A DNA stretch of 64,000 bases from an uncultured delta proteobacterium (GTDB lineage: Bacteria > Desulfobacterota > Desulfomonilia > Desulfomonilales > Desulfomonilaceae): the NCBI GenBank assembly GCA_963789265.1, contig CAWBKB010000007.1, forward strand, positions 64,001 through 128,000, read 5' to 3'. Shown here one piece after another: positions 1 through 64,000 of this stretch. How positions within the stretch are numbered: the stretch's first letter is position 1; the number at the start of each line of letters is the position of its first letter. The notes beneath the pieces are model-generated. The model saw nothing but the letters and a program-made list of their open reading frames with translations, was not told the DNA's origin and made no database searches. The translations under genes were made by a program, and so were the position numbers.

Positions 1-736
1 CCAGGTAATCCTTCAGTTCTCTGATCGAGATTTCCCTGTAGTGGAAGATCGAGGCAGCAAGTACCGCATCAGCATTGGCGTGAACAAGAGCTTCCCTCAG
101 GTGTTCCGCTGTTCCCGCGCCACCTGAGGCAATAACGGGAATTCCAACAATTGCCGTCACTGCCAGCGTCATCGGGATGTCAAATCCGGCCTTTGTTCCG
201 TCTGCATCCATGCTTGTCAAAAGGATCTCGCCGGCGCCGAGCTCCTCGGCTTTCTTCGCCCATTCAAGGCAGTCCACGCCGGTCATGGTTCGTCCGCCGT
301 GAATGGAAATTTCGTAGCCCGAGGCAGTTTTGCCGGTCTTCTTGGCGTCGATGGCAATCACTATACATTGACTGCCGAACATCAGCGAGGACTGCCGGAT
401 AATCTCCGGATCCTGCACCGCGGCAGTGTTAAGGGAAACCTTGTCGGCCCCGGCCTTCAAAAGGGCCCTGATGTCTGCGGTGGTACGAATTCCGCCTCCA
501 ACGGTAAGAGGCATGAAAACCTCGTCGGCCGTGCGCGCAACCACATCCAAGATGATGTTGCGTCTCTCGTGCGAGGCCGTGATATCCAGGAATACCAGTT
601 CGTCTGCACCCTCGGTGTCATAAAACCGAGCATTTTCCACAGGGTCTCCGGCATCGCGCAAATTGACGAAGTTCACTCCTTTTACGACTCGTCCATCGCG
701 CACGTCAAGACACGGAATGATTCGTTTAGCGAGCAT
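1..736 (-). CDS. hisF: Imidazole glycerol phosphate synthase cyclase subunit (runs off window start)
   Basis: Manual translation from ATG 736: [34 protein letters not shown]...[13 protein letters not shown]; start overlaps hisA stop. Confidence 0.95.
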
Positions 737-1463
737 TTACTCTTTCTGTTAATTCAATGGCTTCCTTCAAGTCTATGGTCCCTTCGTAAAGGGCTCTTCC
801 GATTATAATGCCAATTACTCCTTCTTTTTCAAGGGGGAGGATTTTTTGCACATCTGACAGAGTGGACACCCCTCCCGACAGTATAACCGGAGAGGAAGTA
901 TTCCTGGCAAAATCTCTCGTGGCTTCGATATTTGGTCCCAACAGCATGCCGTCTCTGGCAATGTCCGTGTAAATGAATGCTACGGGGCGGGCCGACACGA
1001 AGCGCGCTGCCAACTCGGATGCCTTGATATGTGCGGATTGGGTCCAGCCCTCGACGGCCACCTCGCCGGATCGGGCGTCGATCCCTATGGCCACTTTGCC
1101 GGGGAATAGTGACAAATAGTTCAAGACGAGGTCCGGATCTCTCGCGGCCATAGTTCCTAGAATTACAGTGTCAACCCCAATGTCCAGGTACATGCGGATA
1201 ATTTCGCCGCTTCTGATACCCCCTCCCACCTCAATGGGCACGCGCACTTCTTTTACAATAGCTTGGATTTGGCCAAGATTTTTTGGTTTTCCGCCCACGG
1301 AGCCATCAAGGTCCACTACATGGATACGTGCGGCCCCGAAGTTTTCCCAGACGCGGGCTTGCGCGCAAGGGTCCTCATTGAACACTGTCGAGGTGTCCAT
1401 ACGGCCCTGACGGAGCCGGACACACTTTCCGTCTTTGAGATCGATCGCTGGAATAACAATCAT
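726..1463 (-). CDS. hisA: ProFAR isomerase HisA
   Basis: [44 protein letters not shown] motifs; adjacent to hisF. Confidence 0.97.
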
Positions 1464-1487
1464 TGGAGAGTATCGGCCGGTCGGAAT

Positions 1488-1510
1488 AAAAAAGCCCCCA
1501 AAGGGGGCTT
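1488..1510 (-). terminator. Rho-independent terminator after the Pro/Cys-rich genes
   Basis: AAGCCCCC-AAA-GGGGGCTT hairpin, with an A-run on + (U-tract on -). Confidence 0.75.
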
Positions 1511-1533
1511 AATTATTCCACATTACCTTTCTG

Positions 1534-1908
1534 CTATTCAACAGGCAGGTAGTAAACGAAGGGTGGCCAGGGCACAACAAACTTCCACATGGGGACTGCC
1601 ACTGGAATGGGAGGCGGCGGAGCGCCACAGCCATACCCACAGGGTGGAGGGCAGGGTGGTGGTGGCGGCGCAGGATATTGCATTTTAACGTTGATAACTG
1701 TTGTCAGGTGCCGTTTGCACTTCACAGGCCTTACTTTGCAGGGCGGCGGGGCCGGGGCGCACATGCCTCCTACACATGGGGGGGCGGACGCCGGCATCAC
1801 CACTGGCTGGGGAGCCGGAATTGCACCCGTTGATGTCTCGGCCCATACCATGCCCGCCGCAGCCACGACGATCAGGATGAACCCGAGAATTCCTAGCTTT
1901 TTAACCAT
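1534..1908 (-). CDS. Secreted Pro/Cys-rich hypothetical protein
   Basis: Strong RBS GAAAGGAGG before ATG 1908; signal-peptide-like MVKKLGILGFILIVVAAAGMVWA; PPPPCPPPCGYGCG tracts. Confidence 0.75.
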   Translation of the reverse strand: MVKKLGILGFILIVVAAAGMVWAETSTGAIPAPQPVVMPASAPPCVGGMCAPAPPPCKVRPVKCKRHLTTVINVKMQYPAPPPPPCPPPCGYGCGAPPPPIPVAVPMWKFVVPWPPFVYYLPVE

Positions 1909-1987
1909 ACCCTCATCCTCCTTTCGACAAAACTCATTATATCTGAGCAAATCCTTACTTCTTTTGCCAGTCCTCTCTCGCGGCAGC

Positions 1988-2485
1988 CTACTTGTGCACC
2001 TTGCAAGGCATAGGGGGAGGCGGAGCCATGGGGACAGGCCCGCAAACCGGTTTCGTCTTCACATAGTTAGCCTTCACGTACACGCAGCGCGGAACTTTGT
2101 GGGTGCGGCAGCAGAGATCGGGGAACAGATCGAAATGCTCGTTCTTGATCTCCACGACAGGCACCAACCACTCGTAACGGCCAAGCGCTATAGGGTTGGG
2201 ATAGCATTGGGGATTGCCGTAAAAGGCAAGCGGAGTGCGAGGCCAAGCAACCCCTGCCAGGTAAGGAGCAACCACCCTGACCCGCCGCAGTTGGGCAGGC
2301 ACGGGCACGATCTCCTCTTTCACTTGAGAATAGTTGGTAGCCGCAGGCCCACACATGGGCGGGGGTCCCGGAGGTCCAGGCATATACGACGGACCGGCGG
2401 GGGGGCCGCCAGCAAGTGCAATCACCGAGCTAGCGCCGCACAACGCGAGAACCAACAGGCTCAGAAGAAGCAAACGTTTAACCAT
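1988..2485 (-). CDS. Secreted Pro/Cys-rich hypothetical protein
   Basis: Leader nearly identical to that of the 1534-1908 gene; signal-peptide-like MVKRLLLLSLLVLALCGASSVIALA; PPPPMPCKV. Confidence 0.75.
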   Translation of the reverse strand: MVKRLLLLSLLVLALCGASSVIALAGGPPAGPSYMPGPPGPPPMCGPAATNYSQVKEEIVPVPAQLRRVRVVAPYLAGVAWPRTPLAFYGNPQCYPNPIALGRYEWLVPVVEIKNEHFDLFPDLCCRTHKVPRCVYVKANYVKTKPVCGPVPMAPPPPMPCKVHK

Positions 2486-2955
2486 ACCCTCAATCCTCCT
2501 TTCAACAGTTCCTCCCGACAACGTTCGGGAGACCCGTAAAAACATTCCCGGATAGAATCCGATTATATTCCGGAATGTATTTTTGGTACCAAATCAACTA
2601 CGGAATGTCAAGCTCTTTTTTTGCTTAACACCTCTAGGGCCGCCCTTTGAAGGCGTCTCACATCACTTTGTGTCGAGGCGCCGCGCTCCTTTCCGAACAC
2701 TTTGCATGGCGTGTCAGTCATGCGCGGGCTGTGTCCGTAGATCTTTCAGCTTATTCAAAGGTTTACTACAGTAACTATTCTCTAGCAGATGCCCTTCGAC
2801 AAGTCAACGTTTTTTTTTGCATCTTGGACACATGGCCTCCATTACCGTGGGCTTGGCGCAACAGAGCTTGGCACAAGAGCTTCGTACGTTTCAGCTCGAA
2901 GGGCTCGCCTTGACCGCCGATCCGCAGCCGCTCGGTCGGACAGCATGACGGCACC

Positions 2956-3708
2956 TTATATCATACCGTAGCCGCCATCCACACAGAGAACCTGGCCGGT
3001 AATATAATCCGATTCGTTGGATGCGAAGAAGACAAAGGCCGGGCTGATGTCGTCCGGGCCGGCAAACCTTTTCATGAGTATCCTATTGATATAAATTTCG
3101 GAAAGCTTTTCGTCGGTACGGATCTTTTCGGTCATGTCCGTTTCCACTATGCCCAGGGAAATCACGTTGGCGCACACATTGTACCGTGCTAACTCCCTGG
3201 CAACGCTTTTGGTAAAGCTGAGGATTCCCCCCTTTGCAGCAGCATAGTTCACTTGACCAACGGTACCCACCATGCCGGCCACTGAACTCACATTAATTAC
3301 CTTTCCGTAGTTCTGTTCCTTGAAATACCTGCAAGCCGCCTGAGTACACAGGAACGGGCCTTTTAGATCCGCGCCGACCACCGCGTCCCACTCATCTTCC
3401 GTCATCTTGTGCAACATCGCCGGGCGAGTAAATCCAGCGTTGTTCACGAGGATGTCGAGCCTCCCGAAATTCTCCTTGGCCGCGGCCATCATGCTTTCCA
3501 CTTCGGCTTTGCAGGCCACATCAGCGCGGACGGCTACCGACTTCCTCCCCATTGCGCGTATCGTTTCAACTAGTTCCTGAGCCTGACCTTCGCTGGAAGA
3601 GTAGTTTACGAGCACGTCTGCACCTGCTTTCGCAAACGCGAGTGCGACATTGCGCCCTACCCCTCGACTGCTGCCGGTGACTACCGCTGCTTTGCCGGCT
3701 AGTTTCAT
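2956..3708 (-). CDS. Short-chain dehydrogenase, FabG/acetoacetyl-CoA reductase-like
   Basis: TGSSRGVG, NNAG and YAAAK SDR motifs. Confidence 0.92.
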   Translation of the reverse strand: MKLAGKAAVVTGSSRGVGRNVALAFAKAGADVLVNYSSSEGQAQELVETIRAMGRKSVAVRADVACKAEVESMMAAAKENFGRLDILVNNAGFTRPAMLHKMTEDEWDAVVGADLKGPFLCTQAACRYFKEQNYGKVINVSSVAGMVGTVGQVNYAAAKGGILSFTKSVARELARYNVCANVISLGIVETDMTEKIRTDEKLSEIYINRILMKRFAGPDDISPAFVFFASNESDYITGQVLCVDGGYGMI

Positions 3709-3771
3709 AGTGCCTCCTCATTAACTCTACAGTTGCACGCTGGCACCAGGAAGCTTAACAGGGAAGAAATG

Positions 3772-3801
3772 AAAAAAAAAGCCCCGAGAGGGACTCGGGG
3801 C
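3772..3801 (-). terminator. Rho-independent terminator
   Basis: GCCCCGAG-AGGGA-CTCGGGGC hairpin followed by 9 U on the - strand. Confidence 0.85.
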
Positions 3802-3928
3802 GTGAAAGGAGGTATGGATATGGGTAATGTGCTTTTGTGCGTCCGCACATCTCACCGCACGGGCTGCCATGATGCGGAATTGTGTCGAGATTGTGCGATA
3901 CGTGTGTCACATAACCCCTGTTCAATAC
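3772..3928 (-). ncRNA. Candidate sigma-54-dependent sRNA with an anti-Shine-Dalgarno motif
   Basis: Lies between a -24/-12 motif and a terminator; contains CCAUACCUCCUUUC just before the terminator. Confidence 0.45.
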
Positions 3929-3939
3929 GACACACTCTT

Positions 3940-3954
3940 GCAAGAAAGGTTCCG
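3940..3954 (-). promoter_or_regulatory. Sigma-54 (-24/-12) promoter candidate
   Basis: - strand CGGAAC-CTTTC-TTGC with exact GG-N10-GC spacing; AT-rich upstream region. Confidence 0.55.
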
Positions 3955-4028
3955 AAATTTTCTTTATTGGGATTTCTTTTGTTAAGCCATTGGTTTGTTT
4001 AGGCAAACCCAATGAAGGGCATATCAAT

Positions 4029-4592
4029 TCACGGCGTGTATACTATCACAAGCAGTATGGACTGTTTACTGCTGAGATTCTTCAGGTTATGCGTGATACC
4101 TGAATTGAAATGCAAACTCCCTCCCTTTTTCACCACATTTATTTCGTCTCCCACCCTAATTTCCACTCTTCCTTCCACCACGTAGACAAACTCCTCACCC
4201 TCATGCTTGTAAGCGACCATTTCATGCTGTTTCATCGGGTCCAGTGTGACAAGATAGGCCCACAGATGTTTATCCTCCGCGCCGGGGGTCAAGGTCTTAT
4301 AAGAATATGCCTTGGTGCGCTTGCTATAGCTCTGTCTGCGCTCTTTCTTCTTCGCATCCGACAGCAGAGAGGCAGAGTCCACGGCAAGCCCCCTGGATAT
4401 CTGAATCAATACGCCCACCGGTGGAGAAACCTTCCCATCTTCTATTTCCTGAAGGTATTCGGGCGCATAACCTGTCTGATGAGCAAGCTGTTCAATCGCT
4501 ACATTTTGCCGCTCTCTCATTGTTCGGATGCGCTCCCCGAGACTTTGTCCTTTAGCGGGCTTTCTTGGCATGACCCTTCTCCTAGTAATCAT
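4029..4592 (-). CDS. XRE-family HTH plus cupin transcriptional regulator
   Basis: N-terminal HTH (LGERIRTMR...LQEIEDGKVSP); cupin HEGEEFVYVVEG...FNSGITH. Confidence 0.9.
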   Translation of the reverse strand: MITRRRVMPRKPAKGQSLGERIRTMRERQNVAIEQLAHQTGYAPEYLQEIEDGKVSPPVGVLIQISRGLAVDSASLLSDAKKKERRQSYSKRTKAYSYKTLTPGAEDKHLWAYLVTLDPMKQHEMVAYKHEGEEFVYVVEGRVEIRVGDEINVVKKGGSLHFNSGITHNLKNLSSKQSILLVIVYTP

Positions 4593-4600
4593 CCACTTAC

Positions 4601-4624
4601 GTGGGGCAGGCTTTCCAGCCTGCC
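4601..4624. repeat. GTGG-type REP-like hairpin
   Basis: GTGGGGCAGGCTTTCCAGCCTGCC; related copies near 20707, 30871, 38356, 51672 and 59904. Confidence 0.7.
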
Positions 4625-4706
4625 TTCTACAAGTTTAATGACACTTTCCGGCTGAAAACTGAATGCTTACGTCTCCGATTAGGTGGCTGTTGCTCCCGAC
4701 ATCAAA

Positions 4707-5873
4707 TCAGTATGTATCGGGTCTTTTTCTGCCCTTATACTTGCCCAGTTCTCGCGCAATCACAACCCTTTGAATTTGATTCGTACCCTCGAAGATCTGC
4801 GCGACTTTTGCGAAGCGCATGTACATTTCGACCGGGTATGATTTCATATACCCGTACCCTCCAAGAATTTGGACGGCTTCTGTGGTGACGCGCATAGCCA
4901 TGTCCGTAGCGAACCTTTTGGCCATAGCTGCTTCCATGACGCATGGCTCTCCTTGGTCCATCATGGACGCGGCCCTGTAGATCATCAGACGAGACGCTTC
5001 TATTTCAGTCGCCAGGTCCGCGACAAGGAATTGAAGGCCCTGGAACGAAATGATGGGACGGCCGAACTGGTGGCGCTTGTGAGCATAAGCGAGGGCATAG
5101 TCAAACGCTTGCTGCGCGAGACCGGTAGAGCAGGCCCCTATGCTTACGCGCCCCCCGTTTAAAGCTGTGAGCGCCATGCTGAACCCTTTTCCCTCTTCAC
5201 CAAGAAGATTCTCAAAAGGTATGAAGCAATCTCTGAAGTGCAGTTCGGTGGTGGGGGAGGCATTCAACCCCATTTTGGGCTCATGAGGCCCGAAAGAAAA
5301 GCCGGGTGTTCCTTTTTCGACTACGGCTGCACTGATCCCTTGCTGCTTTTGCGCGTCATCGGTCCGCACCATAACAGTATAGATGTCAGCCACTTCACCA
5401 CTGGTCACGTACAGCTTGGTGCCATTGAGCACGTACCCGCGGTCGGCCTTTACCGCGGACGTGCCCAGCGCTGCCGCGTCCGAACCCGCTTCGCCCTCAG
5501 TCAAAGAATATGCACCCAGTTTTTCGCCCAGTGCCAACGGCCTAACCCATCGCTCCCTCTGTTCTTCGTTGCCGTACTGATAGATCAGATTCGTCACCAT
5601 GTTGTGAACGCTGATGTATACCGCGGTTGCGAAGCAGCCTTTGGCCAGCTCTTCAAAAATGAGGGCCGCGGTCAGCCGTCCTACGCCGGTTCCCCCGTAT
5701 TGTTCAGGCACGTACAGGCCCGTAAAGTCGAGTTGGCCCATTTTGTCGAAGATGTCACGGGAGAAGGTGGAGCTTTCTTCCCATTCTCGAGCCTTAGGTG
5801 CAAGCTCCTTGGAAGCGAAATCGCGTGCCGCCTTCCTGATGAGACGCTGTTCATCGTTCAGTCTGAAATCCAT
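4707..5873 (-). CDS. Acyl-CoA dehydrogenase (butyryl-CoA dehydrogenase-like)
   Basis: YSLTEGEAGSD, NGTKLYVT, RHQFGRPI, QILGGYGY, IFEGTNQIQR. Confidence 0.95.
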   Translation of the reverse strand: MDFRLNDEQRLIRKAARDFASKELAPKAREWEESSTFSRDIFDKMGQLDFTGLYVPEQYGGTGVGRLTAALIFEELAKGCFATAVYISVHNMVTNLIYQYGNEEQRERWVRPLALGEKLGAYSLTEGEAGSDAAALGTSAVKADRGYVLNGTKLYVTSGEVADIYTVMVRTDDAQKQQGISAAVVEKGTPGFSFGPHEPKMGLNASPTTELHFRDCFIPFENLLGEEGKGFSMALTALNGGRVSIGACSTGLAQQAFDYALAYAHKRHQFGRPIISFQGLQFLVADLATEIEASRLMIYRAASMMDQGEPCVMEAAMAKRFATDMAMRVTTEAVQILGGYGYMKSYPVEMYMRFAKVAQIFEGTNQIQRVVIARELGKYKGRKRPDTY

Positions 5874-6120
5874 AAGACAATCTCCCTGCCTCAGGGTCGT
5901 CCAAAGAGAGCGTTCCTGCTCTTGCTGTTCGGTTTCGTTTAGCTTTTGGAGCTGGAAATCAAAATGTTTTCACCGGAACGATAGGAAGGTCCGTCCGAAT
6001 AAATCAACCAAAACAAGATGTGTTCCTACCATTTAATTACCTTCTGACGGATAATATCGTCAATCAAAATGAACGCGGACCGGATCTTTGGCCTTTTAAG
6101 ATTGTCACGGATTCAATCAT

Positions 6121-8382
6121 ATGTTCGAAGGCCAACTGAAGGAAAACGGAACAATGCGCGCCACGTACAAATGCCTAAGAGTTCTGTCGGAAGTTTCCGG
6201 AATTGAAACCACTTACGCGGATATGTTCGGCAAGGTCCATCATACTGACCCCGAAACAGCGCGCAGGATCCTCGAAGCAAAAGGTATCTGCATCCCACCT
6301 GAACGACTGCGCCTGGACCCCCAGGTCCTCGTTGTGTCGGCAGATGACCTTCCTGACAGTTGCACGGTCTACTTCATTGGGAACATCGGAGAGGCCCAAG
6401 CGGCCTCTCCAATTGGCTCGGTGAGAATCTCAGACGCGAGGAGTGCGGTCCAAGGGACCGAACTAGCCATCGGTTCCGGCAATGTGCGGCTGAGCTTTGA
6501 CCCCGAGACCGGTCTTCTCGGCATAGCGATACCGTTTCCACGAGAACTGGCTATTGGAACACATCATATCCGAGTCGAAGCCATTGTGGCGGACAATGTG
6601 ATGACTGCTTCTTGCCTGTGGATTGTATGCCCTTCCAAAGCATACATTCCGCCTGCCCTTGAAAGAGGCGAGAAGGTTGCCGGTATCGCTGTGGCGCTTT
6701 ACGGTGTTCGGTCTGAAACTAATTGGGGGATAGGAGATTTTTCCGACCTGGCGAAAATCATTGATTGGGCTGCCAACGATTTGTCCGCCGATGTTGTCGG
6801 AATCAACCCTCTGCACGCGCTCTTTAATAGGAGGCCGTACAATAGCAGCCCTTACCTTCCATCCAGCCGCCTATTCCGCAACTTCATCTACCTGGATGTT
6901 CCCGGCATTGCAGATTTTTGCGACTCTTTAGCCGCACGATCCTTGGTGGAGTCTTCAGAGGTCCGTCACAAGATCCGGGAACTGCGCGACGACAAACACG
7001 TGAACTACGAAGAGGTCTCCTCGCTTAAGCTTCGCGTGCTCAGGCAAGTCTTCACCGACTTTATGAAGAATCATGGCGGCGCCGGCCGCCAGAGCTCGAG
7101 ATGGCACGATTTTCAAAGCTGTGTGGCTTCTGAGGGAATATATTTGGAGCGCTTTGCCACATTTTGCGCCCTTGACGAACACTTCCGCAGCGTCATCCCA
7201 ATACTGCAAAACTGGAGGGAGTGGCCGGAAGAATTCCATGACCCCTCGTCCGAGGAGGTTAGAAAATTTCAAAAAGAAAAAAGGGAAGAGATCCTTTTTT
7301 GGATGTACCTTCAGTGGCAGATAAACGTACAACTGAGGCAAGTTCAGGAACACGCGACCAAGAGTGGGATGATCATCGGCTTATACAACGACGAAGCCCT
7401 CGCTGTGGATCGCAACGGCTCGGATTTCTGGAGTTGGCGGGAGTTCTTCCATGAGGGCTTCAGAGTTGGCGCGCCGCCCGACGAGTTTGCCCCGGACGGG
7501 CAGGATTGGGGATTCCCGCCACCGAACCGAGAAAGGCTGCGAGCCTCGGGATACGAGCTTTTCCTGAAAAAATTGGAGTCGAATTGCAAACACGGTGGTG
7601 CTCTGCGGATTGACCACGTGATGCAGATCCGCCACCTATTTTGGATCCCCGCGGGGCTTAGGCCGGTGGATGGTGTCTATGTGCAGGATTACGAAAGTGA
7701 CCTCTTGAACCTGATGGCGTTGGAAAGCCAAAGCAGCCGCACACTCATTGTTGGCGAGGACCTTGGAACTGTTCCTTTCAACTTTAGAGAACGAGTCATG
7801 GCGAAAAGAATTTTCTCGAGCAGACTCCTCTATTTCGAGCGAGATGGTGAAGGGAATCTGCTCCCCGGTCATGTTTACCCGGAAGGTGCTCTGGTTTCCA
7901 TCGCCACTCACGATCTACCGACTCTGGCCGGATTTTGGAGTGGCCGCGACATCGATCTTCGTAGGCAATCGGGATTGCTTGACGCTCTGTCGGAGAGCAA
8001 ATTCAGACAAGATCGTACCCGGCATAAGGCCAAGATATTGGAGAGGCTGGTTCAGGACGGTTTTCTCACTCACGAAGACGCGCAACTCGCGAGGGAATCA
8101 CCTGTTCCCACGGATAAGCTTCATTCGGCGGTCATGAATTTCCTGCTGGCCACACCTTCCAGGCTGGTAGTCATAAGCCAGGAGGACGTTTTCTTGGACG
8201 ACCGTCAGCAAAATCTGCCGGGCACCACTTGGCAAAACCCCAACTGGGTGACCAAGATGCTTTATTCAGTTGAGGAATTGAGGAGTAATCCCGAGGCAAA
8301 GCGGCTGGCAGAGAAATTTAAGGAGTCCGTGGAAAGATCGGGCAGGTCTCATCGTCACGAGAGATGCTGTAAATATAGTTGA
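6121..8382 (+). CDS. malQ: 4-alpha-glucanotransferase (amylomaltase, GH77)
   Basis: WGIGDFSDL, SSPYLPSSR, GAPPD...GQDWG, LRIDHV, VGEDLG, THDLPT, QNLPGT; true start may be slightly downstream. Confidence 0.93.
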   Translation: MFEGQLKENGTMRATYKCLRVLSEVSGIETTYADMFGKVHHTDPETARRILEAKGICIPPERLRLDPQVLVVSADDLPDSCTVYFIGNIGEAQAASPIGSVRISDARSAVQGTELAIGSGNVRLSFDPETGLLGIAIPFPRELAIGTHHIRVEAIVADNVMTASCLWIVCPSKAYIPPALERGEKVAGIAVALYGVRSETNWGIGDFSDLAKIIDWAANDLSADVVGINPLHALFNRRPYNSSPYLPSSRLFRNFIYLDVPGIADFCDSLAARSLVESSEVRHKIRELRDDKHVNYEEVSSLKLRVLRQVFTDFMKNHGGAGRQSSRWHDFQSCVASEGIYLERFATFCALDEHFRSVIPILQNWREWPEEFHDPSSEEVRKFQKEKREEILFWMYLQWQINVQLRQVQEHATKSGMIIGLYNDEALAVDRNGSDFWSWREFFHEGFRVGAPPDEFAPDGQDWGFPPPNRERLRASGYELFLKKLESNCKHGGALRIDHVMQIRHLFWIPAGLRPVDGVYVQDYESDLLNLMALESQSSRTLIVGEDLGTVPFNFRERVMAKRIFSSRLLYFERDGEGNLLPGHVYPEGALVSIATHDLPTLAGFWSGRDIDLRRQSGLLDALSESKFRQDRTRHKAKILERLVQDGFLTHEDAQLARESPVPTDKLHSAVMNFLLATPSRLVVISQEDVFLDDRQQNLPGTTWQNPNWVTKMLYSVEELRSNPEAKRLAEKFKESVERSGRSHRHERCCKYS

Positions 8383-8620
8383 CACAAATTGTCACTATAT
8401 TTACACCTCTATCCTCTGCGAAATTAGCTCGTTAGCAACCCGATCAGTCTGAATTGACCTTTTACGTCTCTGAGCGCGGGATTCGAGAGAATTCCGTATC
8501 CTCCTAAACGGGCTCAGATCGTTATCCGGGGTAATTCAGCTTGTCTGGTACACTTGTTGCTGGCTGGTAACACGGAAGTCTATCCACCGGTGTCAGATTT
8601 TGCATGATTCAGGGGGGTGA

Positions 8621-9533
8621 ATGACATCGTTTCAGACGGGTCTGTTCACGGATGTTGCCGAGCAGATGGCTGAGGGAGTGGCCTTTGTCGACCTGAAAGG
8701 ACGTGTGCTGTTCTCGAATCGCTTCTTAGGCGTCATGCACGGTTTTACGGCTAAAGAACTCGTGGGCAAACATATTGCGGTTCTCTGTCCCATGGAAGGA
8801 CTGCTGAACCTGGCAGCAGCCAATGAGGAGACTCTGAGCGCGGGAGCATTCAGCGGAGAGCTTCTGCATCGCCGCAGAGACGGTAGCTCTTTTCCCGTCT
8901 ATTGCACAAGTTCGCTTTTCCGGGACGACCAGGGACGTGGGGTCGGCATTATTATGACCTTTCGGGACATTTCAGCTCTGAAGTTCTCAGAAAAGGTGGC
9001 AGACAGTTCTCGGCAAAAATCTTCCAAATATGTCGGCGTCCTGGAAAAGCAGCTTCGTGAGACCTCGGAACTGCTCGACGATTCGCAATCGGAACTGAAA
9101 GATTATACAACTCGGCTGGAGCAGGCCAATGAAGCCCTGAAGCTCTTCATAAGAGAAATAGAAGATCGGAATAAAGAAACGCGAAAGGGCTATTTATCGC
9201 AACCTCTGTACAAATGTTTTTGCAATCATCGATCAATTGAAGAGCGGGAGATTACCCGATGCTGTGCATCTCCGGTTGGACTCCCTCGAATTTAACCTCA
9301 AAAGCCTCTTCTCTCCTCCGCCGGATACTGCTCGACAAGAGGCGGGACTACTTACTCCTCAAGAAACTCGATTGTGTGATCTGATACGCGCTGGGCTGAC
9401 CTCTAAGGAAATAGCAGAGGTCATGGGAATTTCTCCCGCCACTGTGGTCGTTCATCGTGCTAACATAAGAAAAAAACTGGGACTGGTCGGGTCAGATGAT
9501 AATTTAGCGACCTATTTGCGTAAGAGGCTCTAA
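8621..9533 (+). CDS. PAS-domain LuxR-family transcriptional regulator (+1 frameshift near 9178)
   Basis: PAS region RRRDGSSFPV in ORF 8621-9295; LuxR HTH LTPQETRLCDLIRAGLTSKEIA...HRANIRKKLG in ORF 9237-9533; removing one A joins the frames. Confidence 0.85.
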
Positions 9534-9596
9534 CCTCGTCCCGGAGAGGCCTTGCCGCCAAGACTCCGTCTGGTCCCCCGGGGGGAGTGCGTAACT

Positions 9597-12500
9597 ATGA
9601 ATTCCCGTGATCGCAAAGCTGGGATCGTAGGATCGGAATGCACGAAAAACTGTGTGCGCGGTCGTCCCGAGCCTGCTGGGCAGCCTGAGCTTGAGGCCCC
9701 GGCCTGCAAAAGGCCCGAAGCAAGCGTCGATGCCGAGCCGTCTCACAACTCGATCAATAATATTCCGCACGCTGATCACGTTCCGAAATTCCTCGGAGAC
9801 AAAGTGCTTGCTTTGACCGATCCAGATGAAGGGCAACGCAAGCAAGTGACCATCCTTGTGGCAGATATTGCAGACTACTCCTCTCTTTCAAAAAATCTCA
9901 GTCCGGAAGAAGCATACGAGATCATAACTCGCTTCCTGGAGGTTCTCGAGGAACAGATCCGCTGTCATGGCGGGATTATGGCGCAGGTAAGCGAGGGAAC
10001 CGTAAAAGGCCTTTTCGGCGCACCGGCATCTGTTGAAGATCATGCAAAGAGGGCCTGCGAAGCAGCCTTAGCTATCCGCGAGTCGGTCGGTTCGCTTGCG
10101 AAAAAAGTTCGAAAAGAGAATTGCGTCGATCTGGGCATCCGAATCGGGCTTGTGTCGGATGTAATACTGACCGGCTCCGTTTCGGGCGGAGTCGAGCTGG
10201 ACTCAAGAGACCTGGACGACGCGGACGATCTGATTCCTGTGGTTCAGGGTCTTATGAAACCAGGCAAGATTGCGGCGGCGAGGAGCACATTTGACCTGGT
10301 AAGTGATTTCTTCGATTTTCAGCCGATAAAACAACACGAACGCGACGGTATTGAATTGGTTGTGGCTTATGAACTGCTGAAATCCAGGGAGCTTGCGAGC
10401 CCAATCCGGGCCAAGGAGTTAAAGGGCCTCAGCAAGTTTGTAGGCCGCGAACAAGAAATGTCGGTCCTCCTGGAAGCGGCGGAAAAAGCAAGACGAGGAC
10501 GCGGCCAGACGGTGGCGGTCACGGGAGATGCGGGAGTAGGGAAATCCAGGCTTGTTTTGGAATTGCAGAAACGCGTTCCGGAAGGGCAACAGATATTTCT
10601 TGAAGGCTACTGCCGCAATTATAATGCTGTTGGACCGTACGGGCGTGTCCTGGACATGCTGAGATCGATTTTCGACGTCCGGGCAGGGGAGAAGGAAAAT
10701 TCTGCCGGCAAGAAAATTAAGGATTGGCTGGCTCTTCATGTAGCCGGACACGATGAGATCGTTGCCCCGATGTATGAAATACTGGCTCTGAAGGTTGAAG
10801 ATGAGCGATACTCGCGTCTTCCCTATCAGCAAAAGAGAAGCAAGATTTTCCAGGCGGTTGAACGAGTGCTGGTTCAAACTAGCCGGCAAAAGCCGTTGAT
10901 AGCGATTGTGGAAGACCTCCATTGGATCGACCGGACTTCAGAGGAACTGTTGCGCCATTTGATCGGACGAATCAGCGATGCAAGGATCTTTCTCGTCATG
11001 CTCTATCGACCCGAGTACGCTGGTGCGTCACAGCTCGGTGCCGCTGTATCACAGGTTCACCTGGCTGAGCTGCCCGATGATCCCGCGAGAGAGCTTGCCG
11101 AATCCATCCTTGGCGGTGAGGCGGACGACAGCCTAATGAACGTAATTCGGAACCAAACTGCCGGTAATCCGCTATTCATAGAAGAACTCACCAAGGCATT
11201 CCTGGACAGCGGAGAAATTGAAATAGCTGACTACAGGTTTACCCTAATGCCCCATGCGCAAGCGCAATTGCTGCCGAAGACTATTCAGGGAGTCATCTCT
11301 GCGCGAATAGACCGCCTGGAGAAGGATGTCAAAACTACATTGCAGGTGGCATCTGTGATAGGGCGAGAAGTCCCTCTTCATCTGCTGGAGCGAATAACGG
11401 AATCAGGTGAGGATATCAGTTCTCACATTTCAAGGCTTCAGAAGCTTGAGTTCATTCATGGAGACAAAGACCGGCAGTTTGCGTTCAAGCACGCCCTCAC
11501 CCAAGAGGCGGCGTACACCAGCCTTTTGACACGGAGAAGGCTAAAAATTCACCATGAGACAGCTAAGGCCATAGAGAAACTTTATTCGGACAGGTTGGAA
11601 GAATTCTATGAGCAACTCGCCCATCATTTTGGCAAGAGCGGGAACTTACGAAAGGAGTTCAAGTACCTGAAACTCTCTGCACTCAAAGCAAGCCGACAGA
11701 AACTCGCACTGGGAGGCCTATCAATTCGGTAAACAGGCGCTACGCTGCCTGAAAAACCAGCCAGCGACTCTGCAAAACAAAAAGGAGGAAGTCGAAGTTC
11801 TGAAGATGATGAGCTGGCCCATGAGATCGTTGGATTATACTGGTGGAGGCACTGAACACCTCCTGAAACACGGGGAAGAGCTTTGTCTCGAAATAGGGGA
11901 TGCCAACAACTTGTCTTTTTTCAGAAACCGAGCTCTGCGTGTACTATGCCGTCACAGGCGACTCGATGTCGCTCCAACAATATTCAGGGCATGTATTTCA
12001 GGACATCCGGGTTTTGGGGTGCTCCTTGTCGACAAAGGAACATCTGAAAATCATGATTCCTCTATTCGTGAATCATTCTCTGTTAGGTCTCATGGGTGAC
12101 CGTGTCTCAGAGGTTCTTTCCGTGAACCTCAGTGTCCTCAAATATATGGAAGAGGCGCATGCGCTCTTTGACGCTTGGGACATGCCGTTCAATGCGTATT
12201 CATTCCTTGCCGCCACGTCCGCCTATTTTTTGAGTTGGCTCGGAGATTTTGACAATGCCACTAGGTTGTCTCGCAAAGCGCTTGATGTGGCCCTGAAGGT
12301 GAATGATCCCCTTTCTATGGGCATTGCAGAATTCTCTCATGGCCATGTGCATAATAATAGAGGCTTAGGCAAAGAGGCAATAGAGCACTACACAAGAGCA
12401 ATCGAACATTTGGAAAAGGTGAAAGGCGGCTCAGCCGGGGACACGTCGTTAGGAAATGCTTGGCAGGGACTAGGTATCGCCAAGTTCCTGGTGGGAGATG

Positions 12501-12970
12501 CGGATGGGGCTCGTGGTTGTATCGAACGGTCGATCCAGATGCATCTTGATTCCGGAGTCGTGATCGAGCTCCCCCACGATTATGCGTACTTGAGCATGGC
12601 ACATTTGGCCACAGGCGACGTGGCGAAAGCCCGTAATTTTATCGATACCGCCTTGGATTGGGCTCGGAAGTGCAACCAAAAACATTGGGAAGGCCTGGCG
12701 AAGATATTTTTTGGCAAGATAATGTCCCAGAGCGAAGCTCTCCAAGCAGCCAGGGCTGAGGCGTCAATCTTGGAAGGGATTGAAATTCTGTCGCAATTAG
12801 GCATGAAGCCATATTGTGCCCAAGGCTATTTCTATCTGGGGGAGCTTCGAGTTACTACCAGCAAATCACAACTCGGTACGAAAAACCTGAAAAAAGCCGA
12901 AAGAATGTTCAAAGAAATGGGAATGGAATACTGGCTGGATAAGACGCAGAAAGTTCTTGGCCGCATTTAG
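9597..12970 (+). CDS. Degenerate class III cyclase-like domain + STAND ATPase + TPR protein, copy 1 (frameshifts near 11703 and 11925)
   Basis: VTILVADI; FVGREQE; Walker A GDAGVGKS; Walker B IVEDLHW; GNPLF; FKHALTQEAAY; C-terminal TPRs; indels located by comparison with copy 2. Confidence 0.85.
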
Positions 12971-12991
12971 CGGCATGTTCGCTGGGGGATC

Positions 12992-15900
12992 ATGAAACCG
13001 CAAAAAAACAACCCGGGGAAACGTGAGAGCAAGAGAGAGAAGGCACATCGTCATGGATTGCCGGATCGCGGCTCCGCGATCAAAGAAAGCTTCCCAGGCC
13101 CCGCACTGGAATTTTTGGGAGACAAAGTCCTTGCACTCAGGAATGCGGAAGTGGATGAGCTGAAGTACGTGACCATTCTTGTTGCGGACATTCCTGATAG
13201 TTCGTCTCTCTCGCGCAAGCTAGCGCCAGAAGAAGCGTACGGTCTCATGGTCCGCTGCCTCGCTATCCTTGAGGAACAGATCCGCCATTATGGCGGGACC
13301 GTCGCGCAGGTCACCGGAGGAGTGGTCAACGGCCTGTTCGGAGCGCCGATGTCGCACGAGGACCATGCAAGAAGAGCCTGTGATGCAGCCTTGTCCATCT
13401 TGAAAAAAATCGACTTGTCCAGGCAAAAACTTCGCGAAGAGTTTAATGCCGATTTTCACATACGAATCGGATTGGTCTCGGGTGCGATCTTGACAAGCTC
13501 CTCAAAAGCGGGCGCCGGGCTGGAATATGAAGATTTGGAAGACGCGGATGATCTAATTTCTCCGCTTCAGGCGATCACACAGCCGGGAAAGGCCTTGGTG
13601 GCGAAAAGCACATACGATTTAACGAGTGACTTCTTTGAATTCAGGCCCGTGGAAACGAGCAGACCGGAAGGTCTCAAACCAGTTGATGCGTACGAACTCG
13701 TGAAGCCTCGCGAGCTTCCCAGCCCAATGCGAGCCAAAGAGATGAAGTGGCTCAGCAAATTTGTAGGCCGCGAACAAGAAATGTCGATCCTGCTGGAAGC
13801 GGCGGAAAGAGCAAGACGAGGACGCGGCCAGGCGGTGGCGGTCACGGGAGATGCTGGAGTTGGGAAATCCAGGCTTGTTTGGGAATTGAAGAGACGCCTC
13901 CCCGAAGGCGAACAGACATTTCTTGAAGGCTACGGCCGCAATTATGATGGTGTTGCACCGTATGGCCCCGTCCTGGACATGCTGAGATCGATTTTCGACA
14001 TCAAGGCAGGGGAAAAGGAAAGTTCTGCCAGCAAGAAAATTAAGGAGTGGCTGGCTCTTCAAGTAGCCGGACACGATGAGATCGTTGCCCCAATCTATGA
14101 GATACTGGCTTTGAAGGTTGAAGATGCGCAATACATGGAGCTTCCGTTTCAGCAAAAGAGAAACCGGATTTTCGAGGCGATTGAGACGGTCTTGGTCGAA
14201 GCAAGCCGGGAGAAGATGTTGGCGGTGATACTGGAAGATCTTCACTGGATCGACCGATCTTCAGAGGAAGTCTTAAATTATTTGATCCCAAGAATCGAGG
14301 GGGCCAAGATACTCCTGATCCTGCTGTACCGCCCCGAATACGCCGGCGCATCCAGCTTAGGCATCTCGTCCGAAGAAGTCCATTTGGGTCATATATCGTG
14401 CGAACACGTGAAGGAACTTGTGTCATCCGTCCTCGGCGGTCCGCAGATCGACGATGCTCTCATAAGATTGATTCAGGAAAAGACCGGCGGGAATCCGCTG
14501 TTCGTGGAGGAATTCACGCGGTCTCTGTCCGACGTCGGGGCTATTCAAAGATCCGGTGGGAAATTTGTCCTCGCACAGGACGCGTCAGCAGAAATGCTGC
14601 CCAAAACCATTCAGGCGCTCATCGCGGCACGAATGGACCGTCTCGATAAGGATGTCAAGGCAACATTGCAGGTTGCGTCCGTGATAGGCACTGGGTTTCC
14701 CATGGACTTGCTGCAACTTGTAACGAAAACCGGCGACGTATTGAAATCACACATAGCGAAGCTTCAAAAGCTTGAATTCATGCGCGAAGTACAGGCATCT
14801 CCTGAACGACAGTTTGCGTTCAAGCATGTCCTCACTCAAGAAGCCGCGTACGGGAGCCTCACGGCACGGAGAAAGCTGAGATTCCATCAAAGGACGGGTG
14901 AGGCTATAGAAGAGCTTTACTCGAACAGGCTGGAAGAATTTTACGAACAGCTTGCCCATCATTTTGGCAAGAGCGCGGATTTACAGAAACAGTTCAAATA
15001 CTTAAAACTGGCTGCAATCAAAGCAAGGCGACAGAATTCTCCCTGGGAGTCTTATCAATTCGGTAAGCAAGCGCTTCGCTGCTCGCAAGCGCAGCCGGCG
15101 ACTCAGCAAAACAAAAAGGAGGAAGTGGAAGTTTCTGAGGGTGATGACCTGGCCCATGAGAATGTTGGATTATACTCGTGGAGACTCTGAACAGCTCCTA
15201 AAACGCGGGGAAGAGCTTTGTCTCGAACTAGGGGATGCCAACGACCTGTCTTTTTTCAGGGCTGAGCTCTGCGTGTACTATGCCGTCACAGGCGACCCGA
15301 TGTCGCTCCAGCAATATTCAGGGCATGTATTTCAGGACATCCGGGCTTTGGAATGCGTCTTGTCGACAAAGGAACATCTGAAAATCATGATTCCTATGTT
15401 CGTGAATCATTCTCTGTTAGGTCTCATGGGTGACCATGTCTCAGAGGTCCTTTCCGTGAACCTCCGTGTCCTCAAATTTATGGAAGAAGCGCGTGCGCTC
15501 TTTGACGATTATGGCATGCCTTTCAACGTATATTCGTTTCTGGCAGCCATGTCCGCCTATTTTTCAACTTGGCTCGGAGATTTTGACAGTGCCGCGAGGT
15601 TGTCTCGAAAAGCGCTTGATGTCGCCCTGGAGACGAATGATCCTCTTTCTTTGGGCTTTGCAGAATTCTGTCACGGCCTTGTGCTCAATAATAGAGGCTT
15701 CGGCGAAGAGGCAATAGAGGTACTGCACAAGAGCAATCGAACATCTGGAAAAGTTGAAACGCGGCTCAGCCCCGGACACGACGTTGGGAAATGCTTGGCT
15801 GGGACTAGGTATCGCCCGCTTGCTGGTGGGAGATGCGGATGAGGCTCGTGGTTGTATCGAACGCTCGATCCAGATGCATATTGATTCCGGATTCGTACCC

Positions 15901-16320
15901 CAGTTCGCCCACGATTATGCATACTTGAGCATGGCACACTTGGTCACGGGCGACGTGGCGAAAGCCCGTGATTGTGTCGATTCCGCTTTAGACTGGGCTC
16001 GGAAGTGCAACGAGCGACATTGGGAAGGCCTGGCAAAGATATTTCTTGGCAAGATAATGTCCCAGAGCGAAGCCCTGCGGGCAGCCCAGGCTGAAGCGTC
16101 GATCGTGGAAGGGATTGAGATCCTGTCGAAATTAGGCATGAAGCCATATTGTGCCCAAGGCTATTTCTATCTGGGGGAGCTTCGAGTTAGTACCGGCAAG
16201 TCACAACTCGGTACGAAAAACCTGAAAAAAGCCGAAAGAATGTTCAAAGAAATGGGAATGGAATACTGGCTGCGCAAGACGCAGGAAGTCCTGGACCGTT
16301 TTGAAAAGTTGCCCCGATAA
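12992..16320 (+). CDS. Degenerate class III cyclase-like domain + STAND ATPase + TPR protein, copy 2 (frameshifts near 15133 and 15720)
   Basis: Tandem paralogue of 9597-12970 with the same motifs. Confidence 0.85.
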
Positions 16321-16381
16321 CCCTTTTGTAATCCTTGAACTCTGAGAATCGACCAGTCGGACGTTGACGATCTCGCCTCAT

Positions 16382-16430
16382 TGGGTATTCTGTATACCCA
16401 TTCCATAGATGAAATATAGGCATTTACCCT
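16382..16430. promoter_or_regulatory. Duplicated operator-like element, copy A
   Basis: TGGGTA-N7-TACCCA...ATATAGGCATTTACC; 40/49 nt identical, ungapped, to 17627-17675. Confidence 0.6.
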
Positions 16431-16621
16431 ACTAAACCGTAAGGTATTCTGTATTTACATGAATCCCATGGCGCGCTCCACCTTCTTCAGAAGAAATGAG
16501 CAGCCATAGCGCTCGCAACTAAACCGATTGATTCTCCAACCAGTTAGTTGAACAGCGGGGCACAAGGAGCCCAAAGGACGACTTCTCCGCTTCGTAAATC
16601 GCAAATGTACCATGAGGGAGG

Positions 16622-17059
16622 ATGACCATGAGTACGGAAACAGCAGGTCCAAGAAAAGCGCCATTTGTGTTTTCGATTTGTGTGCTGATCGTCCTACTGG
16701 CCAGTCTGAGCGGCCTGGTTCTCAACCCCGAGAGTCAATCACGCAGGCTCGTTCGAGACCTCAATAGTCCATCACGTGCCCGAAGGATCTGGGCAGTTCA
16801 GACTTTGGGGGCCCTCAAGGATCGTTCAGCAGTAGAAGCCCTTAGTGCCAAGTTGGAAGACCAAGATCCCATCATGCGGAGATGTGCTGCATGGGCTCTA
16901 GGGCAGATAAATGATCCTCGATCTGTGAAGATCCTCACCTCCGCGGTGAAACACTGGGACCATAATGTCAGAAAGGAAGCAGCCGCGTCTCTTTCCAAGT
17001 GGATCAATCGTCAAGGATTGCTCACAGGGCAGAGCGCTTCATGCCTTCAGTCCCGGTGA
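16622..17059 (+). CDS. Membrane-anchored HEAT-repeat protein
   Basis: N-terminal TM segment; repeats AVEALSAKLEDQDPIMRRCAAWALGQINDPRSV; RBS GGGAGG. Confidence 0.8.
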   Translation: MTMSTETAGPRKAPFVFSICVLIVLLASLSGLVLNPESQSRRLVRDLNSPSRARRIWAVQTLGALKDRSAVEALSAKLEDQDPIMRRCAAWALGQINDPRSVKILTSAVKHWDHNVRKEAAASLSKWINRQGLLTGQSASCLQSR

Positions 17060-17626
17060 GCAAAGCAAAACGCCTATCAGTGAAATTGGGTATAGGCATA
17101 AATCTCCTGATTACTGCGTATTCTGAATTTGCGTGAATCCCACGCGGCCACTGCTGGCCACTGCTGCCAAAAGCATACCAGAGCAGGAGGCGAATTGATC
17201 GCAGATTCCGCTAGAAGGTCGCCGCAGGAGCCTCAGCCAGGAACCCTTACGAGAGGTCGCTTTTACAGGCAATCAGAAATTTTGGAATGAAGGAATTATA
17301 GAAAAACGGAATGTGTTGCGCTCGCAGCCGAGAGGAGTCTGCAACTCAGTCTTTCGCACAGAGGCAGTGGCGCTTCCTCCGACCAACCGTAAGCTTCCCC
17401 TGCGCACAGCGGAGTGACCCGATCCAAATCACAACAGAGCCAGAAACCTGTGCCACAGATTTGGGACGCCCCGCTAACATCTGGAAACAACACAACTTTT
17501 GCCCATGCACTGTGGAAGATAGGTTGGGCCTATCCTTTTGCTCCAGCCAACCGCGCTCTGAAAAACTTTTTAATAGCGGATTAATAGCGGAAATCGCAGT
17601 GCTCCAATCTTTTGGATCCACACGAC

Positions 17627-17675
17627 TGGGTATTTTTCATACCCAATTCATAAATGGAATATAGGCGTTTACCTT
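17627..17675. promoter_or_regulatory. Duplicated operator-like element, copy B
   Basis: Matches 16382-16430; lies upstream of the 17798 gene. Confidence 0.6.
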
Positions 17676-17797
17676 CCAATGCAATCATCTATTCTGGATT
17701 CGAGTTCGAAAGGGCCAAGCCGCAGAGTGAAAGTTCCGTCACGAACAGATCGAGTTCAAGCCCAGGGCTGACTCGGCCGATGCAAAGGAGCCAGACA

Positions 17798-18094
17798 ATG
17801 ACAACAGAAGTGTCATCCGAAAAAGGGATTGCCCAGTCGATGGGAGCTATTGTGGTGATCACGTGGGTGCTGATCCTTGGCCCGATTGGCGGTTTACTAC
17901 TCGGAGCAGTAGCTTATTCGATGCATGCAAGAAACCTGATTGTAGGGGCTCTTTATGGCGCGCTGCTCTTCTTGCCTCTTTTACTGACCGTGGTCTGGGG
18001 GATTGAGACGTGGCTGCAGGTCCGCCGTACAAACCGGGTCCAAAGAAGAGCGCTGGTTTTGACAACCGAGCCGATTGACTCTCCAACTCGTTAA
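17798..18094 (+). CDS. Small membrane protein with two TM segments
   Basis: AAGGAG RBS before ATG 17798; two hydrophobic segments. Confidence 0.6.
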   Translation: MTTEVSSEKGIAQSMGAIVVITWVLILGPIGGLLLGAVAYSMHARNLIVGALYGALLFLPLLLTVVWGIETWLQVRRTNRVQRRALVLTTEPIDSPTR

Positions 18095-18119
18095 TTTGAT
18101 GGCGGGGGGAGGATTGGAG

Positions 18120-18563
18120 ATGCAGGCAGGGATTAAGATATTCGTAATCTTTCCGTTGTTTGGCACGATTATGGGATTGGCATGGTTGTACCAGCCTCAA
18201 GCAGAACAGCCCGTCTCAGTGTTATTAAGAACTCATGCAAACGCGATAGGCAGGCATGAAAAGGCAAATATATTCTTGAAAGCCTCTTTCAACGGAAGGG
18301 CTGTGGGGCATGGAGAGGTGAGAATGCACATCTCCCCGGCACGTACTGCGGTTCTTGGATCTCCGGTGCGTTATATCCGACGCGTCCACGGTTACACTGA
18401 TGCTCAAGGAGTGTTCATTCCCAACTGGGTCCCCCGTACAGTCGGCGAATACATCGTTACAGCGACAGTAACGAAGTCGGGATATGGTGCGGGGAAGTCG
18501 GTTTGCTTTCTAAGAGTTGAAGAACGATCCTCCGCGGAACGGACAGGACCTCCACCAGATTAG
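18120..18563 (+). CDS. Hypothetical exported protein, Ig-like beta fold suspected
   Basis: N-terminal TM; GYTDAQGVF...GEYIVTATVTKSGY pattern. Confidence 0.6.
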   Translation: MQAGIKIFVIFPLFGTIMGLAWLYQPQAEQPVSVLLRTHANAIGRHEKANIFLKASFNGRAVGHGEVRMHISPARTAVLGSPVRYIRRVHGYTDAQGVFIPNWVPRTVGEYIVTATVTKSGYGAGKSVCFLRVEERSSAERTGPPPD

Positions 18564-18594
18564 AACCGAAAAAAGAACGGCCTTTGCGATCACA

Positions 18595-19038
18595 TCAGCC
18601 GGATCGGTCGGCCGATCTCTTCAGGCATTTGAGAGGGGGGGAAGGGGAGAACTCGGATCCCCAGCTCTGGGATATGCACAGGAGGTCTCCCCGCCATCGT
18701 TCGATTTTACGGATCGCTTCAGCTTCCCAGGGGAGCCAGATTGATCTCTTCTTGACACGGATGGCAGCTTCCAACTCCGCGGGAACCGGAGGGTTTAATG
18801 ATTCACTGTCGCTATCTTCAAGGTTATTGACGAAGTAGTTCAGGATCTTGATCTGGCGGCGGTTCAATTTTCCCCTGATGTGGCACAAACGCGGCTCCAG
18901 GGCCTTTTCCAAGCATTGTGTGGCGAAGTTGTTTTTGTGTTTGCAGTTGATGAGTTCGCTCAAAAATCTATAATTTTCTCTGAATTCTCCGGGGATGCTG
19001 GACAGGTCGGTGTCCTGGGCAGTTTTGTCCGCTTTCAT
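18595..19038 (-). CDS. Hypothetical protein
   Basis: Open frame with a GGAG RBS candidate; no recognisable motif. Confidence 0.4.
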   Translation of the reverse strand: MKADKTAQDTDLSSIPGEFRENYRFLSELINCKHKNNFATQCLEKALEPRLCHIRGKLNRRQIKILNYFVNNLEDSDSESLNPPVPAELEAAIRVKKRSIWLPWEAEAIRKIERWRGDLLCISQSWGSEFSPSPPLKCLKRSADRSG

Positions 19039-19208
19039 AGGTGCTCCCTGTAGCTTCCGGGGCTCGGTCGATCGGGCCGGGGGTCCCGAGAGTTGCCCGT
19101 GGTATGCAGGCAACGGGGAGGTTCCGTAACACCTTGCCGAACTATTGTCAAGTTATGCTTTCATATTTATTCTTATTTTATGGATATAACTATTAATATA
19201 TGTCAATA

Positions 19209-19511
19209 TCATGGGTTAGACGGACCTGCTTGATACAATTGTCGCTGTTTCTTGAGGACTTCCGGATCTATCTTAATTTTACCTTTGTACTTTTCCTCGT
19301 AATTCTCCAGACTCCTTTTCTCCTGATAAGAGAACACCGTCGTCTCGATCATCCCCACAATCTGTTCGCCGCAAGGCAATGCCCGTACAAACGCCACCCC
19401 GCTCATGATGGTGGGCTGATTGGTCCTCAAGCCGTGTATATAGCACCCCAGTAAGATCCCCACGCCTGCTAAGATAGAGAAGTAGACGACATATTTCAGA
19501 GTTCTCAACAT
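19209..19511 (-). CDS. Hypothetical membrane-anchored protein
   Basis: N-terminal TM; co-oriented downstream of the UbiA-family gene. Confidence 0.6.
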   Translation of the reverse strand: MLRTLKYVVYFSILAGVGILLGCYIHGLRTNQPTIMSGVAFVRALPCGEQIVGMIETTVFSYQEKRSLENYEEKYKGKIKIDPEVLKKQRQLYQAGPSNP

Positions 19512-19586
19512 TTGGTGCGTCCTTCCGGAGTTAAGCTTCGTTCCTGAATTGACAGCTCGAAGCCCCAGGTCATTGGGGTCCGCGCA

Positions 19587-20474
19587 TTACAGGTAGATGA
19601 GCCCTATGCACGCGGCCAACCATAGAATAGCACATAAGAGGAGCGGAGGATCGGTCAGAAGCATGGCAGTAGGGGAGCCGCCGTCCTCTCTCTGGTAAAT
19701 GAGATACATGTAACGAAAAATACCGTATGTCACCAGCGGAATGGTAAACATCATCGTCTCGGCATGAAGTCCCCCGGACGGGTTGCCGCGCACCGAGTAC
19801 AGGCAGTAGAAGATGAACGTCGAAGTGGTAGTGATTTGCAAAAGCTGGTCCAGCAATGACACGCTGTAGTTCTCGAGAACCGGCCTATGGCAACTGGCGT
19901 CTTCACACAAGATCACTACTTCGTGGCGTCGTTTCCCAAGGGCCAAGAGTATCGCGACAGAGAAAGTGCACAGCACAAGCCAGCTAGAAACAGTGACCCC
20001 GATTACCACCGCGCCGGCCAGCACTCTGAGTAAGAACCCAACCGATATAGTCAACACATCTACGAGGACCAAGTCTTTGAGTTTGCACGAGTAGAGCACA
20101 TGGAGTAAGAGATAAGTGCCCAGAAAAATAAAGCCCTTTGTCGGAGTTTTCACCGCAAAGGCTAGGGCAAAGATCCCGGCAATCAGCAGGAACATGACAG
20201 AAAGGGCAGTCGCAGGAGATATGGTCCCCGCTGCCAACGGACGATTTTTTTTCAGCGGATGGGCTCTGTCTTGTTCCATGTCCATGTAATCATTTAGAAT
20301 GTACGTGGCAGAGGACGCTAGACAGAAAGCAACACACATCCCTACCGCTTTTACCACGTCTTCAACCTCGAACAGCCGGCCGCTGAAGATAAGAGGCATC
20401 AACACGAACCCATTCTTAATCCACTGAGTCGGCCGCATGAGTTTTATGATAGATTTCAACAACTTCCTCGGCAT
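19587..20474 (-). CDS. UbiA-family prenyltransferase (decaprenyl-phosphate phosphoribosyltransferase-like)
   Basis: RPTQWIKN, NDYMDMEQDRAHPLKKNRPLAAG, GFLLRVLAG, LGKRRHE. Confidence 0.88.
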   Translation of the reverse strand: MPRKLLKSIIKLMRPTQWIKNGFVLMPLIFSGRLFEVEDVVKAVGMCVAFCLASSATYILNDYMDMEQDRAHPLKKNRPLAAGTISPATALSVMFLLIAGIFALAFAVKTPTKGFIFLGTYLLLHVLYSCKLKDLVLVDVLTISVGFLLRVLAGAVVIGVTVSSWLVLCTFSVAILLALGKRRHEVVILCEDASCHRPVLENYSVSLLDQLLQITTTSTFIFYCLYSVRGNPSGGLHAETMMFTIPLVTYGIFRYMYLIYQREDGGSPTAMLLTDPPLLLCAILWLAACIGLIYL

Positions 20475-20990
20475 TTCACTTCCGCGCAGGCTTCAATCGG
20501 AGATTGAAGGCCAGTTTCTAGCATATCCGAATCTCAGTGTAAATCGAAACCATGGTTTCGGTCAATTGGTCGAATAAGTGGAGGGGGGCCTGACAAGCGT
20601 ACTATGGTGGTCCTCGAAAGAACCGTCCTCATACCTGATGCGTGTTGGCATCTAATTAAGATCAGTAGGATAGTCCCGTGAGGCGCAGGACAGCTTGGCG
20701 CTGACGGACGGGCAAGATGCCCATCCCCACTGCAAGGGTGACCCTCGCCACCAAATCATTTTCTTTTTCCGTGATCGGATTCGAGAACTGCCTATACGCG
20801 TCATGCCTGCGAAGTCGGGAAGACGGTCCGTGGTGACCAAACGGCGACGCCGATGGCTTGCGCGGGGAAATCTCGCATATCGCGGGATGCCAATGAAAAA
20901 CTTTCGCCGTCCCGGCTGACCCGATCGAGGGTCCGAATCTCTTGGTTCGGCGGGAGAAATCAGTTATTCTTCACGCGGGAGGAAACTTGA

Positions 20991-21288
20991 ATGTTAACAA
21001 CGACTGAGCTTGTAAGAGAAGAGAAACCGGCGGATCAGGCTTATCAGGATCGCTTCGGACCTTCTGGTCTACGTCTTAATGACACGCTCGATGAGCCCTC
21101 CCGAAGCCGAGAAGATGATAAACGGGGTCAGAAAGTTGGCCCTGAAGTTGTTTCCCGGTAAAGAACACGTTTTTGACCTGATCTATCTGCCCCGCTTCAG
21201 AAGGGCTCTTCGAGAAGCAGGCGGTTACAACCACCAGCATGCTCTTAGGATTCTTGATGGAGGACGGGCTTGTTTAGCTCTGAAATAG
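20991..21288 (+). CDS. Small hypothetical protein (+1 frameshift near 21024)
   Basis: GGAGG RBS then MLTTTELVREE; removing one A continues as NRRIRLIRIASDLLVYVLMTR...LFPGKEHVFDLIYLPRFRR. Confidence 0.7.
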
Positions 21289-21327
21289 TGCGCCAAGGTT
21301 TGACTTTTTGCTCCGGAGGGGTGGAAC

Positions 21328-22545
21328 ATGACAGATCTGGATCTTATGAAGACTCTAACCCAGAAAAGCGACTCCAAGATCGTTCTTCTGGTAATGGACG
21401 GCCTTGGGGGCCTGCCACAGGAAATCGGCGGACCAACCGAACTGGAAGCCGCGGATACGCCAAATCTGGACCGTCTTGCCAGGGAAGGCATGTTGGGGCT
21501 CATGCACCCCGTCGCGATCGGCATATCGCCCGGGAGTGGACCGGGCCATCTAGGGCTTTTCGGGTACGACCCTTTGAAATATCTCATCGGTAGAGGAGTC
21601 CTCGAAGCAGTCGGCATAGGGCTGAACTTGACGAATCAAGACGTGGCCGCTCGCGGAAATTTCTGCACCGTAGACGAGAGCGGGGTGATAACCGACCGCC
21701 GGGCCGGCAGAATCAGCACCGAGGAGTGCTCCCGCATGGTCGGCTTGATAGAAGACATTTCTCTGCCGGGTGTTGACTTGATAGTTAAGCCGGTTAGAGA
21801 CTACCGTTTTGTGCTTGTCCTCAGAGGTTCCGGGCTCTCGCCGAGTCTCAATGAGACCGATCCTCAAAAAACCGGCCTGAGGCCCCTGACCGTTGAGCCC
21901 GAGGGGGATTCCGATGCTGCTTGGCACACTGCGGATCTTGTCAATCAGTGGATAGACAAAGTCAGAGATCGGATCAAGGATCAGCACCCAGCCAACATGG
22001 TTACTCTTCGGGGATGGTCTCGAGAGCCTGGCCTGCCGAGCTTCCAGGAGATATTCAAACTCAACGCGGCCGCTCTAGCCGTTTATCCCATGTACAAGGG
22101 ATTGGCTAGCCTCGTTGGCATGACCCTTATCCAAGGGCTTACCGACCTTGACAGCCAACTTGAAGCGCTCCGCAACGTTTGGGATGCTCATGATTTCTTC
22201 TTCGTGCATTATAAGTACACTGACAGCCGAGGAGAAGACGGAAACTTCGATGCGAAGGTCAAGGAGATAGAAAAGGTCGACCGTATCGTACCGAGAATAC
22301 TGGAGCAAAAGCCCGACGTGTTGGTAGTTACCGGCGATCACTCCACGCCGGCAGTATTAAAGTCGCATAGCTGGCATCCTGTTCCGCTGCTCTTTTGGGC
22401 TCCCGGTGTGACACGTGCAAATCCGGATGTCCGAGGCTTCGGCGAGAGCCAATGCCTTCGGGGTGCCTTAGGCCAGTTCAAAGGGTCAGATCTCATGAAG
22501 CTCATAACGGCTTACGGGAAAAGACAGGCAAAGTACGGGGCATAG
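21328..22545 (+). CDS. apgM: 2,3-bisphosphoglycerate-independent phosphoglycerate mutase, archaeal type
   Basis: VMDGLGG, TPNLD, PGSGPGHL, GRGVLEA, ITDRRAGRI, TGDHSTP, HSWHPVP. Confidence 0.93.
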   Translation: MTDLDLMKTLTQKSDSKIVLLVMDGLGGLPQEIGGPTELEAADTPNLDRLAREGMLGLMHPVAIGISPGSGPGHLGLFGYDPLKYLIGRGVLEAVGIGLNLTNQDVAARGNFCTVDESGVITDRRAGRISTEECSRMVGLIEDISLPGVDLIVKPVRDYRFVLVLRGSGLSPSLNETDPQKTGLRPLTVEPEGDSDAAWHTADLVNQWIDKVRDRIKDQHPANMVTLRGWSREPGLPSFQEIFKLNAAALAVYPMYKGLASLVGMTLIQGLTDLDSQLEALRNVWDAHDFFFVHYKYTDSRGEDGNFDAKVKEIEKVDRIVPRILEQKPDVLVVTGDHSTPAVLKSHSWHPVPLLFWAPGVTRANPDVRGFGESQCLRGALGQFKGSDLMKLITAYGKRQAKYGA

Positions 22546-22665
22546 GAATAAATAGAAAGGAAGTAAGAATAACCGGGGAGATCCTCCTTCGAAAACTATC
22601 CGCGTTAAATTGGGGCTGGTTGCCCCGGTCGTGACCACTTAAGACGGCTGATCAGCGATCAAGGT

Positions 22666-22749
22666 CCCCCTTTTCTAAAGGGGGATTTAGGGGGATTTTC
22701 AATATGCTAGACTAAAATCCCCCCTAGCCTCCCTTTACAAAAGGGGGGA
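22666..22749. repeat. CCCCC...AAAGGGGG double-hairpin REP-like element
   Basis: Two inverted hairpins; related half copy near 28985-29020. Confidence 0.75.
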
Positions 22750-22772
22750 AACAAATCGGTAATTTAACGCCT

Positions 22773-23757
22773 ATGCCCCGAAAAACTCCTGAAAATAAAA
22801 TGGCACTTTCAGACGTTCACCCGTTTCACCGCTTCGAACCGTGGCAAGTTTGGCCCGGCTCTTACGACAATGCCGCTCCTGATGGATTTTACCCATCTCC
22901 CGGTAACTCGGCCCTCAGGATTACTCCCTCAACGCTCATTGCGTCGATGGGCTCCTGTTTTGCTCGTGAAATCAAGTCTGTACCTAGTACGCGAAGGATT
23001 TTCATACATCACCGAGGAAGTCCATCATCCGGCCTCCAAACATGCAAGCGCGGCCTGGGAAAGGGTCTACAACCTTTTTTCCATGCGGCAGATCTTCGAG
23101 TACACGTTCGGAGATTGGGCACCGTCACAGAGGTGGTGGGAAGCCCCGCTGTCCGGAAGGATTCAGGACCCGTTTCGTAGAATTATCCTGTATGACAGCA
23201 TCGACGAGGCCGAAGAAGATTTTCAGCGTCATCGGATTTGTTCTCGAAAGGTGCTGGAAAGCGCGGAGGTGCTGATCCTGACTCTGGGGCTTACAGAAAT
23301 TTGGCAGGATGCATCGGATGGCTCGGTGATTTGCCTCCCTTCAGGTCCTTATGTCAACGAAGGGGGAGACATGAGCCGCTATGAGTTCCGTGTGAGTCGG
23401 TACGCGGAAAACCTTGCAAATCTGGACCGCATTCATGCCGTTATGGCCGTGCACAACCCGGCGTGCAGACTGATCGTCACTGTTTCTCCGGTACATCTCT
23501 GGGCCACATTTCGCAGAGATCTGGATGTGATCAGCGCGAGCTGCAACTCCAAATCCGTTTTGCGAGCGGTAGCCGACGATTTTTGTGCACAGCATGAAAA
23601 TGCCTTTTATTTTCCCGCGTTTGAGATTGCTTCCATATACAGGCCGCTCATGGGACAGCCGACCTATGCCGAGGGTCGCGAGAATTTTCATGTAAATCAA
23701 GATACGGTTGACTTTATAATGAAGACCTTCTTCGAGTTCTACGCTCGAAGGGACTGA
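22773..23757 (+). CDS. GSCFA-domain protein (frameshift near 22977)
   Basis: MGSCFARE in the first ORF; LTLGLTEIW, VTVSPV, SKSVLR, YFPAFE in the second. Confidence 0.85.
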
Positions 23758-23877
23758 AAGAGTTCAGTTCGCGTTTCATTTATCAGCCGACATAATGGTT
23801 TGTTGACAAGTACGCTGAGATATTGCTAGAATTCATTTGTAGGGAGGGAAATCCCATGAGGAGGGATTTTCGTCCCA

Positions 23878-24852
23878 ATGCGTGTTTCTGCGGAAACCTC
23901 CGTTTCTTCGGACTGGCTCGACTCCAGGGTCGAACCGTGCCCTCGGTCGCCGCTTCCCTTCCGTCTGCCTTTCCTCGTCTTAGCGGGCTTCTTCCTCTGC
24001 TCGTGCACGCTCCTGTCACAATCCCCATTCCTTGCTCGCGCGAGCGAGATACCACTCTTAAAAGAGAGCAGCCCATTGATCAGTGATCCCTCGGGCCGGG
24101 TCCCGTATCAGAGATGGAGGGTACCCCCGTGGAACAAAGACATGCGATATATTTGGATGGTGGGCAATTATGATTTCAGACGATCCGATCGCGTAGAGTT
24201 GGTCCTATATTTTCACGGCATGCACTCTAAAGACTATTACCGGGCATTTCACAAGGAGTTGGAATTACTTGCTGAGAAGAGGCCCCATCGTCCGTTTCTT
24301 TTCGTGGGATTTGTGGACACACCCTTCCCTCCTTCAAAAGGTAAAAACCGGGATCGTTGGGGCTTATTGGTTCCACACAAGGGGGAAAGACCGGATCTTC
24401 TCTGCAAAACCGTTAATCGCGTCTTCAAAGCTATCCGTACGACATTCCCTAATGTACGAAAAGACAAGACTTCCATCGTATTAGCCGGATTTTCGGGAGG
24501 CGGGCGCGTCCTGAGCTCGATTGGAAACTGGCTGGTACACAGCAAAGGAAACGACCCGTACGCGGAGGTCTTTCGCAGCAAGCTCAGCAAGATCGTTTAC
24601 TTCGATTGCTGGTTTGACAATGATGACGTAAATACGGTCCCTACGCTGCTGGAAAACAATCCGCGTATGAAAATCGTGGGCACGGTCCACATGAAGAAAC
24701 CCTTGGAACATGCCATAATTCTGGCCGGCAAATACAAGATGAAAGCCGACAGGAAGAACAATGAGCTTGTGGGGCTCGGCGGTCGACTCGTAATATTCCG
24801 TGATCAGTCCCATTGGAGAGCTATGATAGACCGACTGGCCGCGGCTCTTTGA
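23878..24852 (+). CDS. Hypothetical exported protein, alpha/beta-hydrolase-like
   Basis: LVLYFHG, LAGFSGGG nucleophile-elbow-like motif, VYFDCW; N-terminal hydrophobic segment. Confidence 0.65.
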   Translation: MRVSAETSVSSDWLDSRVEPCPRSPLPFRLPFLVLAGFFLCSCTLLSQSPFLARASEIPLLKESSPLISDPSGRVPYQRWRVPPWNKDMRYIWMVGNYDFRRSDRVELVLYFHGMHSKDYYRAFHKELELLAEKRPHRPFLFVGFVDTPFPPSKGKNRDRWGLLVPHKGERPDLLCKTVNRVFKAIRTTFPNVRKDKTSIVLAGFSGGGRVLSSIGNWLVHSKGNDPYAEVFRSKLSKIVYFDCWFDNDDVNTVPTLLENNPRMKIVGTVHMKKPLEHAIILAGKYKMKADRKNNELVGLGGRLVIFRDQSHWRAMIDRLAAAL

Positions 24853-25005
24853 GATAGTGACCGACAAAAAGTCTATTCGGCCGCTTTCTTTGCGAGAAAG
24901 GGAGAATGTAGTTTGGTGCAATTCCACCAAGTAGAGGGCTTTTTGGCCCAATTCTCCTCTGACAATATTAGATAATTAATACAAGATGTTATCCGTCAAT
25001 GCTCC

Positions 25006-25035
25006 TTGACGGCCGGACTTGGGGTGTGCTATAAG
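25006..25035 (+). promoter_or_regulatory. Sigma-70 promoter candidate for folC-lptD
   Basis: TTGACG-N18-TATAAG with an extended -10 TG. Confidence 0.45.
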
Positions 25036-25071
25036 ACGCCAAACCGCACCAGTTCCGGCGGAGGTTCGAGC

Positions 25072-26370
25072 ATGCTCTCACCATTGCTGCAAAGCATCGA
25101 CGTGAATTACAAAGCAACCATAGACTTTTTGTACAGCCTGGATCGGTTCGGTATACTTCTGGGGCTGGAGAATATCGGCCTGTTGCTGGACAGGCTGGGC
25201 AATCCTCAAAGAAAATTTCCGGTCGTGCACGTGGGCGGAAGTAACGGGAAGGGATCCACGGCTTCCCTTATCCACGAGGTGCTTCGAGAGGCCGGACTAA
25301 ACACTGCTCTTTACACCTCTCCTCATCTGAACGATTTTCGAGAAAGGATAAGATTGAATGGAGCTATGATCGCCAAAGAAGCCCTCATAGCTTCCACAGA
25401 TAAAGTTCGGTCGTTGTACGATCCTGGGCGAACGACCTTTTTCGAGTTCACTACTGCCGTGGCTTTTGACTGCATGGCCCAAGTTCGGCCCGACCTTGCC
25501 GTTATAGAAGTCGGTCTTGGGGGACGACTGGACGCGACAAATACAGTCTCACCCTGCCTCACCCTGATCACCGACATATCGCGTGAACACGAGGACTACC
25601 TCGGTGTGGGCATCTCTGCTGTGGCCCGGGAAAAGGCCGGGATCATCAAGCACGGAGTACCTCTCGTAGCGGGGGCCACTCGGCACGAAGCTGGAGCAAT
25701 CATCCGCGAAACTGCGCGGGACCTTCGGGTGCATGTGAGTGAATTCGGCCGCGACTTCGCCGGTGTCAGGACAGGACTCGGTCGCTTCACTTATAGATCC
25801 GACTCTCTGACTTTGGAGAATCTGTCCCTTTCCATGCCCGGGAGTCATCAGATCAAGAACGCGGCCCTGGCGGTTGCGGCAATCGAGCAACTGAGGTCCC
25901 AGGGATATAGGATTTCGGATCGTGCTATTAGAGAGGGGCTGAGGAAAACTCGATTTCCCGGGAGATTTGAAGTCCTCCGGCGGCGTCCGGACGTGGTTAT
26001 AGACGGCGCTCATACTCCTGAAGGAATGAGGTTACTTAAGAGCACCCTGAAGCAAGTTTACCCCGGGAATAGACCTTACATGCTCCTTGGAATGCTAAGA
26101 GACAAGAATTACGAGACATTGATCGAAATAATCGCCCCTTTAGCCTTGGAAGCGGTCTGTGTTCCGCCCCAAAGCGATAGGGCGTTGAATCCGGACATAC
26201 TGGCGGCACACGTTCGAGTTCGCGGCGTGCCCGCTACTACGCACGAGGATATTACTGAAGGCTTTAAGCTACTTTTGAAAAAAGTCTCTGACAGAGACGT
26301 GATCGTCGCGGCTGGATCGCTGTACATGATCGGTCCGGTGAGGCGAGCTTGCGGAATCGGAGACGACTGA
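25072..26370 (+). CDS. folC: Folylpolyglutamate/dihydrofolate synthase
   Basis: HVGGSNGKGST, YTSPHL, TFFE, EVGLGGRLDATN, REKAGIIK, DGAH, GSLY. Confidence 0.96.
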   Translation: MLSPLLQSIDVNYKATIDFLYSLDRFGILLGLENIGLLLDRLGNPQRKFPVVHVGGSNGKGSTASLIHEVLREAGLNTALYTSPHLNDFRERIRLNGAMIAKEALIASTDKVRSLYDPGRTTFFEFTTAVAFDCMAQVRPDLAVIEVGLGGRLDATNTVSPCLTLITDISREHEDYLGVGISAVAREKAGIIKHGVPLVAGATRHEAGAIIRETARDLRVHVSEFGRDFAGVRTGLGRFTYRSDSLTLENLSLSMPGSHQIKNAALAVAAIEQLRSQGYRISDRAIREGLRKTRFPGRFEVLRRRPDVVIDGAHTPEGMRLLKSTLKQVYPGNRPYMLLGMLRDKNYETLIEIIAPLALEAVCVPPQSDRALNPDILAAHVRVRGVPATTHEDITEGFKLLLKKVSDRDVIVAAGSLYMIGPVRRACGIGDD

Positions 26371-28665
26371 TAGTGTTTCTTCCCCACAATCGCCACGCAG
26401 GCCGAATCTCTCGAGCCGGCTGTCTATGTGTTTTGCTGATATCTGTGGTGTTTTGCGTGTCCCTCGCGAGCGGCCAAGAAGCCAAAGGCAAAAGACCGAA
26501 TATAGCCGATATTTCCAAACAGTCGACCATTCTCCCCACTAACATCCCCATTCAGATGTCGGCCGAAAGATTGTCATTTAACTACGAGAAAAACACGTAC
26601 ACCGCTCTGGGCAAAGTCACACTGAGCCAGGGAAACACTCGATTGCGCGCTGACAGTATTGTGTACCAAGGCAATACGGGCGATCTAACTGCCAAGGGCA
26701 AGGTTATCGTTCGAATGGGAAGCGATGTGATCGAGGCGGAGAAAATCACAATCAACCTGGCCGGAGCCACGGGCGTTCTATACAACGGGAAGCTGCTTCT
26801 GACCAAGAACAACATTTATCTTGAAGGGAAAAAGCTTGAAAAAACAGGTAAATCTACATACGTAGTGAAGGAAGGGAGCTTCACCACTTGCAACGGGGCC
26901 ACTCCGGACTGGAAGATCACAGGCAAGGACCTGGAAGTTACCCTCGAGGGCTATGGTACTCTCAGGCACGGGTTCTTCTACATCAAAAACATCCCGGTTT
27001 TTTATCTCCCCTGGTTGATGTACCCTGCCAAGCGCAAGCGCCAGAGCGGTTTCCTTATGCCCACCCTTGCCAACAGCAGCATCAGAGGCTTTGACATCCG
27101 ACTGCCGATCTTCCTTGATATCTCCCCGAGTATAGACGCAACGATCATCCCCAGGATTTGCACAAAGAGGGCAATACAGGCCGCGCTTGAGTTCCGGGTA
27201 CTTTCCGTACGAAGACTTTCAAGGGCGCTTTTACGGCGAGTATACGTACGATTGGAAATATGGGCCCGAAACAAATCCAAAGAGCCACCGCTTCTATGTG
27301 ACCTGGCGACACGATCAGGAATTCGCTCGCGAGATCAAGCTCAAAGCCAACGGAAACTGGGTTTCAGACAGGAACTATTTCGAGTTCTGGGGAGGCAAAT
27401 TCGACAGACGCCTGCGAGTGCGTTATCTGGAATCAAACTTAATCCTGTATAAACAGTTGAACAACTTCCTTTTTGAAGCGGAGGCGAGACATTTTGACAA
27501 TCTCGACGTGCCCGACAACGCTGTTACGGTCCAGAACCTTCCTATAGCGACCGGCACCGTGTTCAACCAACAGATTCCTTACACGCCGTTATATGTGAGT
27601 TCAAATCTTGTTTACGACTATTTTTACGCCCCGCGCATGAATCAACAGTGGTTGGGAAGTCGTTTGCAGATGAACACGCGGCTTAGCCTGCCGCTTGCCC
27701 TTGGGCATTATCTGAAAGTGGAGCCCTCCATGAGGTATTTCCCAAAGGCGTATGCGGCCGATTATTATGAGCATGATAAAAGCGTAAACTCGGTCAACGC
27801 CTTGCGCGCCGATCTATATCAGGTCAATGCAGACGCCTTCACGGACCTGGACAGTGTGTACCTCGGTTCCTTTTTGGGGTTCCAACGAGTCAAACATACG
27901 ATTCGTCCTCGTATTTCCTGGATCTATAGACCTTTTCGCAGTCAGCAGACTTATCCCTATTTTGATGAGACCGACCGGTTGGACCGTGCAAGTTTACTTA
28001 CAGCGGAATTGCGCCAAACTTTAACGGGGCGGGTCGGGCCCGGCGAGTATCTGGACTTTATGACCTTGAGCATTTCCCAGGGGTATGATTTTGCAAATCC
28101 CAGGTCAGCGGAGGATTTCTCGAGAGGCAAGCCGCACTGGTATCAGTACGGTTGGACGAACTCTGATGTTGAATTGACAATAAGGCCTCATTCTCTCATA
28201 GATCTCACGGCTCAGGCGCTGTACGACCCGGTTCTGGACCAGATCCGACGATATAGTGTCAACTTGGGGCTCATGGACCATAGGGGCGACGAAGTCCGAA
28301 TATTGCATCAGTTTACTGAGGCCGACAGGCCGGAGGACATGAACCGCCAGACGGATGTGAACCTGGTGGTAAAGTTGACATCAGACCTCGATTGTTTCGT
28401 TGAGAACCAGTACACACACCAGTTTGATTTCTCATATTTCACGAGCTTCGGGTTAAATTACCACCCGCAGTGTTGGAACCTATTGCTGCGATATTCCGAG
28501 ATTCGTGAGCAGGACCCTATTTCCAAAAAGATAAAGGAGCCGGACCAAACGGTCTTCATGACTCTTTCCCTGTACGGACTTGGACAGATCTACCGCTTTA
28601 CGAGAGACTGGAGCGAGATTCTGGGCCACACTCCCGAGTCAACCAGTTCCACTCCTATCAGATGA
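26349..28665 (+). CDS. lptD: LPS-assembly protein LptD (+1 frameshift near 27197)
   Basis: OstA-like N-terminus, FTTC...PDW, PVFYLPW, RQSGFLMP; beta-barrel C-terminal part with QCW; start uncertain. Confidence 0.88.
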
Positions 28666-28736
28666 GTTGAGAGGCTGCCAATTCGGCCATATATACCCAT
28701 TGCCAAAAGTTTGTCAGATTAGAAGTAGCTTCACAC

Positions 28737-28822
28737 CGTCATTCCGGCGAAGGGCGGAATCCAGTCTTTTCAATCCCGCGTTCCTCGCGGGACTGGACCC
28801 CGGATCGGAGTCCGGGGTGACG
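28737..28822. repeat. CGTC-type REP pair
   Basis: CGTCATTCCGGCGAAGGGCGGAATCCAG...CTGGACCCCGGATCGGAGTCCGGGGTGACG; relatives at 51617 and 60557. Confidence 0.75.
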
Positions 28823-28957
28823 GGTGGTGAACAGGTCATTAGTTTTGTCAACGGCCATATATGCTTCATCGGCGGCCGAAAGCAATTGCGCACGCAGCTT
28901 CAATGGGTTACTATCCCTCGCTGGATTGATTGTACCTCTGGTAGAAACACGAATTGA

Positions 28958-29046
28958 TACCAATTCGCGTTCAAAATTGTGAGAAAATCCCCTCTAACCC
29001 CCCTTTAGTAAAGGAGGGAAGTGGGGATTATGAATGCGAATTGGTA
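28958..29046. mobile_element. MITE-like element with TACCAATTCGC terminal inverted repeats and TGA target duplication
   Basis: TIRs TACCAATTCGCGTTCA / TGAATGCGAATTGGTA (15/16 match), TGA on both sides. Confidence 0.75.
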
Positions 29047-30827
29047 TGAGTATCTTTATGGAATTAGAGAGTAGTACAGCCGCGACAAAATCTGCGCTAC
29101 CCGCCGGAGCGTACAATCCTCCGATGGTACCCGCGGTGTCCCTGAATTCACAGGCCTCTGACACGAACCCCCGACAAAGCATCATTTTCACCTGCGCATT
29201 CTTTTTTGCGGTTTGGTGGCTGCTGTTTTTCCTGGGTCACTGGGCTGAACCCGTGGTTCATCCGTACTTCGATCAAGTCGGGATAAGAGACGCAGGAACG
29301 CTTTTCAGCTACTACGCTTCCCGGCCTGAACCGTTTAAGACGCTCATCGGCCGGGCCATGCTTCACATTGAAGGCCCTCTCCAGTTCCTGCTCCTCAATG
29401 CGTATTGCTACGCCATCGGCAACCTGTTGCCGCTTAACCCATCTACCCTCCAATTCCCCAACACGGTGTTCGCCTTTCTTGCCACGGTGTTCGCCTTTCT
29501 TTTGGGTACCAAGCTGGTATCTCGGCGCCTGGGCTACTGCTGCGCTCTGGCCTATGCTTGCAACCCCTGGTTGGGCGAAACGATGAGACAGCCGTGGGTG
29601 TTCAATACCCTATCCTGCTTGCTCCATTTTTCCATCTTTTACTGTTTCGTGAGACTTTGCGAGAATACTGAATCCCGATTCTACAGGATTGCCGCTCCGG
29701 CAGCTCTGGCAGCGTACCTTTTCACCGGTATGGATTGGCCGTCATTTCTGTTCGCTCTCGTGCTGTTTCTGGCCACTTGCGGCCGACTGAGGCTCATGCT
29801 GAGGAATCCATACAACTTGCTGATCGCGGCAGCCGCCATAGTTCAGATTGCATGGCCGCTGGCTCTGGCTCTTACCGGCAGAGGGCGCTGGCTGAATGGC
29901 ACCATGCTTCTCTATCCATTCATGCGTTACGGCGACCTGACCACGAACCCCGACTTCTGGTCCAGAATATGGGAAAGCGTGATCAAGGGCTGGGGACCGC
30001 AGTTGGCATTTGCTACCGCGGGCCTCGTTCTGTATGTTGTTGGCCGGAGAGGCGAGCTTTCCCGTGACCGGATGCGCCGGGCTTTCTTCGACAGTATGTG
30101 CGTCTGGTTTGTTGGCGCCGGCTATGCCCTATTTCGGTCTTCCTCATCGGAAACCTACCTTTATGTGGCGGCGATGCCCACAGCCTTGCTCGCCGGGCTG
30201 ATTCTGGTACGGCTGCGGAATCTTTATGTCGTGGCCGCAGCAGTCGTTATGATTGCTTGCCAGGTGTATATTTCCTCAGATCAATTTGTTACAAACGGGG
30301 ACGCCGGCCGTCGAGTTCTCGCTGCCGCGACGTATCTCATCGAACAGCGTCCGGACCTCCTATCAGCCGATAAGACCGCATTTCTGCCCAGAAATGTCGC
30401 TGCTGACGTAGGCCAATATGCAAGAGGGAAGAACAGACGGATCGTCATGCCAAGGGAATTTCCCGTAGATCGTCGAAAGTACTCCATCGCATCTGACGAG
30501 CAGACTCTCCTTAAATTCGTGGACACATACAACGAGCGCCGGCGGATACGGGCTGATTGGCTTGTCCTCGATACGGCCTTATTCGCAAAGGACGTCAGAT
30601 CGGCCGGCTTCTACGCCAGTCTTCGGGACGATCCGAACATTCGGTGGATAGCCCGATTCAGGGACCCCGGCGGCGAACTTTTCATCGGAGAGGTGGATCG
30701 AGGAGGAGGATCTCCAGTCGGCAGTGCCCCCCTTATGGACACCAGGCGGCTATCGGAAAAGTACGAAGCCAATTACGATAGAATTAGTTTCCTCAAGCAC
30801 AACGTGCAGTACGTGGATCATTACTGA
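29046..30827 (+). CDS. Polytopic membrane protein, GT-C glycosyltransferase-like
   Basis: Long ORF with many TM segments and a soluble C-terminus; family is inferred and the start is uncertain. Confidence 0.65.
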   Translation: MSIFMELESSTAATKSALPAGAYNPPMVPAVSLNSQASDTNPRQSIIFTCAFFFAVWWLLFFLGHWAEPVVHPYFDQVGIRDAGTLFSYYASRPEPFKTLIGRAMLHIEGPLQFLLLNAYCYAIGNLLPLNPSTLQFPNTVFAFLATVFAFLLGTKLVSRRLGYCCALAYACNPWLGETMRQPWVFNTLSCLLHFSIFYCFVRLCENTESRFYRIAAPAALAAYLFTGMDWPSFLFALVLFLATCGRLRLMLRNPYNLLIAAAAIVQIAWPLALALTGRGRWLNGTMLLYPFMRYGDLTTNPDFWSRIWESVIKGWGPQLAFATAGLVLYVVGRRGELSRDRMRRAFFDSMCVWFVGAGYALFRSSSSETYLYVAAMPTALLAGLILVRLRNLYVVAAAVVMIACQVYISSDQFVTNGDAGRRVLAAATYLIEQRPDLLSADKTAFLPRNVAADVGQYARGKNRRIVMPREFPVDRRKYSIASDEQTLLKFVDTYNERRRIRADWLVLDTALFAKDVRSAGFYASLRDDPNIRWIARFRDPGGELFIGEVDRGGGSPVGSAPLMDTRRLSEKYEANYDRISFLKHNVQYVDHY

Positions 30828-30832
30828 GCTTA

Positions 30833-31112
30833 TGCCATTTCGCTTTCGAGCAAGTGACACCGTGTTTCCGGTGGGACAGGCATCCTGCCTGTCGTTATGC
30901 CCGTGGACGCGGGCATCTGTAGGGCCGAATGGCATTCGCCCTGGGCGACCGCCGGTCGCCCCCCTACATTCCCTGGATCGAGTCCGGGGTGATCCCGGGA
31001 AACGCGGGACAGGCAGTCCCGCGTTCCGCGCGGGATGCCCCACCATATCCTGTCCACGATTGTCACTTGTTTGATGGGGAAGCGGTATCACTTGCTTGTA
31101 AGCGAACCGGTA
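30833..31112. mobile_element. MITE-like element carrying several REP hairpins
   Basis: Degenerate TIRs TGCCATTTCGCTTTCGAGCAAGTGA / TCACTTGCTTGTAAGCGAACCGGTA, same family as 40658-40863. Confidence 0.7.
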
Positions 31113-32824
31113 CGAATCCCCCTGCACGAACGACAGCAGACTCCAAGTAAAGGGACCCCAACCCGACCGGAACGACGGATTAGCTCGCGGTTGGATCGTA
31201 TCTCTGTGACTCCGTTCCAGCGCACCGCAGCCAACTTGTCCGCGGCTTTGATCTTATTGAGGAGTACGAGCCGGTTCCCGACGCGTTCGGCGATGAGCAA
31301 CTTGTCCAGAGCAATTGGCTTCGTTGGCACCACCCCTCGGGCAACGACTCCCTTTCCTGAAATGAAAGCCATCCTTGATTCCAAATCAGCGAAGTCCTTT
31401 TTGTACGGATACAGGTAATGGGCATCGATGTCCCTGCGATGGTAAAAGATACGGATAAACTCTCTCAACCCGTTGACTCCGCCGAAAATTATCGCCCGAT
31501 TCGACACGTACGACTGAAGATCCAGGAACAGGAATGAAGTGCCCGGTGCTACATCCGGCACCTGGCTACTCAAGCTCGTCCACAAGTCGCAGTTGATTTT
31601 TTCCGCTTCTTGCCAGGAACGTCTCAAGTCTACGTGAAACATTGCCATGAAGCTCAGAGCAATCACGGCCGCGAGCTTCGCGACAAACAACACGCTCCTG
31701 CGGTTCCAGACGGTGACAGCACAGCCGAGCAATATGGCCAGCCCGAAACTTGCCGTGGAATAAACGCGACTCTCTCCGTGAAATCCCACTGAGGCACCAT
31801 ATCCGGCCATAAGATACGGAAGCGTCCCCAGTAAAATCAGTCCTGCCGCCCAGAGCAGCATCTGAATCGGCTCGTTGACTGTACCAGTTCCGGAACTGTT
31901 TTGTTCTGACGGCCCGGGCCCCCGATTGGAAAAAAGCAACACCGCGGCAAATACCAGAACCAGGCACCCGGCTCCGATGGCCCATGCGTCCGCAGGAACG
32001 GATTGGAACGGCGCGATTAGATACGGCACAAAATTAACTGCATATTCTTGCACCAGTCCGAACCTGGGAATGGGGGACCGCAGCGCAATTGCCCCTCCGT
32101 GGAAAAGAAGGAATCTTGCGGCCAGCACGACCAAGAACGCTATTGCCATTCCAGCACCGAGTCGAAGCCGGAAGACCCGGCCGGAAATCCTGTCACGATT
32201 ACGCTTTCTGCAAGGAAGAACGAACAACGGCACGAGGAAGAGCAACAAATTTGCCGCATCGTATGCGAGCGTCGAGATGCAGTAAAGCAGAACCGGGAGA
32301 ATCAAACCGCTTCGGGACGTGCTTTCTTCGGCCCAAATCTGAAAGGCAAGCACGGAACCCCAGAACAGCAGCGTGCACGTCCATATATTGTCCATGTGAA
32401 ACACGTATATGAGCGGGCAGATCGTAGGTGAAAAAAACCAAAACAGCATACTCGCAGCAACAAAAGCCCGACGCCGCGGGAATGCGCGGGTCAGGCACGC
32501 GCCCATGAGCAGAGCAGTCCCGGTGAGCAAAAACACGGCCACCAGATTGAAGAATATTCGATTGAAGCCCACTAAAGGATACGAAGCGAGCCAGGGAAGG
32601 CCGTCCAGAGGACGGCGAAACTCAACGGTGTATTTCCAGATGGACTGCGGAAAACTATTCCAATATGGAACGCTTAGCATCCACCAGTCGTCGCCCTGAA
32701 ATCCGGTATCACCCGTGATCGAGACCAGTGTCACCGAATACACCAGCAACCCGAAGAAAACCAACCGATGAATCGGGACGGTTTTCACCAAACGCCATCC
32801 TGCAATCACCTTAGCCCCTTTCAA
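31088..32824 (-). CDS. Polytopic membrane protein, GT-C glycosyltransferase-like
   Basis: GDDW after the first TM, FRRPL, YD and RVY motifs typical of GT-C-like proteins; stop lies inside the MITE TIR. Confidence 0.7.
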   Translation of the reverse strand: MKGAKVIAGWRLVKTVPIHRLVFFGLLVYSVTLVSITGDTGFQGDDWWMLSVPYWNSFPQSIWKYTVEFRRPLDGLPWLASYPLVGFNRIFFNLVAVFLLTGTALLMGACLTRAFPRRRAFVAASMLFWFFSPTICPLIYVFHMDNIWTCTLLFWGSVLAFQIWAEESTSRSGLILPVLLYCISTLAYDAANLLLFLVPLFVLPCRKRNRDRISGRVFRLRLGAGMAIAFLVVLAARFLLFHGGAIALRSPIPRFGLVQEYAVNFVPYLIAPFQSVPADAWAIGAGCLVLVFAAVLLFSNRGPGPSEQNSSGTGTVNEPIQMLLWAAGLILLGTLPYLMAGYGASVGFHGESRVYSTASFGLAILLGCAVTVWNRRSVLFVAKLAAVIALSFMAMFHVDLRRSWQEAEKINCDLWTSLSSQVPDVAPGTSFLFLDLQSYVSNRAIIFGGVNGLREFIRIFYHRRDIDAHYLYPYKKDFADLESRMAFISGKGVVARGVVPTKPIALDKLLIAERVGNRLVLLNKIKAADKLAAVRWNGVTEIRSNRELIRRSGRVGVPLLGVCCRSCRGIRTGSLTSK

Positions 32825-32927
32825 TTCCGCAATCCTTCACGGTGGACAAGGGAGCACAATTCGCCTCCGCCAGTCAATACCTCCGGGATAGAGAAACGTA
32901 TTGCACGAAATCTCTCCGAATTTATGC

Positions 32928-32963
32928 TTGACCATAACAGCGGTATGACCTATTGTCATACCG
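32928..32963 (+). promoter_or_regulatory. TA promoter/operator
   Basis: TTGACC followed by the perfect inverted repeat CGGTATGAC-CTATT-GTCATACCG (32941-32963). Confidence 0.7.
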
Positions 32964-32973
32964 GAGAAAGAAT

Positions 32974-33216
32974 ATGACGCGTGCAAAGGTAGCAATCACA
33001 TTGGATGAGCAGACGCTGGACCGCCTGGATCGACTCGTGCGGGCCCGCATCTTCCCGAATCGAAGTCAGGCCATTCAGGAAGCTGTTGAAGAGAAGCTTT
33101 CGCGGCTCGAACATACCAGGCTTGCCCGGGAGTGTTCCAAACTCGACCCTGCGTTTGAAAAGTCACTGGCTGAAGAAGGGCTGTCGGAAGAGTTGTCGGA
33201 ATGGCCCGCATATTAA
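32974..33216 (+). CDS. Ribbon-helix-helix (CopG-type) antitoxin
   Basis: KVAITLDE...LDRLV...[10 protein letters not shown]; overlaps the toxin start. Confidence 0.88.
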
Positions 33217-33539
33217 GGGGAGACATACGTTGGGCTGATTTAAATCCTACCCGGGGCCGGGAACAATCCGGTCTTAGACCCGTTCTAATTTTGAGCCATG
33301 ATGTTTTCAATGAGCGCTCCGGTACTGTCATTGCTGTTGCAGTTACCAGCCAGCCACAGCGTGCCGGTTACCCCCTGACACTGGAATTGCAGTCCAAGAG
33401 CCTTCCGAAGCGCTCATGGGTCAAAATCAGCCAAATCCGCACACTTGCTGTAGAGAGAATCGGCAAACGATTAGGACGGGCGACTCCCGAAGAGCTGGCT
33501 CAGGTGATCGAGGGGCTGGATGAAATTATCGGAGCGTGA
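33201..33539 (+). CDS. MazF/PemK-family toxin
   Basis: [27 protein letters not shown]...SQIRTL. Confidence 0.93.
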
Positions 33540-33649
33540 AGATTGAATTAGCCTCGTCGGCAGGCAACGAGAACAAAAATTTATCTGATTGAGACACTGA
33601 AATTGAACTATGTTAAGCTATCGCCAGTTAGGGACCGAAGGAGACAAAA

Positions 33650-33850
33650 ATGGGAAAAGTCGAACGAATAGAACGCGAAATCCAGGAACTTACCCCTACT
33701 GAGCTTGAAGCCCTCCGGAAATGGTTCGTTGAGTTCGACGCAGAGGCTTGGGACCGTCAAATCGAAGAGGACGCGCGATCCGGGAACTTGGACAGGCTAG
33801 CTTCCAAAGCGCTCAAGGCTTTCGAGTCTGGAAACTGTAGCGAGCTTTGA
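33650..33850 (+). CDS. Putative antitoxin
   Basis: AAGGAG RBS; EAWDRQIEEDARSGNLDRL; TTGA overlap with the following toxin. Confidence 0.8.
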   Translation: MGKVERIEREIQELTPTELEALRKWFVEFDAEAWDRQIEEDARSGNLDRLASKALKAFESGNCSEL

Positions 33851-34100
33851 AACACTATGCTTCCCCTGAATTCTGGGAATGCTACCAGGCATTACCCAAT
33901 CCGGTTAGAGAAATTGCGGATAGAGCTTCGCTATGCTCAACGAAAATCCTCGTCACCCCTCGTTGCATTTCAAGAAAGTCGGGCCTTACTGGGCTGCTCG
34001 AGTGGGGTTAAACCATCGGACTTTGGGCGTGCAGGTGCCTGGCGGCATAATTTGGTTTTGGATTGGAAGTCACGCTGAATATGACAAGCTGATCAAATAA
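33847..34100 (+). CDS. RelE/ParE-like toxin (frameshift near 33923)
   Basis: Manual join: MKHYASPEFWECYQALP...ENPRHPSLHFKKVGPYWAARVGLNHR...WFWIGSHAEYDKLIK. Confidence 0.82.
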
Positions 34101-34241
34101 CCAGGTGCTGCAATGTGTTGCTTATGCATTGCACCCACACTTCACGGTTGGAGGGGAGCATAAAGAGCGGCCAGATGAAGGTCAGTTCATTCTTTCAATT
34201 AGCTCTTCTATGTAGCCGAGACCGGAACTAGGTGAGAAATT

Positions 34242-35420
34242 ATGCATGCGATTATTCCTAATGTTATTTGTACCCGCCGAGTTCGCCTTTTAATCCTCAT
34301 CTGCCTCATCGTTGCAATAGGATTACTGTTCCCGTCGGGACCTCGGACGGTAATTGCCGCTTCAGATACGGTATCGCAGACTCAACCTGGACACAAGGCG
34401 GTGCGGCTGCCGCGTCCGGATCATATTGTCATAGTGATAGAAGAGAACAAGGGCTTCGACGATCTTTTCTCAAGCAAATGCCATGAGAATTCAGGCGGCC
34501 CCTGTGCTCCCTACTTCATTTCCCTGGCGGCTCGGGGTGCATCCCTGGACCATTTTTATGCTTTTCATCATCCTAGCCAGCCGAATTACTTGGAGCTTTT
34601 TTCGGGCAGCAATGAAGGGGTCATCGGTGATTGTTGTCCTCTGGAGAAATGCCAACCGCAGGAGTGTTGCAATACCGAATGCGACCCGGTTGTTTCGCCG
34701 CCCGTCCTGATAGGACCGAGTCTCGCCGGAGTCCTCCTCAATAAAGGTAGATCGCTCGCGCCGAATACTAAGCCCCTGACCTTTGTGGGTTTCGCGGAGG
34801 ACTTGCCGAAAGACAAAAGCCTCTGCTGTTACAGCGAGGATGGATCGCATTACGCGCGGAAGCATTGCCCGTGGCTGGATTACATTGATGTCCCGGAAAC
34901 AAATCCGGATGGAACACGCACAAGTTTGCCGTTTGACCATAAATTCTGGGGTCACAAACAGGATATAAAGCGGTTTTCCACGTTGCCGACAGTTTCCTTT
35001 GTAATTCCTAATTTGCTCAATGATATGCATTCTCTTCCTGAGCATGTTCCCCGCAAAACATGGTTGGATGATGCGAAGCGTCACGAGTTGCTCGGGAAAT
35101 TAGTTAATCAAGGAGATGTCTGGCTGAAAAGATTCCTCGCGGATTACGTGGAATATGTCATGAAAGAGGAGAACAACAGCCTCTTGATCGTCACTTGGGA
35201 TGAAGACAGTAACGGACCGGGTTGCAAGCAGCCATGTCCTACTACGCCCCCTGAAAATCATATACCGACCGTCATTGTGGGTGCCAAAGTTAAATCCGGA
35301 TACCGGAGCAGCGTGCAATACACATTTTACAGCCTATTGCGTACCATTTTGGATATGTATCACCTCCCGTTGATTGGCGGAAGCCAGAGAGCCGAACCAA
35401 TCGCGGATATATGGCGGTAG
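34242..35420 (+). CDS. Exported phosphoesterase / acid phosphatase (alkaline phosphatase superfamily)
   Basis: DHIVIVIEENK, HPSQPNY, YARKHCPW, PNLLNDMH, VTWDED, YSLLRTI; extra Cys-rich loops. Confidence 0.88.
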   Translation: MHAIIPNVICTRRVRLLILICLIVAIGLLFPSGPRTVIAASDTVSQTQPGHKAVRLPRPDHIVIVIEENKGFDDLFSSKCHENSGGPCAPYFISLAARGASLDHFYAFHHPSQPNYLELFSGSNEGVIGDCCPLEKCQPQECCNTECDPVVSPPVLIGPSLAGVLLNKGRSLAPNTKPLTFVGFAEDLPKDKSLCCYSEDGSHYARKHCPWLDYIDVPETNPDGTRTSLPFDHKFWGHKQDIKRFSTLPTVSFVIPNLLNDMHSLPEHVPRKTWLDDAKRHELLGKLVNQGDVWLKRFLADYVEYVMKEENNSLLIVTWDEDSNGPGCKQPCPTTPPENHIPTVIVGAKVKSGYRSSVQYTFYSLLRTILDMYHLPLIGGSQRAEPIADIWR

Positions 35421-35478
35421 CCTACAAGGAATGGGGGCAGGGTCACGCATCAAAAGGCCTACAATGAGGTCTTTTCAA

Positions 35479-35799
35479 ATGAAGATAAAGTTTCGTCAAT
35501 CAGGGGGCATGGCTGGCTTGACTCAAGGCTGTGAAATAGATACCCAGGCGCTACCTGCGACTGAAGCCGCTGAGATCAAGAACCTGGTAAAGAACACCGG
35601 TGTACTGAAGTCCCAATCCCCACTCAGGAGACTGGTAGTGCGTGACGCTTTAGTAGCATGCGACATTTTTTACTACAGTATCTCAGTTGAGAGCCATGAA
35701 ATCACCTATCTCGTCAGATTCAGCGATTTCACGATTCCCGAAAACGGTCGGCTTTTGCTGGATTATCTGAAGAAGCAGGCAAGGCCGCAAGCTTTATAG
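35479..35799 (+). CDS. Emfourin-like (protealysin inhibitor) protein
   Basis: MKIKFRQSGGMAGL...IDT..LP...D.F.Y.I.V...F.D..IP pattern. Confidence 0.75.
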   Translation: MKIKFRQSGGMAGLTQGCEIDTQALPATEAAEIKNLVKNTGVLKSQSPLRRLVVRDALVACDIFYYSISVESHEITYLVRFSDFTIPENGRLLLDYLKKQARPQAL

Positions 35800-36090
35800 T
35801 TTCGGAATTATCTGCTTTATTTCTGGAGGAGATCAACTCGACTTATATCGGCCGATTTTTTCGTCGTGTTGCGACTGCGAGGATACTCCGATTCTGGAGT
35901 TGAAGAGGACGCAACGGCATAGCGCAGAAGGTGATAAATGATGCCGTTGCCTCGTCTGCATTCGGAACGATTGGCGACCCCGCCTGCTGTTTGACTATCT
36001 GTACTAAGTGGAAATTCTGAGGAGAGCTTTTGGAGGCTCCTTTCCTTGACTATTCCACGTCAATGGCGTACTAATGTACAGGGAGCAGCA

Positions 36091-36408
36091 ATGGTCTTCA
36101 TCGAGACTCCGATCTTCACCCGGCAAGTACAGGATGACCTCTCGGAAGATCAGTATAGGGATCTGCAAGACGAGTTGAGAAAGCACCCGGACGCCGGGTC
36201 TAAGATCAAAGGGTCAGGAGGTCTTCGAAAATTGCGCTGGGCGATAGAAGGCCAAAGAAAGAGTGGCGGAGTGCGAGTCATCTACTATTGGGTGGCCGCC
36301 CAAGATCGGATTTTCATGCTCTACATGTACGCAAAAAACAAACAGGGTAATCTCACTCCCGAACAACTCAAGGTACTTAGGAAGGCCGTAGAAAAGGAAT
36401 TGTCATGA
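36091..36408 (+). CDS. RelE/HigB-type toxin
   Basis: FIETPIF...GSGGLRKLRW...KSGGVRVIYY...YAKNKQGNLT. Confidence 0.92.
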   Translation: MVFIETPIFTRQVQDDLSEDQYRDLQDELRKHPDAGSKIKGSGGLRKLRWAIEGQRKSGGVRVIYYWVAAQDRIFMLYMYAKNKQGNLTPEQLKVLRKAVEKELS

Positions 36409-36740
36409 AGGAAGAAATGTTCGAAGAACTTCTCGAAAGCGTCCGGCAAGCCGGGGCCATAATGAGAGGCGAACAGAAACCTTCGAGGGTTTTTGAGGTT
36501 GAAGCACCGGATGTTAAGGCTATAAGAGCCACATTTGGAGTTTCTCAAGACGAGTTTGCTTCCCTGCTCGGGATCAGCGTAAGAACGCTTGAGAACTGGG
36601 AGCAAAAACGTCGGATACCCAAAGGACCGGCTCGTGTCCTGTTAGAGGTCGCTGCCGTCCACCCGGACGCTGTGTGGGACGTGGTGCGACATGCGAGACA
36701 AAATCGAGAGCGCGGGAAATCCCGGGGGCACAATACTTAA
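36405..36740 (+). CDS. HTH antitoxin (HigA/NadS-like)
   Basis: FEELLESVRQA...DVKAIR...SQDEFA...TLENWEQKRRIPKGPARVLL; ATGA overlap. Confidence 0.9.
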   Translation: MKEEMFEELLESVRQAGAIMRGEQKPSRVFEVEAPDVKAIRATFGVSQDEFASLLGISVRTLENWEQKRRIPKGPARVLLEVAAVHPDAVWDVVRHARQNRERGKSRGHNT

Positions 36741-37116
36741 TTGAACTCAGAGTTCGATCTCCACATCACAGGTGCATGAAAACAAATAATGAAACCGAAT
36801 GCGTGCGAATCGGGGGTTACCCCATCAATTCGTGCCTGAAATGCAAATAGCTGTGCCCGGCAAAAGGGGCACGAATCCCCCCTCCTCCTGTATTTCACCC
36901 GCCCCACCCCGCTAAGTCTCGTTTAATGAGCGGCCTTCACGGCTACGAGAGTCCGGCACAATTTCTTTCGCAACAGAATTCTCAGCGCCCTCCGCGTTCT
37001 CTGCGGTTAACTATTATCTTTCGCTTTTGTCGAATCGCGGCTCTGTGGTAAACGGAAGAAAGCTCCGTTTCTTCGTCAGACGTGGTGGACGAGACAGCCA
37101 AAATCTGTTCGCATTG

Positions 37117-38247
37117 ATGATCGAGATGAAACGCAAACCACAAAACCCCGATTCAAATTTTCAGATTGGGGCAGCAACGTTGGACGACCGGAAGCGCCTG
37201 CTCGTCCAAGGCCTCACCAAGCGTTTCGGCAAGAACAGGGCATTGAGTAACATTGATCTGGAAGTTTCTAAGGGGGAGCTGTGTGTGCTCCTTGGCCCTT
37301 CAGGGTGCGGAAAGTCCACGTTATTGCGGATCATCGCGGGGTTGGAAAGTCCTTCGGCAGGCAAGATCTACATTGAAGGCCGCGATGTGACTGATTTGCC
37401 CCCCGGGAAACGCGATGTTGCCATGGTCTTCCAGAATTATGCGATTTATCCGCACATGACAGTCTTCGAAAACATCGCTTTTCCCTTGCGAGTGCGAAAA
37501 TCACCTAAAGAAGAAATAGTTGCGAAGGTGCACGAAGCGGCGTCATTGCTCCAATTGGATCGATTGCTTGAGAGAAAGCCCGCGCAGCTTTCAGGAGGGG
37601 AACGACAGAGAGTGGCAATGGGCCGCGCTATTGTGAGGCAGCCGACGATTTTTCTCTTTGATGAGCCGCTGTCTAACCTGGACGCCAAACTCCGGGCGAA
37701 TATGCGGATCGAAATTTCCCAGCTTCACCGGCGCCTTGGGGCGACTACAGTGTACGTTACGCACGATCAGGTAGAGGCCATGACAATGGCAGACACGGTC
37801 GTAGTTTTGGACGCAGGAATTGTGCAGCAAATTGGTCCGCCCGACGAAATCTACAAACATCCCGCCAATCTGATGGTCGCGGAGTTCGTTGGCACCCCTG
37901 CCATGAATTTTGTTTCCGGTCGATTGGCTCGCTCGTCAGACGGCACGGTTTTGTTTTCCGCCGGCAGCCTCACCTTCCCAATTTCTGATTGCAACATCGA
38001 AGGTGAAGCGGTCGCCGGGATAAGGCCGGAACATGCATCAATAGACCCTGACGGCAAGGTCATGGGCAGCGTGAAATTTATAGAAGACATAGGATCGGAC
38101 AAATTTGTCCACGTAGAATTGGCGCCGACAGATGAAATGGTAGTACGACTTTCCCAATCGCAGAATGTAAAGATTGGCCGGACGGTTCGTTTATTGGTTG
38201 ATCTCTCCAAGATTAATGTTTTTTGGCAAGGCAAAAGGATCTTGTAA
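37117..38247 (+). CDS. Sugar ABC transporter ATP-binding subunit (MalK/MsmK-like)
   Basis: GPSGCGKST, VFQNYA, LSGGERQR, DEPLSNLD, YVTHDQ; start uncertain. Confidence 0.92.
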   Translation: MIEMKRKPQNPDSNFQIGAATLDDRKRLLVQGLTKRFGKNRALSNIDLEVSKGELCVLLGPSGCGKSTLLRIIAGLESPSAGKIYIEGRDVTDLPPGKRDVAMVFQNYAIYPHMTVFENIAFPLRVRKSPKEEIVAKVHEAASLLQLDRLLERKPAQLSGGERQRVAMGRAIVRQPTIFLFDEPLSNLDAKLRANMRIEISQLHRRLGATTVYVTHDQVEAMTMADTVVVLDAGIVQQIGPPDEIYKHPANLMVAEFVGTPAMNFVSGRLARSSDGTVLFSAGSLTFPISDCNIEGEAVAGIRPEHASIDPDGKVMGSVKFIEDIGSDKFVHVELAPTDEMVVRLSQSQNVKIGRTVRLLVDLSKINVFWQGKRIL

Positions 38248-38300
38248 TGATGGCCCGCTTGCCAGGAATGGTAATCCCGCAGTTACAGCCGGCAAAAGCT

Positions 38301-38432
38301 TGTCATTGCGAGCGAAGCGAAGCAATCTTTCCCCTAAACGGCACCCAGATTGCCAGTGGGACGGGCATCCTGCCCGTCAGTGCTAATAGACAGGCTAGAA
38401 GCCTGTCCCACTGTTCACTCCTCGCAATGACA
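38301..38432. repeat. TGTCATTGCGAG...CTCGCAATGACA REP-like element with a nested GTGG REP pair
   Basis: Perfect 12-bp terminal inverted repeat; GTGG hairpin pair at 38356-38411. Confidence 0.75.
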
Positions 38433-39755
38433 GTGAAGCGACAATTCCAGCGCGCCACTAAATGGTTAGCAGGACCGGTCCTTGCCTTAAGAGCTTTGTT
38501 GCTGGTGCTGTTGATACTGCTGATCACGGCCGCCTCCTGGGCAGCGAATGAAATTCACTTTGTGATGTGGAAGCCCGATCATCCGGAAGTCTGGAACAAG
38601 CTAATCAGCAAATTTGAAAGAGAGACCGGTATCAAAGTTCGCGTCGATATCGGCCCGAACTCGTCCACCGCAGCCCACGCTCTGATTTCGCAGAGGTTAA
38701 AAAATGCGGATCCGGATTTGGATGTTTTCATGATGGACGTTATTTGGCCATCGGAATTCGTATCCGCTAACTGGATTCAGGCTTTGGACCGCTACTTTCC
38801 TTCCCGAGATCGAGCAGATTTCTTCCCGGCGGCTATTTCCGCGTGCACTATACAAGGGAAAATCTACGGCGTCCCATTTGAGACTTCCGGCGGCATTCTT
38901 TTTTGCCGAAAGGATCTTTTGGATAAATATGGATTCGAACCGCCCGAGACATGGGATCAACTCGTCGAGGAGACCGAGCGCATCGTCAGTGGTGAACGAT
39001 CTCAAGATCCTGCTTTGAGAGGCTATTGCGGGCAGTTCAAGCAATATGAAGGGCTCGTTTGCAATATGCAGGAGTTCTTACTGAGCAATCAAGGCAAACT
39101 GTTCAGTGACGACGGGCGGAAATCCATGATGGGGTCTCCTGCAAATCTTCAGGCCACGCGATTCGTAAGAGATAAAATTATCGGCAAAGTCGCGTCCAGA
39201 GGAGTGCTGACGTATGAGGAGCCGGAATCGCTGCATGTTTTCATACAAGGTCACGCAGTTTTTCTCCGCGACTGGCCTTATGCCTGGGAAATTGCAAATA
39301 ATCCCAAGGAATCTGCTGTCGCGCGCAAAGTGGACATCATTCCCCTGCCGCACTTTGCCGGAGGCGTGACCGCGCCCACGTTGGGCGGGTGGCAATTCGC
39401 TCTGTCACGGTTTTCGAGAAAAAAGGCCCTTGCGTGGCAATTTATACAATACATGGCATCTCCCGGCGTTCAGAAGACATTCGCGCTGGAGGCTTCTCAA
39501 AGACCGGCCAGGCGGTCGGTGTACAATGACCCGGAAGTTTTAAAGAAAAATCCCCATTTCGCCAAGCTGCGCAAAGCCTTTGAAAAGGCGTGCCCTCGTC
39601 CGGCGATTCCTCTGTATCCGCTCTATTCAAGCATTTTGCAAAGGCTCTACCAGGACGCGATCGTTTACCCCGACTCTCGCGTCAAACCCCGGGCAGCAGA
39701 GGCGGACAGAGAGATTGATGGGCTCCTTAAGCTCGTGCGTGAAGGCAATCCATGA
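38427..39755 (+). CDS. Sugar ABC transporter substrate-binding protein (trehalose/maltose-like)
   Basis: Signal-like hydrophobic segment; DVFMMDVIWPSEF, KQYEGLVCN, FLRDWPYAW, TLGGWQ; start uncertain. Confidence 0.88.
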   Translation: MTVKRQFQRATKWLAGPVLALRALLLVLLILLITAASWAANEIHFVMWKPDHPEVWNKLISKFERETGIKVRVDIGPNSSTAAHALISQRLKNADPDLDVFMMDVIWPSEFVSANWIQALDRYFPSRDRADFFPAAISACTIQGKIYGVPFETSGGILFCRKDLLDKYGFEPPETWDQLVEETERIVSGERSQDPALRGYCGQFKQYEGLVCNMQEFLLSNQGKLFSDDGRKSMMGSPANLQATRFVRDKIIGKVASRGVLTYEEPESLHVFIQGHAVFLRDWPYAWEIANNPKESAVARKVDIIPLPHFAGGVTAPTLGGWQFALSRFSRKKALAWQFIQYMASPGVQKTFALEASQRPARRSVYNDPEVLKKNPHFAKLRKAFEKACPRPAIPLYPLYSSILQRLYQDAIVYPDSRVKPRAAEADREIDGLLKLVREGNP

Positions 39756-40657
39756 GAACTTCATTCTCCACTTCCGAGCGCACTTTCGGGTATCTGCTTC
39801 TGTCACCGCTGCTTATCGTTCTTCTGATTTTCAGTTTTTTCCCCATCGGTTATTCATTTTTCTTGAGTCTTCATCGAATAATATTGAGCCTGCCCCACCT
39901 GGGGGAAAGCTTTGTGGGTCTTGCCAATTACAAGAGTTTGCTCGGAGATCCTGCAGCTCTCAATTCCTTTACAGTCACCATCATTTTCGTAGCGGCAGCG
40001 ACGATTTTCGAGGTTAGTGTAGGATTGATCATTGCTCTTGTCATAAACGAGAGCTTCAGGGCAAGAGGAATTGTGAGGGCAGCGATTCTTATACCCTGGG
40101 CAATCCCGACTGTGGTGGCATCGCAACTGTGGAGGTTCGCCTTTAACGACCAATACGGCATAGTTAACTACATTCTTTTCGGCGCTGATATTGCTCATTA
40201 CAAGGCATGGCTTGCCGATCCTGTTTCGGCTCTCGCGGCAATCATACTCGCGGATGTTTGGAAGACCTCTTCTTTTGCGAGCCTGATCATTCTTGCGGGA
40301 TTGCAAACGATTCCGGATGAACTCTATGAAGCTGCAAGAGTGGACGGAGCAAATGCTTTCCAGCGATTTCGGCACATTACGCTACCGCTCTTGAAGCCAT
40401 CTATTCTTCTGGCTCTCATATTCAGAACTATGGACGCGTTCAGAGTTTTTGATCTTGTATATGTGATGACGCAGGGCGGGCCGGCGGATGCCACGAATGT
40501 CTTGCAGTTCTACGGATATAAGACATTGTTTGACCAAGGCATGGTCGGAGTTGGTTCGGCGGTTTCCGTGGTTGTTTTCATATTGGTTTTCTCAGTCTCC
40601 GTCTTCTATTTGAGCCTGGTGGGAACCACTCTCTTGAGGCAAAAGGAGAATATTTGA
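39752..40657 (+). CDS. Sugar ABC transporter permease (MalF-like)
   Basis: FVGLANY, IPWAIPTVV, LAGLQTIPDELYEAARVDGA (EAA motif). Confidence 0.93.
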   Translation: MRTSFSTSERTFGYLLLSPLLIVLLIFSFFPIGYSFFLSLHRIILSLPHLGESFVGLANYKSLLGDPAALNSFTVTIIFVAAATIFEVSVGLIIALVINESFRARGIVRAAILIPWAIPTVVASQLWRFAFNDQYGIVNYILFGADIAHYKAWLADPVSALAAIILADVWKTSSFASLIILAGLQTIPDELYEAARVDGANAFQRFRHITLPLLKPSILLALIFRTMDAFRVFDLVYVMTQGGPADATNVLQFYGYKTLFDQGMVGVGSAVSVVVFILVFSVSVFYLSLVGTTLLRQKENI

Positions 40658-40863
40658 TACTGATTCGCTTTCAAACAAGTGAGAATCGGCAATGGCAAAC
40701 GGCACTGACCTGGCGCCATCACGGCGCTTCCCGCGGGACGCGGGATGGCACCCGGAATTTCATGAATAGATGTTGGGTGCCACGGACCTGGGCTTTGGCA
40801 GGTCCGTGCTGTATTCATCGTTTGAACACGAACTGGTATCACTTGCTTGAAAGCGAATCGGTA
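40658..40863. mobile_element. MITE-like element with 25-bp TIRs and TGA target duplication
   Basis: TACTGATTCGCTTTCAAACAAGTGA / TCACTTGCTTGAAAGCGAATCGGTA (23/25 match); TGA at 40655-40657 and 40864-40866. Confidence 0.8.
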
Positions 40864-41693
40864 TGAGCGCACGGAATGGTCATCTGCTAATTCTGTGGGC
40901 AGCCATAGTCTGTGTCGTGCTCTTTTCGGTTGCACCTTTCGCTTGGTTTGCCCTGCTTGCGTTCAAACCGCACCTAGAAATTACTGCGATTCCGCCGGCT
41001 ATATTTCCCGGGCACATTTCCTCGGAGGCCATGTCCGCTGCAATCTTCAAACATGGCCTGCTGCATTTCCTAAAGAATAGTATGATCGTTGCAGGAATTA
41101 CCACAGCAGTTTGCGTGACTGTCGGAACACTCGCGGCTTATCCGCTGGTACGACTCCCAATAAAGTTCAAAAGAACTATCCTTCTGTTGATCCTGGCTGC
41201 GGGGATGTTTCCTCAAATTTCAATAGCAGGTCCGGTCTGGAGAATTCTGCTCGGCCTGGGTTGGCTCAATACATATCAGGGGCTCGTTCTGCCTTATTTG
41301 GCTCTCACATTGCCGATCACTGTTTGGATACTTGCCAATTTTTTCGGCGAGCTTCCTCGAGAATTGGAAGATGCGGCCAAAATAGACGGTGCAAACCTTT
41401 TCCAGATCTTGGGCAGGATAATTCTGCCGTTGGCTGCGCCGGGCGTCTTCACCGCGGCGATACTGACCTTTATCTATTGTTGGAACGAATTCTTTTTTGC
41501 TCTGCTCATCATGACACGCAGTGATTTTCAGACGCTTCCGGTGGGAATCGCTTTATTTCCGGGGCAGTACACCTTGCCCTGGGGAGAAATAGCCGCGGCT
41601 TCGATTGTAACCACCATGCCGCTGATTCTGTTGACGGTATTTTTTCAGAAACGCATCATTTCGGGACTAACCGCGGGGGCGGTGAGGGGATAG
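40863..41693 (+). CDS. Sugar ABC transporter permease (MalG-like)
   Basis: LKNSMIVA, LPRELEDAAKIDGA, WNEFFFAL, FQKRIISGLTAGAVRG. Confidence 0.93.
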   Translation: MSARNGHLLILWAAIVCVVLFSVAPFAWFALLAFKPHLEITAIPPAIFPGHISSEAMSAAIFKHGLLHFLKNSMIVAGITTAVCVTVGTLAAYPLVRLPIKFKRTILLLILAAGMFPQISIAGPVWRILLGLGWLNTYQGLVLPYLALTLPITVWILANFFGELPRELEDAAKIDGANLFQILGRIILPLAAPGVFTAAILTFIYCWNEFFFALLIMTRSDFQTLPVGIALFPGQYTLPWGEIAAASIVTTMPLILLTVFFQKRIISGLTAGAVRG

Positions 41694-41830
41694 AGGAATT
41701 GTGGTCAAGCATTGGACTGGAAATTGGAGACGAAAGCCAGTCTCGCTTCGTGCGTATTTTTGCTCGCGTTGGACAAACAGAGAGACATGCTGCGATCTCA
41801 CGCGAGCACGGATCAAGACCTGCCCCCAAT

Positions 41831-41913
41831 ATTCATTAACTCACGTTGTACATGTTACTCGAAGTCGCGCGCTCAGAAATGAGCCAAGAGCAGATCTGAC
41901 CCCTTTTGACCCC
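41831..41913 (-). repeat. R1: divergent, inverted copy of the GGGGTC...GACCCC hairpin repeat
   Basis: Reverse complement begins GGGGTCAGATCTGCTCTTGGCTCATTTCTGAGC; duplicated end TGACCCCTTTTGACCCC. Confidence 0.7.
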
Positions 41914-41975
41914 TTTTCTTTTCAAACATTAGTTGGCATCAGCCAGTCAGTTTCCGAGCAGCGGAACAATCCTAT

Positions 41976-42809
41976 TTAGGGGCAATCATGTATTGGGCTT
42001 TCCTTGGCTCCGTGTGCCCTCAAGAGTTCTACGATTTCATCACTTGCTGCCCAATCCAGAGCAGTAGTGCAATGCATGCCGCCTACGTGATTGATATCCG
42101 GCCCCTTGTCCAACAGGGCCTGCACTATCTCTACATTACCATCCGATGCAGCGAACATCAGTGCTGTCCAACCACTGTCATCTTTGGCATTGACATCGGC
42201 TCCTTTGGCCAAAAGTAACTTCACGATCTCAAGATGTCCACTTCCCGAGGCTTCCGAGAGCGCTGTCCGTTCATACTCACCCTTGGCATTTACGTCCGCA
42301 CCCTTGGCCAATAGAATCTTAATTACCTGCAGATGACCATGTCTGGAAGCCCCCGCAAGCGCTGTCCCGATATCCTGGCCATCTATGCCCTTTTCCAGGA
42401 ACTCACGAACTTTTTCTGTATCCCCGAGCATAGCTGCTACTTCCAACGTGAGTATGGCTCCTCGTTGTTTCAGCAACTCAGCCATTCTTCGGCGACCCCA
42501 ACAAGCGGTGAGCCAGATTGCCGTTTTGCCATACCACCCTGTTGCATTGATGTCGGCCCCATTGTCCAGCAACAGATTGACAGTTTCCAGGTGATCGCCA
42601 TAGACGGCTCTAAGGAAGGCTGTGTCACCACGCTTGTCTTTCGCATTGACATCGGCCCCTTTGGCCAAAAGGTCTTGCACCTGCTTCAAGTCGCCCTTCA
42701 AAGCCGCTTCCGTTAACGCATCCTGATCATTCGCAAAGCTCTCGTAACAGAAAACTGACAAAACAATGAGCAGCGCTGTTGCCACTATGCCAATTCCGAG
42801 TCTGTGCAT
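41976..42809 (-). CDS. Exported ankyrin-repeat protein
   Basis: Signal peptide; repeated G.TAL..A...GHLEIVKLLLAKGADVNAK. Confidence 0.93.
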   Translation of the reverse strand: MHRLGIGIVATALLIVLSVFCYESFANDQDALTEAALKGDLKQVQDLLAKGADVNAKDKRGDTAFLRAVYGDHLETVNLLLDNGADINATGWYGKTAIWLTACWGRRRMAELLKQRGAILTLEVAAMLGDTEKVREFLEKGIDGQDIGTALAGASRHGHLQVIKILLAKGADVNAKGEYERTALSEASGSGHLEIVKLLLAKGADVNAKDDSGWTALMFAASDGNVEIVQALLDKGPDINHVGGMHCTTALDWAASDEIVELLRAHGAKESPIHDCP

Positions 42810-42905
42810 CTATGAATCCCTCCCTCCCGCAACGTCGTCTCATGAGGGTGCAATTGTTCAGCTAAGTGGATGACCCCACTACTATTCGACGAAAGGGGTC
42901 GGAAA

Positions 42906-42986
42906 GGGGTCAGATCTATTCTTAACTCATTTCCGAGCCGCTTGACAGGAAGCCACCCGCAGAATATGAGTTAAGAGCAGACTTGA
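42906..42986 (+). repeat. R2: 85-bp hairpin repeat split by the IS (last bases CCCC at 44502-44505)
   Basis: GGGGTCAGATCTATTCTTAACTCATTTC...GAATATGAGTTAAGAGCAGACTTGA|CCCC; aligns ungapped with R3 and R4. Confidence 0.88.
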
Positions 42987-43058
42987 TAATCATAAAAAGG
43001 CACCTCTGAGTCGGGAATGTGGTATCCCCGACTTGCCATTAACCGTAGGAGGTGCCCG

Positions 43059-44078
43059 ATGGAAGTATATGCGGCGCTTGATCTTCATGCAAGCAACAGT
43101 TATCTGGCGGTGGTAGAGCGAGAAGGAAAGAGGGTGTTCAACAGGAGGCTTGTTAATGATTCGGCTGTTCTCTTGAATGCCCTTGAACCTTACAAGGAAG
43201 GTATGCAAGGCATAGCAGTGGAATCCACCTTCAACTGGTACTGGGTTGTGGATGCGATGATGGAAGCGGGATACCGAGTGCATTTGGCCAATCCTACCGC
43301 TATACAAAAATACAGTGGAATGAAACATTCCGATGACAATAGCGATGCATTTTGGTTGGCGGAAATGTTACGCTTAGGCATTCTACCTGAGGGATATATA
43401 TATCCACGGGAAGAGCGCCCGGTGAGAGACCTGCTACGCAAACGGATGCATCTGGTCAAGCTGAGAACCTCACTTATTAACAGCCTGCAAAATATCCTCG
43501 CTCGTAGTATGGGCGTGAAGATTGGGGCCGCCAAGATAAAACAACTGACTAATGATCTTGTTTCACCGCTCTTGGAGCAGGACGAGAACCTGGCTCTGAC
43601 CGGCCAGGTGAGCAAGCAGAGCATAGATTTCCTCACGCGACAAATCAAGAAGGTTGAAAAGAAGGTTCAAGGGAAAATCGAATTGAAGAAGGAATATGCT
43701 TGCCTGACGACCATCTCCGGCGTGGGGGTTATCCTGTCGCTCACCATCATGCTTGAAACAGGCCCCATAAGTCGTTTTCAGGCTGCGGGGAACTATGCGT
43801 CCTATTGCAGAAAGGTTCCGACTCGCTGGACCAGCAACGGGAAGAGCAAGGGAACAGGTAACAAGAAGAATGGCAACAAGTACTTGGCATGGGCCTTTTC
43901 CGAAGCTTCGGAACTCGCCCGGCGCTTTGATCCGGCAATCAGAGCCTGGTTCGATCGGAAGGTATCCAGGACCAACCGTATGTGCGCTCACGCCGCGCTG
44001 GGCCACAAACTGGCACGAGCGGCGTATTATATCATGAGGGACCAAGTTCCCTTTGACAACAAGAGGCTTATTGGTTAG
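43059..44078 (+). CDS. IS110-family DEDD transposase/recombinase
   Basis: ALDLH, VEST, HSDDNSDA (DEDD); TISGVG, TSNG (catalytic Ser region), GNKYLAWAFSEA; AGGAGG RBS. Confidence 0.95.
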   Translation: MEVYAALDLHASNSYLAVVEREGKRVFNRRLVNDSAVLLNALEPYKEGMQGIAVESTFNWYWVVDAMMEAGYRVHLANPTAIQKYSGMKHSDDNSDAFWLAEMLRLGILPEGYIYPREERPVRDLLRKRMHLVKLRTSLINSLQNILARSMGVKIGAAKIKQLTNDLVSPLLEQDENLALTGQVSKQSIDFLTRQIKKVEKKVQGKIELKKEYACLTTISGVGVILSLTIMLETGPISRFQAAGNYASYCRKVPTRWTSNGKSKGTGNKKNGNKYLAWAFSEASELARRFDPAIRAWFDRKVSRTNRMCAHAALGHKLARAAYYIMRDQVPFDNKRLIG

Positions 44079-44084
44079 ACGACT

Positions 44085-44345
44085 GGCGTAGGCGGCGACC
44101 CTGAGTAGGGGTTGGAAAAACCACCAGATTTGATTGGGCAGCCGCCTACCCCACAGATCCGGGGAGCCGGACTCTTTGCCGCCCATGCTGTGAGCCACTA
44201 AAGGGTTGGTTCAAAACCATGAGATTTGTCCTATTCCTCTTGGACACAGCATGGAACCGAAGATTTTCTGGTCCGCAATAAGCGGAAGGGGCAGGACCTC
44301 TAAGGTCCATGCCTTGATCCTGATGGGTGACTGGTGCGGTGAGGA
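44085..44345 (+). ncRNA. Bridge/seekRNA of the IS1111-group element (boundaries approximate)
   Basis: Stem 44088-44096/44141-44149 encloses AGGGGT and CAGATTTGA, matching the target; GATTTTC (44262) and ATGGGTGA (44323) resemble the circle junction. Confidence 0.75.
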
Positions 44346-44601
44346 TAACTACCGACACCACCTGAGAGAAGTACCGGCAAAGGCGAAGAGCAGGCGCTGA
44401 CGGACGCTGTGCGAAACACGGCCGTACTCTCAGCAAGGAAACGATTCTTTCCTTGCTACAGGAGAGTCTTTTCCCTTGACAGAGGGCCTTTTAATGGGCG
44501 ACCCCTCGTCCAGCAGCGGTGCAAAAAAAACTTCTTTTTCGTGTCCGTCAGCCGTCCCCGCCTTCCAACACATACAAATTCAGCGATTTTGCCGTTTACC
44601 G

Positions 44602-46899
44602 TTATTCTATCGACGGCTTCAGCTCCGGGACCGTTTTCCACTGATTGACATAAGTCATGATCGCGGCCATCACCAACGGAATGACGCCGAACGCGATAAA
44701 GACACTGTCACCGGGCAAGCGTATCCATTCAATTGTCCTTGCAAACCCCTGGTTAAGGTAGGTAAGCCCGCGCGCATGCCAGTACCCGTGGACCAGTACG
44801 TTGTGCAACTGCAGGATGCCGCCCGGGAAAAGAGTGCACACGATCATAAGCGCCAACCCAATGTTCAAACCCCAAAAGGATACGCGTATGTATTTTTCAA
44901 TGCGCGCCCATTGCATGTCTGTTGACGCCTGGCGAAAGGCAAGGACCATGAGGGCTACCGCCTCCATACCGAATACGCCCATTAGCGCAGCGTGACCGTG
45001 GTTTGGCGTAAGCATCGTGCCCACTTCGAAATAACTTACGATGGGCAGATTGATCAGAAACCCGAAGATGCCTGCACCGACGAAATTCCAAAAGCCTACG
45101 GCCATCAGGAAATAGAACGTCCATTTATGCGGGATGGCGATCGGTTTTCCACAGACGTCGCACGTGCCCCTGGTCAACTTGATGAAGTCCCAGGCATCCA
45201 GCGTCAAAAGGGTTAGCGGGACAACTTCCATGGCCGAAAATAAGGAGGAAAGGGCGAGGTTTACATTGGTCTGGCCCGTCCAATACCAGTGATGGCCTGT
45301 GCCGATGATTCCGCTTCCCAGAAACAGGATGGCATCCAGGTAGATAACCCTGACCGCTGTATTGCGCGCGACCATGCCCAGCCTGTAAAAGGTGACGGCT
45401 ACCATCGTCGTTACAAAAAGTTCGAAGAAGCCCTCGACCCACAGGTGGATGATCCAGAAACGCCAGTTGTCAACAATGGAATACTCCGTGGTACTTTTGA
45501 AGAAGAAGGCCGGCAGGTAGAAGACGGGGATCGTCAAGGCCGATATCATGAAAAGCCACGATATTTCCTTGCGCTCAGGATCTTGGAGGGCGGGCGTAAT
45601 CGCCCGGTACACCAGGATGGCCCAAAGCACCAGTCCCAGGGCGAGAAGGATTTGCCAACCCCGGCCGAGGTCCAGATACTCCCAACCCTGGTGCCCAAAC
45701 CAGAACCAGAATTTGCCGAGGAGTTGATCGATGCCCAGCAGTTCTCCCAGAAGACTTCCGCCAACAACTATCACCAGCGCCCAGAAAAGCAGGTTTATTC
45801 CCTTCACCTGCCCCTTGGGTTCGTATTCTCCCAAAGCGCTGCCAAGCAGCAGGCCGCCCCCCACAAAGGCTGTAGCAATCCAGAAAATGGCCAACTGAAG
45901 GTGCCAGGTTCGCAGGATAATGCTCGGAAACACATCGTATAAAGGAATCCCGTAGAAGCTTCCCGGCTCTGCCCTGAAGTGCGCGGTAGCCCCGCCTACA
46001 AGCACTTGCGCCAGGAAAAGGAGGGAGACCACAAGGAAAAACTTGATGGTCGCTCTCTGGGTCTCACCAGCCCTGCCGGGCAACATTTGCGGATGGATGT
46101 GCGGCCTTGCTCCCCTCCAGCCAAGGTAATCGAATCTGCCGAAGGCAAACAACACCACAGCCGTGCCGACAAGAAGAGCAATAAGGCTTATGGCGCTCCA
46201 GAGCACGGCGTTACCTGGCGGAACATTGCCCACCAGCGGGTCGTAGGGAAAATTGTTGGTGTAAGTTACCGAGCCGCCCGGGCGGTTTACCACCGAAGCC
46301 CAGGCTGCCCAAGCAAAAAATGCCGTAAGTTCCTTCAGTTCTTTGGGATTGCTGATATAGTCGGGCCTAAGTCCGCCGTTCAGGTCTGGCGAGGAGAAAT
46401 AATGTGTCCACAGGCCCACCTGCTCCTTGTAAGAATTCGCCTCCGGGTCGGTGAAAACCAGTGTTCGGGTCCTCGGGTCGTAGCGGTTTTGTTTCAGAAG
46501 GAGTCTGACTTTGTCTTCAACGGTCGCCCGCTCTCCTCGTGACGGTTGGTTCACGTCGTGGCCGAAGAGCTTTTGAGCCATGGTATTTGCAGCTTCGACG
46601 CCAAGGGTGTGAAGGTAAGCTGCCGAAAAATCCGGTCCGAGGTAGGCCCCATGCCCCCAGAGAGTACCATTTTCCATGAGCCCGTACTTCTCAAACACCT
46701 TCTGGCCTGCCAGGATTTCTTGCCCGGTCAAAAGTGTCTTCCCCGAGGTGGTCACTATTTTCTCTGGAATCGGCGGAGCGTCGCGGTAGGCAAGGACTGC
46801 AACCAGAATCAGGACTGAAAACCCCGCCAGCACTACGAGAATTACCGCACGCACCCACCAGGGTGATAGTCCTTCATCCATTTTTTCAGCAGGTGTCAT
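44602..46899 (-). CDS. norB: Quinol-dependent nitric oxide reductase (qNor)
   Basis: WGHGAYLGPDFSA, YTNNFPYDPLVGN, RTWHLQ, HLWVEGFFE, GTGHHWY, NHGHAA; RBS before ATG 46899. Confidence 0.95.
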   Translation of the reverse strand: MTPAEKMDEGLSPWWVRAVILVVLAGFSVLILVAVLAYRDAPPIPEKIVTTSGKTLLTGQEILAGQKVFEKYGLMENGTLWGHGAYLGPDFSAAYLHTLGVEAANTMAQKLFGHDVNQPSRGERATVEDKVRLLLKQNRYDPRTRTLVFTDPEANSYKEQVGLWTHYFSSPDLNGGLRPDYISNPKELKELTAFFAWAAWASVVNRPGGSVTYTNNFPYDPLVGNVPPGNAVLWSAISLIALLVGTAVVLFAFGRFDYLGWRGARPHIHPQMLPGRAGETQRATIKFFLVVSLLFLAQVLVGGATAHFRAEPGSFYGIPLYDVFPSIILRTWHLQLAIFWIATAFVGGGLLLGSALGEYEPKGQVKGINLLFWALVIVVGGSLLGELLGIDQLLGKFWFWFGHQGWEYLDLGRGWQILLALGLVLWAILVYRAITPALQDPERKEISWLFMISALTIPVFYLPAFFFKSTTEYSIVDNWRFWIIHLWVEGFFELFVTTMVAVTFYRLGMVARNTAVRVIYLDAILFLGSGIIGTGHHWYWTGQTNVNLALSSLFSAMEVVPLTLLTLDAWDFIKLTRGTCDVCGKPIAIPHKWTFYFLMAVGFWNFVGAGIFGFLINLPIVSYFEVGTMLTPNHGHAALMGVFGMEAVALMVLAFRQASTDMQWARIEKYIRVSFWGLNIGLALMIVCTLFPGGILQLHNVLVHGYWHARGLTYLNQGFARTIEWIRLPGDSVFIAFGVIPLVMAAIMTYVNQWKTVPELKPSIE

Positions 46900-46996
46900 C
46901 TTTTCTCCCTCCTTGATTACACTTCCGGTTCCTTTCTCAATCAGAAAGCGTTCTGCACCAACCCTCTGTGACCTCAACGTATTGCAAGATGAAAAC

Positions 46997-47081
46997 GGGG
47001 TCAAATCTATTCTTAACTCATTTCCGAGCCACTTGATAGGAAGCCACCCGCGGAATATAAGTCAAGAGCAGACTCGCCCCC
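46997..47081 (+). repeat. R3: 85-bp hairpin repeat
   Basis: GGGGTCAAATCTATTCTTAACTCATTTCCGAGCC...GTCAAGAGCAGACTCGCCCCC. Confidence 0.88.
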
Positions 47082-47134
47082 CCGTCATGCGCTTCTTGAT
47101 TTCTCGCCGATCAGATGAGGTCATCCCAAGTTCC

Positions 47135-47485
47135 TCATGGGTGTGGAGTTATTGCTATGATCATAATTTGGTCTATTCCGGGACCGTAGCACCAGAAAAG
47201 TCGGTAAGCACCAGGGGTACTCTGCTGAACATACGCCTCGAACACTTTGCTTCCGGGCGTATGAGGGTGTCGCTTGGAATGGAATTCATGGGTGTTCAAT
47301 CCTGAGTGCCGAGGGTTTTCTTTTAAGAGATCAACACATTTCTTCACTTGCTTGAAAAGACCTTCGGAACGAGATACTTTGGGCCTCCCCTTCCTTTGTC
47401 TGGCTTCTAACGATGAAATGGCCTCAGCTTTCAGCCGGTCGTAGGTCTCTCGTGCCTTTTGCGTCCAAACAAGGGTGAACGCCAT
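47135..47485 (-). CDS. Putative RelE-fold toxin
   Basis: ENPRHSGLNTHE...VFEAYVQQSTPGAYRLFWCYGP...IIAITPHP; directly after an AbrB-like gene. Confidence 0.75.
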   Translation of the reverse strand: MAFTLVWTQKARETYDRLKAEAISSLEARQRKGRPKVSRSEGLFKQVKKCVDLLKENPRHSGLNTHEFHSKRHPHTPGSKVFEAYVQQSTPGAYRLFWCYGPGIDQIMIIAITPHP

Positions 47486-47486
47486 C

Positions 47487-47753
47487 CTAATCCTCAAGCT
47501 GATCCACTAGGGCTTGATCAGCATGTAGATCAGGGGGAGGGCTGAACGTCCCTGCTTCGGCTTGCTCTAAACCGATCTCGAGCAGAGCCTTGGCTTCAGG
47601 ATTCTTATAAAGCCAAAGCTCCCTCTCCGGTATGACTGCAGCGAGTTCCAGTTTAAACTCCGTTTCGCCAATCTTTTCAAAGAGGACCGTCTTATTGGCG
47701 AACTCTTTGCCGAGATTGATTCGACCTCGTGAATCTACTTTCCTCGTTTCCAT
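47487..47753 (-). CDS. Putative AbrB-like antitoxin
   Basis: RKVDSRGRINLGKEFA...IPERELWLYKNPEA...GLEQAEAG; AAGGAG RBS. Confidence 0.75.
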   Translation of the reverse strand: METRKVDSRGRINLGKEFANKTVLFEKIGETEFKLELAAVIPERELWLYKNPEAKALLEIGLEQAEAGTFSPPPDLHADQALVDQLED

Positions 47754-47951
47754 GATGGTGTGTCTCCTTAGACCCAGGATATCATCAGAGCTTACCCGCG
47801 TCAAATGGGTAGATGGGCTAAACCCACATCGATAGGACATTCCAGCTAAGGCGTGTGTTCCTTCTTGATTCCACCGCTTGGAAATCGTTTCTGCCAAAGG
47901 GGTCACATCTGCTCATGGCTCCTTTGTGAAAAGGGGAAAAGGGGTCAAAAA

Positions 47952-48036
47952 GGGGGCAGTTCCACTCTTAACTCATTTTCGAGCCGCTTGATAGGGAGCC
48001 ACCCGCAGAATATGAGTCAAGAGCAGACTTGACCCC
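47952..48036 (+). repeat. R4: 85-bp hairpin repeat, preceded by a half copy (47899-47921) and AAAAGGGG(TC) end duplications
   Basis: GGGGGCAGTTCCACTCTTAACTCATTTTCGAGCC...GAGCAGACTTGACCCC. Confidence 0.88.
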
Positions 48037-48215
48037 TCGCCCAGCTTCGTTTCAATATTCACACCCCGCACGCTGTATGTCAACCTGTAGCTCGTGTAGG
48101 ATGGGGTGAATTCCGTATCTTGCGGATTGAACCGTCAGGCGTGTCGCGGGACTCGCGCCAGACTCGAATGATGCGGTTTCCTCCGTTCGCGACATCCTAC
48201 CAATGCCTCAAAGCT

Positions 48216-48773
48216 TTACAAGAAGGGGTTTTTTTCATCAGTCCATACCAGACGGCATTCAAAACCCTTCAGCTTTGTAGCCTTAACCCGCTCGACGAAA
48301 TCATCAGTGACTAAGACATCCATTAAAACCGCCTGCGGGATCTTGAACACCTTTAGGCCTACAAGACGATTTGGGAAAAAAGAATAACGGACGATATACA
48401 TGATTCTGCCGCTGCTGAACCGCTTCACTTGAGAATTCTCTTCATTCAACGTATCAACAACGCGAGTTACATTAAACAAAAAATAGTCTTCGCCATCGCA
48501 GGTTATGGGCAGGAGTTCCCCGTTTCCTTCCAGCATATCAGCTAAGGCATTCACAGCTTTACGATTAAATACTGGAATGTGGCTGCTCAAGCCTGGAAAA
48601 TCTCCAACCAAACGAGGAGCCTTGTAGAATTCAAATTTTCGTTCTTTGCCCGTCCAAGTATACTTTATTGTCCTGCCATCGAAACGCCGGCTGAACTCCA
48701 CAATGCCCTTCTCACTGCCATACAATAGGCTTCGATACTTATTGACATCTGGGCGAAGTACATAAACTTTCAT
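48216..48773 (-). CDS. Putative polymorphic-toxin immunity protein (Imm11/DUF1629-like)
   Basis: GDFP, ELLPI...YFLFNV..VVDTLNEENS, FKIP...VTDDFVERV...LKGF; directly downstream of the AHH toxin. Confidence 0.75.
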   Translation of the reverse strand: MKVYVLRPDVNKYRSLLYGSEKGIVEFSRRFDGRTIKYTWTGKERKFEFYKAPRLVGDFPGLSSHIPVFNRKAVNALADMLEGNGELLPITCDGEDYFLFNVTRVVDTLNEENSQVKRFSSGRIMYIVRYSFFPNRLVGLKVFKIPQAVLMDVLVTDDFVERVKATKLKGFECRLVWTDEKNPFL

Positions 48774-48783
48774 GAATCGCCTC

Positions 48784-49625
48784 CTATTTAGGGAACGTGC
48801 CTTTGGACAGTCTGCTGCGGATGTCTTTCAGGATCGCATCGCTTCCTCTCTTGTGGAGGCCTGGGACAGCAAGTTCTCAACTTCCTGGTAATACTTGGTT
48901 GTGTGGACCCCCGGATGATAGACGCCCATGCCAGCCCCTGTCTTGTACGGCAGCGGGATCTCATTTTCAATATCATCAATCTTGATTCCGAAATTGTCGA
49001 GTATCTCACCAGACTTTCCGGCTCGTGGAGCACTTTCGGCCACAATATGGTGTGAAGCATGACCTTCCGGCTTAGGAATTCCGGCTTTCTCGAGGTTCTT
49101 TCCAAGTGTTCTCGATGAGCCGATAAAGGGTAGCCAACTGGTTAACGTGTCCCAAGTATCCTGAAATACTTGCCATAATTTGGCCGCGGCTTCTGCCTGT
49201 CTGTAAGCCGCCAATACCCCTTTTCCAAAGCCTTGCGCATAAGGAGAATTGTCGTTGGGATCACACGGAGGCAACTTTTCTTTGTTCCAGATGAGTTTTT
49301 GGGCGGTGTAGTATCCCTCCCAATAACTCGGATCATCCTCGGGTCTGCCTTCTGTCTTCGAGCGGCTAGCCCCTTTTGCATCTACATCTCTTCCCAACAC
49401 GACTGATTTGTCTTGTGTCTGCGAGTTTGCTTCCGTTCCAAAATGCTTCTTCACCGATTTCAGCAAATCCGCTACAGGCCCGCTTTCGTACTTGAGTGCC
49501 CTGTCCACATATCTGTCGACTTCTTTCGGATCTATCCGATTTTCATTTCTTGCTCCTCTGCGGCTTCAGCTATACTCCGGGTGGGTAGCGAACCACCATC
49601 GCCGTTGGTCCTCGGTTTCAATCAT
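48784..49625 (-). pseudogene. AHH-type HNH nuclease polymorphic toxin (in-frame TGA at 49566-49568; frameshift near 48838)
   Basis: AGGAG RBS; MIETEDQRRWWFATHPEYS*SRRG continues in frame into ORF 48828-49508; C-terminal HASHHIV...DIENEIPLP...HPGVHTTKY. Confidence 0.75.
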
Positions 49626-50108
49626 CCATTATTCTCCTGTCATCAAAGTGCAAATGTGAGACCACAAGTGAGGCGGATGAATTAAGGCTCGTTACTGAGT
49701 TGATTTAGCGAGATATTTGAGAATAAATGAGGTTAAGATTTATTTGGACTAATCTGAGGACTAGCTAATATAATTAGGCCCCTCTACTTTAATGGTATCA
49801 TAGAGAGCCTACGCGTCAATGATTCAATAGAAAACTTAAGCCACGCCAGATTTTGTAAAGGCTGGAGCCTCGGTCGGTTTAAGATTTGCTTGTCCGAAGC
49901 GAACGGCATCGCTTCCGAAGCGATCAAGATAATTCGGTGGCAGCAGCTATCCGGGAGCTTACCTTAAGAGTACAGAGTTCTTTCGCGAGATCGGCTTGCC
50001 GGGCCGACCCCGGCATCATGGGTTACCGGGCAGATCCTGGTAACCCGGGCAAAAAATCGTTTAATCCACATCTCACCCGAAATCCCAAACACGAACAACG
50101 AAACAGTC

Positions 50109-51407
50109 TTACGGGTTATCTCCTTGTCCCCCTTCTATGGCAGTCGGCCGCTCATGAACATCCCACATATCTGCATCGGTGAAGCAGCGCTCACTCTCGT
50201 CGGGTCGCATGGCATCCTTCTCCATCTTTCGGCGATCATAACTCGGATCAAGGACCTGATTATAGTATTCGTGCTGGATAAGCAGATTCATGATCTGGCT
50301 GGTGCCGGTCCATATCATGGCAAGTCGTGTGTCTCTGACGGCCCGTTCTATCGGGTAAACATCGGTATAACCGATTCCTCCCATGATCTGCATCGCGTTG
50401 TTTACCACGTTCCATGCCGCCTGAGTGGCAAAGCTCTTGGCCTCGCTGACAAGGCGCCTCGCGTAAGGATAGTTGTTATCCACCGCACGTGCTGCGCAAT
50501 ATGCTAGTCCACGAGCTGCATCCAGTTGCGTAATGGACTCGGCAACCATGAAGTTGACGGCCTGAAACTCTCGGATGTGTTTGCCGAAGGCTTTCCGCCG
50601 ATTGGAATACCTTACCGCCAGGTCAAGAGCGCCCCAAATGCCCAGACAACCTGCCGCCGAGGTCAGACGTTCCGGGATCATCATTTGGTTAAAGCAGGCC
50701 GCACCGCTGTGTAGTTCGCCGATAAGGTTTTCCTTCGGCACTTTGACATCCCTGAAGACCAGTCGTCCGGTCCCGCCTCCCTTGCACCCCATCAGTCCAT
50801 ACAGGTACTCTGTTTCCACGCCGGGGCCCTTCTCCACGATTAACAGACTCAGTCGATTGTACTTGTGGCAATTGGGCTCGAAATTGGTCCGGCAATAAAC
50901 CACGAAAAAGTCAGCGCCTTCGGCTCCCACCACGAACCGCTTTTGTCCGGTGAGAACAAAGTGATCGCCATCGAGAACCGCCTTAGTAGTGGCGCCAAAA
51001 AAGTCAGATCCTCCCCTTGGTTCGGTCAAAGCCTCGGCAGCTACGAATTTCCCTTCGACATAGGGTTTGAGATACTTTTCTTTTTGTTCTTCCGTACCGA
51101 ACTTATTCAGGGCTTCCCCCACGATGGAAGGCATTACAAATGCACATCCGAGAGCCATGCCAAGACAACCGATCTCTTCAGTGGCTGCCACTTCAGCCAC
51201 CCAGGACATGCCTCTTCCTCCATAACGCTCGGGGAACCGAATTCCTCGGAGATTGCGTTTGGCCAGTTTTTCCACGAACTCGCGAGGATAGGTGATTTCA
51301 TCTTTATCCATCTGCCTCAAGAACTCGCTTGTCACTTCCGCACGTACAAAATCGCGTGCCTCCTGCTTCAAAGCCTGCTCTTCAGGTGTAAGCAAGAAAT
51401 CGTACAT
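50109..51407 (-). CDS. Acyl-CoA dehydrogenase
   Basis: ALTEPRGGSD, GQKRFV, RKAFGKHI, QIMGGIGY, IWTGTSQI; AAGGAGG RBS before ATG 51407. Confidence 0.93.
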   Translation of the reverse strand: MYDFLLTPEEQALKQEARDFVRAEVTSEFLRQMDKDEITYPREFVEKLAKRNLRGIRFPERYGGRGMSWVAEVAATEEIGCLGMALGCAFVMPSIVGEALNKFGTEEQKEKYLKPYVEGKFVAAEALTEPRGGSDFFGATTKAVLDGDHFVLTGQKRFVVGAEGADFFVVYCRTNFEPNCHKYNRLSLLIVEKGPGVETEYLYGLMGCKGGGTGRLVFRDVKVPKENLIGELHSGAACFNQMMIPERLTSAAGCLGIWGALDLAVRYSNRRKAFGKHIREFQAVNFMVAESITQLDAARGLAYCAARAVDNNYPYARRLVSEAKSFATQAAWNVVNNAMQIMGGIGYTDVYPIERAVRDTRLAMIWTGTSQIMNLLIQHEYYNQVLDPSYDRRKMEKDAMRPDESERCFTDADMWDVHERPTAIEGGQGDNP

Positions 51408-51616
51408 CAGTACCTCCTTTTTTCCCTTCTTCACGGAAACCGCTGCATATCGCTTCAAAGTTAGCGGTTACCTGGTTCCTGTCAATCAGAACCGGTCGAG
51501 ATGGATGCATGAGCGGGGATTACCTGCTGTTGATTGATTTGTCAATCAATTCTTTCGGCTGCCACGCCAGCAACCTGTTCTTTGGAAAATACGGTCTCGT
51601 ATTCTGGTTCAACAGC

Positions 51617-51851
<235 letters not shown>

Positions 51852-51942
51852 TCCTGTTCCTCGATCCATCTCCGCCAACGGATGCACCAGTTATTGTGGG
51901 ACAATCTCTTAGTTCCGTTAGGATTAGTTATCAGGCATTATC

Positions 51943-52915
51943 TTATCTGCCGTGATACTTCGGAAGTCTGTTCAGAATGCCGCGCTCGATTGTCGCGGCC
52001 GGCCCCGATGCGCCCGATTCTCTGCCGGGACCGCCCAAACCTTCCGTGTTCCGTTCTTCAGTCAATTTGATGGATTCGTCTGTGACCCATGCCAGGGGCT
52101 CTCCAGAGTTGTTAACAAGTTCAAAGTACCCGGGCATACTCGACCTGACCAATGCGGTACGCAGGTGCTCCAAAATATGTCGCTTTTCTTCCTGAGGCAG
52201 ATCCGGCCACTCGGAACCCGCAGTGAAGGACCTGTAATCTTTACTTGCGCTTGAAAGGACAGAATTGCTGATCAGGCGCTGGACTTCAAACTGAATTATT
52301 CTCGCTCCAGCTTGCCTTGCCATATCACGGGCAGCTTGTTTCGCGGTTTTCCCCTTGGGAATCTCTTTGCGAATATCCGCTGCCCTTTTCTCCATAACGC
52401 CTTCAGTCATGGGGAGAATGGCGTTTCTTGAACAGAAAGAACAGTAGAATTCCTATGGGGATAGCAATTATGTACCCGAGCGTCCTGGCAGAAACGCGGT
52501 CCATCAGACCTTTTCCAGGTTCCGCAGCCTCCCATCTGTCCTCACCGGGCAGTATATGGCCGCATTCCGGGCACGAAAGCATCCTCTGAGAGACCCGTGC
52601 TCCGCACTGAGGGCAGGATAAGCCATCCTTTTGGGCATCCTCCCGGTGGATGCCTACGTACGCTACTTCTGCGGTAGGGGACTCTTGGGGTTCATTTGTC
52701 GGAGTAATGCTTTCTTTCCGCTGGAGCGGAATTGCAGACCGCGATTTCAGTTCGGAAGGATCGAGAAGTTTTCTTTCGAGCAGGATACGCATCAGCTTGT
52801 CCAGCTTCGGGCGAGTCAGGCCGTGCAATCTCATCAGGTCTTCGTAGCTTTTGCCGTCGCGAAAGTCCCGCAGAAACTTTTTCGCATTTACTTTTTGTGG
52901 ATTCTGTTCCATCAA
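51943..52915 (-). CDS. Double zinc-ribbon membrane protein (probably one gene, +1 frameshift near 52425)
   Basis: CPQCG...CPECG then a TM segment; removing one A gives FKNAILPMTEGVMEK, joining ORF 51943-52410; ATGA overlap with the kinase stop. Confidence 0.65.
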
Positions 52916-55900
52916 GGATCACCATCAATATTCGCTGAGATTACCCACTCCAGCCCCCATAGTCTAGCTGAACCATCGCTGCTTCCACTCGCGATCAGCG
53001 AAAGATTCGGAAAGAAACACGCGGCCCTGACTGGTGAAGAGTGCCCCTCCACTGTCGCCAAGCACTTTTGCTCTGAAATATCCCAGACGCGCAATGAACA
53101 GTCGTCCGAGCCCGTCACCCAAAACCGTTCATCTTTTGCCGGTGCTACAGCTCGCACCGCGGCCCTATGGCCCCTGAGGGTGACGACATTTACACCTGAC
53201 CCTATCATGTACACCATAACCTCGCCGGTTTCCATTCCCGCGATTACTTTGTCGTCTGAGGCAGTAGGCATTAGCGACGTTATTTTTATGCCCAGATCCC
53301 GGAACGCGCCCTGATTGCGCCCGTTGGCGACGGACCATCGCTGAACGAGCTTTTCTTCCCGCAAGCTGTAGATGGTGTCCAGCCGTTTGGAAAAGCATAC
53401 GAAATCGGGGCATAGGATGGGCACTCCTGCCCGCCTTTTGCCGTCGGTCTTCAGATTCATTAGAAGGACAGAGTCGTCCGAGGAGATGGCGGCCAGTTCC
53501 GAGCCGTTCTCAGAGAGGGATATGGGAAGCCTCAGCCCTGCTATTTCTTCTGTAACGTTCCCAGCGAGGTCCCACCTTCTTAAAATCCCGTCCGTGCTCC
53601 AGGTAACGACCCCAGCGCTTCTCGGCAGAAAGAGAACCTTGTGTACCGGGCTGTTGACGTCGAAGCGCTTGATGCAGTGACCCGTAACGACGTCCCACAT
53701 CGCGGCGGTACCGTCGAGGCTTCCTGTCAGGAGAACCAGACTGTCGGAGCTTGGAGCCAGGGTCACCACCGCATCCTCATGGCCATGAAAAGACCTGACA
53801 AATGCTGCTGATTGCAAACGCCCTCGTGGTGTATCCTGCAACGTGTTTCGGACGAGTATGGCCTCCCTGGACCAACAGAAACCGGGAACATTCCTGAGTC
53901 GCTCGAAAGAAGCCAGCGCCTCGGTTCGGCGTCCCTTTCGCCATGCCAAGTGGAAACCTTGGATTGCATCGTTAAAGGATCTGTGCAATCCGACCAGTTC
54001 TCCGAAGGTCTTCGGACGACATATAGCCGGTTCGAGAAAGTCCTTGGCAAACCAACCTGTGTCAAGGGACCAGAGCCTGACCGAGCCATGTGCGCCGCCG
54101 CTTATAAGTCGCTTTCCGTCTGAAGTAACGGCACAACACGTGGCTACTTCCCCAGGCGAAATGAGAGTTCTGTAGCACCGCCCACTGGCGCTCTCCCACA
54201 CCTTTATGGTCTCGTCCTCAGAGGAGGAGATAAAATACTTTCCATCGGGCATGAAGCGCACGGTAGTCACGTTCCCGCGGTGTCCGGCGAAGCGAGCTAT
54301 TTCCTCACCCGAATCTGCGTCCCAAAGCCCGACCAACTCGTCTTTACCGCCTGTGAGGATTACGTCACCTTCGGGTGAGACATCCAGGCACGATACCGGG
54401 CCGCTATGCGCGGAAATAGTGAAGATCGGTTCCCGCGACTCAGCTACCGTGATCATCAGCCGGCCGTCTTCCGTCCCGACGGCAAGCCGTGCGCAGTCTC
54501 CCAGGAAAGCTAGAGACGAAATTTGTCCCGGAACCTTTGATGATTCCCGGGTTATTCTTTCTGAAGACGTGTCCAGAATACGCAAGCCTCCGGTTGATCC
54601 CCAGGCCGCGAGGTAACGCGAATTCTGCGAGAACCGTAACCCGACTGCGCCCATACCCTGGTACCGCCTGAGAAGCCGTGTCTGGTCCATATCCCACAGA
54701 TCCACTGTCTTGAAGGCTTCCCCATAAGAGGTGGCGGCAAGTTTGCCGTCAGGCGAAAAGGCCCCGGCAACGGGTACAAATGTGAATGTGCGCAGATTCT
54801 TATTGCAGCGACCGCTTTCCCGATCCCAAATGCGGATAGAGCGGTCCTCTCCGACAGAGAAAGCCCTTCCCAAGTCGGGCGAAAAGGCCACAGAAAGTAC
54901 TCCTTTGAGATGTCCTGCAAACGACGTCTGTTCCCCAATGGGAACCAGGCCAAGTGATTTTACAAAGTTCCCGGGCTCGCCCCCGTAATCTTTCCAGCGC
55001 TGCTGGTAGTGAGAACCGTCTCGACAGGCTTTCTGCAGGAGCGACGCTCCTACAAGCGAGTCCCCCCGCTGAAGCGCGATGAGGCCCATGAGATGCGAAT
55101 AGTCTAAACCTTCTCTCACCTCGATATTGAGCGATTCCATGCGGTTGATCACCTCTCGGTCGGAAATCGCCCCCTTTGCCCATCTGAGGCTGTGAAGGTT
55201 GTAGACTGTTTCCAAATGGTCCGGAATTGTTGAGTGAGCGTCCTCGAGGAGCGCTCTCGCCTCTTCTTGACGGCCAAGGTCCAGCAACGACACCGCCTGG
55301 TTGTTCAAGGAATCTGCCTTGAGGCCCACGATGTTCGGAGGCCGCCGGCATTCTCGACCGGGAAAGAGTTGCCCGTTCAGAGTTTCGAGAGCGCCACACA
55401 GCTCTACAAATGACGAATAGCGATTTTCCGGCTTCTTCTCCAGGCATGTCATTATGGTATCGGCCAGCGCACGGGGCAAGTCCGGGCGAATCGTAAGTGG
55501 GTCCACCGGCGGAACTTTCAAGTGGCTCCTCACCAGAGCGGGTAGTGAAGACCCTTTGGGCAACCGGAACGGCATGGTCCCGAGCGTGACTTCGTATAGC
55601 ATTACTCCGAAAGAATATATGTCCGACCGTATATCTTCCCGCCCTTTGTCCTTAAATCTTTCCGGGGCCATAAACCACGGTGAGCCAACGACCCCATCCT
55701 CGAAAAGGGTGACGCTGGTATCTGAATACCTACCGATGGAAGCATTAGAGTCCGCTTTGTCGCTATGCAGCTCCTGAGCGGGCTCTTCTACCCGCTTTAC
55801 CAGTCCGAAGTCAGTGATTTTCAGCGTTTTGTCGCGTCCCATGAGACAGTTTTGCGGCTTTATATCCCTGTGGATCATGCCTTTTTCTTCGGCGTACATC

Positions 55901-56595
55901 ATCCCGTGGCAAAACTGGAGCATCAGATCGACGACTGTCCGGAGGTCCCCGAGCAGTTTCTTGTCCTTCCAATCCTCCAGGGTTCCGCCATCCACATATT
56001 CGATGAATAGCCTGGGCAAGCCGCCGATCACGCGAGCGTAATAACACGTTGCGATATTGGGGTGCAGTCCGAGATCCACCCACAATTCAGCCTCTCTGAG
56101 AAAGCGGATGAGGTGGGCTTCACTTTTCACAGCCCTGCGCTGCGGAGTTTTGATCGCCAGCTTCATCTTCCATACGCGATGGAAAACGAAATATACCTTG
56201 CCCATCCCCCCGTGAGCCGATCCCAGGACCTCGTACAGCCCTTCTATAATTTCGCCTTTCTTCCAGTCGATTATTGCTTGGTCGAACTGCGGGTTCAAAT
56301 CAGCGCCCATGGTTCTTGAAGGGAATCTGATCGACGAGAGCCCGGGAGACTCGGGTGCAAAAGGAGCGACTGAAACTCGCAGGCCGCGCCTTTCGAGGAA
56401 CGTTATCAGTCTGTCGAGATCGCTGCTGACGACGACCTTGGCCATTGTGATTGGCCCATTATTGAGCAGCGCAGGTATGTCTTCCGGAGGGCGCTTGATC
56501 GTGCGTCCCAGAAGTTCCATGATCTTGGGCGGTAGCTCGTTCGGGTCCGCTGTGGCGGAAATCGTGAGGGAAACGTACGATGGATCGGTTTTCAT
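52912..56595 (-). CDS. Hanks-type Ser/Thr kinase with a TPR-like linker and WD40 repeats
   Basis: GGMGKVY, AIK, HRDIKPQN, DFG, APE, DIYSFG; many GH...WD/WE repeats in two blocks. Confidence 0.93.
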   Translation of the reverse strand: MKTDPSYVSLTISATADPNELPPKIMELLGRTIKRPPEDIPALLNNGPITMAKVVVSSDLDRLITFLERRGLRVSVAPFAPESPGLSSIRFPSRTMGADLNPQFDQAIIDWKKGEIIEGLYEVLGSAHGGMGKVYFVFHRVWKMKLAIKTPQRRAVKSEAHLIRFLREAELWVDLGLHPNIATCYYARVIGGLPRLFIEYVDGGTLEDWKDKKLLGDLRTVVDLMLQFCHGMMYAEEKGMIHRDIKPQNCLMGRDKTLKITDFGLVKRVEEPAQELHSDKADSNASIGRYSDTSVTLFEDGVVGSPWFMAPERFKDKGREDIRSDIYSFGVMLYEVTLGTMPFRLPKGSSLPALVRSHLKVPPVDPLTIRPDLPRALADTIMTCLEKKPENRYSSFVELCGALETLNGQLFPGRECRRPPNIVGLKADSLNNQAVSLLDLGRQEEARALLEDAHSTIPDHLETVYNLHSLRWAKGAISDREVINRMESLNIEVREGLDYSHLMGLIALQRGDSLVGASLLQKACRDGSHYQQRWKDYGGEPGNFVKSLGLVPIGEQTSFAGHLKGVLSVAFSPDLGRAFSVGEDRSIRIWDRESGRCNKNLRTFTFVPVAGAFSPDGKLAATSYGEAFKTVDLWDMDQTRLLRRYQGMGAVGLRFSQNSRYLAAWGSTGGLRILDTSSERITRESSKVPGQISSLAFLGDCARLAVGTEDGRLMITVAESREPIFTISAHSGPVSCLDVSPEGDVILTGGKDELVGLWDADSGEEIARFAGHRGNVTTVRFMPDGKYFISSSEDETIKVWESASGRCYRTLISPGEVATCCAVTSDGKRLISGGAHGSVRLWSLDTGWFAKDFLEPAICRPKTFGELVGLHRSFNDAIQGFHLAWRKGRRTEALASFERLRNVPGFCWSREAILVRNTLQDTPRGRLQSAAFVRSFHGHEDAVVTLAPSSDSLVLLTGSLDGTAAMWDVVTGHCIKRFDVNSPVHKVLFLPRSAGVVTWSTDGILRRWDLAGNVTEEIAGLRLPISLSENGSELAAISSDDSVLLMNLKTDGKRRAGVPILCPDFVCFSKRLDTIYSLREEKLVQRWSVANGRNQGAFRDLGIKITSLMPTASDDKVIAGMETGEVMVYMIGSGVNVVTLRGHRAAVRAVAPAKDERFWVTGSDDCSLRVWDISEQKCLATVEGHSSPVRAACFFPNLSLIASGSSDGSARLWGLEWVISANIDGDP

Positions 56596-56800
56596 GATTT
56601 GAGAAGGTCACACCTCGCCGGATACGCGCGGGTCAATGTTCGGCTAGCGTCAGATTGCACCGTCCCGCGAGACGCGGGATGCGCAGAGAACGCAGAAACA
56701 ACATAATTCTCCGCGGTCTCTGCGTTCTCCGCGGTGAACTGTTACAATTTTCGCGCTTACCACAATAAACTACCAGACCGAAAATTTCCCGAGAATTTGT

Positions 56801-57232
56801 CTATCCGCTGAAGTGCCTTCTCGTTACCGCAAGCGGCAGACCCGCCAATATCAGCAGCACCGCGTTGAAGGCAGCGTTGAAGTATACTCTGTGATAGATC
56901 GAAAGAGTTGTATCCAGGACAAACCATATTGCCAATCCGGTGACAATACAATTCCAGGCCCACCTTTCTTTCTTGGCAAATGGGTAATGCGCAATGAATG
57001 CCATAAACGCGCCCCAGCCGGCGATGGTAGCACCCCAAACTCCATAAACCCATTGCTGAAATTCCTTTGCACTTGCTCCGACAGCGCTCGCGCCCCAGAA
57101 GGCAGGATCAATCTGCCTATTGAACAAATCGAAAACGTGAGCCCCGCTCAACTTTGCCATCAAGGCTCCAAAGATGGTGATTATCGCACCGACAACGAAC
57201 AACCACCTTTGCCAGAACGAGAAATTTGTCAT
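56801..57232 (-). CDS. Hypothetical membrane protein with four TM segments
   Basis: AAGGAG RBS; four hydrophobic segments. Confidence 0.75.
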   Translation of the reverse strand: MTNFSFWQRWLFVVGAIITIFGALMAKLSGAHVFDLFNRQIDPAFWGASAVGASAKEFQQWVYGVWGATIAGWGAFMAFIAHYPFAKKERWAWNCIVTGLAIWFVLDTTLSIYHRVYFNAAFNAVLLILAGLPLAVTRRHFSG

Positions 57233-57413
57233 TGGATCGACTCCTTTCGTTATAAACCCGCTCTTCTATGAAGCCCGTGCAGCGATGTGCTCGTCGCGAA
57301 AGCTCCTCTTCCTGGCGATGAATCACCAGGCTACTTTCTGTCGCCCCCTTTGGGGGCTGATTAGATGATCTAAGTCAGCAATCCATTTACAAAGGGTTGT
57401 CCACAGCGTGCCT

Positions 57414-57851
57414 TCAAACTTCTAACACACTTTGCAGCCTGGTCTTTATCCTGTCCGCGTGAGATCCTTCCCAGTAGATGCGGCCGCACAAGGGGCATTC
57501 ATGAAATACTGCAACTTTGTCAAAAATCCTATCCGGGACTCTTCCCGCCACCTTTTCTGGCGTGGAATCGCAAACAGGGACATTGCAGATCAAACACCTG
57601 CTCAGGAAAAGATCCGGATCGGGGCAAACGCCTGCCTGCTCCAACACCTGCCTCAACTGTTCTTGGAGATCCTCGCCGCTGACGACGATCGCTTCGCCGT
57701 GAATGACCGATCGTCTCGCAGTCACGAATAATCGTCCGGCCGATGGAGCCGAACGAGGAAAGGCCGCGTCGAACCCGAGGATTCGCAGCCATTTGGTCAG
57801 GCGGCCGAGCATGCCGTCCACGTCGAACGTGATGGGGGGCTGATTGACCAT
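57414..57851 (-). CDS. Mut7-C RNase-domain protein
   Basis: DGMLGRLTKWLRILGFD, SRCLICN, CPLCGRIYWEGSH. Confidence 0.9.
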   Translation of the reverse strand: MVNQPPITFDVDGMLGRLTKWLRILGFDAAFPRSAPSAGRLFVTARRSVIHGEAIVVSGEDLQEQLRQVLEQAGVCPDPDLFLSRCLICNVPVCDSTPEKVAGRVPDRIFDKVAVFHECPLCGRIYWEGSHADRIKTRLQSVLEV

Positions 57852-58125
57852 GACTTATTCCAACAGTAGGGCAGTCCGTCGCCGCAATTGCGTTTCGCTG
57901 AAATCGGCCGCCGACGGGCGCGGCCCGCCCTACCCTGCAACATTCAATTGCACTGTTGGATGATAGGCAATCACAGCCTCAAATTCAACGAGCCTCTGTT
58001 CAGAGAAAAGGCAGCCGATTACGCTACCTTCAGTTCATGACTCACAAAATCGTTGCAATCCGCGATCAAAGCAGTACAACATGCAATTTATCGAGTCTCG
58101 CTTCACCCTTGGAAGGGCGTTCAAC

Positions 58126-58497
58126 ATGAAAATCAAAATCAGTATAGGCAAGCTTTCTGTGGAAGCTGAACTCAACGATACTCCCTCCGCGAAGAAAGTC
58201 GCGACCGCGTTGCCGCTCGAATGCTCTTTCAGCACCTGGGGAGACGAGATCTACTTCTCTATCCCGGTGACCGCACCTCTGGATGAAACCGCAAAAGAGG
58301 TTGTGGAAATCGGCGACCTCGGATATTGGCCGACCGGTAAGGCATTCTGCATATTCTTCGGCCAAACGCCAATGAGCCAACCGGACAGAATCGTGCCCGC
58401 GTCCGCCGTGAATATCATCGGCAAGGTTTTGGGAGATCCCGCGAAATTCAAAGAGGTCATGAACGAGCGGGCAGTGACTCTGGAGAAGGTTGAATAG
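58126..58497 (+). CDS. Cyclophilin-like fold protein
   Basis: AELNDT...LP...WGDEIYF...GDLGYWPTGKAFCIFFGQTP...VNIIGKV. Confidence 0.88.
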   Translation: MKIKISIGKLSVEAELNDTPSAKKVATALPLECSFSTWGDEIYFSIPVTAPLDETAKEVVEIGDLGYWPTGKAFCIFFGQTPMSQPDRIVPASAVNIIGKVLGDPAKFKEVMNERAVTLEKVE

Positions 58498-58499
58498 GA

Positions 58500-58678
58500 C
58501 TAGTCTCAATACCTCGGCAGCATTCGAAGGCATGCCGGATACAAGTGCTGCCACTCATCGGCTGATCCGGGTAATAGATGAGTCCGGCGAAGATTACGTT
58601 TATCCCGAAGACGATTTTGCTCCGATCACACTACCGGAGGGCTTGGTCGAGGCCCTCGATCTGGCTGTCAAGCCGTAG
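58500..58678 (+). pseudogene. 5'-truncated fragment of a small hypothetical protein
   Basis: LIRVIDESGEDYVYPEDDF motif, recalled from small TA-associated genes; no convincing start or RBS. Confidence 0.5.
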
Positions 58679-58757
58679 CCCATGTAGGGTGAGGGGTACG
58701 CACCGCCTCAATCGTGATCTTATCGGAGTTCTTGAAAGTAATCACGGATAGACTTGC

Positions 58758-58828
<71 letters not shown>

Positions 58829-58918
58829 AAGACACGGTCCCCATTTGCTGAGTTCCAACTGCAAACCCTAAATTTTTGAAAACAGCTAATCCGAATTCAC
58901 ATTCGCGTCGGGTCCTAA

Positions 58919-59256
58919 TTACGGTGCGAACATCTCTTGCAGGTACCTGCTAATGCGCGGCCAAGCGTGGATGAAGTGAGCTTTCCAAGCCGCTGAATCA
59001 AACGTCCTTGGTCCACTGCGCGAATTTGGTCGAGAACCACATAGCCTGACCTGCCTTGGAAGCGGCATGGCACGCGAAATGGGTACGCATGTCCGCCGGT
59101 CGTGAGAGGTGCGACAATGAAAGTTTGCAAATGAGCATTGAGCTCATCAGGCGATACGATAACGCAAGGACGAGACTTTTGAATTTCGCTCCCTCTAGTG
59201 GGACCGAGACCAACCAGGAATACGTCACCGCGTCGGACGTCCTCGGCCGTCACCAT
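58919..59256 (-). CDS. MazF/PemK-family toxin (frameshift near the C-terminus, ~58945)
   Basis: RRGDVFLVGLGPTRGSEIQKSRPCVIVSPDE...LDQIRAVD; shifted frame ends LQEMFAP*. Confidence 0.9.
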
Positions 59257-59498
59257 TCCCAATCCTTCTCGTCAAAATTGGTGGAAGTGGGCGGATCGAG
59301 CAACCTATCGTCATCCCACTCATGCATTCCCTTGGCTGCATCAGCCCACCCGGACCGAGGAGTGGCCGCCGGCTCGATAACGATGGTCCCATCTTTTACT
59401 CTCAGTTCCACTTCATCGGTCAAGCCGGCTTCCTCTATGAGTGGCTTTGGTAACCGGATACCACGCGAATTGCCAATGCGGACCAACCGGGTTTTCAT
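59250..59498 (-). CDS. AbrB/MazE-family antitoxin
   Basis: LVRIGNSRGIRLPKPLIEEAGL...PRSGW. Confidence 0.92.
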   Translation of the reverse strand: MKTRLVRIGNSRGIRLPKPLIEEAGLTDEVELRVKDGTIVIEPAATPRSGWADAAKGMHEWDDDRLLDPPTSTNFDEKDWEW

Positions 59499-59517
59499 GG
59501 TAGCGCCTCACACTTGA

Positions 59518-59531
59518 AATGTAATTACATT
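59518..59531. promoter_or_regulatory. TA operator palindrome
   Basis: Perfect 14-bp palindrome AATGTAATTACATT upstream of the antitoxin. Confidence 0.7.
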
Positions 59532-60154
59532 ATAAGTACTCATTGAGGTCACGTCAAGGCTGGAGGGCAGGGATTTTCCGGCTATTTAGACCTGCGCGGC
59601 AAGGTTCAAGTTTGCGGATGACCGTTAGACAGCCCGTGCAGGACGTGGTCAGCGAAGCCAACTGTCCCAAGATACGTCCCATTCCCAGACAAGGCCGCGA
59701 ACGATGCGGTTCCCCCGCTGCTCGCGGAGTCACCGAGATCCAATGCATTAGACCCGCGGGACAGAGATATTCCATCACATCAATAACTTGCCCGACCGAC
59801 CGTTAGGTTTTACAACGAATGGTTGACCAGCCTAATTAATTGCGAGACAATATAATTGTAAGGAGGAGGAAACGGGAAAACATGAACCTCCAAATTTATT
59901 TTAGTGGGACAGGCTTCCAGCCTGCCACTGATGGACGGGCAGGATGCCCATCCCCACTGCAAGATGCCCGTGGCCACCGAATCATTATCGGCTTCCTGAT
60001 TAGTTTTGAAAATCCCTGTTACTGAGAAGGCACAATTCGAAACAGAACTTATCTTGGCATTTTGTGCGATCTCTGCGGTAGAGAATGCGCATAATGTATC
60101 CAATATGTAGTCAACTGTCTCTCAAAATGTAAAGCCACACTTAGGACAAAAATC

Positions 60155-60430
60155 ATGGTTGTTACGGGGAACGGCGATAGTCCGAGGGAGAACAACGCGC
60201 GACTTTCCGAGATGGTTCAGCGCGAGCTTGAAGCGCTGACTTTTCGAAAGGAAAGGTACGATTTTACTTATCCTGACCACGTCAAAAATCTCGCTAAGTC
60301 GGAAATGAGGCAAATCTCTCGAGAGAAGGTCATCGAAGAGCTTTGTATGCTTCCCAATTGCCCGGAAGAATGTCCCGACTTTGGAGAATGCCGCGAAAAC
60401 CCTGACAAATGCGGATATATGGGGCGGTGA
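60155..60430 (+). CDS. Small hypothetical protein with a Cys-rich C-terminus
   Basis: ORF with five Cys near its end; co-oriented upstream of the portal gene. Confidence 0.5.
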   Translation: MVVTGNGDSPRENNARLSEMVQRELEALTFRKERYDFTYPDHVKNLAKSEMRQISREKVIEELCMLPNCPEECPDFGECRENPDKCGYMGR

Positions 60431-60556
60431 ATTCGGACCGAGATGTGGCCTCCTGATTCTCGGCCCAGAGGGGTTCTCACATTTTGACAAATTCCCACTC
60501 ACTAACCGATGGCCAGGGCGCCTGACACTGGTCACGCAGGCGTTTAGTTTGCGATT

Positions 60557-60703
60557 CGTCACCCCGGACTCCGATCCGGGGTCCAGTCTGGATTCCCGCG
60601 TACGCGAGAATGACGACCTCTTACTTGCCCTACAAAATCGGGGGCAAATAGTCTGGATTCCCGCGTACGCGAGAATGACGACGGGCAGGATGCCCGTCTC
60701 CAC
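60557..60703. repeat. Mosaic REP cluster upstream of the portal gene
   Basis: CGTCACCCCGGACTCCGATCCGGGGTCCAG, two copies of CTGGATTCCCGCGTACGCGAGAATGACG, and a GTGG-type hairpin. Confidence 0.78.
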
Positions 60704-60782
60704 CAACCGAATCGCAATATCGCCGGCCACTTCTTCGGTCGCTATAGACGAGAAAATGCATCACAGATGAGGAATGACATAA

Positions 60783-62915
60783 ATGGATGATTCGACCCGA
60801 ATCGTTGCCGATCCCAAAGATGAAACCAGTCCAAGTATGCTCAGCGATATGGAAACGGCGGCCGATCCGTCGGGGAGATCTCTGGCGCCTCAGCCGATCC
60901 CATCCAAGGAATTCCAGGAGCAGGCATTCAAATATGTGAGCCAATGGTGCAAGGCGGCCCGAGACTTCGTCAACAGGAAGGTCGAACGATGGAAGCTGCT
61001 GGAAGATCTGTATCACAACCGGCGGGAACTAAATTCCTGGTCAACCCGTTCGGATTCGATAGGCTCGCAGGGCCTGGCGGGGCTCAGGAAACAGTCCGGT
61101 TCGGCGAAAGACCGATGGCAGGCGGATATCATTCTGGCTCCCTCGTACATCGTGGATTCATGGGCGGACAGAGCCTATCAGTCAATCTTCAGCGGCCCTG
61201 AATGGCTGACCGTAATTCCCGAAAACCCTCAAGGGCCTACTACCGAGGATCTGCAATTCCCGACGTCATACAAGCTCCAGGAGCTACTTCTTGCGCGACT
61301 GGCCGAGGGCCAGATCCACGTGAGGCTCTATGAGATACTCCAACACCTGGTCCTATTCGGCTCCGTGTACGCCAAGATATTCTGGTACTCCAAGGGCGTG
61401 ACCCGACATCGGTGGGATTACGAAACCCTTGATGTTATCGAAGATGAAGAAAAGATCTATGATTGCCCCATCGTCCAGGTTATTCCTCTCGACCGAATCC
61501 TGCCGGACTGGACCGCGACCCACAGCGATGTGCAAAGGCATAGCGGAATCGGGCATCGTATTGATAAACCGTATGACCACGTAATCGAGCAGTTCGAACG
61601 GGGCGTATACAATCTTAACCGTGAAGAGTTTGTGACTCGCTGGGAAGACGTGCCCACTGCTACAACAACGGAGGATGACACTCTCCTCCATGATCCTGAT
61701 AGCGACGATCTCGACACCGATGAGATAAGGAAGGTCACTATCTGGGAATGGCACGGCCGGATTCCCACGGACAAAGGCCACAAAGAGTGCCTGTGTACCA
61801 TCATAACCGACAAAGGGGCCGATTCTCCGGAAAATGGGCTCCTCGTGCGTCTCACGGATACGCCGGTACTCTGGTCGGGACTAAGGCCGTTTCTCGCGGC
61901 GCATTACACGCCTCTTCCCGGGCCTCTCGGCATGGGGGCCGTGGAAAGCAACCTCGATCTCATTCACTCCATCTCGCAGTTCATAAGCCAATCCCAGGAC
62001 AATGCCAGACTGACGGCCAACGCTCAGCTTATCGTCCGCCGCGGCTCTTCAGCGGCCAGGCAGATCGGGACCGATTCGGATGTGGTCTACCCGGGAAAGA
62101 TATGGACCGTTGACGAACCGGGCGACATTCAACCCTTCCCGCCCCTGAACTTCCCTCAGCAGGAAGTGAACAGCCTGATTAATTACCTGAACGGTCTTCT
62201 GGAACGGCGCACCACAGTTTCGGATATGGCCCTGGGCGCGGGTGGCGCTTCAAAGACCGCGACAGAGGCTCACATTCTCCAGGAATCCGCCATCAATCCC
62301 TTTACTACCAGAACAGACCTGTTCGCTAGGAGTTTCCTGGAGCCGCTCGGTAGACTTGCCCTCTCGATGCTGCAACAGTTTCTGTTGGAGGATCAGACGA
62401 TCGCGGTACGCGATTTTAGCGGCCTGGACGTCCCTGTGACGGTTACCACCGAAGAGATACAGACAGGGCGCTATAGAGTAGTTGCTACCCTAACTCGGCA
62501 GGATTCAACAAGGCTCGCAAAGGCCCAGAGCATCGAGCGAGTCCTTCCTATTCTCGCGCAATTCCAGTCGATACTTGCAGGTGAAGGCGTACAGATCTCT
62601 TTTTCCGAGATCATAAAGCGCTACCTGGATCTCCTTGGGGTGGACGGTGCCGAACGTGTCCTGAGCCGGATACATCCTCTTCAAGGCGCCCCGCCGGGTG
62701 GAATGGCGATCCAAGACGCGGCGGAAAGCGGTCTGTCGCGGTTTCGTCCCCGCGGCGATCCGACTTTATCGGACAATGTTACAACCGGCCGGGAATCGCC
62801 CACTCCTCTCGTGAGGCACGGCGGACCGATGGGGCCTGAACCTACCGATGCTAATGCGCTGGCCCAATTTCTTCAGATTCAGGCGAATCAACCAACTCAG
62901 CAGGGGAGCTTATGA
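60783..62915 (+). CDS. Phage portal protein-like (P22/podovirus type)
   Basis: 710 aa; LFGSVYAKIFW, RILPD, TIWEWHG, RPF...Y.P.PG..GMG, PGKIW, KTATEA pattern; Q/P-rich tail. Confidence 0.78.
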   Translation: MDDSTRIVADPKDETSPSMLSDMETAADPSGRSLAPQPIPSKEFQEQAFKYVSQWCKAARDFVNRKVERWKLLEDLYHNRRELNSWSTRSDSIGSQGLAGLRKQSGSAKDRWQADIILAPSYIVDSWADRAYQSIFSGPEWLTVIPENPQGPTTEDLQFPTSYKLQELLLARLAEGQIHVRLYEILQHLVLFGSVYAKIFWYSKGVTRHRWDYETLDVIEDEEKIYDCPIVQVIPLDRILPDWTATHSDVQRHSGIGHRIDKPYDHVIEQFERGVYNLNREEFVTRWEDVPTATTTEDDTLLHDPDSDDLDTDEIRKVTIWEWHGRIPTDKGHKECLCTIITDKGADSPENGLLVRLTDTPVLWSGLRPFLAAHYTPLPGPLGMGAVESNLDLIHSISQFISQSQDNARLTANAQLIVRRGSSAARQIGTDSDVVYPGKIWTVDEPGDIQPFPPLNFPQQEVNSLINYLNGLLERRTTVSDMALGAGGASKTATEAHILQESAINPFTTRTDLFARSFLEPLGRLALSMLQQFLLEDQTIAVRDFSGLDVPVTVTTEEIQTGRYRVVATLTRQDSTRLAKAQSIERVLPILAQFQSILAGEGVQISFSEIIKRYLDLLGVDGAERVLSRIHPLQGAPPGGMAIQDAAESGLSRFRPRGDPTLSDNVTTGRESPTPLVRHGGPMGPEPTDANALAQFLQIQANQPTQQGSL

Positions 62916-63196
62916 CCATGTTTTACAAGGAATATTTGCTGTTTCGCGACGGCTGGGACGAGGATTCGGAGAAAGAGATCGAGGAGAGCCTGGTTCATTG
63001 CGCAATGACCCCGACGTGGCAAAGCCAGTTCCTCCCTGCGTTCGTGGAACTGCTTAAACGAGAGCAATTTATCAAAATTATGGAATGCCTCGACAAAGAC
63101 AAGAACCTCGAATTCAACCGCGGCTTCGTCGCGGGAATCGATCTGGTCTTAAACAGGCTGGACCGCATCTATATCAAGGCCCGGCCCCGGAATTAG
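62912..63196 (+). CDS. Small hypothetical protein coupled to the portal gene
   Basis: ATGA overlap; GGGGAG RBS; helical, ending FNRGFVAGIDLVL. Confidence 0.7.
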   Translation: MTMFYKEYLLFRDGWDEDSEKEIEESLVHCAMTPTWQSQFLPAFVELLKREQFIKIMECLDKDKNLEFNRGFVAGIDLVLNRLDRIYIKARPRN

Positions 63197-63218
63197 CGGG
63201 AGACCGGCAGGAGGAAGC

Positions 63219-64000
63219 GTGAACCTCGAGGAGTTATCTCTGGATGAAAAGCCTTTCGAGACTCGAACGAATCCGGATGAATATGACGAGGCTCTCGATG
63301 ATGGGCAGGAACTCGACGATCTCTCGCGGTCAAACGACGGTGATGACGGTGGAGCGCAAGAGCCTACTGATTCGGAAAAGATTGAAGACAAGTTCTCTTC
63401 TCCGGAAGAGCTTATGGCCGCGTACAGGACAACGGAAAGCCGGTAGCTGGAGAAGGCCGGCGAAGCTGACGAGTACCGCCGCATGCTCGATCAGATGGGG
63501 CACAACGCCAGTGTGCTTCTTCGCCGTGCGGACGAGGATGCCTTCATACACGACATGCGTGAATCGTTCCAAAAGGACCCGGTGGCTACAACAGCCATGA
63601 TGATCAAGAAGTTTCAGGAAGGATCCCTGCACGACATCGAAGCCAGGATCGCCGGGACCGTTCGAGATCAAGAGAATTTCAGGAGCCTTTTCGACGACTT
63701 CTTGAATGACCCGGTGAATTCTCGCTTGAAACCCTACGAGCAGGAATTGGAGTTTCTTATTCGGGATAAAGGGCTCTTCCCGGATGAAGCCGCAAACTTG
63801 TTAAGGAGCGTCGAGAAGAAACGAGAGCTGGCGACAAAACGGAGATCCGCTGCAGCCAATGAGGTGAGAAACCGGGCTGCGGTCGAAAGTGGAGGCGAAA
63901 TCAACGAGCCGGTGGACAACGACAAGGATTTCTACCGCCGGATGAAAAAAGCCAAGACTCTGGACGAAATGTTCGCAGCACTGCGTAAGACAAAGTTCTA
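63219..64000 (+). CDS. Putative capsid scaffolding protein with an in-frame TAG at 63444-63446 (reaches window end)
   Basis: AGGAGG RBS and GTG start; acidic N-terminus, KFSSPEELMAAY; same frame stays open from 63447 to 63998. Confidence 0.6.

Follow-up and report, generated by a model that had tools for sequence, protein, structure and literature searches.

TIRtron elements, with their TIRYT genes (Di Nocera 2013, PMC3733652), have also been described as subclass 2.1.2 of the TnpA-Y1 transposases (Quentin 2018, PMC6006769) and as RAYT group 1 (Bertels 2017, PMC5581495). Subclass 2.1 was reported from 14.9% of strains (Quentin 2018, PMC6006769), and its Y1 transposases, with more than 7,000 relatives, are widespread. 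The parts of the TIRtron and RAYT literature considered here hold no biochemistry for subclass 2.1.2 enzymes. Gene collection has been discussed for several neighbouring systems. Arrays of IS26 are thought to grow by insertion beside a resident copy (PMC7986276), and TIME-COMP composites have been proposed as a gene capture system (PMC4133298). For subclass 2.1 TnpA-REP sequences near prochlorosin genes a preprint proposed a role in recombination, to which a later authors' note added that the evidence neither strongly supports nor strongly contradicts causation (bioRxiv 10.1101/2020.03.09.984088). That preprint aside, we found no description of HUH- or RAYT-based cassette arrays in the literature.

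Here we analyse an array of miniature elements in a 64,000-nucleotide stretch of DNA from an uncultured delta proteobacterium (the window). G000 denotes the genome studied, G001 to G006 six congeners (76–98% complete) and G009 a relative.

Results

The array lies between two conserved flanks, a malG-type ABC permease gene (40863..41693, plus strand; PF00528, 89.9% identical to its G001 ortholog) and an acyl-CoA dehydrogenase gene (50109..51458, minus strand; Pfam), and homology to G001 ends at the malG stop codon and resumes at 50109. The first-pass annotation had placed three gapless copies of an 85-bp hairpin in this interval and a divergent inverted copy near 41831. Alignment bears out all four copies, with the qualification that the unit measures 87 nt and consists of a pair of inverted 26-nt arms around a 35-nt spacer. 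As single-stranded DNA it folds only weakly to moderately (eight folds, z +0.43 to −2.91; the best, that of the R4 minus strand, was equalled in 3 of 200 shuffles). R2, R3 and R4 align without gaps, with 73/82, 74/82 and 69/82 identical positions. R1 (about 41836..41904, minus strand) is an inverted, divergent mini-TIRtron doublet of another spacer subtype; its decayed left arm is abutted by the end of a sister terminal inverted repeat (TIR) family, CAAGACCTGCCCC (41814..41826, plus strand), a motif found at eight places in the genome, and a GACCCC end duplication directly follows the doublet (41905-41914). R2 (42892..42986, plus strand) consists of a duplicated end (42892-42902), the left arm, the 35-nt spacer and the right arm as far as its TGA core, the doublet proper (42905-42986) being split by an inserted IS from its tail GACCCCT (44500..44506, plus strand), which forms the right half of the IS target. 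R3 (46996..47082, plus strand) is a mini-TIRtron doublet, and R4 (47930..48037, plus strand) carries tandem end duplications (47930-47950) before its doublet (47951-48037). A single arm (47898..47923, minus strand), which G001 also has, represents the half copy noticed near 47899 at first pass. The tandem duplications noticed at the repeat ends are likewise real, and genome-wide they accompany only 11 of 48 arms, against a background of 6%.

The arm family gave 53 matches in G000 and two in a shuffled genome, and comprises 12 doublets besides dispersed single and dimeric TIRs. Five of the 12 doublets lie within 5 kb of another, where 0.22 would be expected and none of 5000 random placements scored as high. 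An equal scatter between core genes, named at first pass as counting against a capture platform, is only partly excluded: the other seven doublets are solitary beside ordinary genes, and many arms adjoin ordinary metabolic ones. Spacer identity averages 0.82 in 28 near pairs versus 0.58 in 139 far pairs. In every one of the 23 near pairs with a spacer identity of at least 0.7 the two copies have the same orientation, which could stem from replication-strand bias; arrays of G004 mix spacer subtypes (near 0.57, far 0.61). At least three genera bear arrays. The strict doublet pattern, which understates the spread, was matched in 5 of 41 genomes, and looser arm patterns in 9 of 11 relatives. The arm pattern was absent from viral_contigs, searched for phage carriage.

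A Y1 HUH enzyme recognising the repeat ends had been predicted to lie outside the window, and two intact, TIR-flanked copies were located there (C1:91547-92583 and C4:127843-128879). Both are 1,037-bp arm-gene-arm units, 99% identical within different flanks, and their proteins are 99.4% identical. The enzyme (P0001) combines PF01797 (over its cut-off) with PF08299 (43.1 bits, cut-off 31.5), presents the HuH motif as HYH and Y---NP as YIHRNP, and has a C-terminal domain that matched DnaA domain IV chains in the PDB; NF047646 reached 65.8 bits, under its cut-off of 80. In five of the six closest full-length orthologs (53–80%) both arms adjoin the gene. The arms read GGGGTCAG/C, a full match to the motif GGGGWSAS, or GGGGTCAA, which agrees with it at 7/8 positions. 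Y1 HUH motifs, a Bac_DnaA_C/HTH tail, a TIR-flanked gene and dispersed TIRs together place the element with TIRtron/TIRYT (subclass 2.1.2). The repeats had been likened to canonical REPs, a comparison that gives way to TIRtron miniatures: the R3 and R4 arms have no GTAG or GGAG foot, and the single GGAG lies in the R4 spacer.

Derivatives of 384, 335 and 233 nt in G009 retain the gene ends, and the element thereby forms a size series of 1037, 384, 335, 233 and 87 nt. Judged by their sequence, the 87-nt repeats are miniatures derived by internal deletion from a TIR-flanked Y1-HUH and DnaA-C element, with a 35-nt spacer that is unmatched to the gene. As short non-coding elements that carry the TIRs of an autonomous partner and occur beside internal-deletion forms, they answer to the description of MITEs. 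Around neither full element could a target-site duplication be seen, and exact empty sites for these and for the C1 two-doublet unit were not found in five congeners. With this query no intact enzyme gene was found in the six congeners (76–98% complete), so that their arrays may be relics.

The IS in the right arm of R2 is an IS1111-type IS110 element (42987..44501, ends ±3 nt, plus strand). Its DEDD transposase gene (43017..44078, likely start 43059, plus strand; PF01548, PF02371) scored 184.7 bits with NF033542 (cut-off 140), and the downstream non-coding region (44079..44501, plus strand), which has no Rfam match, is predicted to specify a seek/bridge RNA with target-like guides at 44108 and 44125 and a donor-like guide at 44323. 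The element has subterminal IRs and a TTGACA box at its right end, so that all the features used to define the IS1111 group (PMC11187229) are present: DEDD transposase, subterminal IRs, downstream non-coding region and specific target. Three copies in G000 are 99–100% identical; all three full copies there, and five of five examined in relatives, sit in an arm at TGA|CCCC. The element is a parasite of TIRtron ends.

Between successive repeats the first reading had seen exactly one functional unit, always on the minus strand; the single orientation of the cargo stands, and the plus-strand IS110-family transposase within R2 had been omitted. Its identification of the ankyrin and nitric oxide reductase genes was confirmed by Pfam. 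The ankyrin-repeat gene (41976..42809, minus strand) has a sole relative among 122 class genomes, a 76% identical, arm-free copy in G081, with a match that stops at 42888, 4 nt short of the duplicated end of R2. The quinol-dependent nitric oxide reductase (qNor) gene (44602..46899, minus strand; PF22085 and PF00115) lies in a region 96.9% identical to an arm-free G001 locus, the flanking genes being 88–92% identical. The match ends 5 nt from R2, inside the start of an NRAMP transporter gene that is whole in G001; the window keeps a 5' stub of this gene, cut at the R2 end (44511..44575, minus strand; from the G001 comparison), and its G001 counterpart runs into a 433-aa PF01566 ORF. Upstream, the qNor match ends 62 nt from R3. 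The small two-gene unit between R3 and R4 (47135..47753, minus strand), read at first as a toxin-antitoxin (TA) pair, is the only one in common with the G001 array; it matched nothing in Pfam, NCBIfam, PADLOC or PHROGs, and its putative toxin nothing in the PDB, and it is consequently TA-like in layout only. Beyond R4, the toxin and immunity pair proved to be AHH-nuclease and Imm11 genes (48216..49508, minus strand; Pfam), which do not occur at the corresponding G001 locus; the AHH gene is apparently interrupted.

Comparison of the malG to acyl-CoA dehydrogenase interval, as suggested at first pass, revealed that G001 keeps repeats at this locus with different cargo. This G001 locus has four doublets and shares with the window only 46991-48045, the homology breaking off at the repeat ends, and the interval also contains an ISL3 relic and a restriction-modification-like block with no closing doublet. 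A third allele of the locus was present on a contig of run X5.

Cargo breakpoints at repeat ends, anticipated in the same annotation, occur at the qNor/NRAMP cut and again in G002, whose array has seven doublets and cargo in mixed orientation. Of 20 merged alignment ends, seven fall no more than 25 nt from a doublet end (six distinct ones), in a zone covering 7.6% of intergenic positions, and 13 lie elsewhere; the resulting p = 5e-4 is optimistic, since the 19 donor loci were hand-picked from the matches, partly for ends that looked close. None of the 19 contains arms, and for each of two junctions the same native continuation is seen in two or three donors. Adjoining cargo pieces in G002 match different arm-free loci in different genomes. 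Segments lying 352 nt apart in arm-free G006 are separated in G002 by 3.5 kb filled with one scar, three doublets and three cargo pieces. The RRM-arfB block of G002 was rejected as cargo, being backbone by synteny with G006. The scar GAAATGGGTGACCCCT could be taken for the footprint of a clean excision, but many IS right-end stubs terminate in this string too, so that an IS residue is at least as likely. A 553-bp AHSA1 piece, 97% identical to an arm-free locus of the same genome, has both its borders cut close to an element end. The G004 CDI unit is cut 5–6 nt from element ends relative to a longer form in G005. Five genomes of another family have copies of the methyltransferase cargo at 90–93% identity, against 72–74% for the acyl-CoA dehydrogenase flank in those genomes. 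None of the cargo units turned up, with its two junctions intact, at a second, unrelated locus. Circular or targeted-insertion joints were absent among those listed for four runs, which does not count as evidence, as assembled contigs drop rare forms.

Discussion

The repeats are likely to represent an integron-independent route of gene collection, because miniatures in one direction separate exchanged genes that break near the repeat ends. From these breakpoints we infer active gene capture. The capture platform proposed at first pass thus keeps its independence of attC sites and its cargo turnover at repeat ends, and loses the notion of purpose-built cassettes, since the units are fragments left by cutting, in some cases with gene stubs, and occur in mixed orientation in other arrays. 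The enzyme probably acts in trans on the miniatures, letting cargo-plus-repeat units build up into a direct-repeat array beside a resident copy. It would join the outer GACCCC ends of a miniature to foreign DNA. A miniature might first hop beside a gene on incoming or chromosomal DNA, and a second one-ended joining on the far side would yield a miniature-plus-cargo unit, either a circle or a cointegrate. Such a unit could then enter at a resident miniature through enzyme-driven end targeting, leaving TGACCCC-TTT-TGACCCC duplications, or alternatively by recombination across the 87-nt homology, and deletions from the repeat ends would subsequently trim the cargo. In its full form, to which we assign a probability of roughly 0.45, this reading takes TIRtron miniatures as the recombination sites of an integron-independent, HUH-driven accretion in which the Y1-DnaA-C enzyme duplicates the resident doublet at each acquisition. 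Arrays of metabolic, toxin and anti-phage genes might grow in this manner by analogy with the addition of cassettes to integrons or of spacers to CRISPR.

A rather doubtful alternative is a passive hotspot, where cargo arrives by islands, IS and recombination, while miniatures hop in locally, tolerated by the region, and delete adjacent DNA from their ends, so paring islands down to cassette-like pieces and bringing nothing. Deletions from arm ends are indeed common, as in the doublet with an enzyme-gene 3' stub at C6:464886-465253; IS right-end stubs come after arms in G000, G001, G002 and G004, the cargo includes gene stubs, solitary doublets outnumber arrayed ones in G000, and the ISL3 relic and the unclosed block of G001 would also fit. 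However, the G002 cargo would require several separate arrivals at one spot, each with its junction at an element end, and the pieces that replace the 352-nt gap of G006 have their outer junctions at or near element ends. It is quite improbable that the IS1111 bridge-RNA recombinase serves as the integrase, targeting arms to deliver or rearrange cargo. Its insertion is programmed against the arm and IS right-end stubs mark some junctions, but it interrupts the arm at the TGA core; cargo, by contrast, is joined to unbroken arms, following GACCCC and filler, and no IS sequence occurs in the arrays of G009 (L198, L200) or in L124/L126. No better are the prospects of doublets kept by the host as REP-like RNA or DNA hairpins (terminators or mRNA stabilisers), homogenised by gene conversion between poorly conserved genes. 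All window copies are intergenic, outer flanks are T-rich (T at position 1 in 36 of 48 arms) and some doublet positions are common to congeners; against this stand the weak folding, the lack of an Rfam match to the repeats at E ≤ 0.5 and the mixed cargo orientation in G002, and host hairpins leave cut gene stubs and the abrupt loss of 90–97% identity at repeat ends unexplained. A CALIN, that is, an integron cassette array without integrase and with atypical attC sites, is largely refuted, despite hairpins in direct orientation that enclose one or two genes each, cargo of TA-like, restriction-modification and defence type and a repeat targeted by IS1111 as attC sites are (PMC11187229), by the lack of attC cores (RYYYAAC/GTTRRRY) on either strand of R3 and R4, by arms that are the TIRs of a Y1 gene, and by the absence of IntI over the TIGR02249 cut-off from all 16 same-family genomes, G000 included (in the sister family 5 of 9 genomes have one). 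A tyrosine recombinase beside the array was also sought, and none of 12 PF00589 matches fell in the window; one PF00589 gene (C5:382282) has a lone arm some 0.4 kb away.

If HUH-driven accretion at TIRtron miniatures does occur, subclass 2.1, the largest of the RAYT-like subclasses, would thereby acquire a function. An enzyme that builds such arrays would offer a further route to accessory and defence genes, missed by integron scanners, and DNA integration that needs only a very small unit in cis. Even on the passive reading, HUH miniatures would reshape variable regions much as IS26 does. With a named enzyme, an end of 26 nt, a minimal substrate of 87 nt and mapped natural junctions, the role of subclass 2.1 can be tested directly.

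Among known systems, IS26/IS6 pseudo-compound transposon arrays and translocatable units (PMC7986276), which the proposed mechanism resembles, likewise alternate direct-oriented copies with cargo cut at element ends and undergo intramolecular deletions. IS26 is a coding DDE element, whereas the repeat described here is an 87-nt non-coding miniature lacking any IS6-family DDE transposase and served, presumably in trans, by an HUH Y1 enzyme. The MITE composites TIME and TIME-COMP (PMC4133298) share a trans-mobilised miniature inverted-repeat element that brackets and carries host DNA; they rely on Tn3 DDE chemistry with target duplication and form two-copy composites, in contrast to the multi-unit arrays, HUH enzyme and lack of visible target duplication here. 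With the REP/REPIN-RAYT systems of groups 2 and 3 the locus has in common two short inverted palindromic arms with a spacer, an arm-flanked Y1 gene and service as an IS1111 target. It differs in the missing GTAG/GGAG foot, in some 50 arms rather than hundreds, in cargo arrays and in an enzyme unit that moves as a whole, present in two copies instead of as a single-copy immobile gene. Integrons and CALINs resemble it in layout, cargo types and the IS1111 parasite on the repeat; instead of IntI, attC cores and whole-gene cassettes in a single orientation, we find cut cargo, such as the NRAMP stub, mixed orientation in G002 and variable filler. The prochlorosin system belongs to the same subclass, with fragments interspersed in a variable gene set; as far as the preprint (10.1101/2020.03.09.984088) was considered, it concerns one gene family with no TIR-end breakpoints, whereas the cargo here is unrelated. 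Closest are TIRtron/TIRYT elements themselves, which share the Y1 HUH domain with a Bac_DnaA_C tail, long TIRs near the GGGGWSAS motif and moderately abundant single, dimeric and grouped TIRs. The portions of the TIRtron accounts considered here mention no direct-repeat arrays with exchanged cargo, TIR-end breakpoints or deletion series, all of which are found at the loci described, and, compared with the published TIRtron, the whole element is here duplicated at 99% identity. TIRtron elements are thus already known, and relative to those accounts the new aspect is the direct-repeat array with cargo exchanged at TIR ends.

Repeats and genes of the array

The repeats between the malG-type permease gene and the acyl-CoA dehydrogenase gene lie where the first-pass annotation had placed them (R2 at 42905-42986 with a tail at 44500-44506, R3 at 46996-47082 and R4 at 47951-48037). 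As it claimed, these three copies align without gaps (69-74 of 82 positions are identical), while R1 lies in the inverse orientation; it belongs to another subtype. The complete unit, an 87-nt doublet, consists of two inverted 26-nt arms with 35 nt between them. The proposed layout of one functional unit between successive repeats overlooked a 1.5-kb plus-strand IS110-family element (hereafter IS) that splits R2. The ankyrin, qNor, AHH and Imm11 gene identities were upheld, whereas the supposed TA pair comprises two small genes without a family match in any library searched. To judge by what its nearest protein relatives are called, the host is probably of Desulfomonilaceae type.

The start of the AHH toxin gene, together with the region upstream of it (49429-49757), recurs at 82% elsewhere in the host genome (G000:C7:229567-229895), and comparable starts precede other toxin domains in two congeners (G004, G005) and another related genome (G023). 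To judge from these sequences, the AHH gene appears to be a member of a polymorphic toxin family sharing its N-terminus. Elsewhere, the window contains a tandem duplication of ~3.33 kb with 78-91% identity (10344-16021), several further short intergenic hairpin repeat families (20691-60698, e.g. at 28736, 30865, 38350, 51614, 58758 and 60585) and, outside the array, a RelE-like toxin and HTH antitoxin pair (36046-36740).

Identity of the repeat

A weight matrix detected 53 arms in the host genome, against 2 in the shuffled genome. Twice in this genome an arm pair encloses a gene for a 320-aa protein that has a Y1_Tnp and a Bac_DnaA_C domain; these arm-gene-arm units, each of 1,037 bp, are 99% identical but differ in their flanks. 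Both arms adjoin the gene in five of the six closest full-length enzyme orthologs in relatives (53-80%), and one arm does so in the sixth, while elements of 384, 335 and 233 nt in the related genome G009 retain both arms and the gene ends. The element is a TIRtron/TIRYT, as that class is presented in Di Nocera 2013 (PMC3733652), and belongs to subclass 2.1.2 as set out in Quentin 2018 (PMC6006769); the class is already known. The smallest miniature of the element is the 87-nt doublet, an identification that we hold with high confidence. With the host gene as query, no intact enzyme gene was found in six congeners (76-98% complete). The related genome G014 yielded ~30 enzyme matches, many at contig ends, with every listed arm adjoining one; a recent burst of the full-length element is likely there.

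An IS110-family element in the arms

All three full IS copies in the host genome, and five of five examined in relatives, occupy the site TGA|CCCC; one copy lies in a sister TIR family. Within the IS, the non-coding region downstream of the transposase gene matches each of the two target halves as well as the donor end. Its guide-like 9-mer (window 44079-44501; fetched loci L185, L041, L042, L045 and L046) differs among copies (CAGATTTGA, CAGACTTGA, CAGATCTGA); in one metagenome copy guide and target are changed alike relative to the window copy, and the L185 9-mer equals the altered target exactly. Guide and target, as far as these copies indicate, appear to covary naturally. The IS1111 group, in the account of PMC11187229, includes members targeting attC and REP sites, and the target choice and downstream non-coding region of the window IS fit that group. 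We read the IS as a parasite of the arms, because it splits them at the core while cargo joins intact arms.

Some 12 IS right-end stubs (…AATGGGTGACCCC) without the remaining IS occur in the host genome (e.g. C1:407576, C1:580152, C1:696227 and C8:85213); the IS has been lost there repeatedly by deletion from the left side. At G000:C1:1413338-1414996 (L013) the doublet around an IS copy is duplicated in part, and the two IS ends are joined at the TCA of different arms.

Clustering and spread of doublets

The view that the repeats are not scattered evenly among core genes holds in part: five of the 12 host doublets lie within 5 kb of another one, where chance would give 0.22 (reached in 0 of 5000 random placements), and the other seven are solitary, often beside ordinary genes. 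Across five genomes, with pair counts outside the host covering fetched regions only, mean spacer identity was 0.82 in 28 near pairs against 0.58 in 139 far pairs. Orientation is shared in every one of the 23 near pairs with spacer identity of at least 0.7; G004 departs from the spacer pattern (near pairs 0.57, far pairs 0.61). End duplication was seen in only 11 of 48 arms (background 6%). Arrays also occur in the congeners G001, G002 (seven doublets in 10.4 kb) and G004 and in two further genera (G015, and G009 with its 335-nt miniature), and pairs in loci L124 and L126.

A second repeat family of ~100 nt, ending CAAGACCTGACCC, forms an array of five same-orientation copies at G000:C1:578670-586079 (L011 and flanks), inside which a single 87-nt doublet and the stub of an IS right end also lie. 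In G004, one and the same three-doublet array with its flanks is found on two contigs (L106:1-4500 on C61, L204:4200-8600 on C7), one cargo copy having a frame break; this reflects either segmental duplication or strain mixture.

Cargo turnover

Comparison of the malG-acyl-CoA-dehydrogenase interval among relatives, which the first-pass annotation had proposed, bears out its expectation of changing cargo. The G001 interval carries four doublets of the window subtype with different cargo, and shares with the window only 46991-48045 (R3 to R4); its remaining contents are a FitA-like antitoxin, next to what seems to be the start of a toxin gene truncated by a sister TIR, and also a methylase-Vsr block and an ISL3 relic. 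In a contig of sequencing run X5, the path from malG to a doublet differs from both. The qNor DNA, found in only 2 of 121 other genomes of the class, lies in G001 at another, arm-free locus, 96.9% identical against 88-92% for flanking genes. The match stops 5 nt from the R2 end, within the 5' end of an NRAMP gene (intact in G001), and at its opposite end 62 nt from R3.

For the G002 array, 19 high-identity donor loci, chosen by us from a larger hit list, were tallied, and none has arms. Of the 20 alignment ends left after merging, seven, at 6 distinct doublet ends, are no more than 25 nt away from the doublet, compared with 7.6% of intergenic positions (p 5e-4, an optimistic value because the donors were hand-chosen), and 13 lie away from doublets. 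The claimed coincidence of breakpoints with repeat ends is supported by those seven and the R2 side of qNor. Native sequence on which three genomes concur at one junction, and two loci at another, is missing from the G002 array copy. Two segments with 352 nt between them in arm-free congener G006 are separated by 3.5 kb in G002, a distance taken up by three doublets and as many cargo pieces in addition to a scar. One 553-bp G002 piece, which includes a whole AHSA1 gene, has both of its cuts close to an element end and shares 97% identity with an arm-free locus of the same genome.

One methyltransferase cargo has counterparts with 90-93% identity in five genomes that belong to another family. 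Compared with the longer G005 form, a CDI toxin-immunity unit in G004 is truncated 5-6 nt short of element ends. A G015 unit between two doublets has a 79% match in G000:C8; both have an arm at the same left junction, and the G015 unit is cut 6 nt ahead of the right doublet. At L126:7079-8781, a 519-aa DRT8-like reverse transcriptase (defence) gene (PADLOC E 9e-111) is the sole cargo between two same-subtype doublets.

Array formation and comparison with known systems

In our best reading, to which we assign a probability of roughly 0.6, the enzyme would mobilise miniatures in trans and join their outer ends to foreign DNA; miniature-cargo units would insert where a copy already resides, through either end targeting or recombination over the 87 nt, and the cargo would then be trimmed. 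These entry steps are what we infer, and no unit moved with both junctions kept was found. Frequent arm-end deletions, which alone could trim islands arriving by other routes, lend something to the main rival, a passive hotspot at which miniatures hop locally and trim without bringing cargo in; we consider it rather unlikely, since adjacent pieces come from different donors and an element end borders each of the arrivals. An attC-site reading is very unlikely, as the first-pass annotation had held: R3 and R4 lack attC cores on both strands, and no IntI was found in 16 same-family genomes (it is present in 5 of 9 sister-family genomes).

The GTAG foot is absent from the repeat. In contrast to integron cassettes, the cargo of these arrays has mixed orientation and includes gene stubs, so that the units are not purpose-built cassettes. 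On HUH- or RAYT-based cargo arrays we found nothing on point in the literature except one preprint (bioRxiv 10.1101/2020.03.09.984088), in which prochlorosin genes are tied to the same enzyme subclass and for which the authors subsequently reported no strong evidence either way; Figure 9 or the supplements of Di Nocera 2013 may list the TIR family. The layout resembles both IS26 translocatable-unit arrays and TIME composites, whereas the enzyme of each, as portrayed in PMC7986276 and PMC4133298 respectively, is a DDE enzyme.

Follow-up and report, generated by a model that had tools for sequence, protein, structure and literature searches.

The window, a 64,000-nt stretch of bacterial DNA, carries at 42987-44501 an intact insertion sequence (IS) of 1515 bp that belongs to the IS1111 group of the IS110 family, with all of its features on the forward strand. 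Its only gene, encoding a 339-aa recombinase (43059..44078), is preceded by a 72-nt left end (42987..43058) with a ribosome-binding site, AGGAGG, at 43047-43052, and is followed by a 3′ non-coding region of 423 nt (44079-44501) that closes with the right end (44476..44501; terminus GGGCGA). The longer non-coding region is thus downstream of the gene (423 nt vs 72 nt upstream), as in the IS1111 group. Subterminal inverted repeats occupy 42991-43008 (CATAAAAAGGCACCTCTG) and 44480-44496 (CAGAGGGCCTTTTAATG); within them CATAAAAAGGC (42991) pairs with GCCTTTTAATG (44486) over 11 bp with 1 mismatch, extended by CCTCTG/CAGAGG past a 1-nt indel. Relatives likewise have such repeats, which agree with the IS1111 pattern of about 7-17 bp with short terminal extensions. 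A -35-like TTGACA (44476-44481) lies in the right end and a -10-like GATAAT spans the left boundary, the latter made up of TAAT (42987-42990) and the preceding GA; joining the ends computationally into a circle places TTGACA 18 nt from GATAAT, a predicted junction promoter. The right end is preceded by a conserved hairpin, GCAAGGAAA / TTTCCTTGC (44433..44456). The element is situated between a gene for an ankyrin-repeat protein with an N-terminal hydrophobic stretch (41976-42809, reverse strand) and a gene for an 800-aa membrane protein (44602-47004, reverse strand), neither of which is interrupted.

The recombinase scored 60.1 bits against the DEDD (RuvC-like) domain PF01548 (cut-off 29), 46.6 bits against Transposase_20, PF02371 (cut-off 21.3), and 184.9 bits against the NCBIfam model NF033542, "IS110 family RNA-guided transposase" (cut-off 140), and it matched the IS621 and ISCro4 chains at an E of about 1e-11. 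On alignment with ISCro4, the E of AVEST, the DxxD of DDNSDA and the Ser of WTSNG fall on conserved residues, with the first Asp beyond the aligned stretch; this Ser aligns with that of the ESG motif in IS621/ISCro4, and the residue after it is N, not G. We assign the element to the IS1111 group because its domains, downstream non-coding region, subterminal repeats and computed junction promoter match the marks (anatomy, ends and junction promoter) given in PMC11187229 and PMC11208160. An Rfam search over 42800-44700 returned two chance-level matches only, far under the gathering scores, and no family was assigned. Among the public sequencing runs listed for the stretch, none was an RNA run. 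Neither a circle junction nor an empty site of the window locus (a joint across the element) was seen over 42600-44900 in the contigs of four DNA runs, which were short pieces only. One contig of run X4 (record 25, 38 differences) was set aside as not being evidence; it diverges from the left flank upstream of 42979 and has only AGACTTGA in common with it.

The junctions, marked here by a caret, read CAGACTTGA^TAATC on the left (42978-42986^42987) and ATGGGCGA^CCCCT on the right (44494-44501^44502), and these, like all motif coordinates in the first-pass annotation, proved correct when checked in the sequence. The target is one arm of a REP-like palindromic repeat, ATGAGTCAAGAGNAGAYYTGA^CCCCTTT, whose left arm lies at 42906..42930 (GGGGTCAGATCTATTCTTAACTCAT), whose right arm extends to the insertion point at 42966..42986 (ATGAGTTAAGAGCAGACTTGA), and whose continuation past the element is the right target half, CCCCT (44502..44506). 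The last 8 nt of the right arm, AGACTTGA, comprise the left target half and the predicted crossover bases, and the reverse complement of the left arm forms a second target-like site, which is unoccupied. Further repeat arms are found in the window at 41892, 42917, 47008, 47910 and 48025. Across the genome (9 contigs, 6.06 Mb), AGAYYTGACCCC occurs 31 times vs 3.1 expected from base composition, 27 out of 28 repeat arms fit AGAYYTGA and are compatible with the guide described below, and uninterrupted AGACTTGACCCC sites are present.

Searching the same genome, we found 3 full copies of the element with 99-100% identity, all with open 339-aa frames. Every copy has the same 12 nt, GAGCAGACTTGA, as its left flank, so that copies at unrelated sites, which the first-pass annotation had named as counting against its reading, were not seen. 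On the right, the window copy is followed by CCCCT, the C4 copy runs off its contig, and the C1 copy has an atypical flank, CTCATC rather than CCCC. Apart from that atypical flank, insertion was into one specific sequence, in one orientation and without target duplication, as described for the IS1111 group. To the right of the C1 copy (L003, C1:1413343-1414975) the sequence repeats 59 bp of the copy's own left flank (CTCATCAG...) before the expected ...GACTTGACCCC appears. Part of the palindrome (CTCATCAG...CAGACTTGA) flanks the copy as a direct repeat of 59 bp; the right junction reads GGGTGA^CTCAT, and CCCC, expected there, follows only after 59 bp. This arrangement fits either unequal exchange between copies at two palindrome sites or recombination at the pseudo-site TTGA^CTCAT. 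The three copies were too similar to one another to be used for testing covariation. A second, unrelated IS110-group element of 1265 bp is present in two 99.4% identical copies (L011 and L012; C6:453-455 kb and C1:2326-2329 kb); its 323-aa open frame is preceded by a non-coding stretch of about 300 nt, and the distance from one copy to a right-end remnant of the IS1111-type element is about 60 bp.

The genome also contains five solo right-end remnants of 25-110 nt, 81-95% identical and lacking a left end or gene (C1:349356-349461, C8:84384-84465, C7:313396-313436, C7:315032-315073 and C1:2327303-2327327), all of which end in ...AATGGG(TGA) followed by C-rich sequence, directly CCCC in two. Such remnants, together with the window copy's terminus GGGCGA, which differs from the guide, would suit an element that was recently active and is now silent, so that its matches record past activity and its RNA is no longer made or used. 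Against this stand the near identity and open frames of all three copies, the intact structure and guides, the first 250 nt of the non-coding region, which are the same in all three (differences occur only after position 250), and the 6 perfect targets, CAGACTTGACCCC, that remain unoccupied in the genome. We consider a silent relic quite improbable, and take the element to be active-looking.

Just past the stop codon, the non-coding region contains a stem-loop (44084..44153), here called module 1, whose stem joins GTAGGCGGC (44088-44096) with GCCGCCTAC (44141-44149). Its loop carries a top-strand guide, AGGGGT (44107-44112), and a bottom-strand guide, AGATTTGA (44126-44133, with TG at 44131-44132), the latter within the left-flank match CAGATTTGA (44125-44133) that the first-pass annotation had picked out; the two guides are framed by the outer stem, a 2-bp helix and an inner hairpin that lies between them. 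This order, in which the top-strand match comes first (5′) and the bottom-strand match second, is that of a seekRNA, of which module 1 would be the core. The region as a whole (44076-44501, 426 nt) has a predicted folding energy of -177.4 kcal/mol vs -143.2 +/- 6.8 in shuffles (z = -5.0, 0/100 shuffles). Of 20000 mononucleotide shuffles of the single sequence, run as the chance test, only 8 had AGGGGT lying 5-45 nt upstream of a same-sense match of 8/9 to the left flank. The two candidate donor motifs further downstream were by comparison within chance: an internal match to the right end as good as that observed (8/10) was reached by 532/3000 shuffles, and a match to the reverse complement of the left end (6/8) by 1996/3000. 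Since only the target loop was above chance on the single sequence, judging the donor motifs required a comparison across the family.

We therefore collected related elements in two scans. The first scan, limited to one genome per species, yielded 194 relatives, mostly from MAGs of Desulfobacterota and Nitrospirota, and 79 loci with 49-92% identity were kept; L091 was the query of the second scan, the Paraburkholderia copy being unsuitable on account of an in-frame stop. A Sinorhizobium plasmid element (32% identity) was dropped for its different architecture. Also left out were L086, whose ribosome-binding site had been mistaken for the left end, loci in which no end motif could be recognised or the flank was shorter than 8 bases, and, from the first-scan left-flank count, L092-L094, which have two target loops; identical guide/flank pairs were counted once. 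The Paraburkholderia sp. PGU19 plasmid element (L099/L102) is 49.7% identical and sits at the target CGAA-TG-TCCCTT; its in-frame stop leaves a longest open frame of 301 aa, and a second copy is 99% identical. At L159 (about 2340-2400) the right terminus is tandem-duplicated (GCCTTTTAATGGGTG twice) before the flank ACCCCAAT.

The ends of the relatives are near-constant (TAATCAT... and ...TTTAATGGGTGA) and their flanks differ, and the segment that stands where the window copy has AGATTTGA varies in step with the left flank, as in GAGACCCGA (L023), ATTATTGA (L024), AGGGCTGA (L089), ATGCCTGA (L078), CATGACTTGA (L077) and AAGGGCTGA (L082). In the first scan, 32 unique pairs of bottom-strand guide and left flank matched at 168/192 positions, compared with 107.9 +/- 5.6 after shuffling (0/20000); 18 were perfect over 8 nt, 23 were perfect with G.U allowed, and 9 had one or more true mismatches, among them L046/L049, which fit poorly (2 true mismatches and 2 G.U in 8), L057 (2) and L022 (3). 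With both scans combined, 78 unique pairs comprising 36 guide alleles matched at 431/546 positions vs 268.9 +/- 9.4 (0/20000 shuffles), although these shuffles ignore relatedness and the counts accordingly overstate independence. The top-strand guide covaried with the right flank as well, at 209/308 positions in 44 unique elements vs 177.5 +/- 5.3 (0/20000 shuffles), and matched 8/8 at the non-consensus sites of L023 (ACGCTACA), L120 (ACCCACCT), L134 (GCACCTAC) and L165 (GCACCTAT). This is the comparison of homologues' loops with their flanks that the first-pass annotation had put forward as the check on its reading, and together with the left flank common to the three own copies it bears out the claim of an intact IS1111-type element whose first 3′ stem-loop is programmed against its repeat. 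The accompanying idea, that U in the guide accepts both C and T repeat variants by wobble pairing, is compatible with the data in that 29 of the 60 guide/flank mismatches (both scans) are G.U-compatible.

The stem of module 1 is conserved as structure. In 65 distinct sequences, 96.5% of cells were paired vs 32-54% in controls with slid partners, and 13 out of 17 pairs were changed on both sides in a compensatory manner, with 0/500 shuffles as good. A covariance model of module 1 (R1) found it downstream of the gene in every relative with a match, about 140 loci carry the target-loop model, and in the own genome R1 detected only the three known copies and no orphan guide modules. An IS621-type guide RNA in the left end was not found: the 72-nt left end has no such structure, and R1 matches only downstream. 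In eight loci an unrelated but conserved insert of about 290-450 nt, beginning ...GGATCGGAC.GGTGGCG..., separates the stop codon from module 1, the insert loci named being L030, L036, L044, L045 (also L047, L048, L051, L055), L071 and L082. A strong hairpin that starts 6 nt past a stop codon might simply be a terminator or an mRNA-stability element of the recombinase gene, with matches between loop and flanks that are fortuitous, yet the rarity of the joint match in shuffles, loop strands that vary with the flanks over the many guide alleles, and a stem kept by compensatory changes leave this explanation with almost no credence. Module 1 is thus best read as a target-binding stem-loop.

The family also bears on where strands would be exchanged. 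GA are the only bases common to target and donor junction in the window copy, which is the source of the "GA core" proposed in the first-pass annotation. Among the relatives, the right-junction base after TG is C or G in 9 first-scan elements, and it is also not A in L161, L165 and L146 (second scan) and in the Paraburkholderia plasmid relative; in all but L090 the non-A base follows the target guide and/or the extension of the donor loop. In these same elements, A, with which the left end also begins, is retained at the left junction and in the bottom-strand guide. Because the base after TG belongs, by its behaviour, to the flank at the right junction and to the element at the left one, the exchange is placed in TG, and the GA core is probably wrong. 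We infer a crossover in TG, or CG in some members, with its exact position deduced from these junctions. CG is found in the guide, left junction and right end of L023, and in the guide and left junction of L071; the window copy combines CG at its right junction with TG at its left, and the C1 copy has TG at both. L130, L141 and L170 all have a bottom-strand guide of CACC-TA and a left junction of CACC-TG, with a right end of GGG-TA in L130 and L170 and a donor guide of GGG-TG in L141 and L170, a pattern which suggests that the second base of the crossover is tied to the right-hand partner.

Downstream of module 1, a large domain (44162..44408) is closed by a long-range helix between 44162-44180 and 44382-44408, for which an alifold consensus of 26 relatives gave 16 pairs, 12 with compensatory changes. 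It encloses a second stem-loop that resembles the target loop (module 2, 44183..44254) and a predicted donor-binding multiloop (module 3, 44257..44377) with hairpins at 44272-44286, 44289-44314 and 44332-44354. Module 3 contains the two motifs that the first-pass annotation had likened to the halves of the circle junction: GATTTTC (44262-44268) and ATGGGTGA (44323-44330), the latter lying within ATGGG-TG-AC (44323-44331), which reads as a candidate left-donor guide, the crossover bases and then 2 nt that track the right flank.

The two motifs fared differently in the family comparison. TGATGGGTG is invariant in 26 aligned non-coding regions and is the same as the family right end, and where the right end has changed, to ATGTGTG in L134 and to ATGAGTG in L143, the internal motif mirrors the change. 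ATGGGTGA is supported as a donor guide because these two end changes recur internally; it differs from the window copy's own end, ATGGGCGA, so that a G.U pair would be needed there. The 2-nt extension after TG agrees with the first two bases of the right flank at 80/86 positions vs 62.3 +/- 2.5 (0/20000 shuffles), the extension being AC in most elements, CC in L022, CA in L046/L049/L062, GC in L060, L161 and L165, GC also in L077 (flank GT), and TC in L146 and the Paraburkholderia plasmid element. GATTTTC is weakly supported as a right-donor guide: it was not above chance, its register fits G-ATAATC with one fixed U.T mismatch, and its second base varies (A, G, T, C) against an invariant left end. 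Among five elements with ATGATCAT ends, a compensating C is seen in 1, U is kept (G.U) in 3, and G is present in 1. By the measure of an IS621-type donor loop, then, the left-donor guide is supported, and the right-donor guide is within chance with one fixed mismatch.

Module 1 might nevertheless be the only part that guides DNA, the multiloop with ATGGGTGA and GATTTTC serving as a structural or protein-binding scaffold and the ends being read through the subterminal inverted repeats. An 82-nt RNA of ISEc11, short and without the donor loop, is reported in PMC11187229 to have been sufficient for transposition, so the donor loop may be dispensable; furthermore, both donor motifs were within chance on the single sequence, the near-invariant donor ends of the family leave little for covariation to work on, and the Paraburkholderia relative sets ACGGGTG opposite ATGGGTG. 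Set against these points are the two independent right-end changes mirrored in the internal motif, the bases after TG that track the right flank in 4 first-scan lineages, the Paraburkholderia element, L161, L165 and L146, and the account in PMC11208160, which predicts a right-end bridge RNA for 93% of IS1111 elements and describes a multiloop with donor-binding nucleotides for many of them. On balance we regard the pure scaffold as unlikely, and favor a donor-reading role for at least ATGGGTGA.

Module 2, which the first-pass annotation had not noted, is conserved across the clade. Its outer stem joins CATGCTGTG (44184) with CACAGCATG (44245), its loop strands are CTAAAGGGT (5′, 44198-44206) and GAGATTTG (3′, 44221-44228), and in the consensus fold of 26 non-coding regions its architecture is like that of module 1, with 8 of 10 stem pairs compensatory. 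The covariance model of module 2 (R2) gave 91 matches over 100 sources, and the fact that about ten of these also hit module 1 suggests a shared ancestor of the two modules. At positions where module 1 is derived, module 2 had the derived base in common at 142/273 on the 3′ strand (78 expected) and at 30/180 on the 5′ strand (18.7 expected), suggesting that module 2 partly follows module 1 upon a change of target. The Paraburkholderia element illustrates this tracking, with CGAATG/AAGGGA in module 1 and GGAATG/AAAGGA in module 2, and L077, L127, L168, L134 and L146 are other clear cases, whereas among many retargeted elements, such as L023, L078, L089 and L159, module 2 stays near the family consensus.

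Some relatives have two or three full target loops in tandem. Two copies of full module 1 are found in eight loci (L092, L093 (= L158), L094, L131, L141, L152, L166 and L167), and in these more distant relatives the tandem loops are about 100-175 nt apart with slightly different guides, for example AAGACGTG and AAGACTTG in L093. Module 2 was also considered by eye in the 26-sequence alignment as a donor loop or as a partner of the subterminal repeats, and no consistent match was seen. Possible roles for module 2 are those of an additional, more generic guide to the target, of the target loop within a bridge RNA that has two loops, or of a structural paralogue. We tentatively raise the possibility, to which we give rather less than even odds, that the clade's 3′ region encodes two separable guide units, one being the stand-alone module 1 and the other the helix-closed module 2 (GAGAUUUG / AAAGGGU) with module 3. 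The helix-closed unit would then amount to a bridge RNA complete with both loops, to which module 1 adds a further target guide, and the two units could let the element reach more variants of the repeat or serve a two-RNA pathway like that reported for an IS110 element.

Overall, the explanation that accounts best for these observations, to which we give a probability of roughly 0.85, is an active-looking IS1111 element with a 3′ guide RNA programmed to its repeat. Under this model, the 3′ non-coding region would be co-transcribed with the recombinase gene or transcribed after it, the strongest source being the promoter at the circle junction, where ...AATGGGYG is predicted to be joined to ATAATCAT, and the transcript of this region would fold into the guide RNA and be bound by the recombinase. 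The 5′ strand of module 1, AGGGGU, would pair with the top strand of the right target half (ACCCCT) and the 3′ strand, AGAUUUGA, with the bottom strand of the left half (AGAYYTGA), two U's in the guide presumably accepting C and T repeat variants through G.U pairing. AUGGGUG of the multiloop would pair with the element's right end, and the next two bases, which follow the right flank, may act in a manner like the IS621 handshake. The recombinase would then exchange strands within TG, leaving the element at ...AGAYYTG^A... of the REP-like palindrome.

This kind of system is already known, having been described in 2024, and the element is one further natural example. As described in PMC11187229, ISEc11, ISPa11, ISKpn4 and ISPst6 are alike in having a DEDD recombinase of about 340 aa (that of ISEc11 is also 339 aa; PMC13604230), a long downstream non-coding region, subterminal inverted repeats, a stem-loop just past the stop codon with matches that meet at the insertion point, the same guide order, and -35 and -10 elements that are united once the ends join in a circle; the REP-type target is likewise as in ISPa11. 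The element differs from these in sequence, in host (with Desulfobacterota-type MAG relatives), in its target AGAYYTG^ACCCC and in that its RNA is predicted. The second target-like module and the donor multiloop are not part of the PMC11187229 description, supplementary figures aside. By comparison with the bridge RNA of IS621, as given in PMC11208160, PMC11208158 and PMC13626964, there are likewise loop strands that would pair with opposite DNA strands around a short crossover, a separate loop for the element's own ends, and two-base handshake positions (PMC11208158), here the two bases after TG that track the right flank. Unlike in IS621, the RNA is encoded in the right end instead of the left, top- and bottom-strand guides come in the opposite order, the donor loop takes the form of a multiloop, TG and not CT is the candidate crossover, the subterminal repeats are long, and there are three modules rather than two loops. 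In CazIS110-1, a truncated target-loop RNA works with the full bridge RNA, according to Sun et al. (2025, bioRxiv 10.1101/2025.10.25.684509), and two RNAs or modules with target-binding capacity would be common to both systems; CazIS110-1 is of the IS110 group and its second species truncates the same loop, in contrast to the paralogous module here, and a link between the two systems is tentative.

For its host genome, the element is an ordinary mobile element in a repeat. Only the conserved extra module and the handshake-like covariation go beyond what we found in print; a second target loop in IS1111 elements was not mentioned in the titles and abstracts among the literature matches listed, supplementary figures of PMC11187229 aside. 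SeekRNAs are described in PMC11187229 as having short (70-100 nt) and long (145-170 nt) forms downstream of the gene, the role of the long form being unknown, and the conserved extra module could bear on this unexplained "long seekRNA". RNA-guided recombinases of the IS110 and IS1111 groups are under development as genome-insertion tools, the IS1111 branch being the less understood. The present clade is large and easily aligned, its guide alleles form a natural reprogramming series for the target loop, and its covariation is evidence, for the IS1111 group, that the donor end is read by RNA and that handshake-like positions exist.
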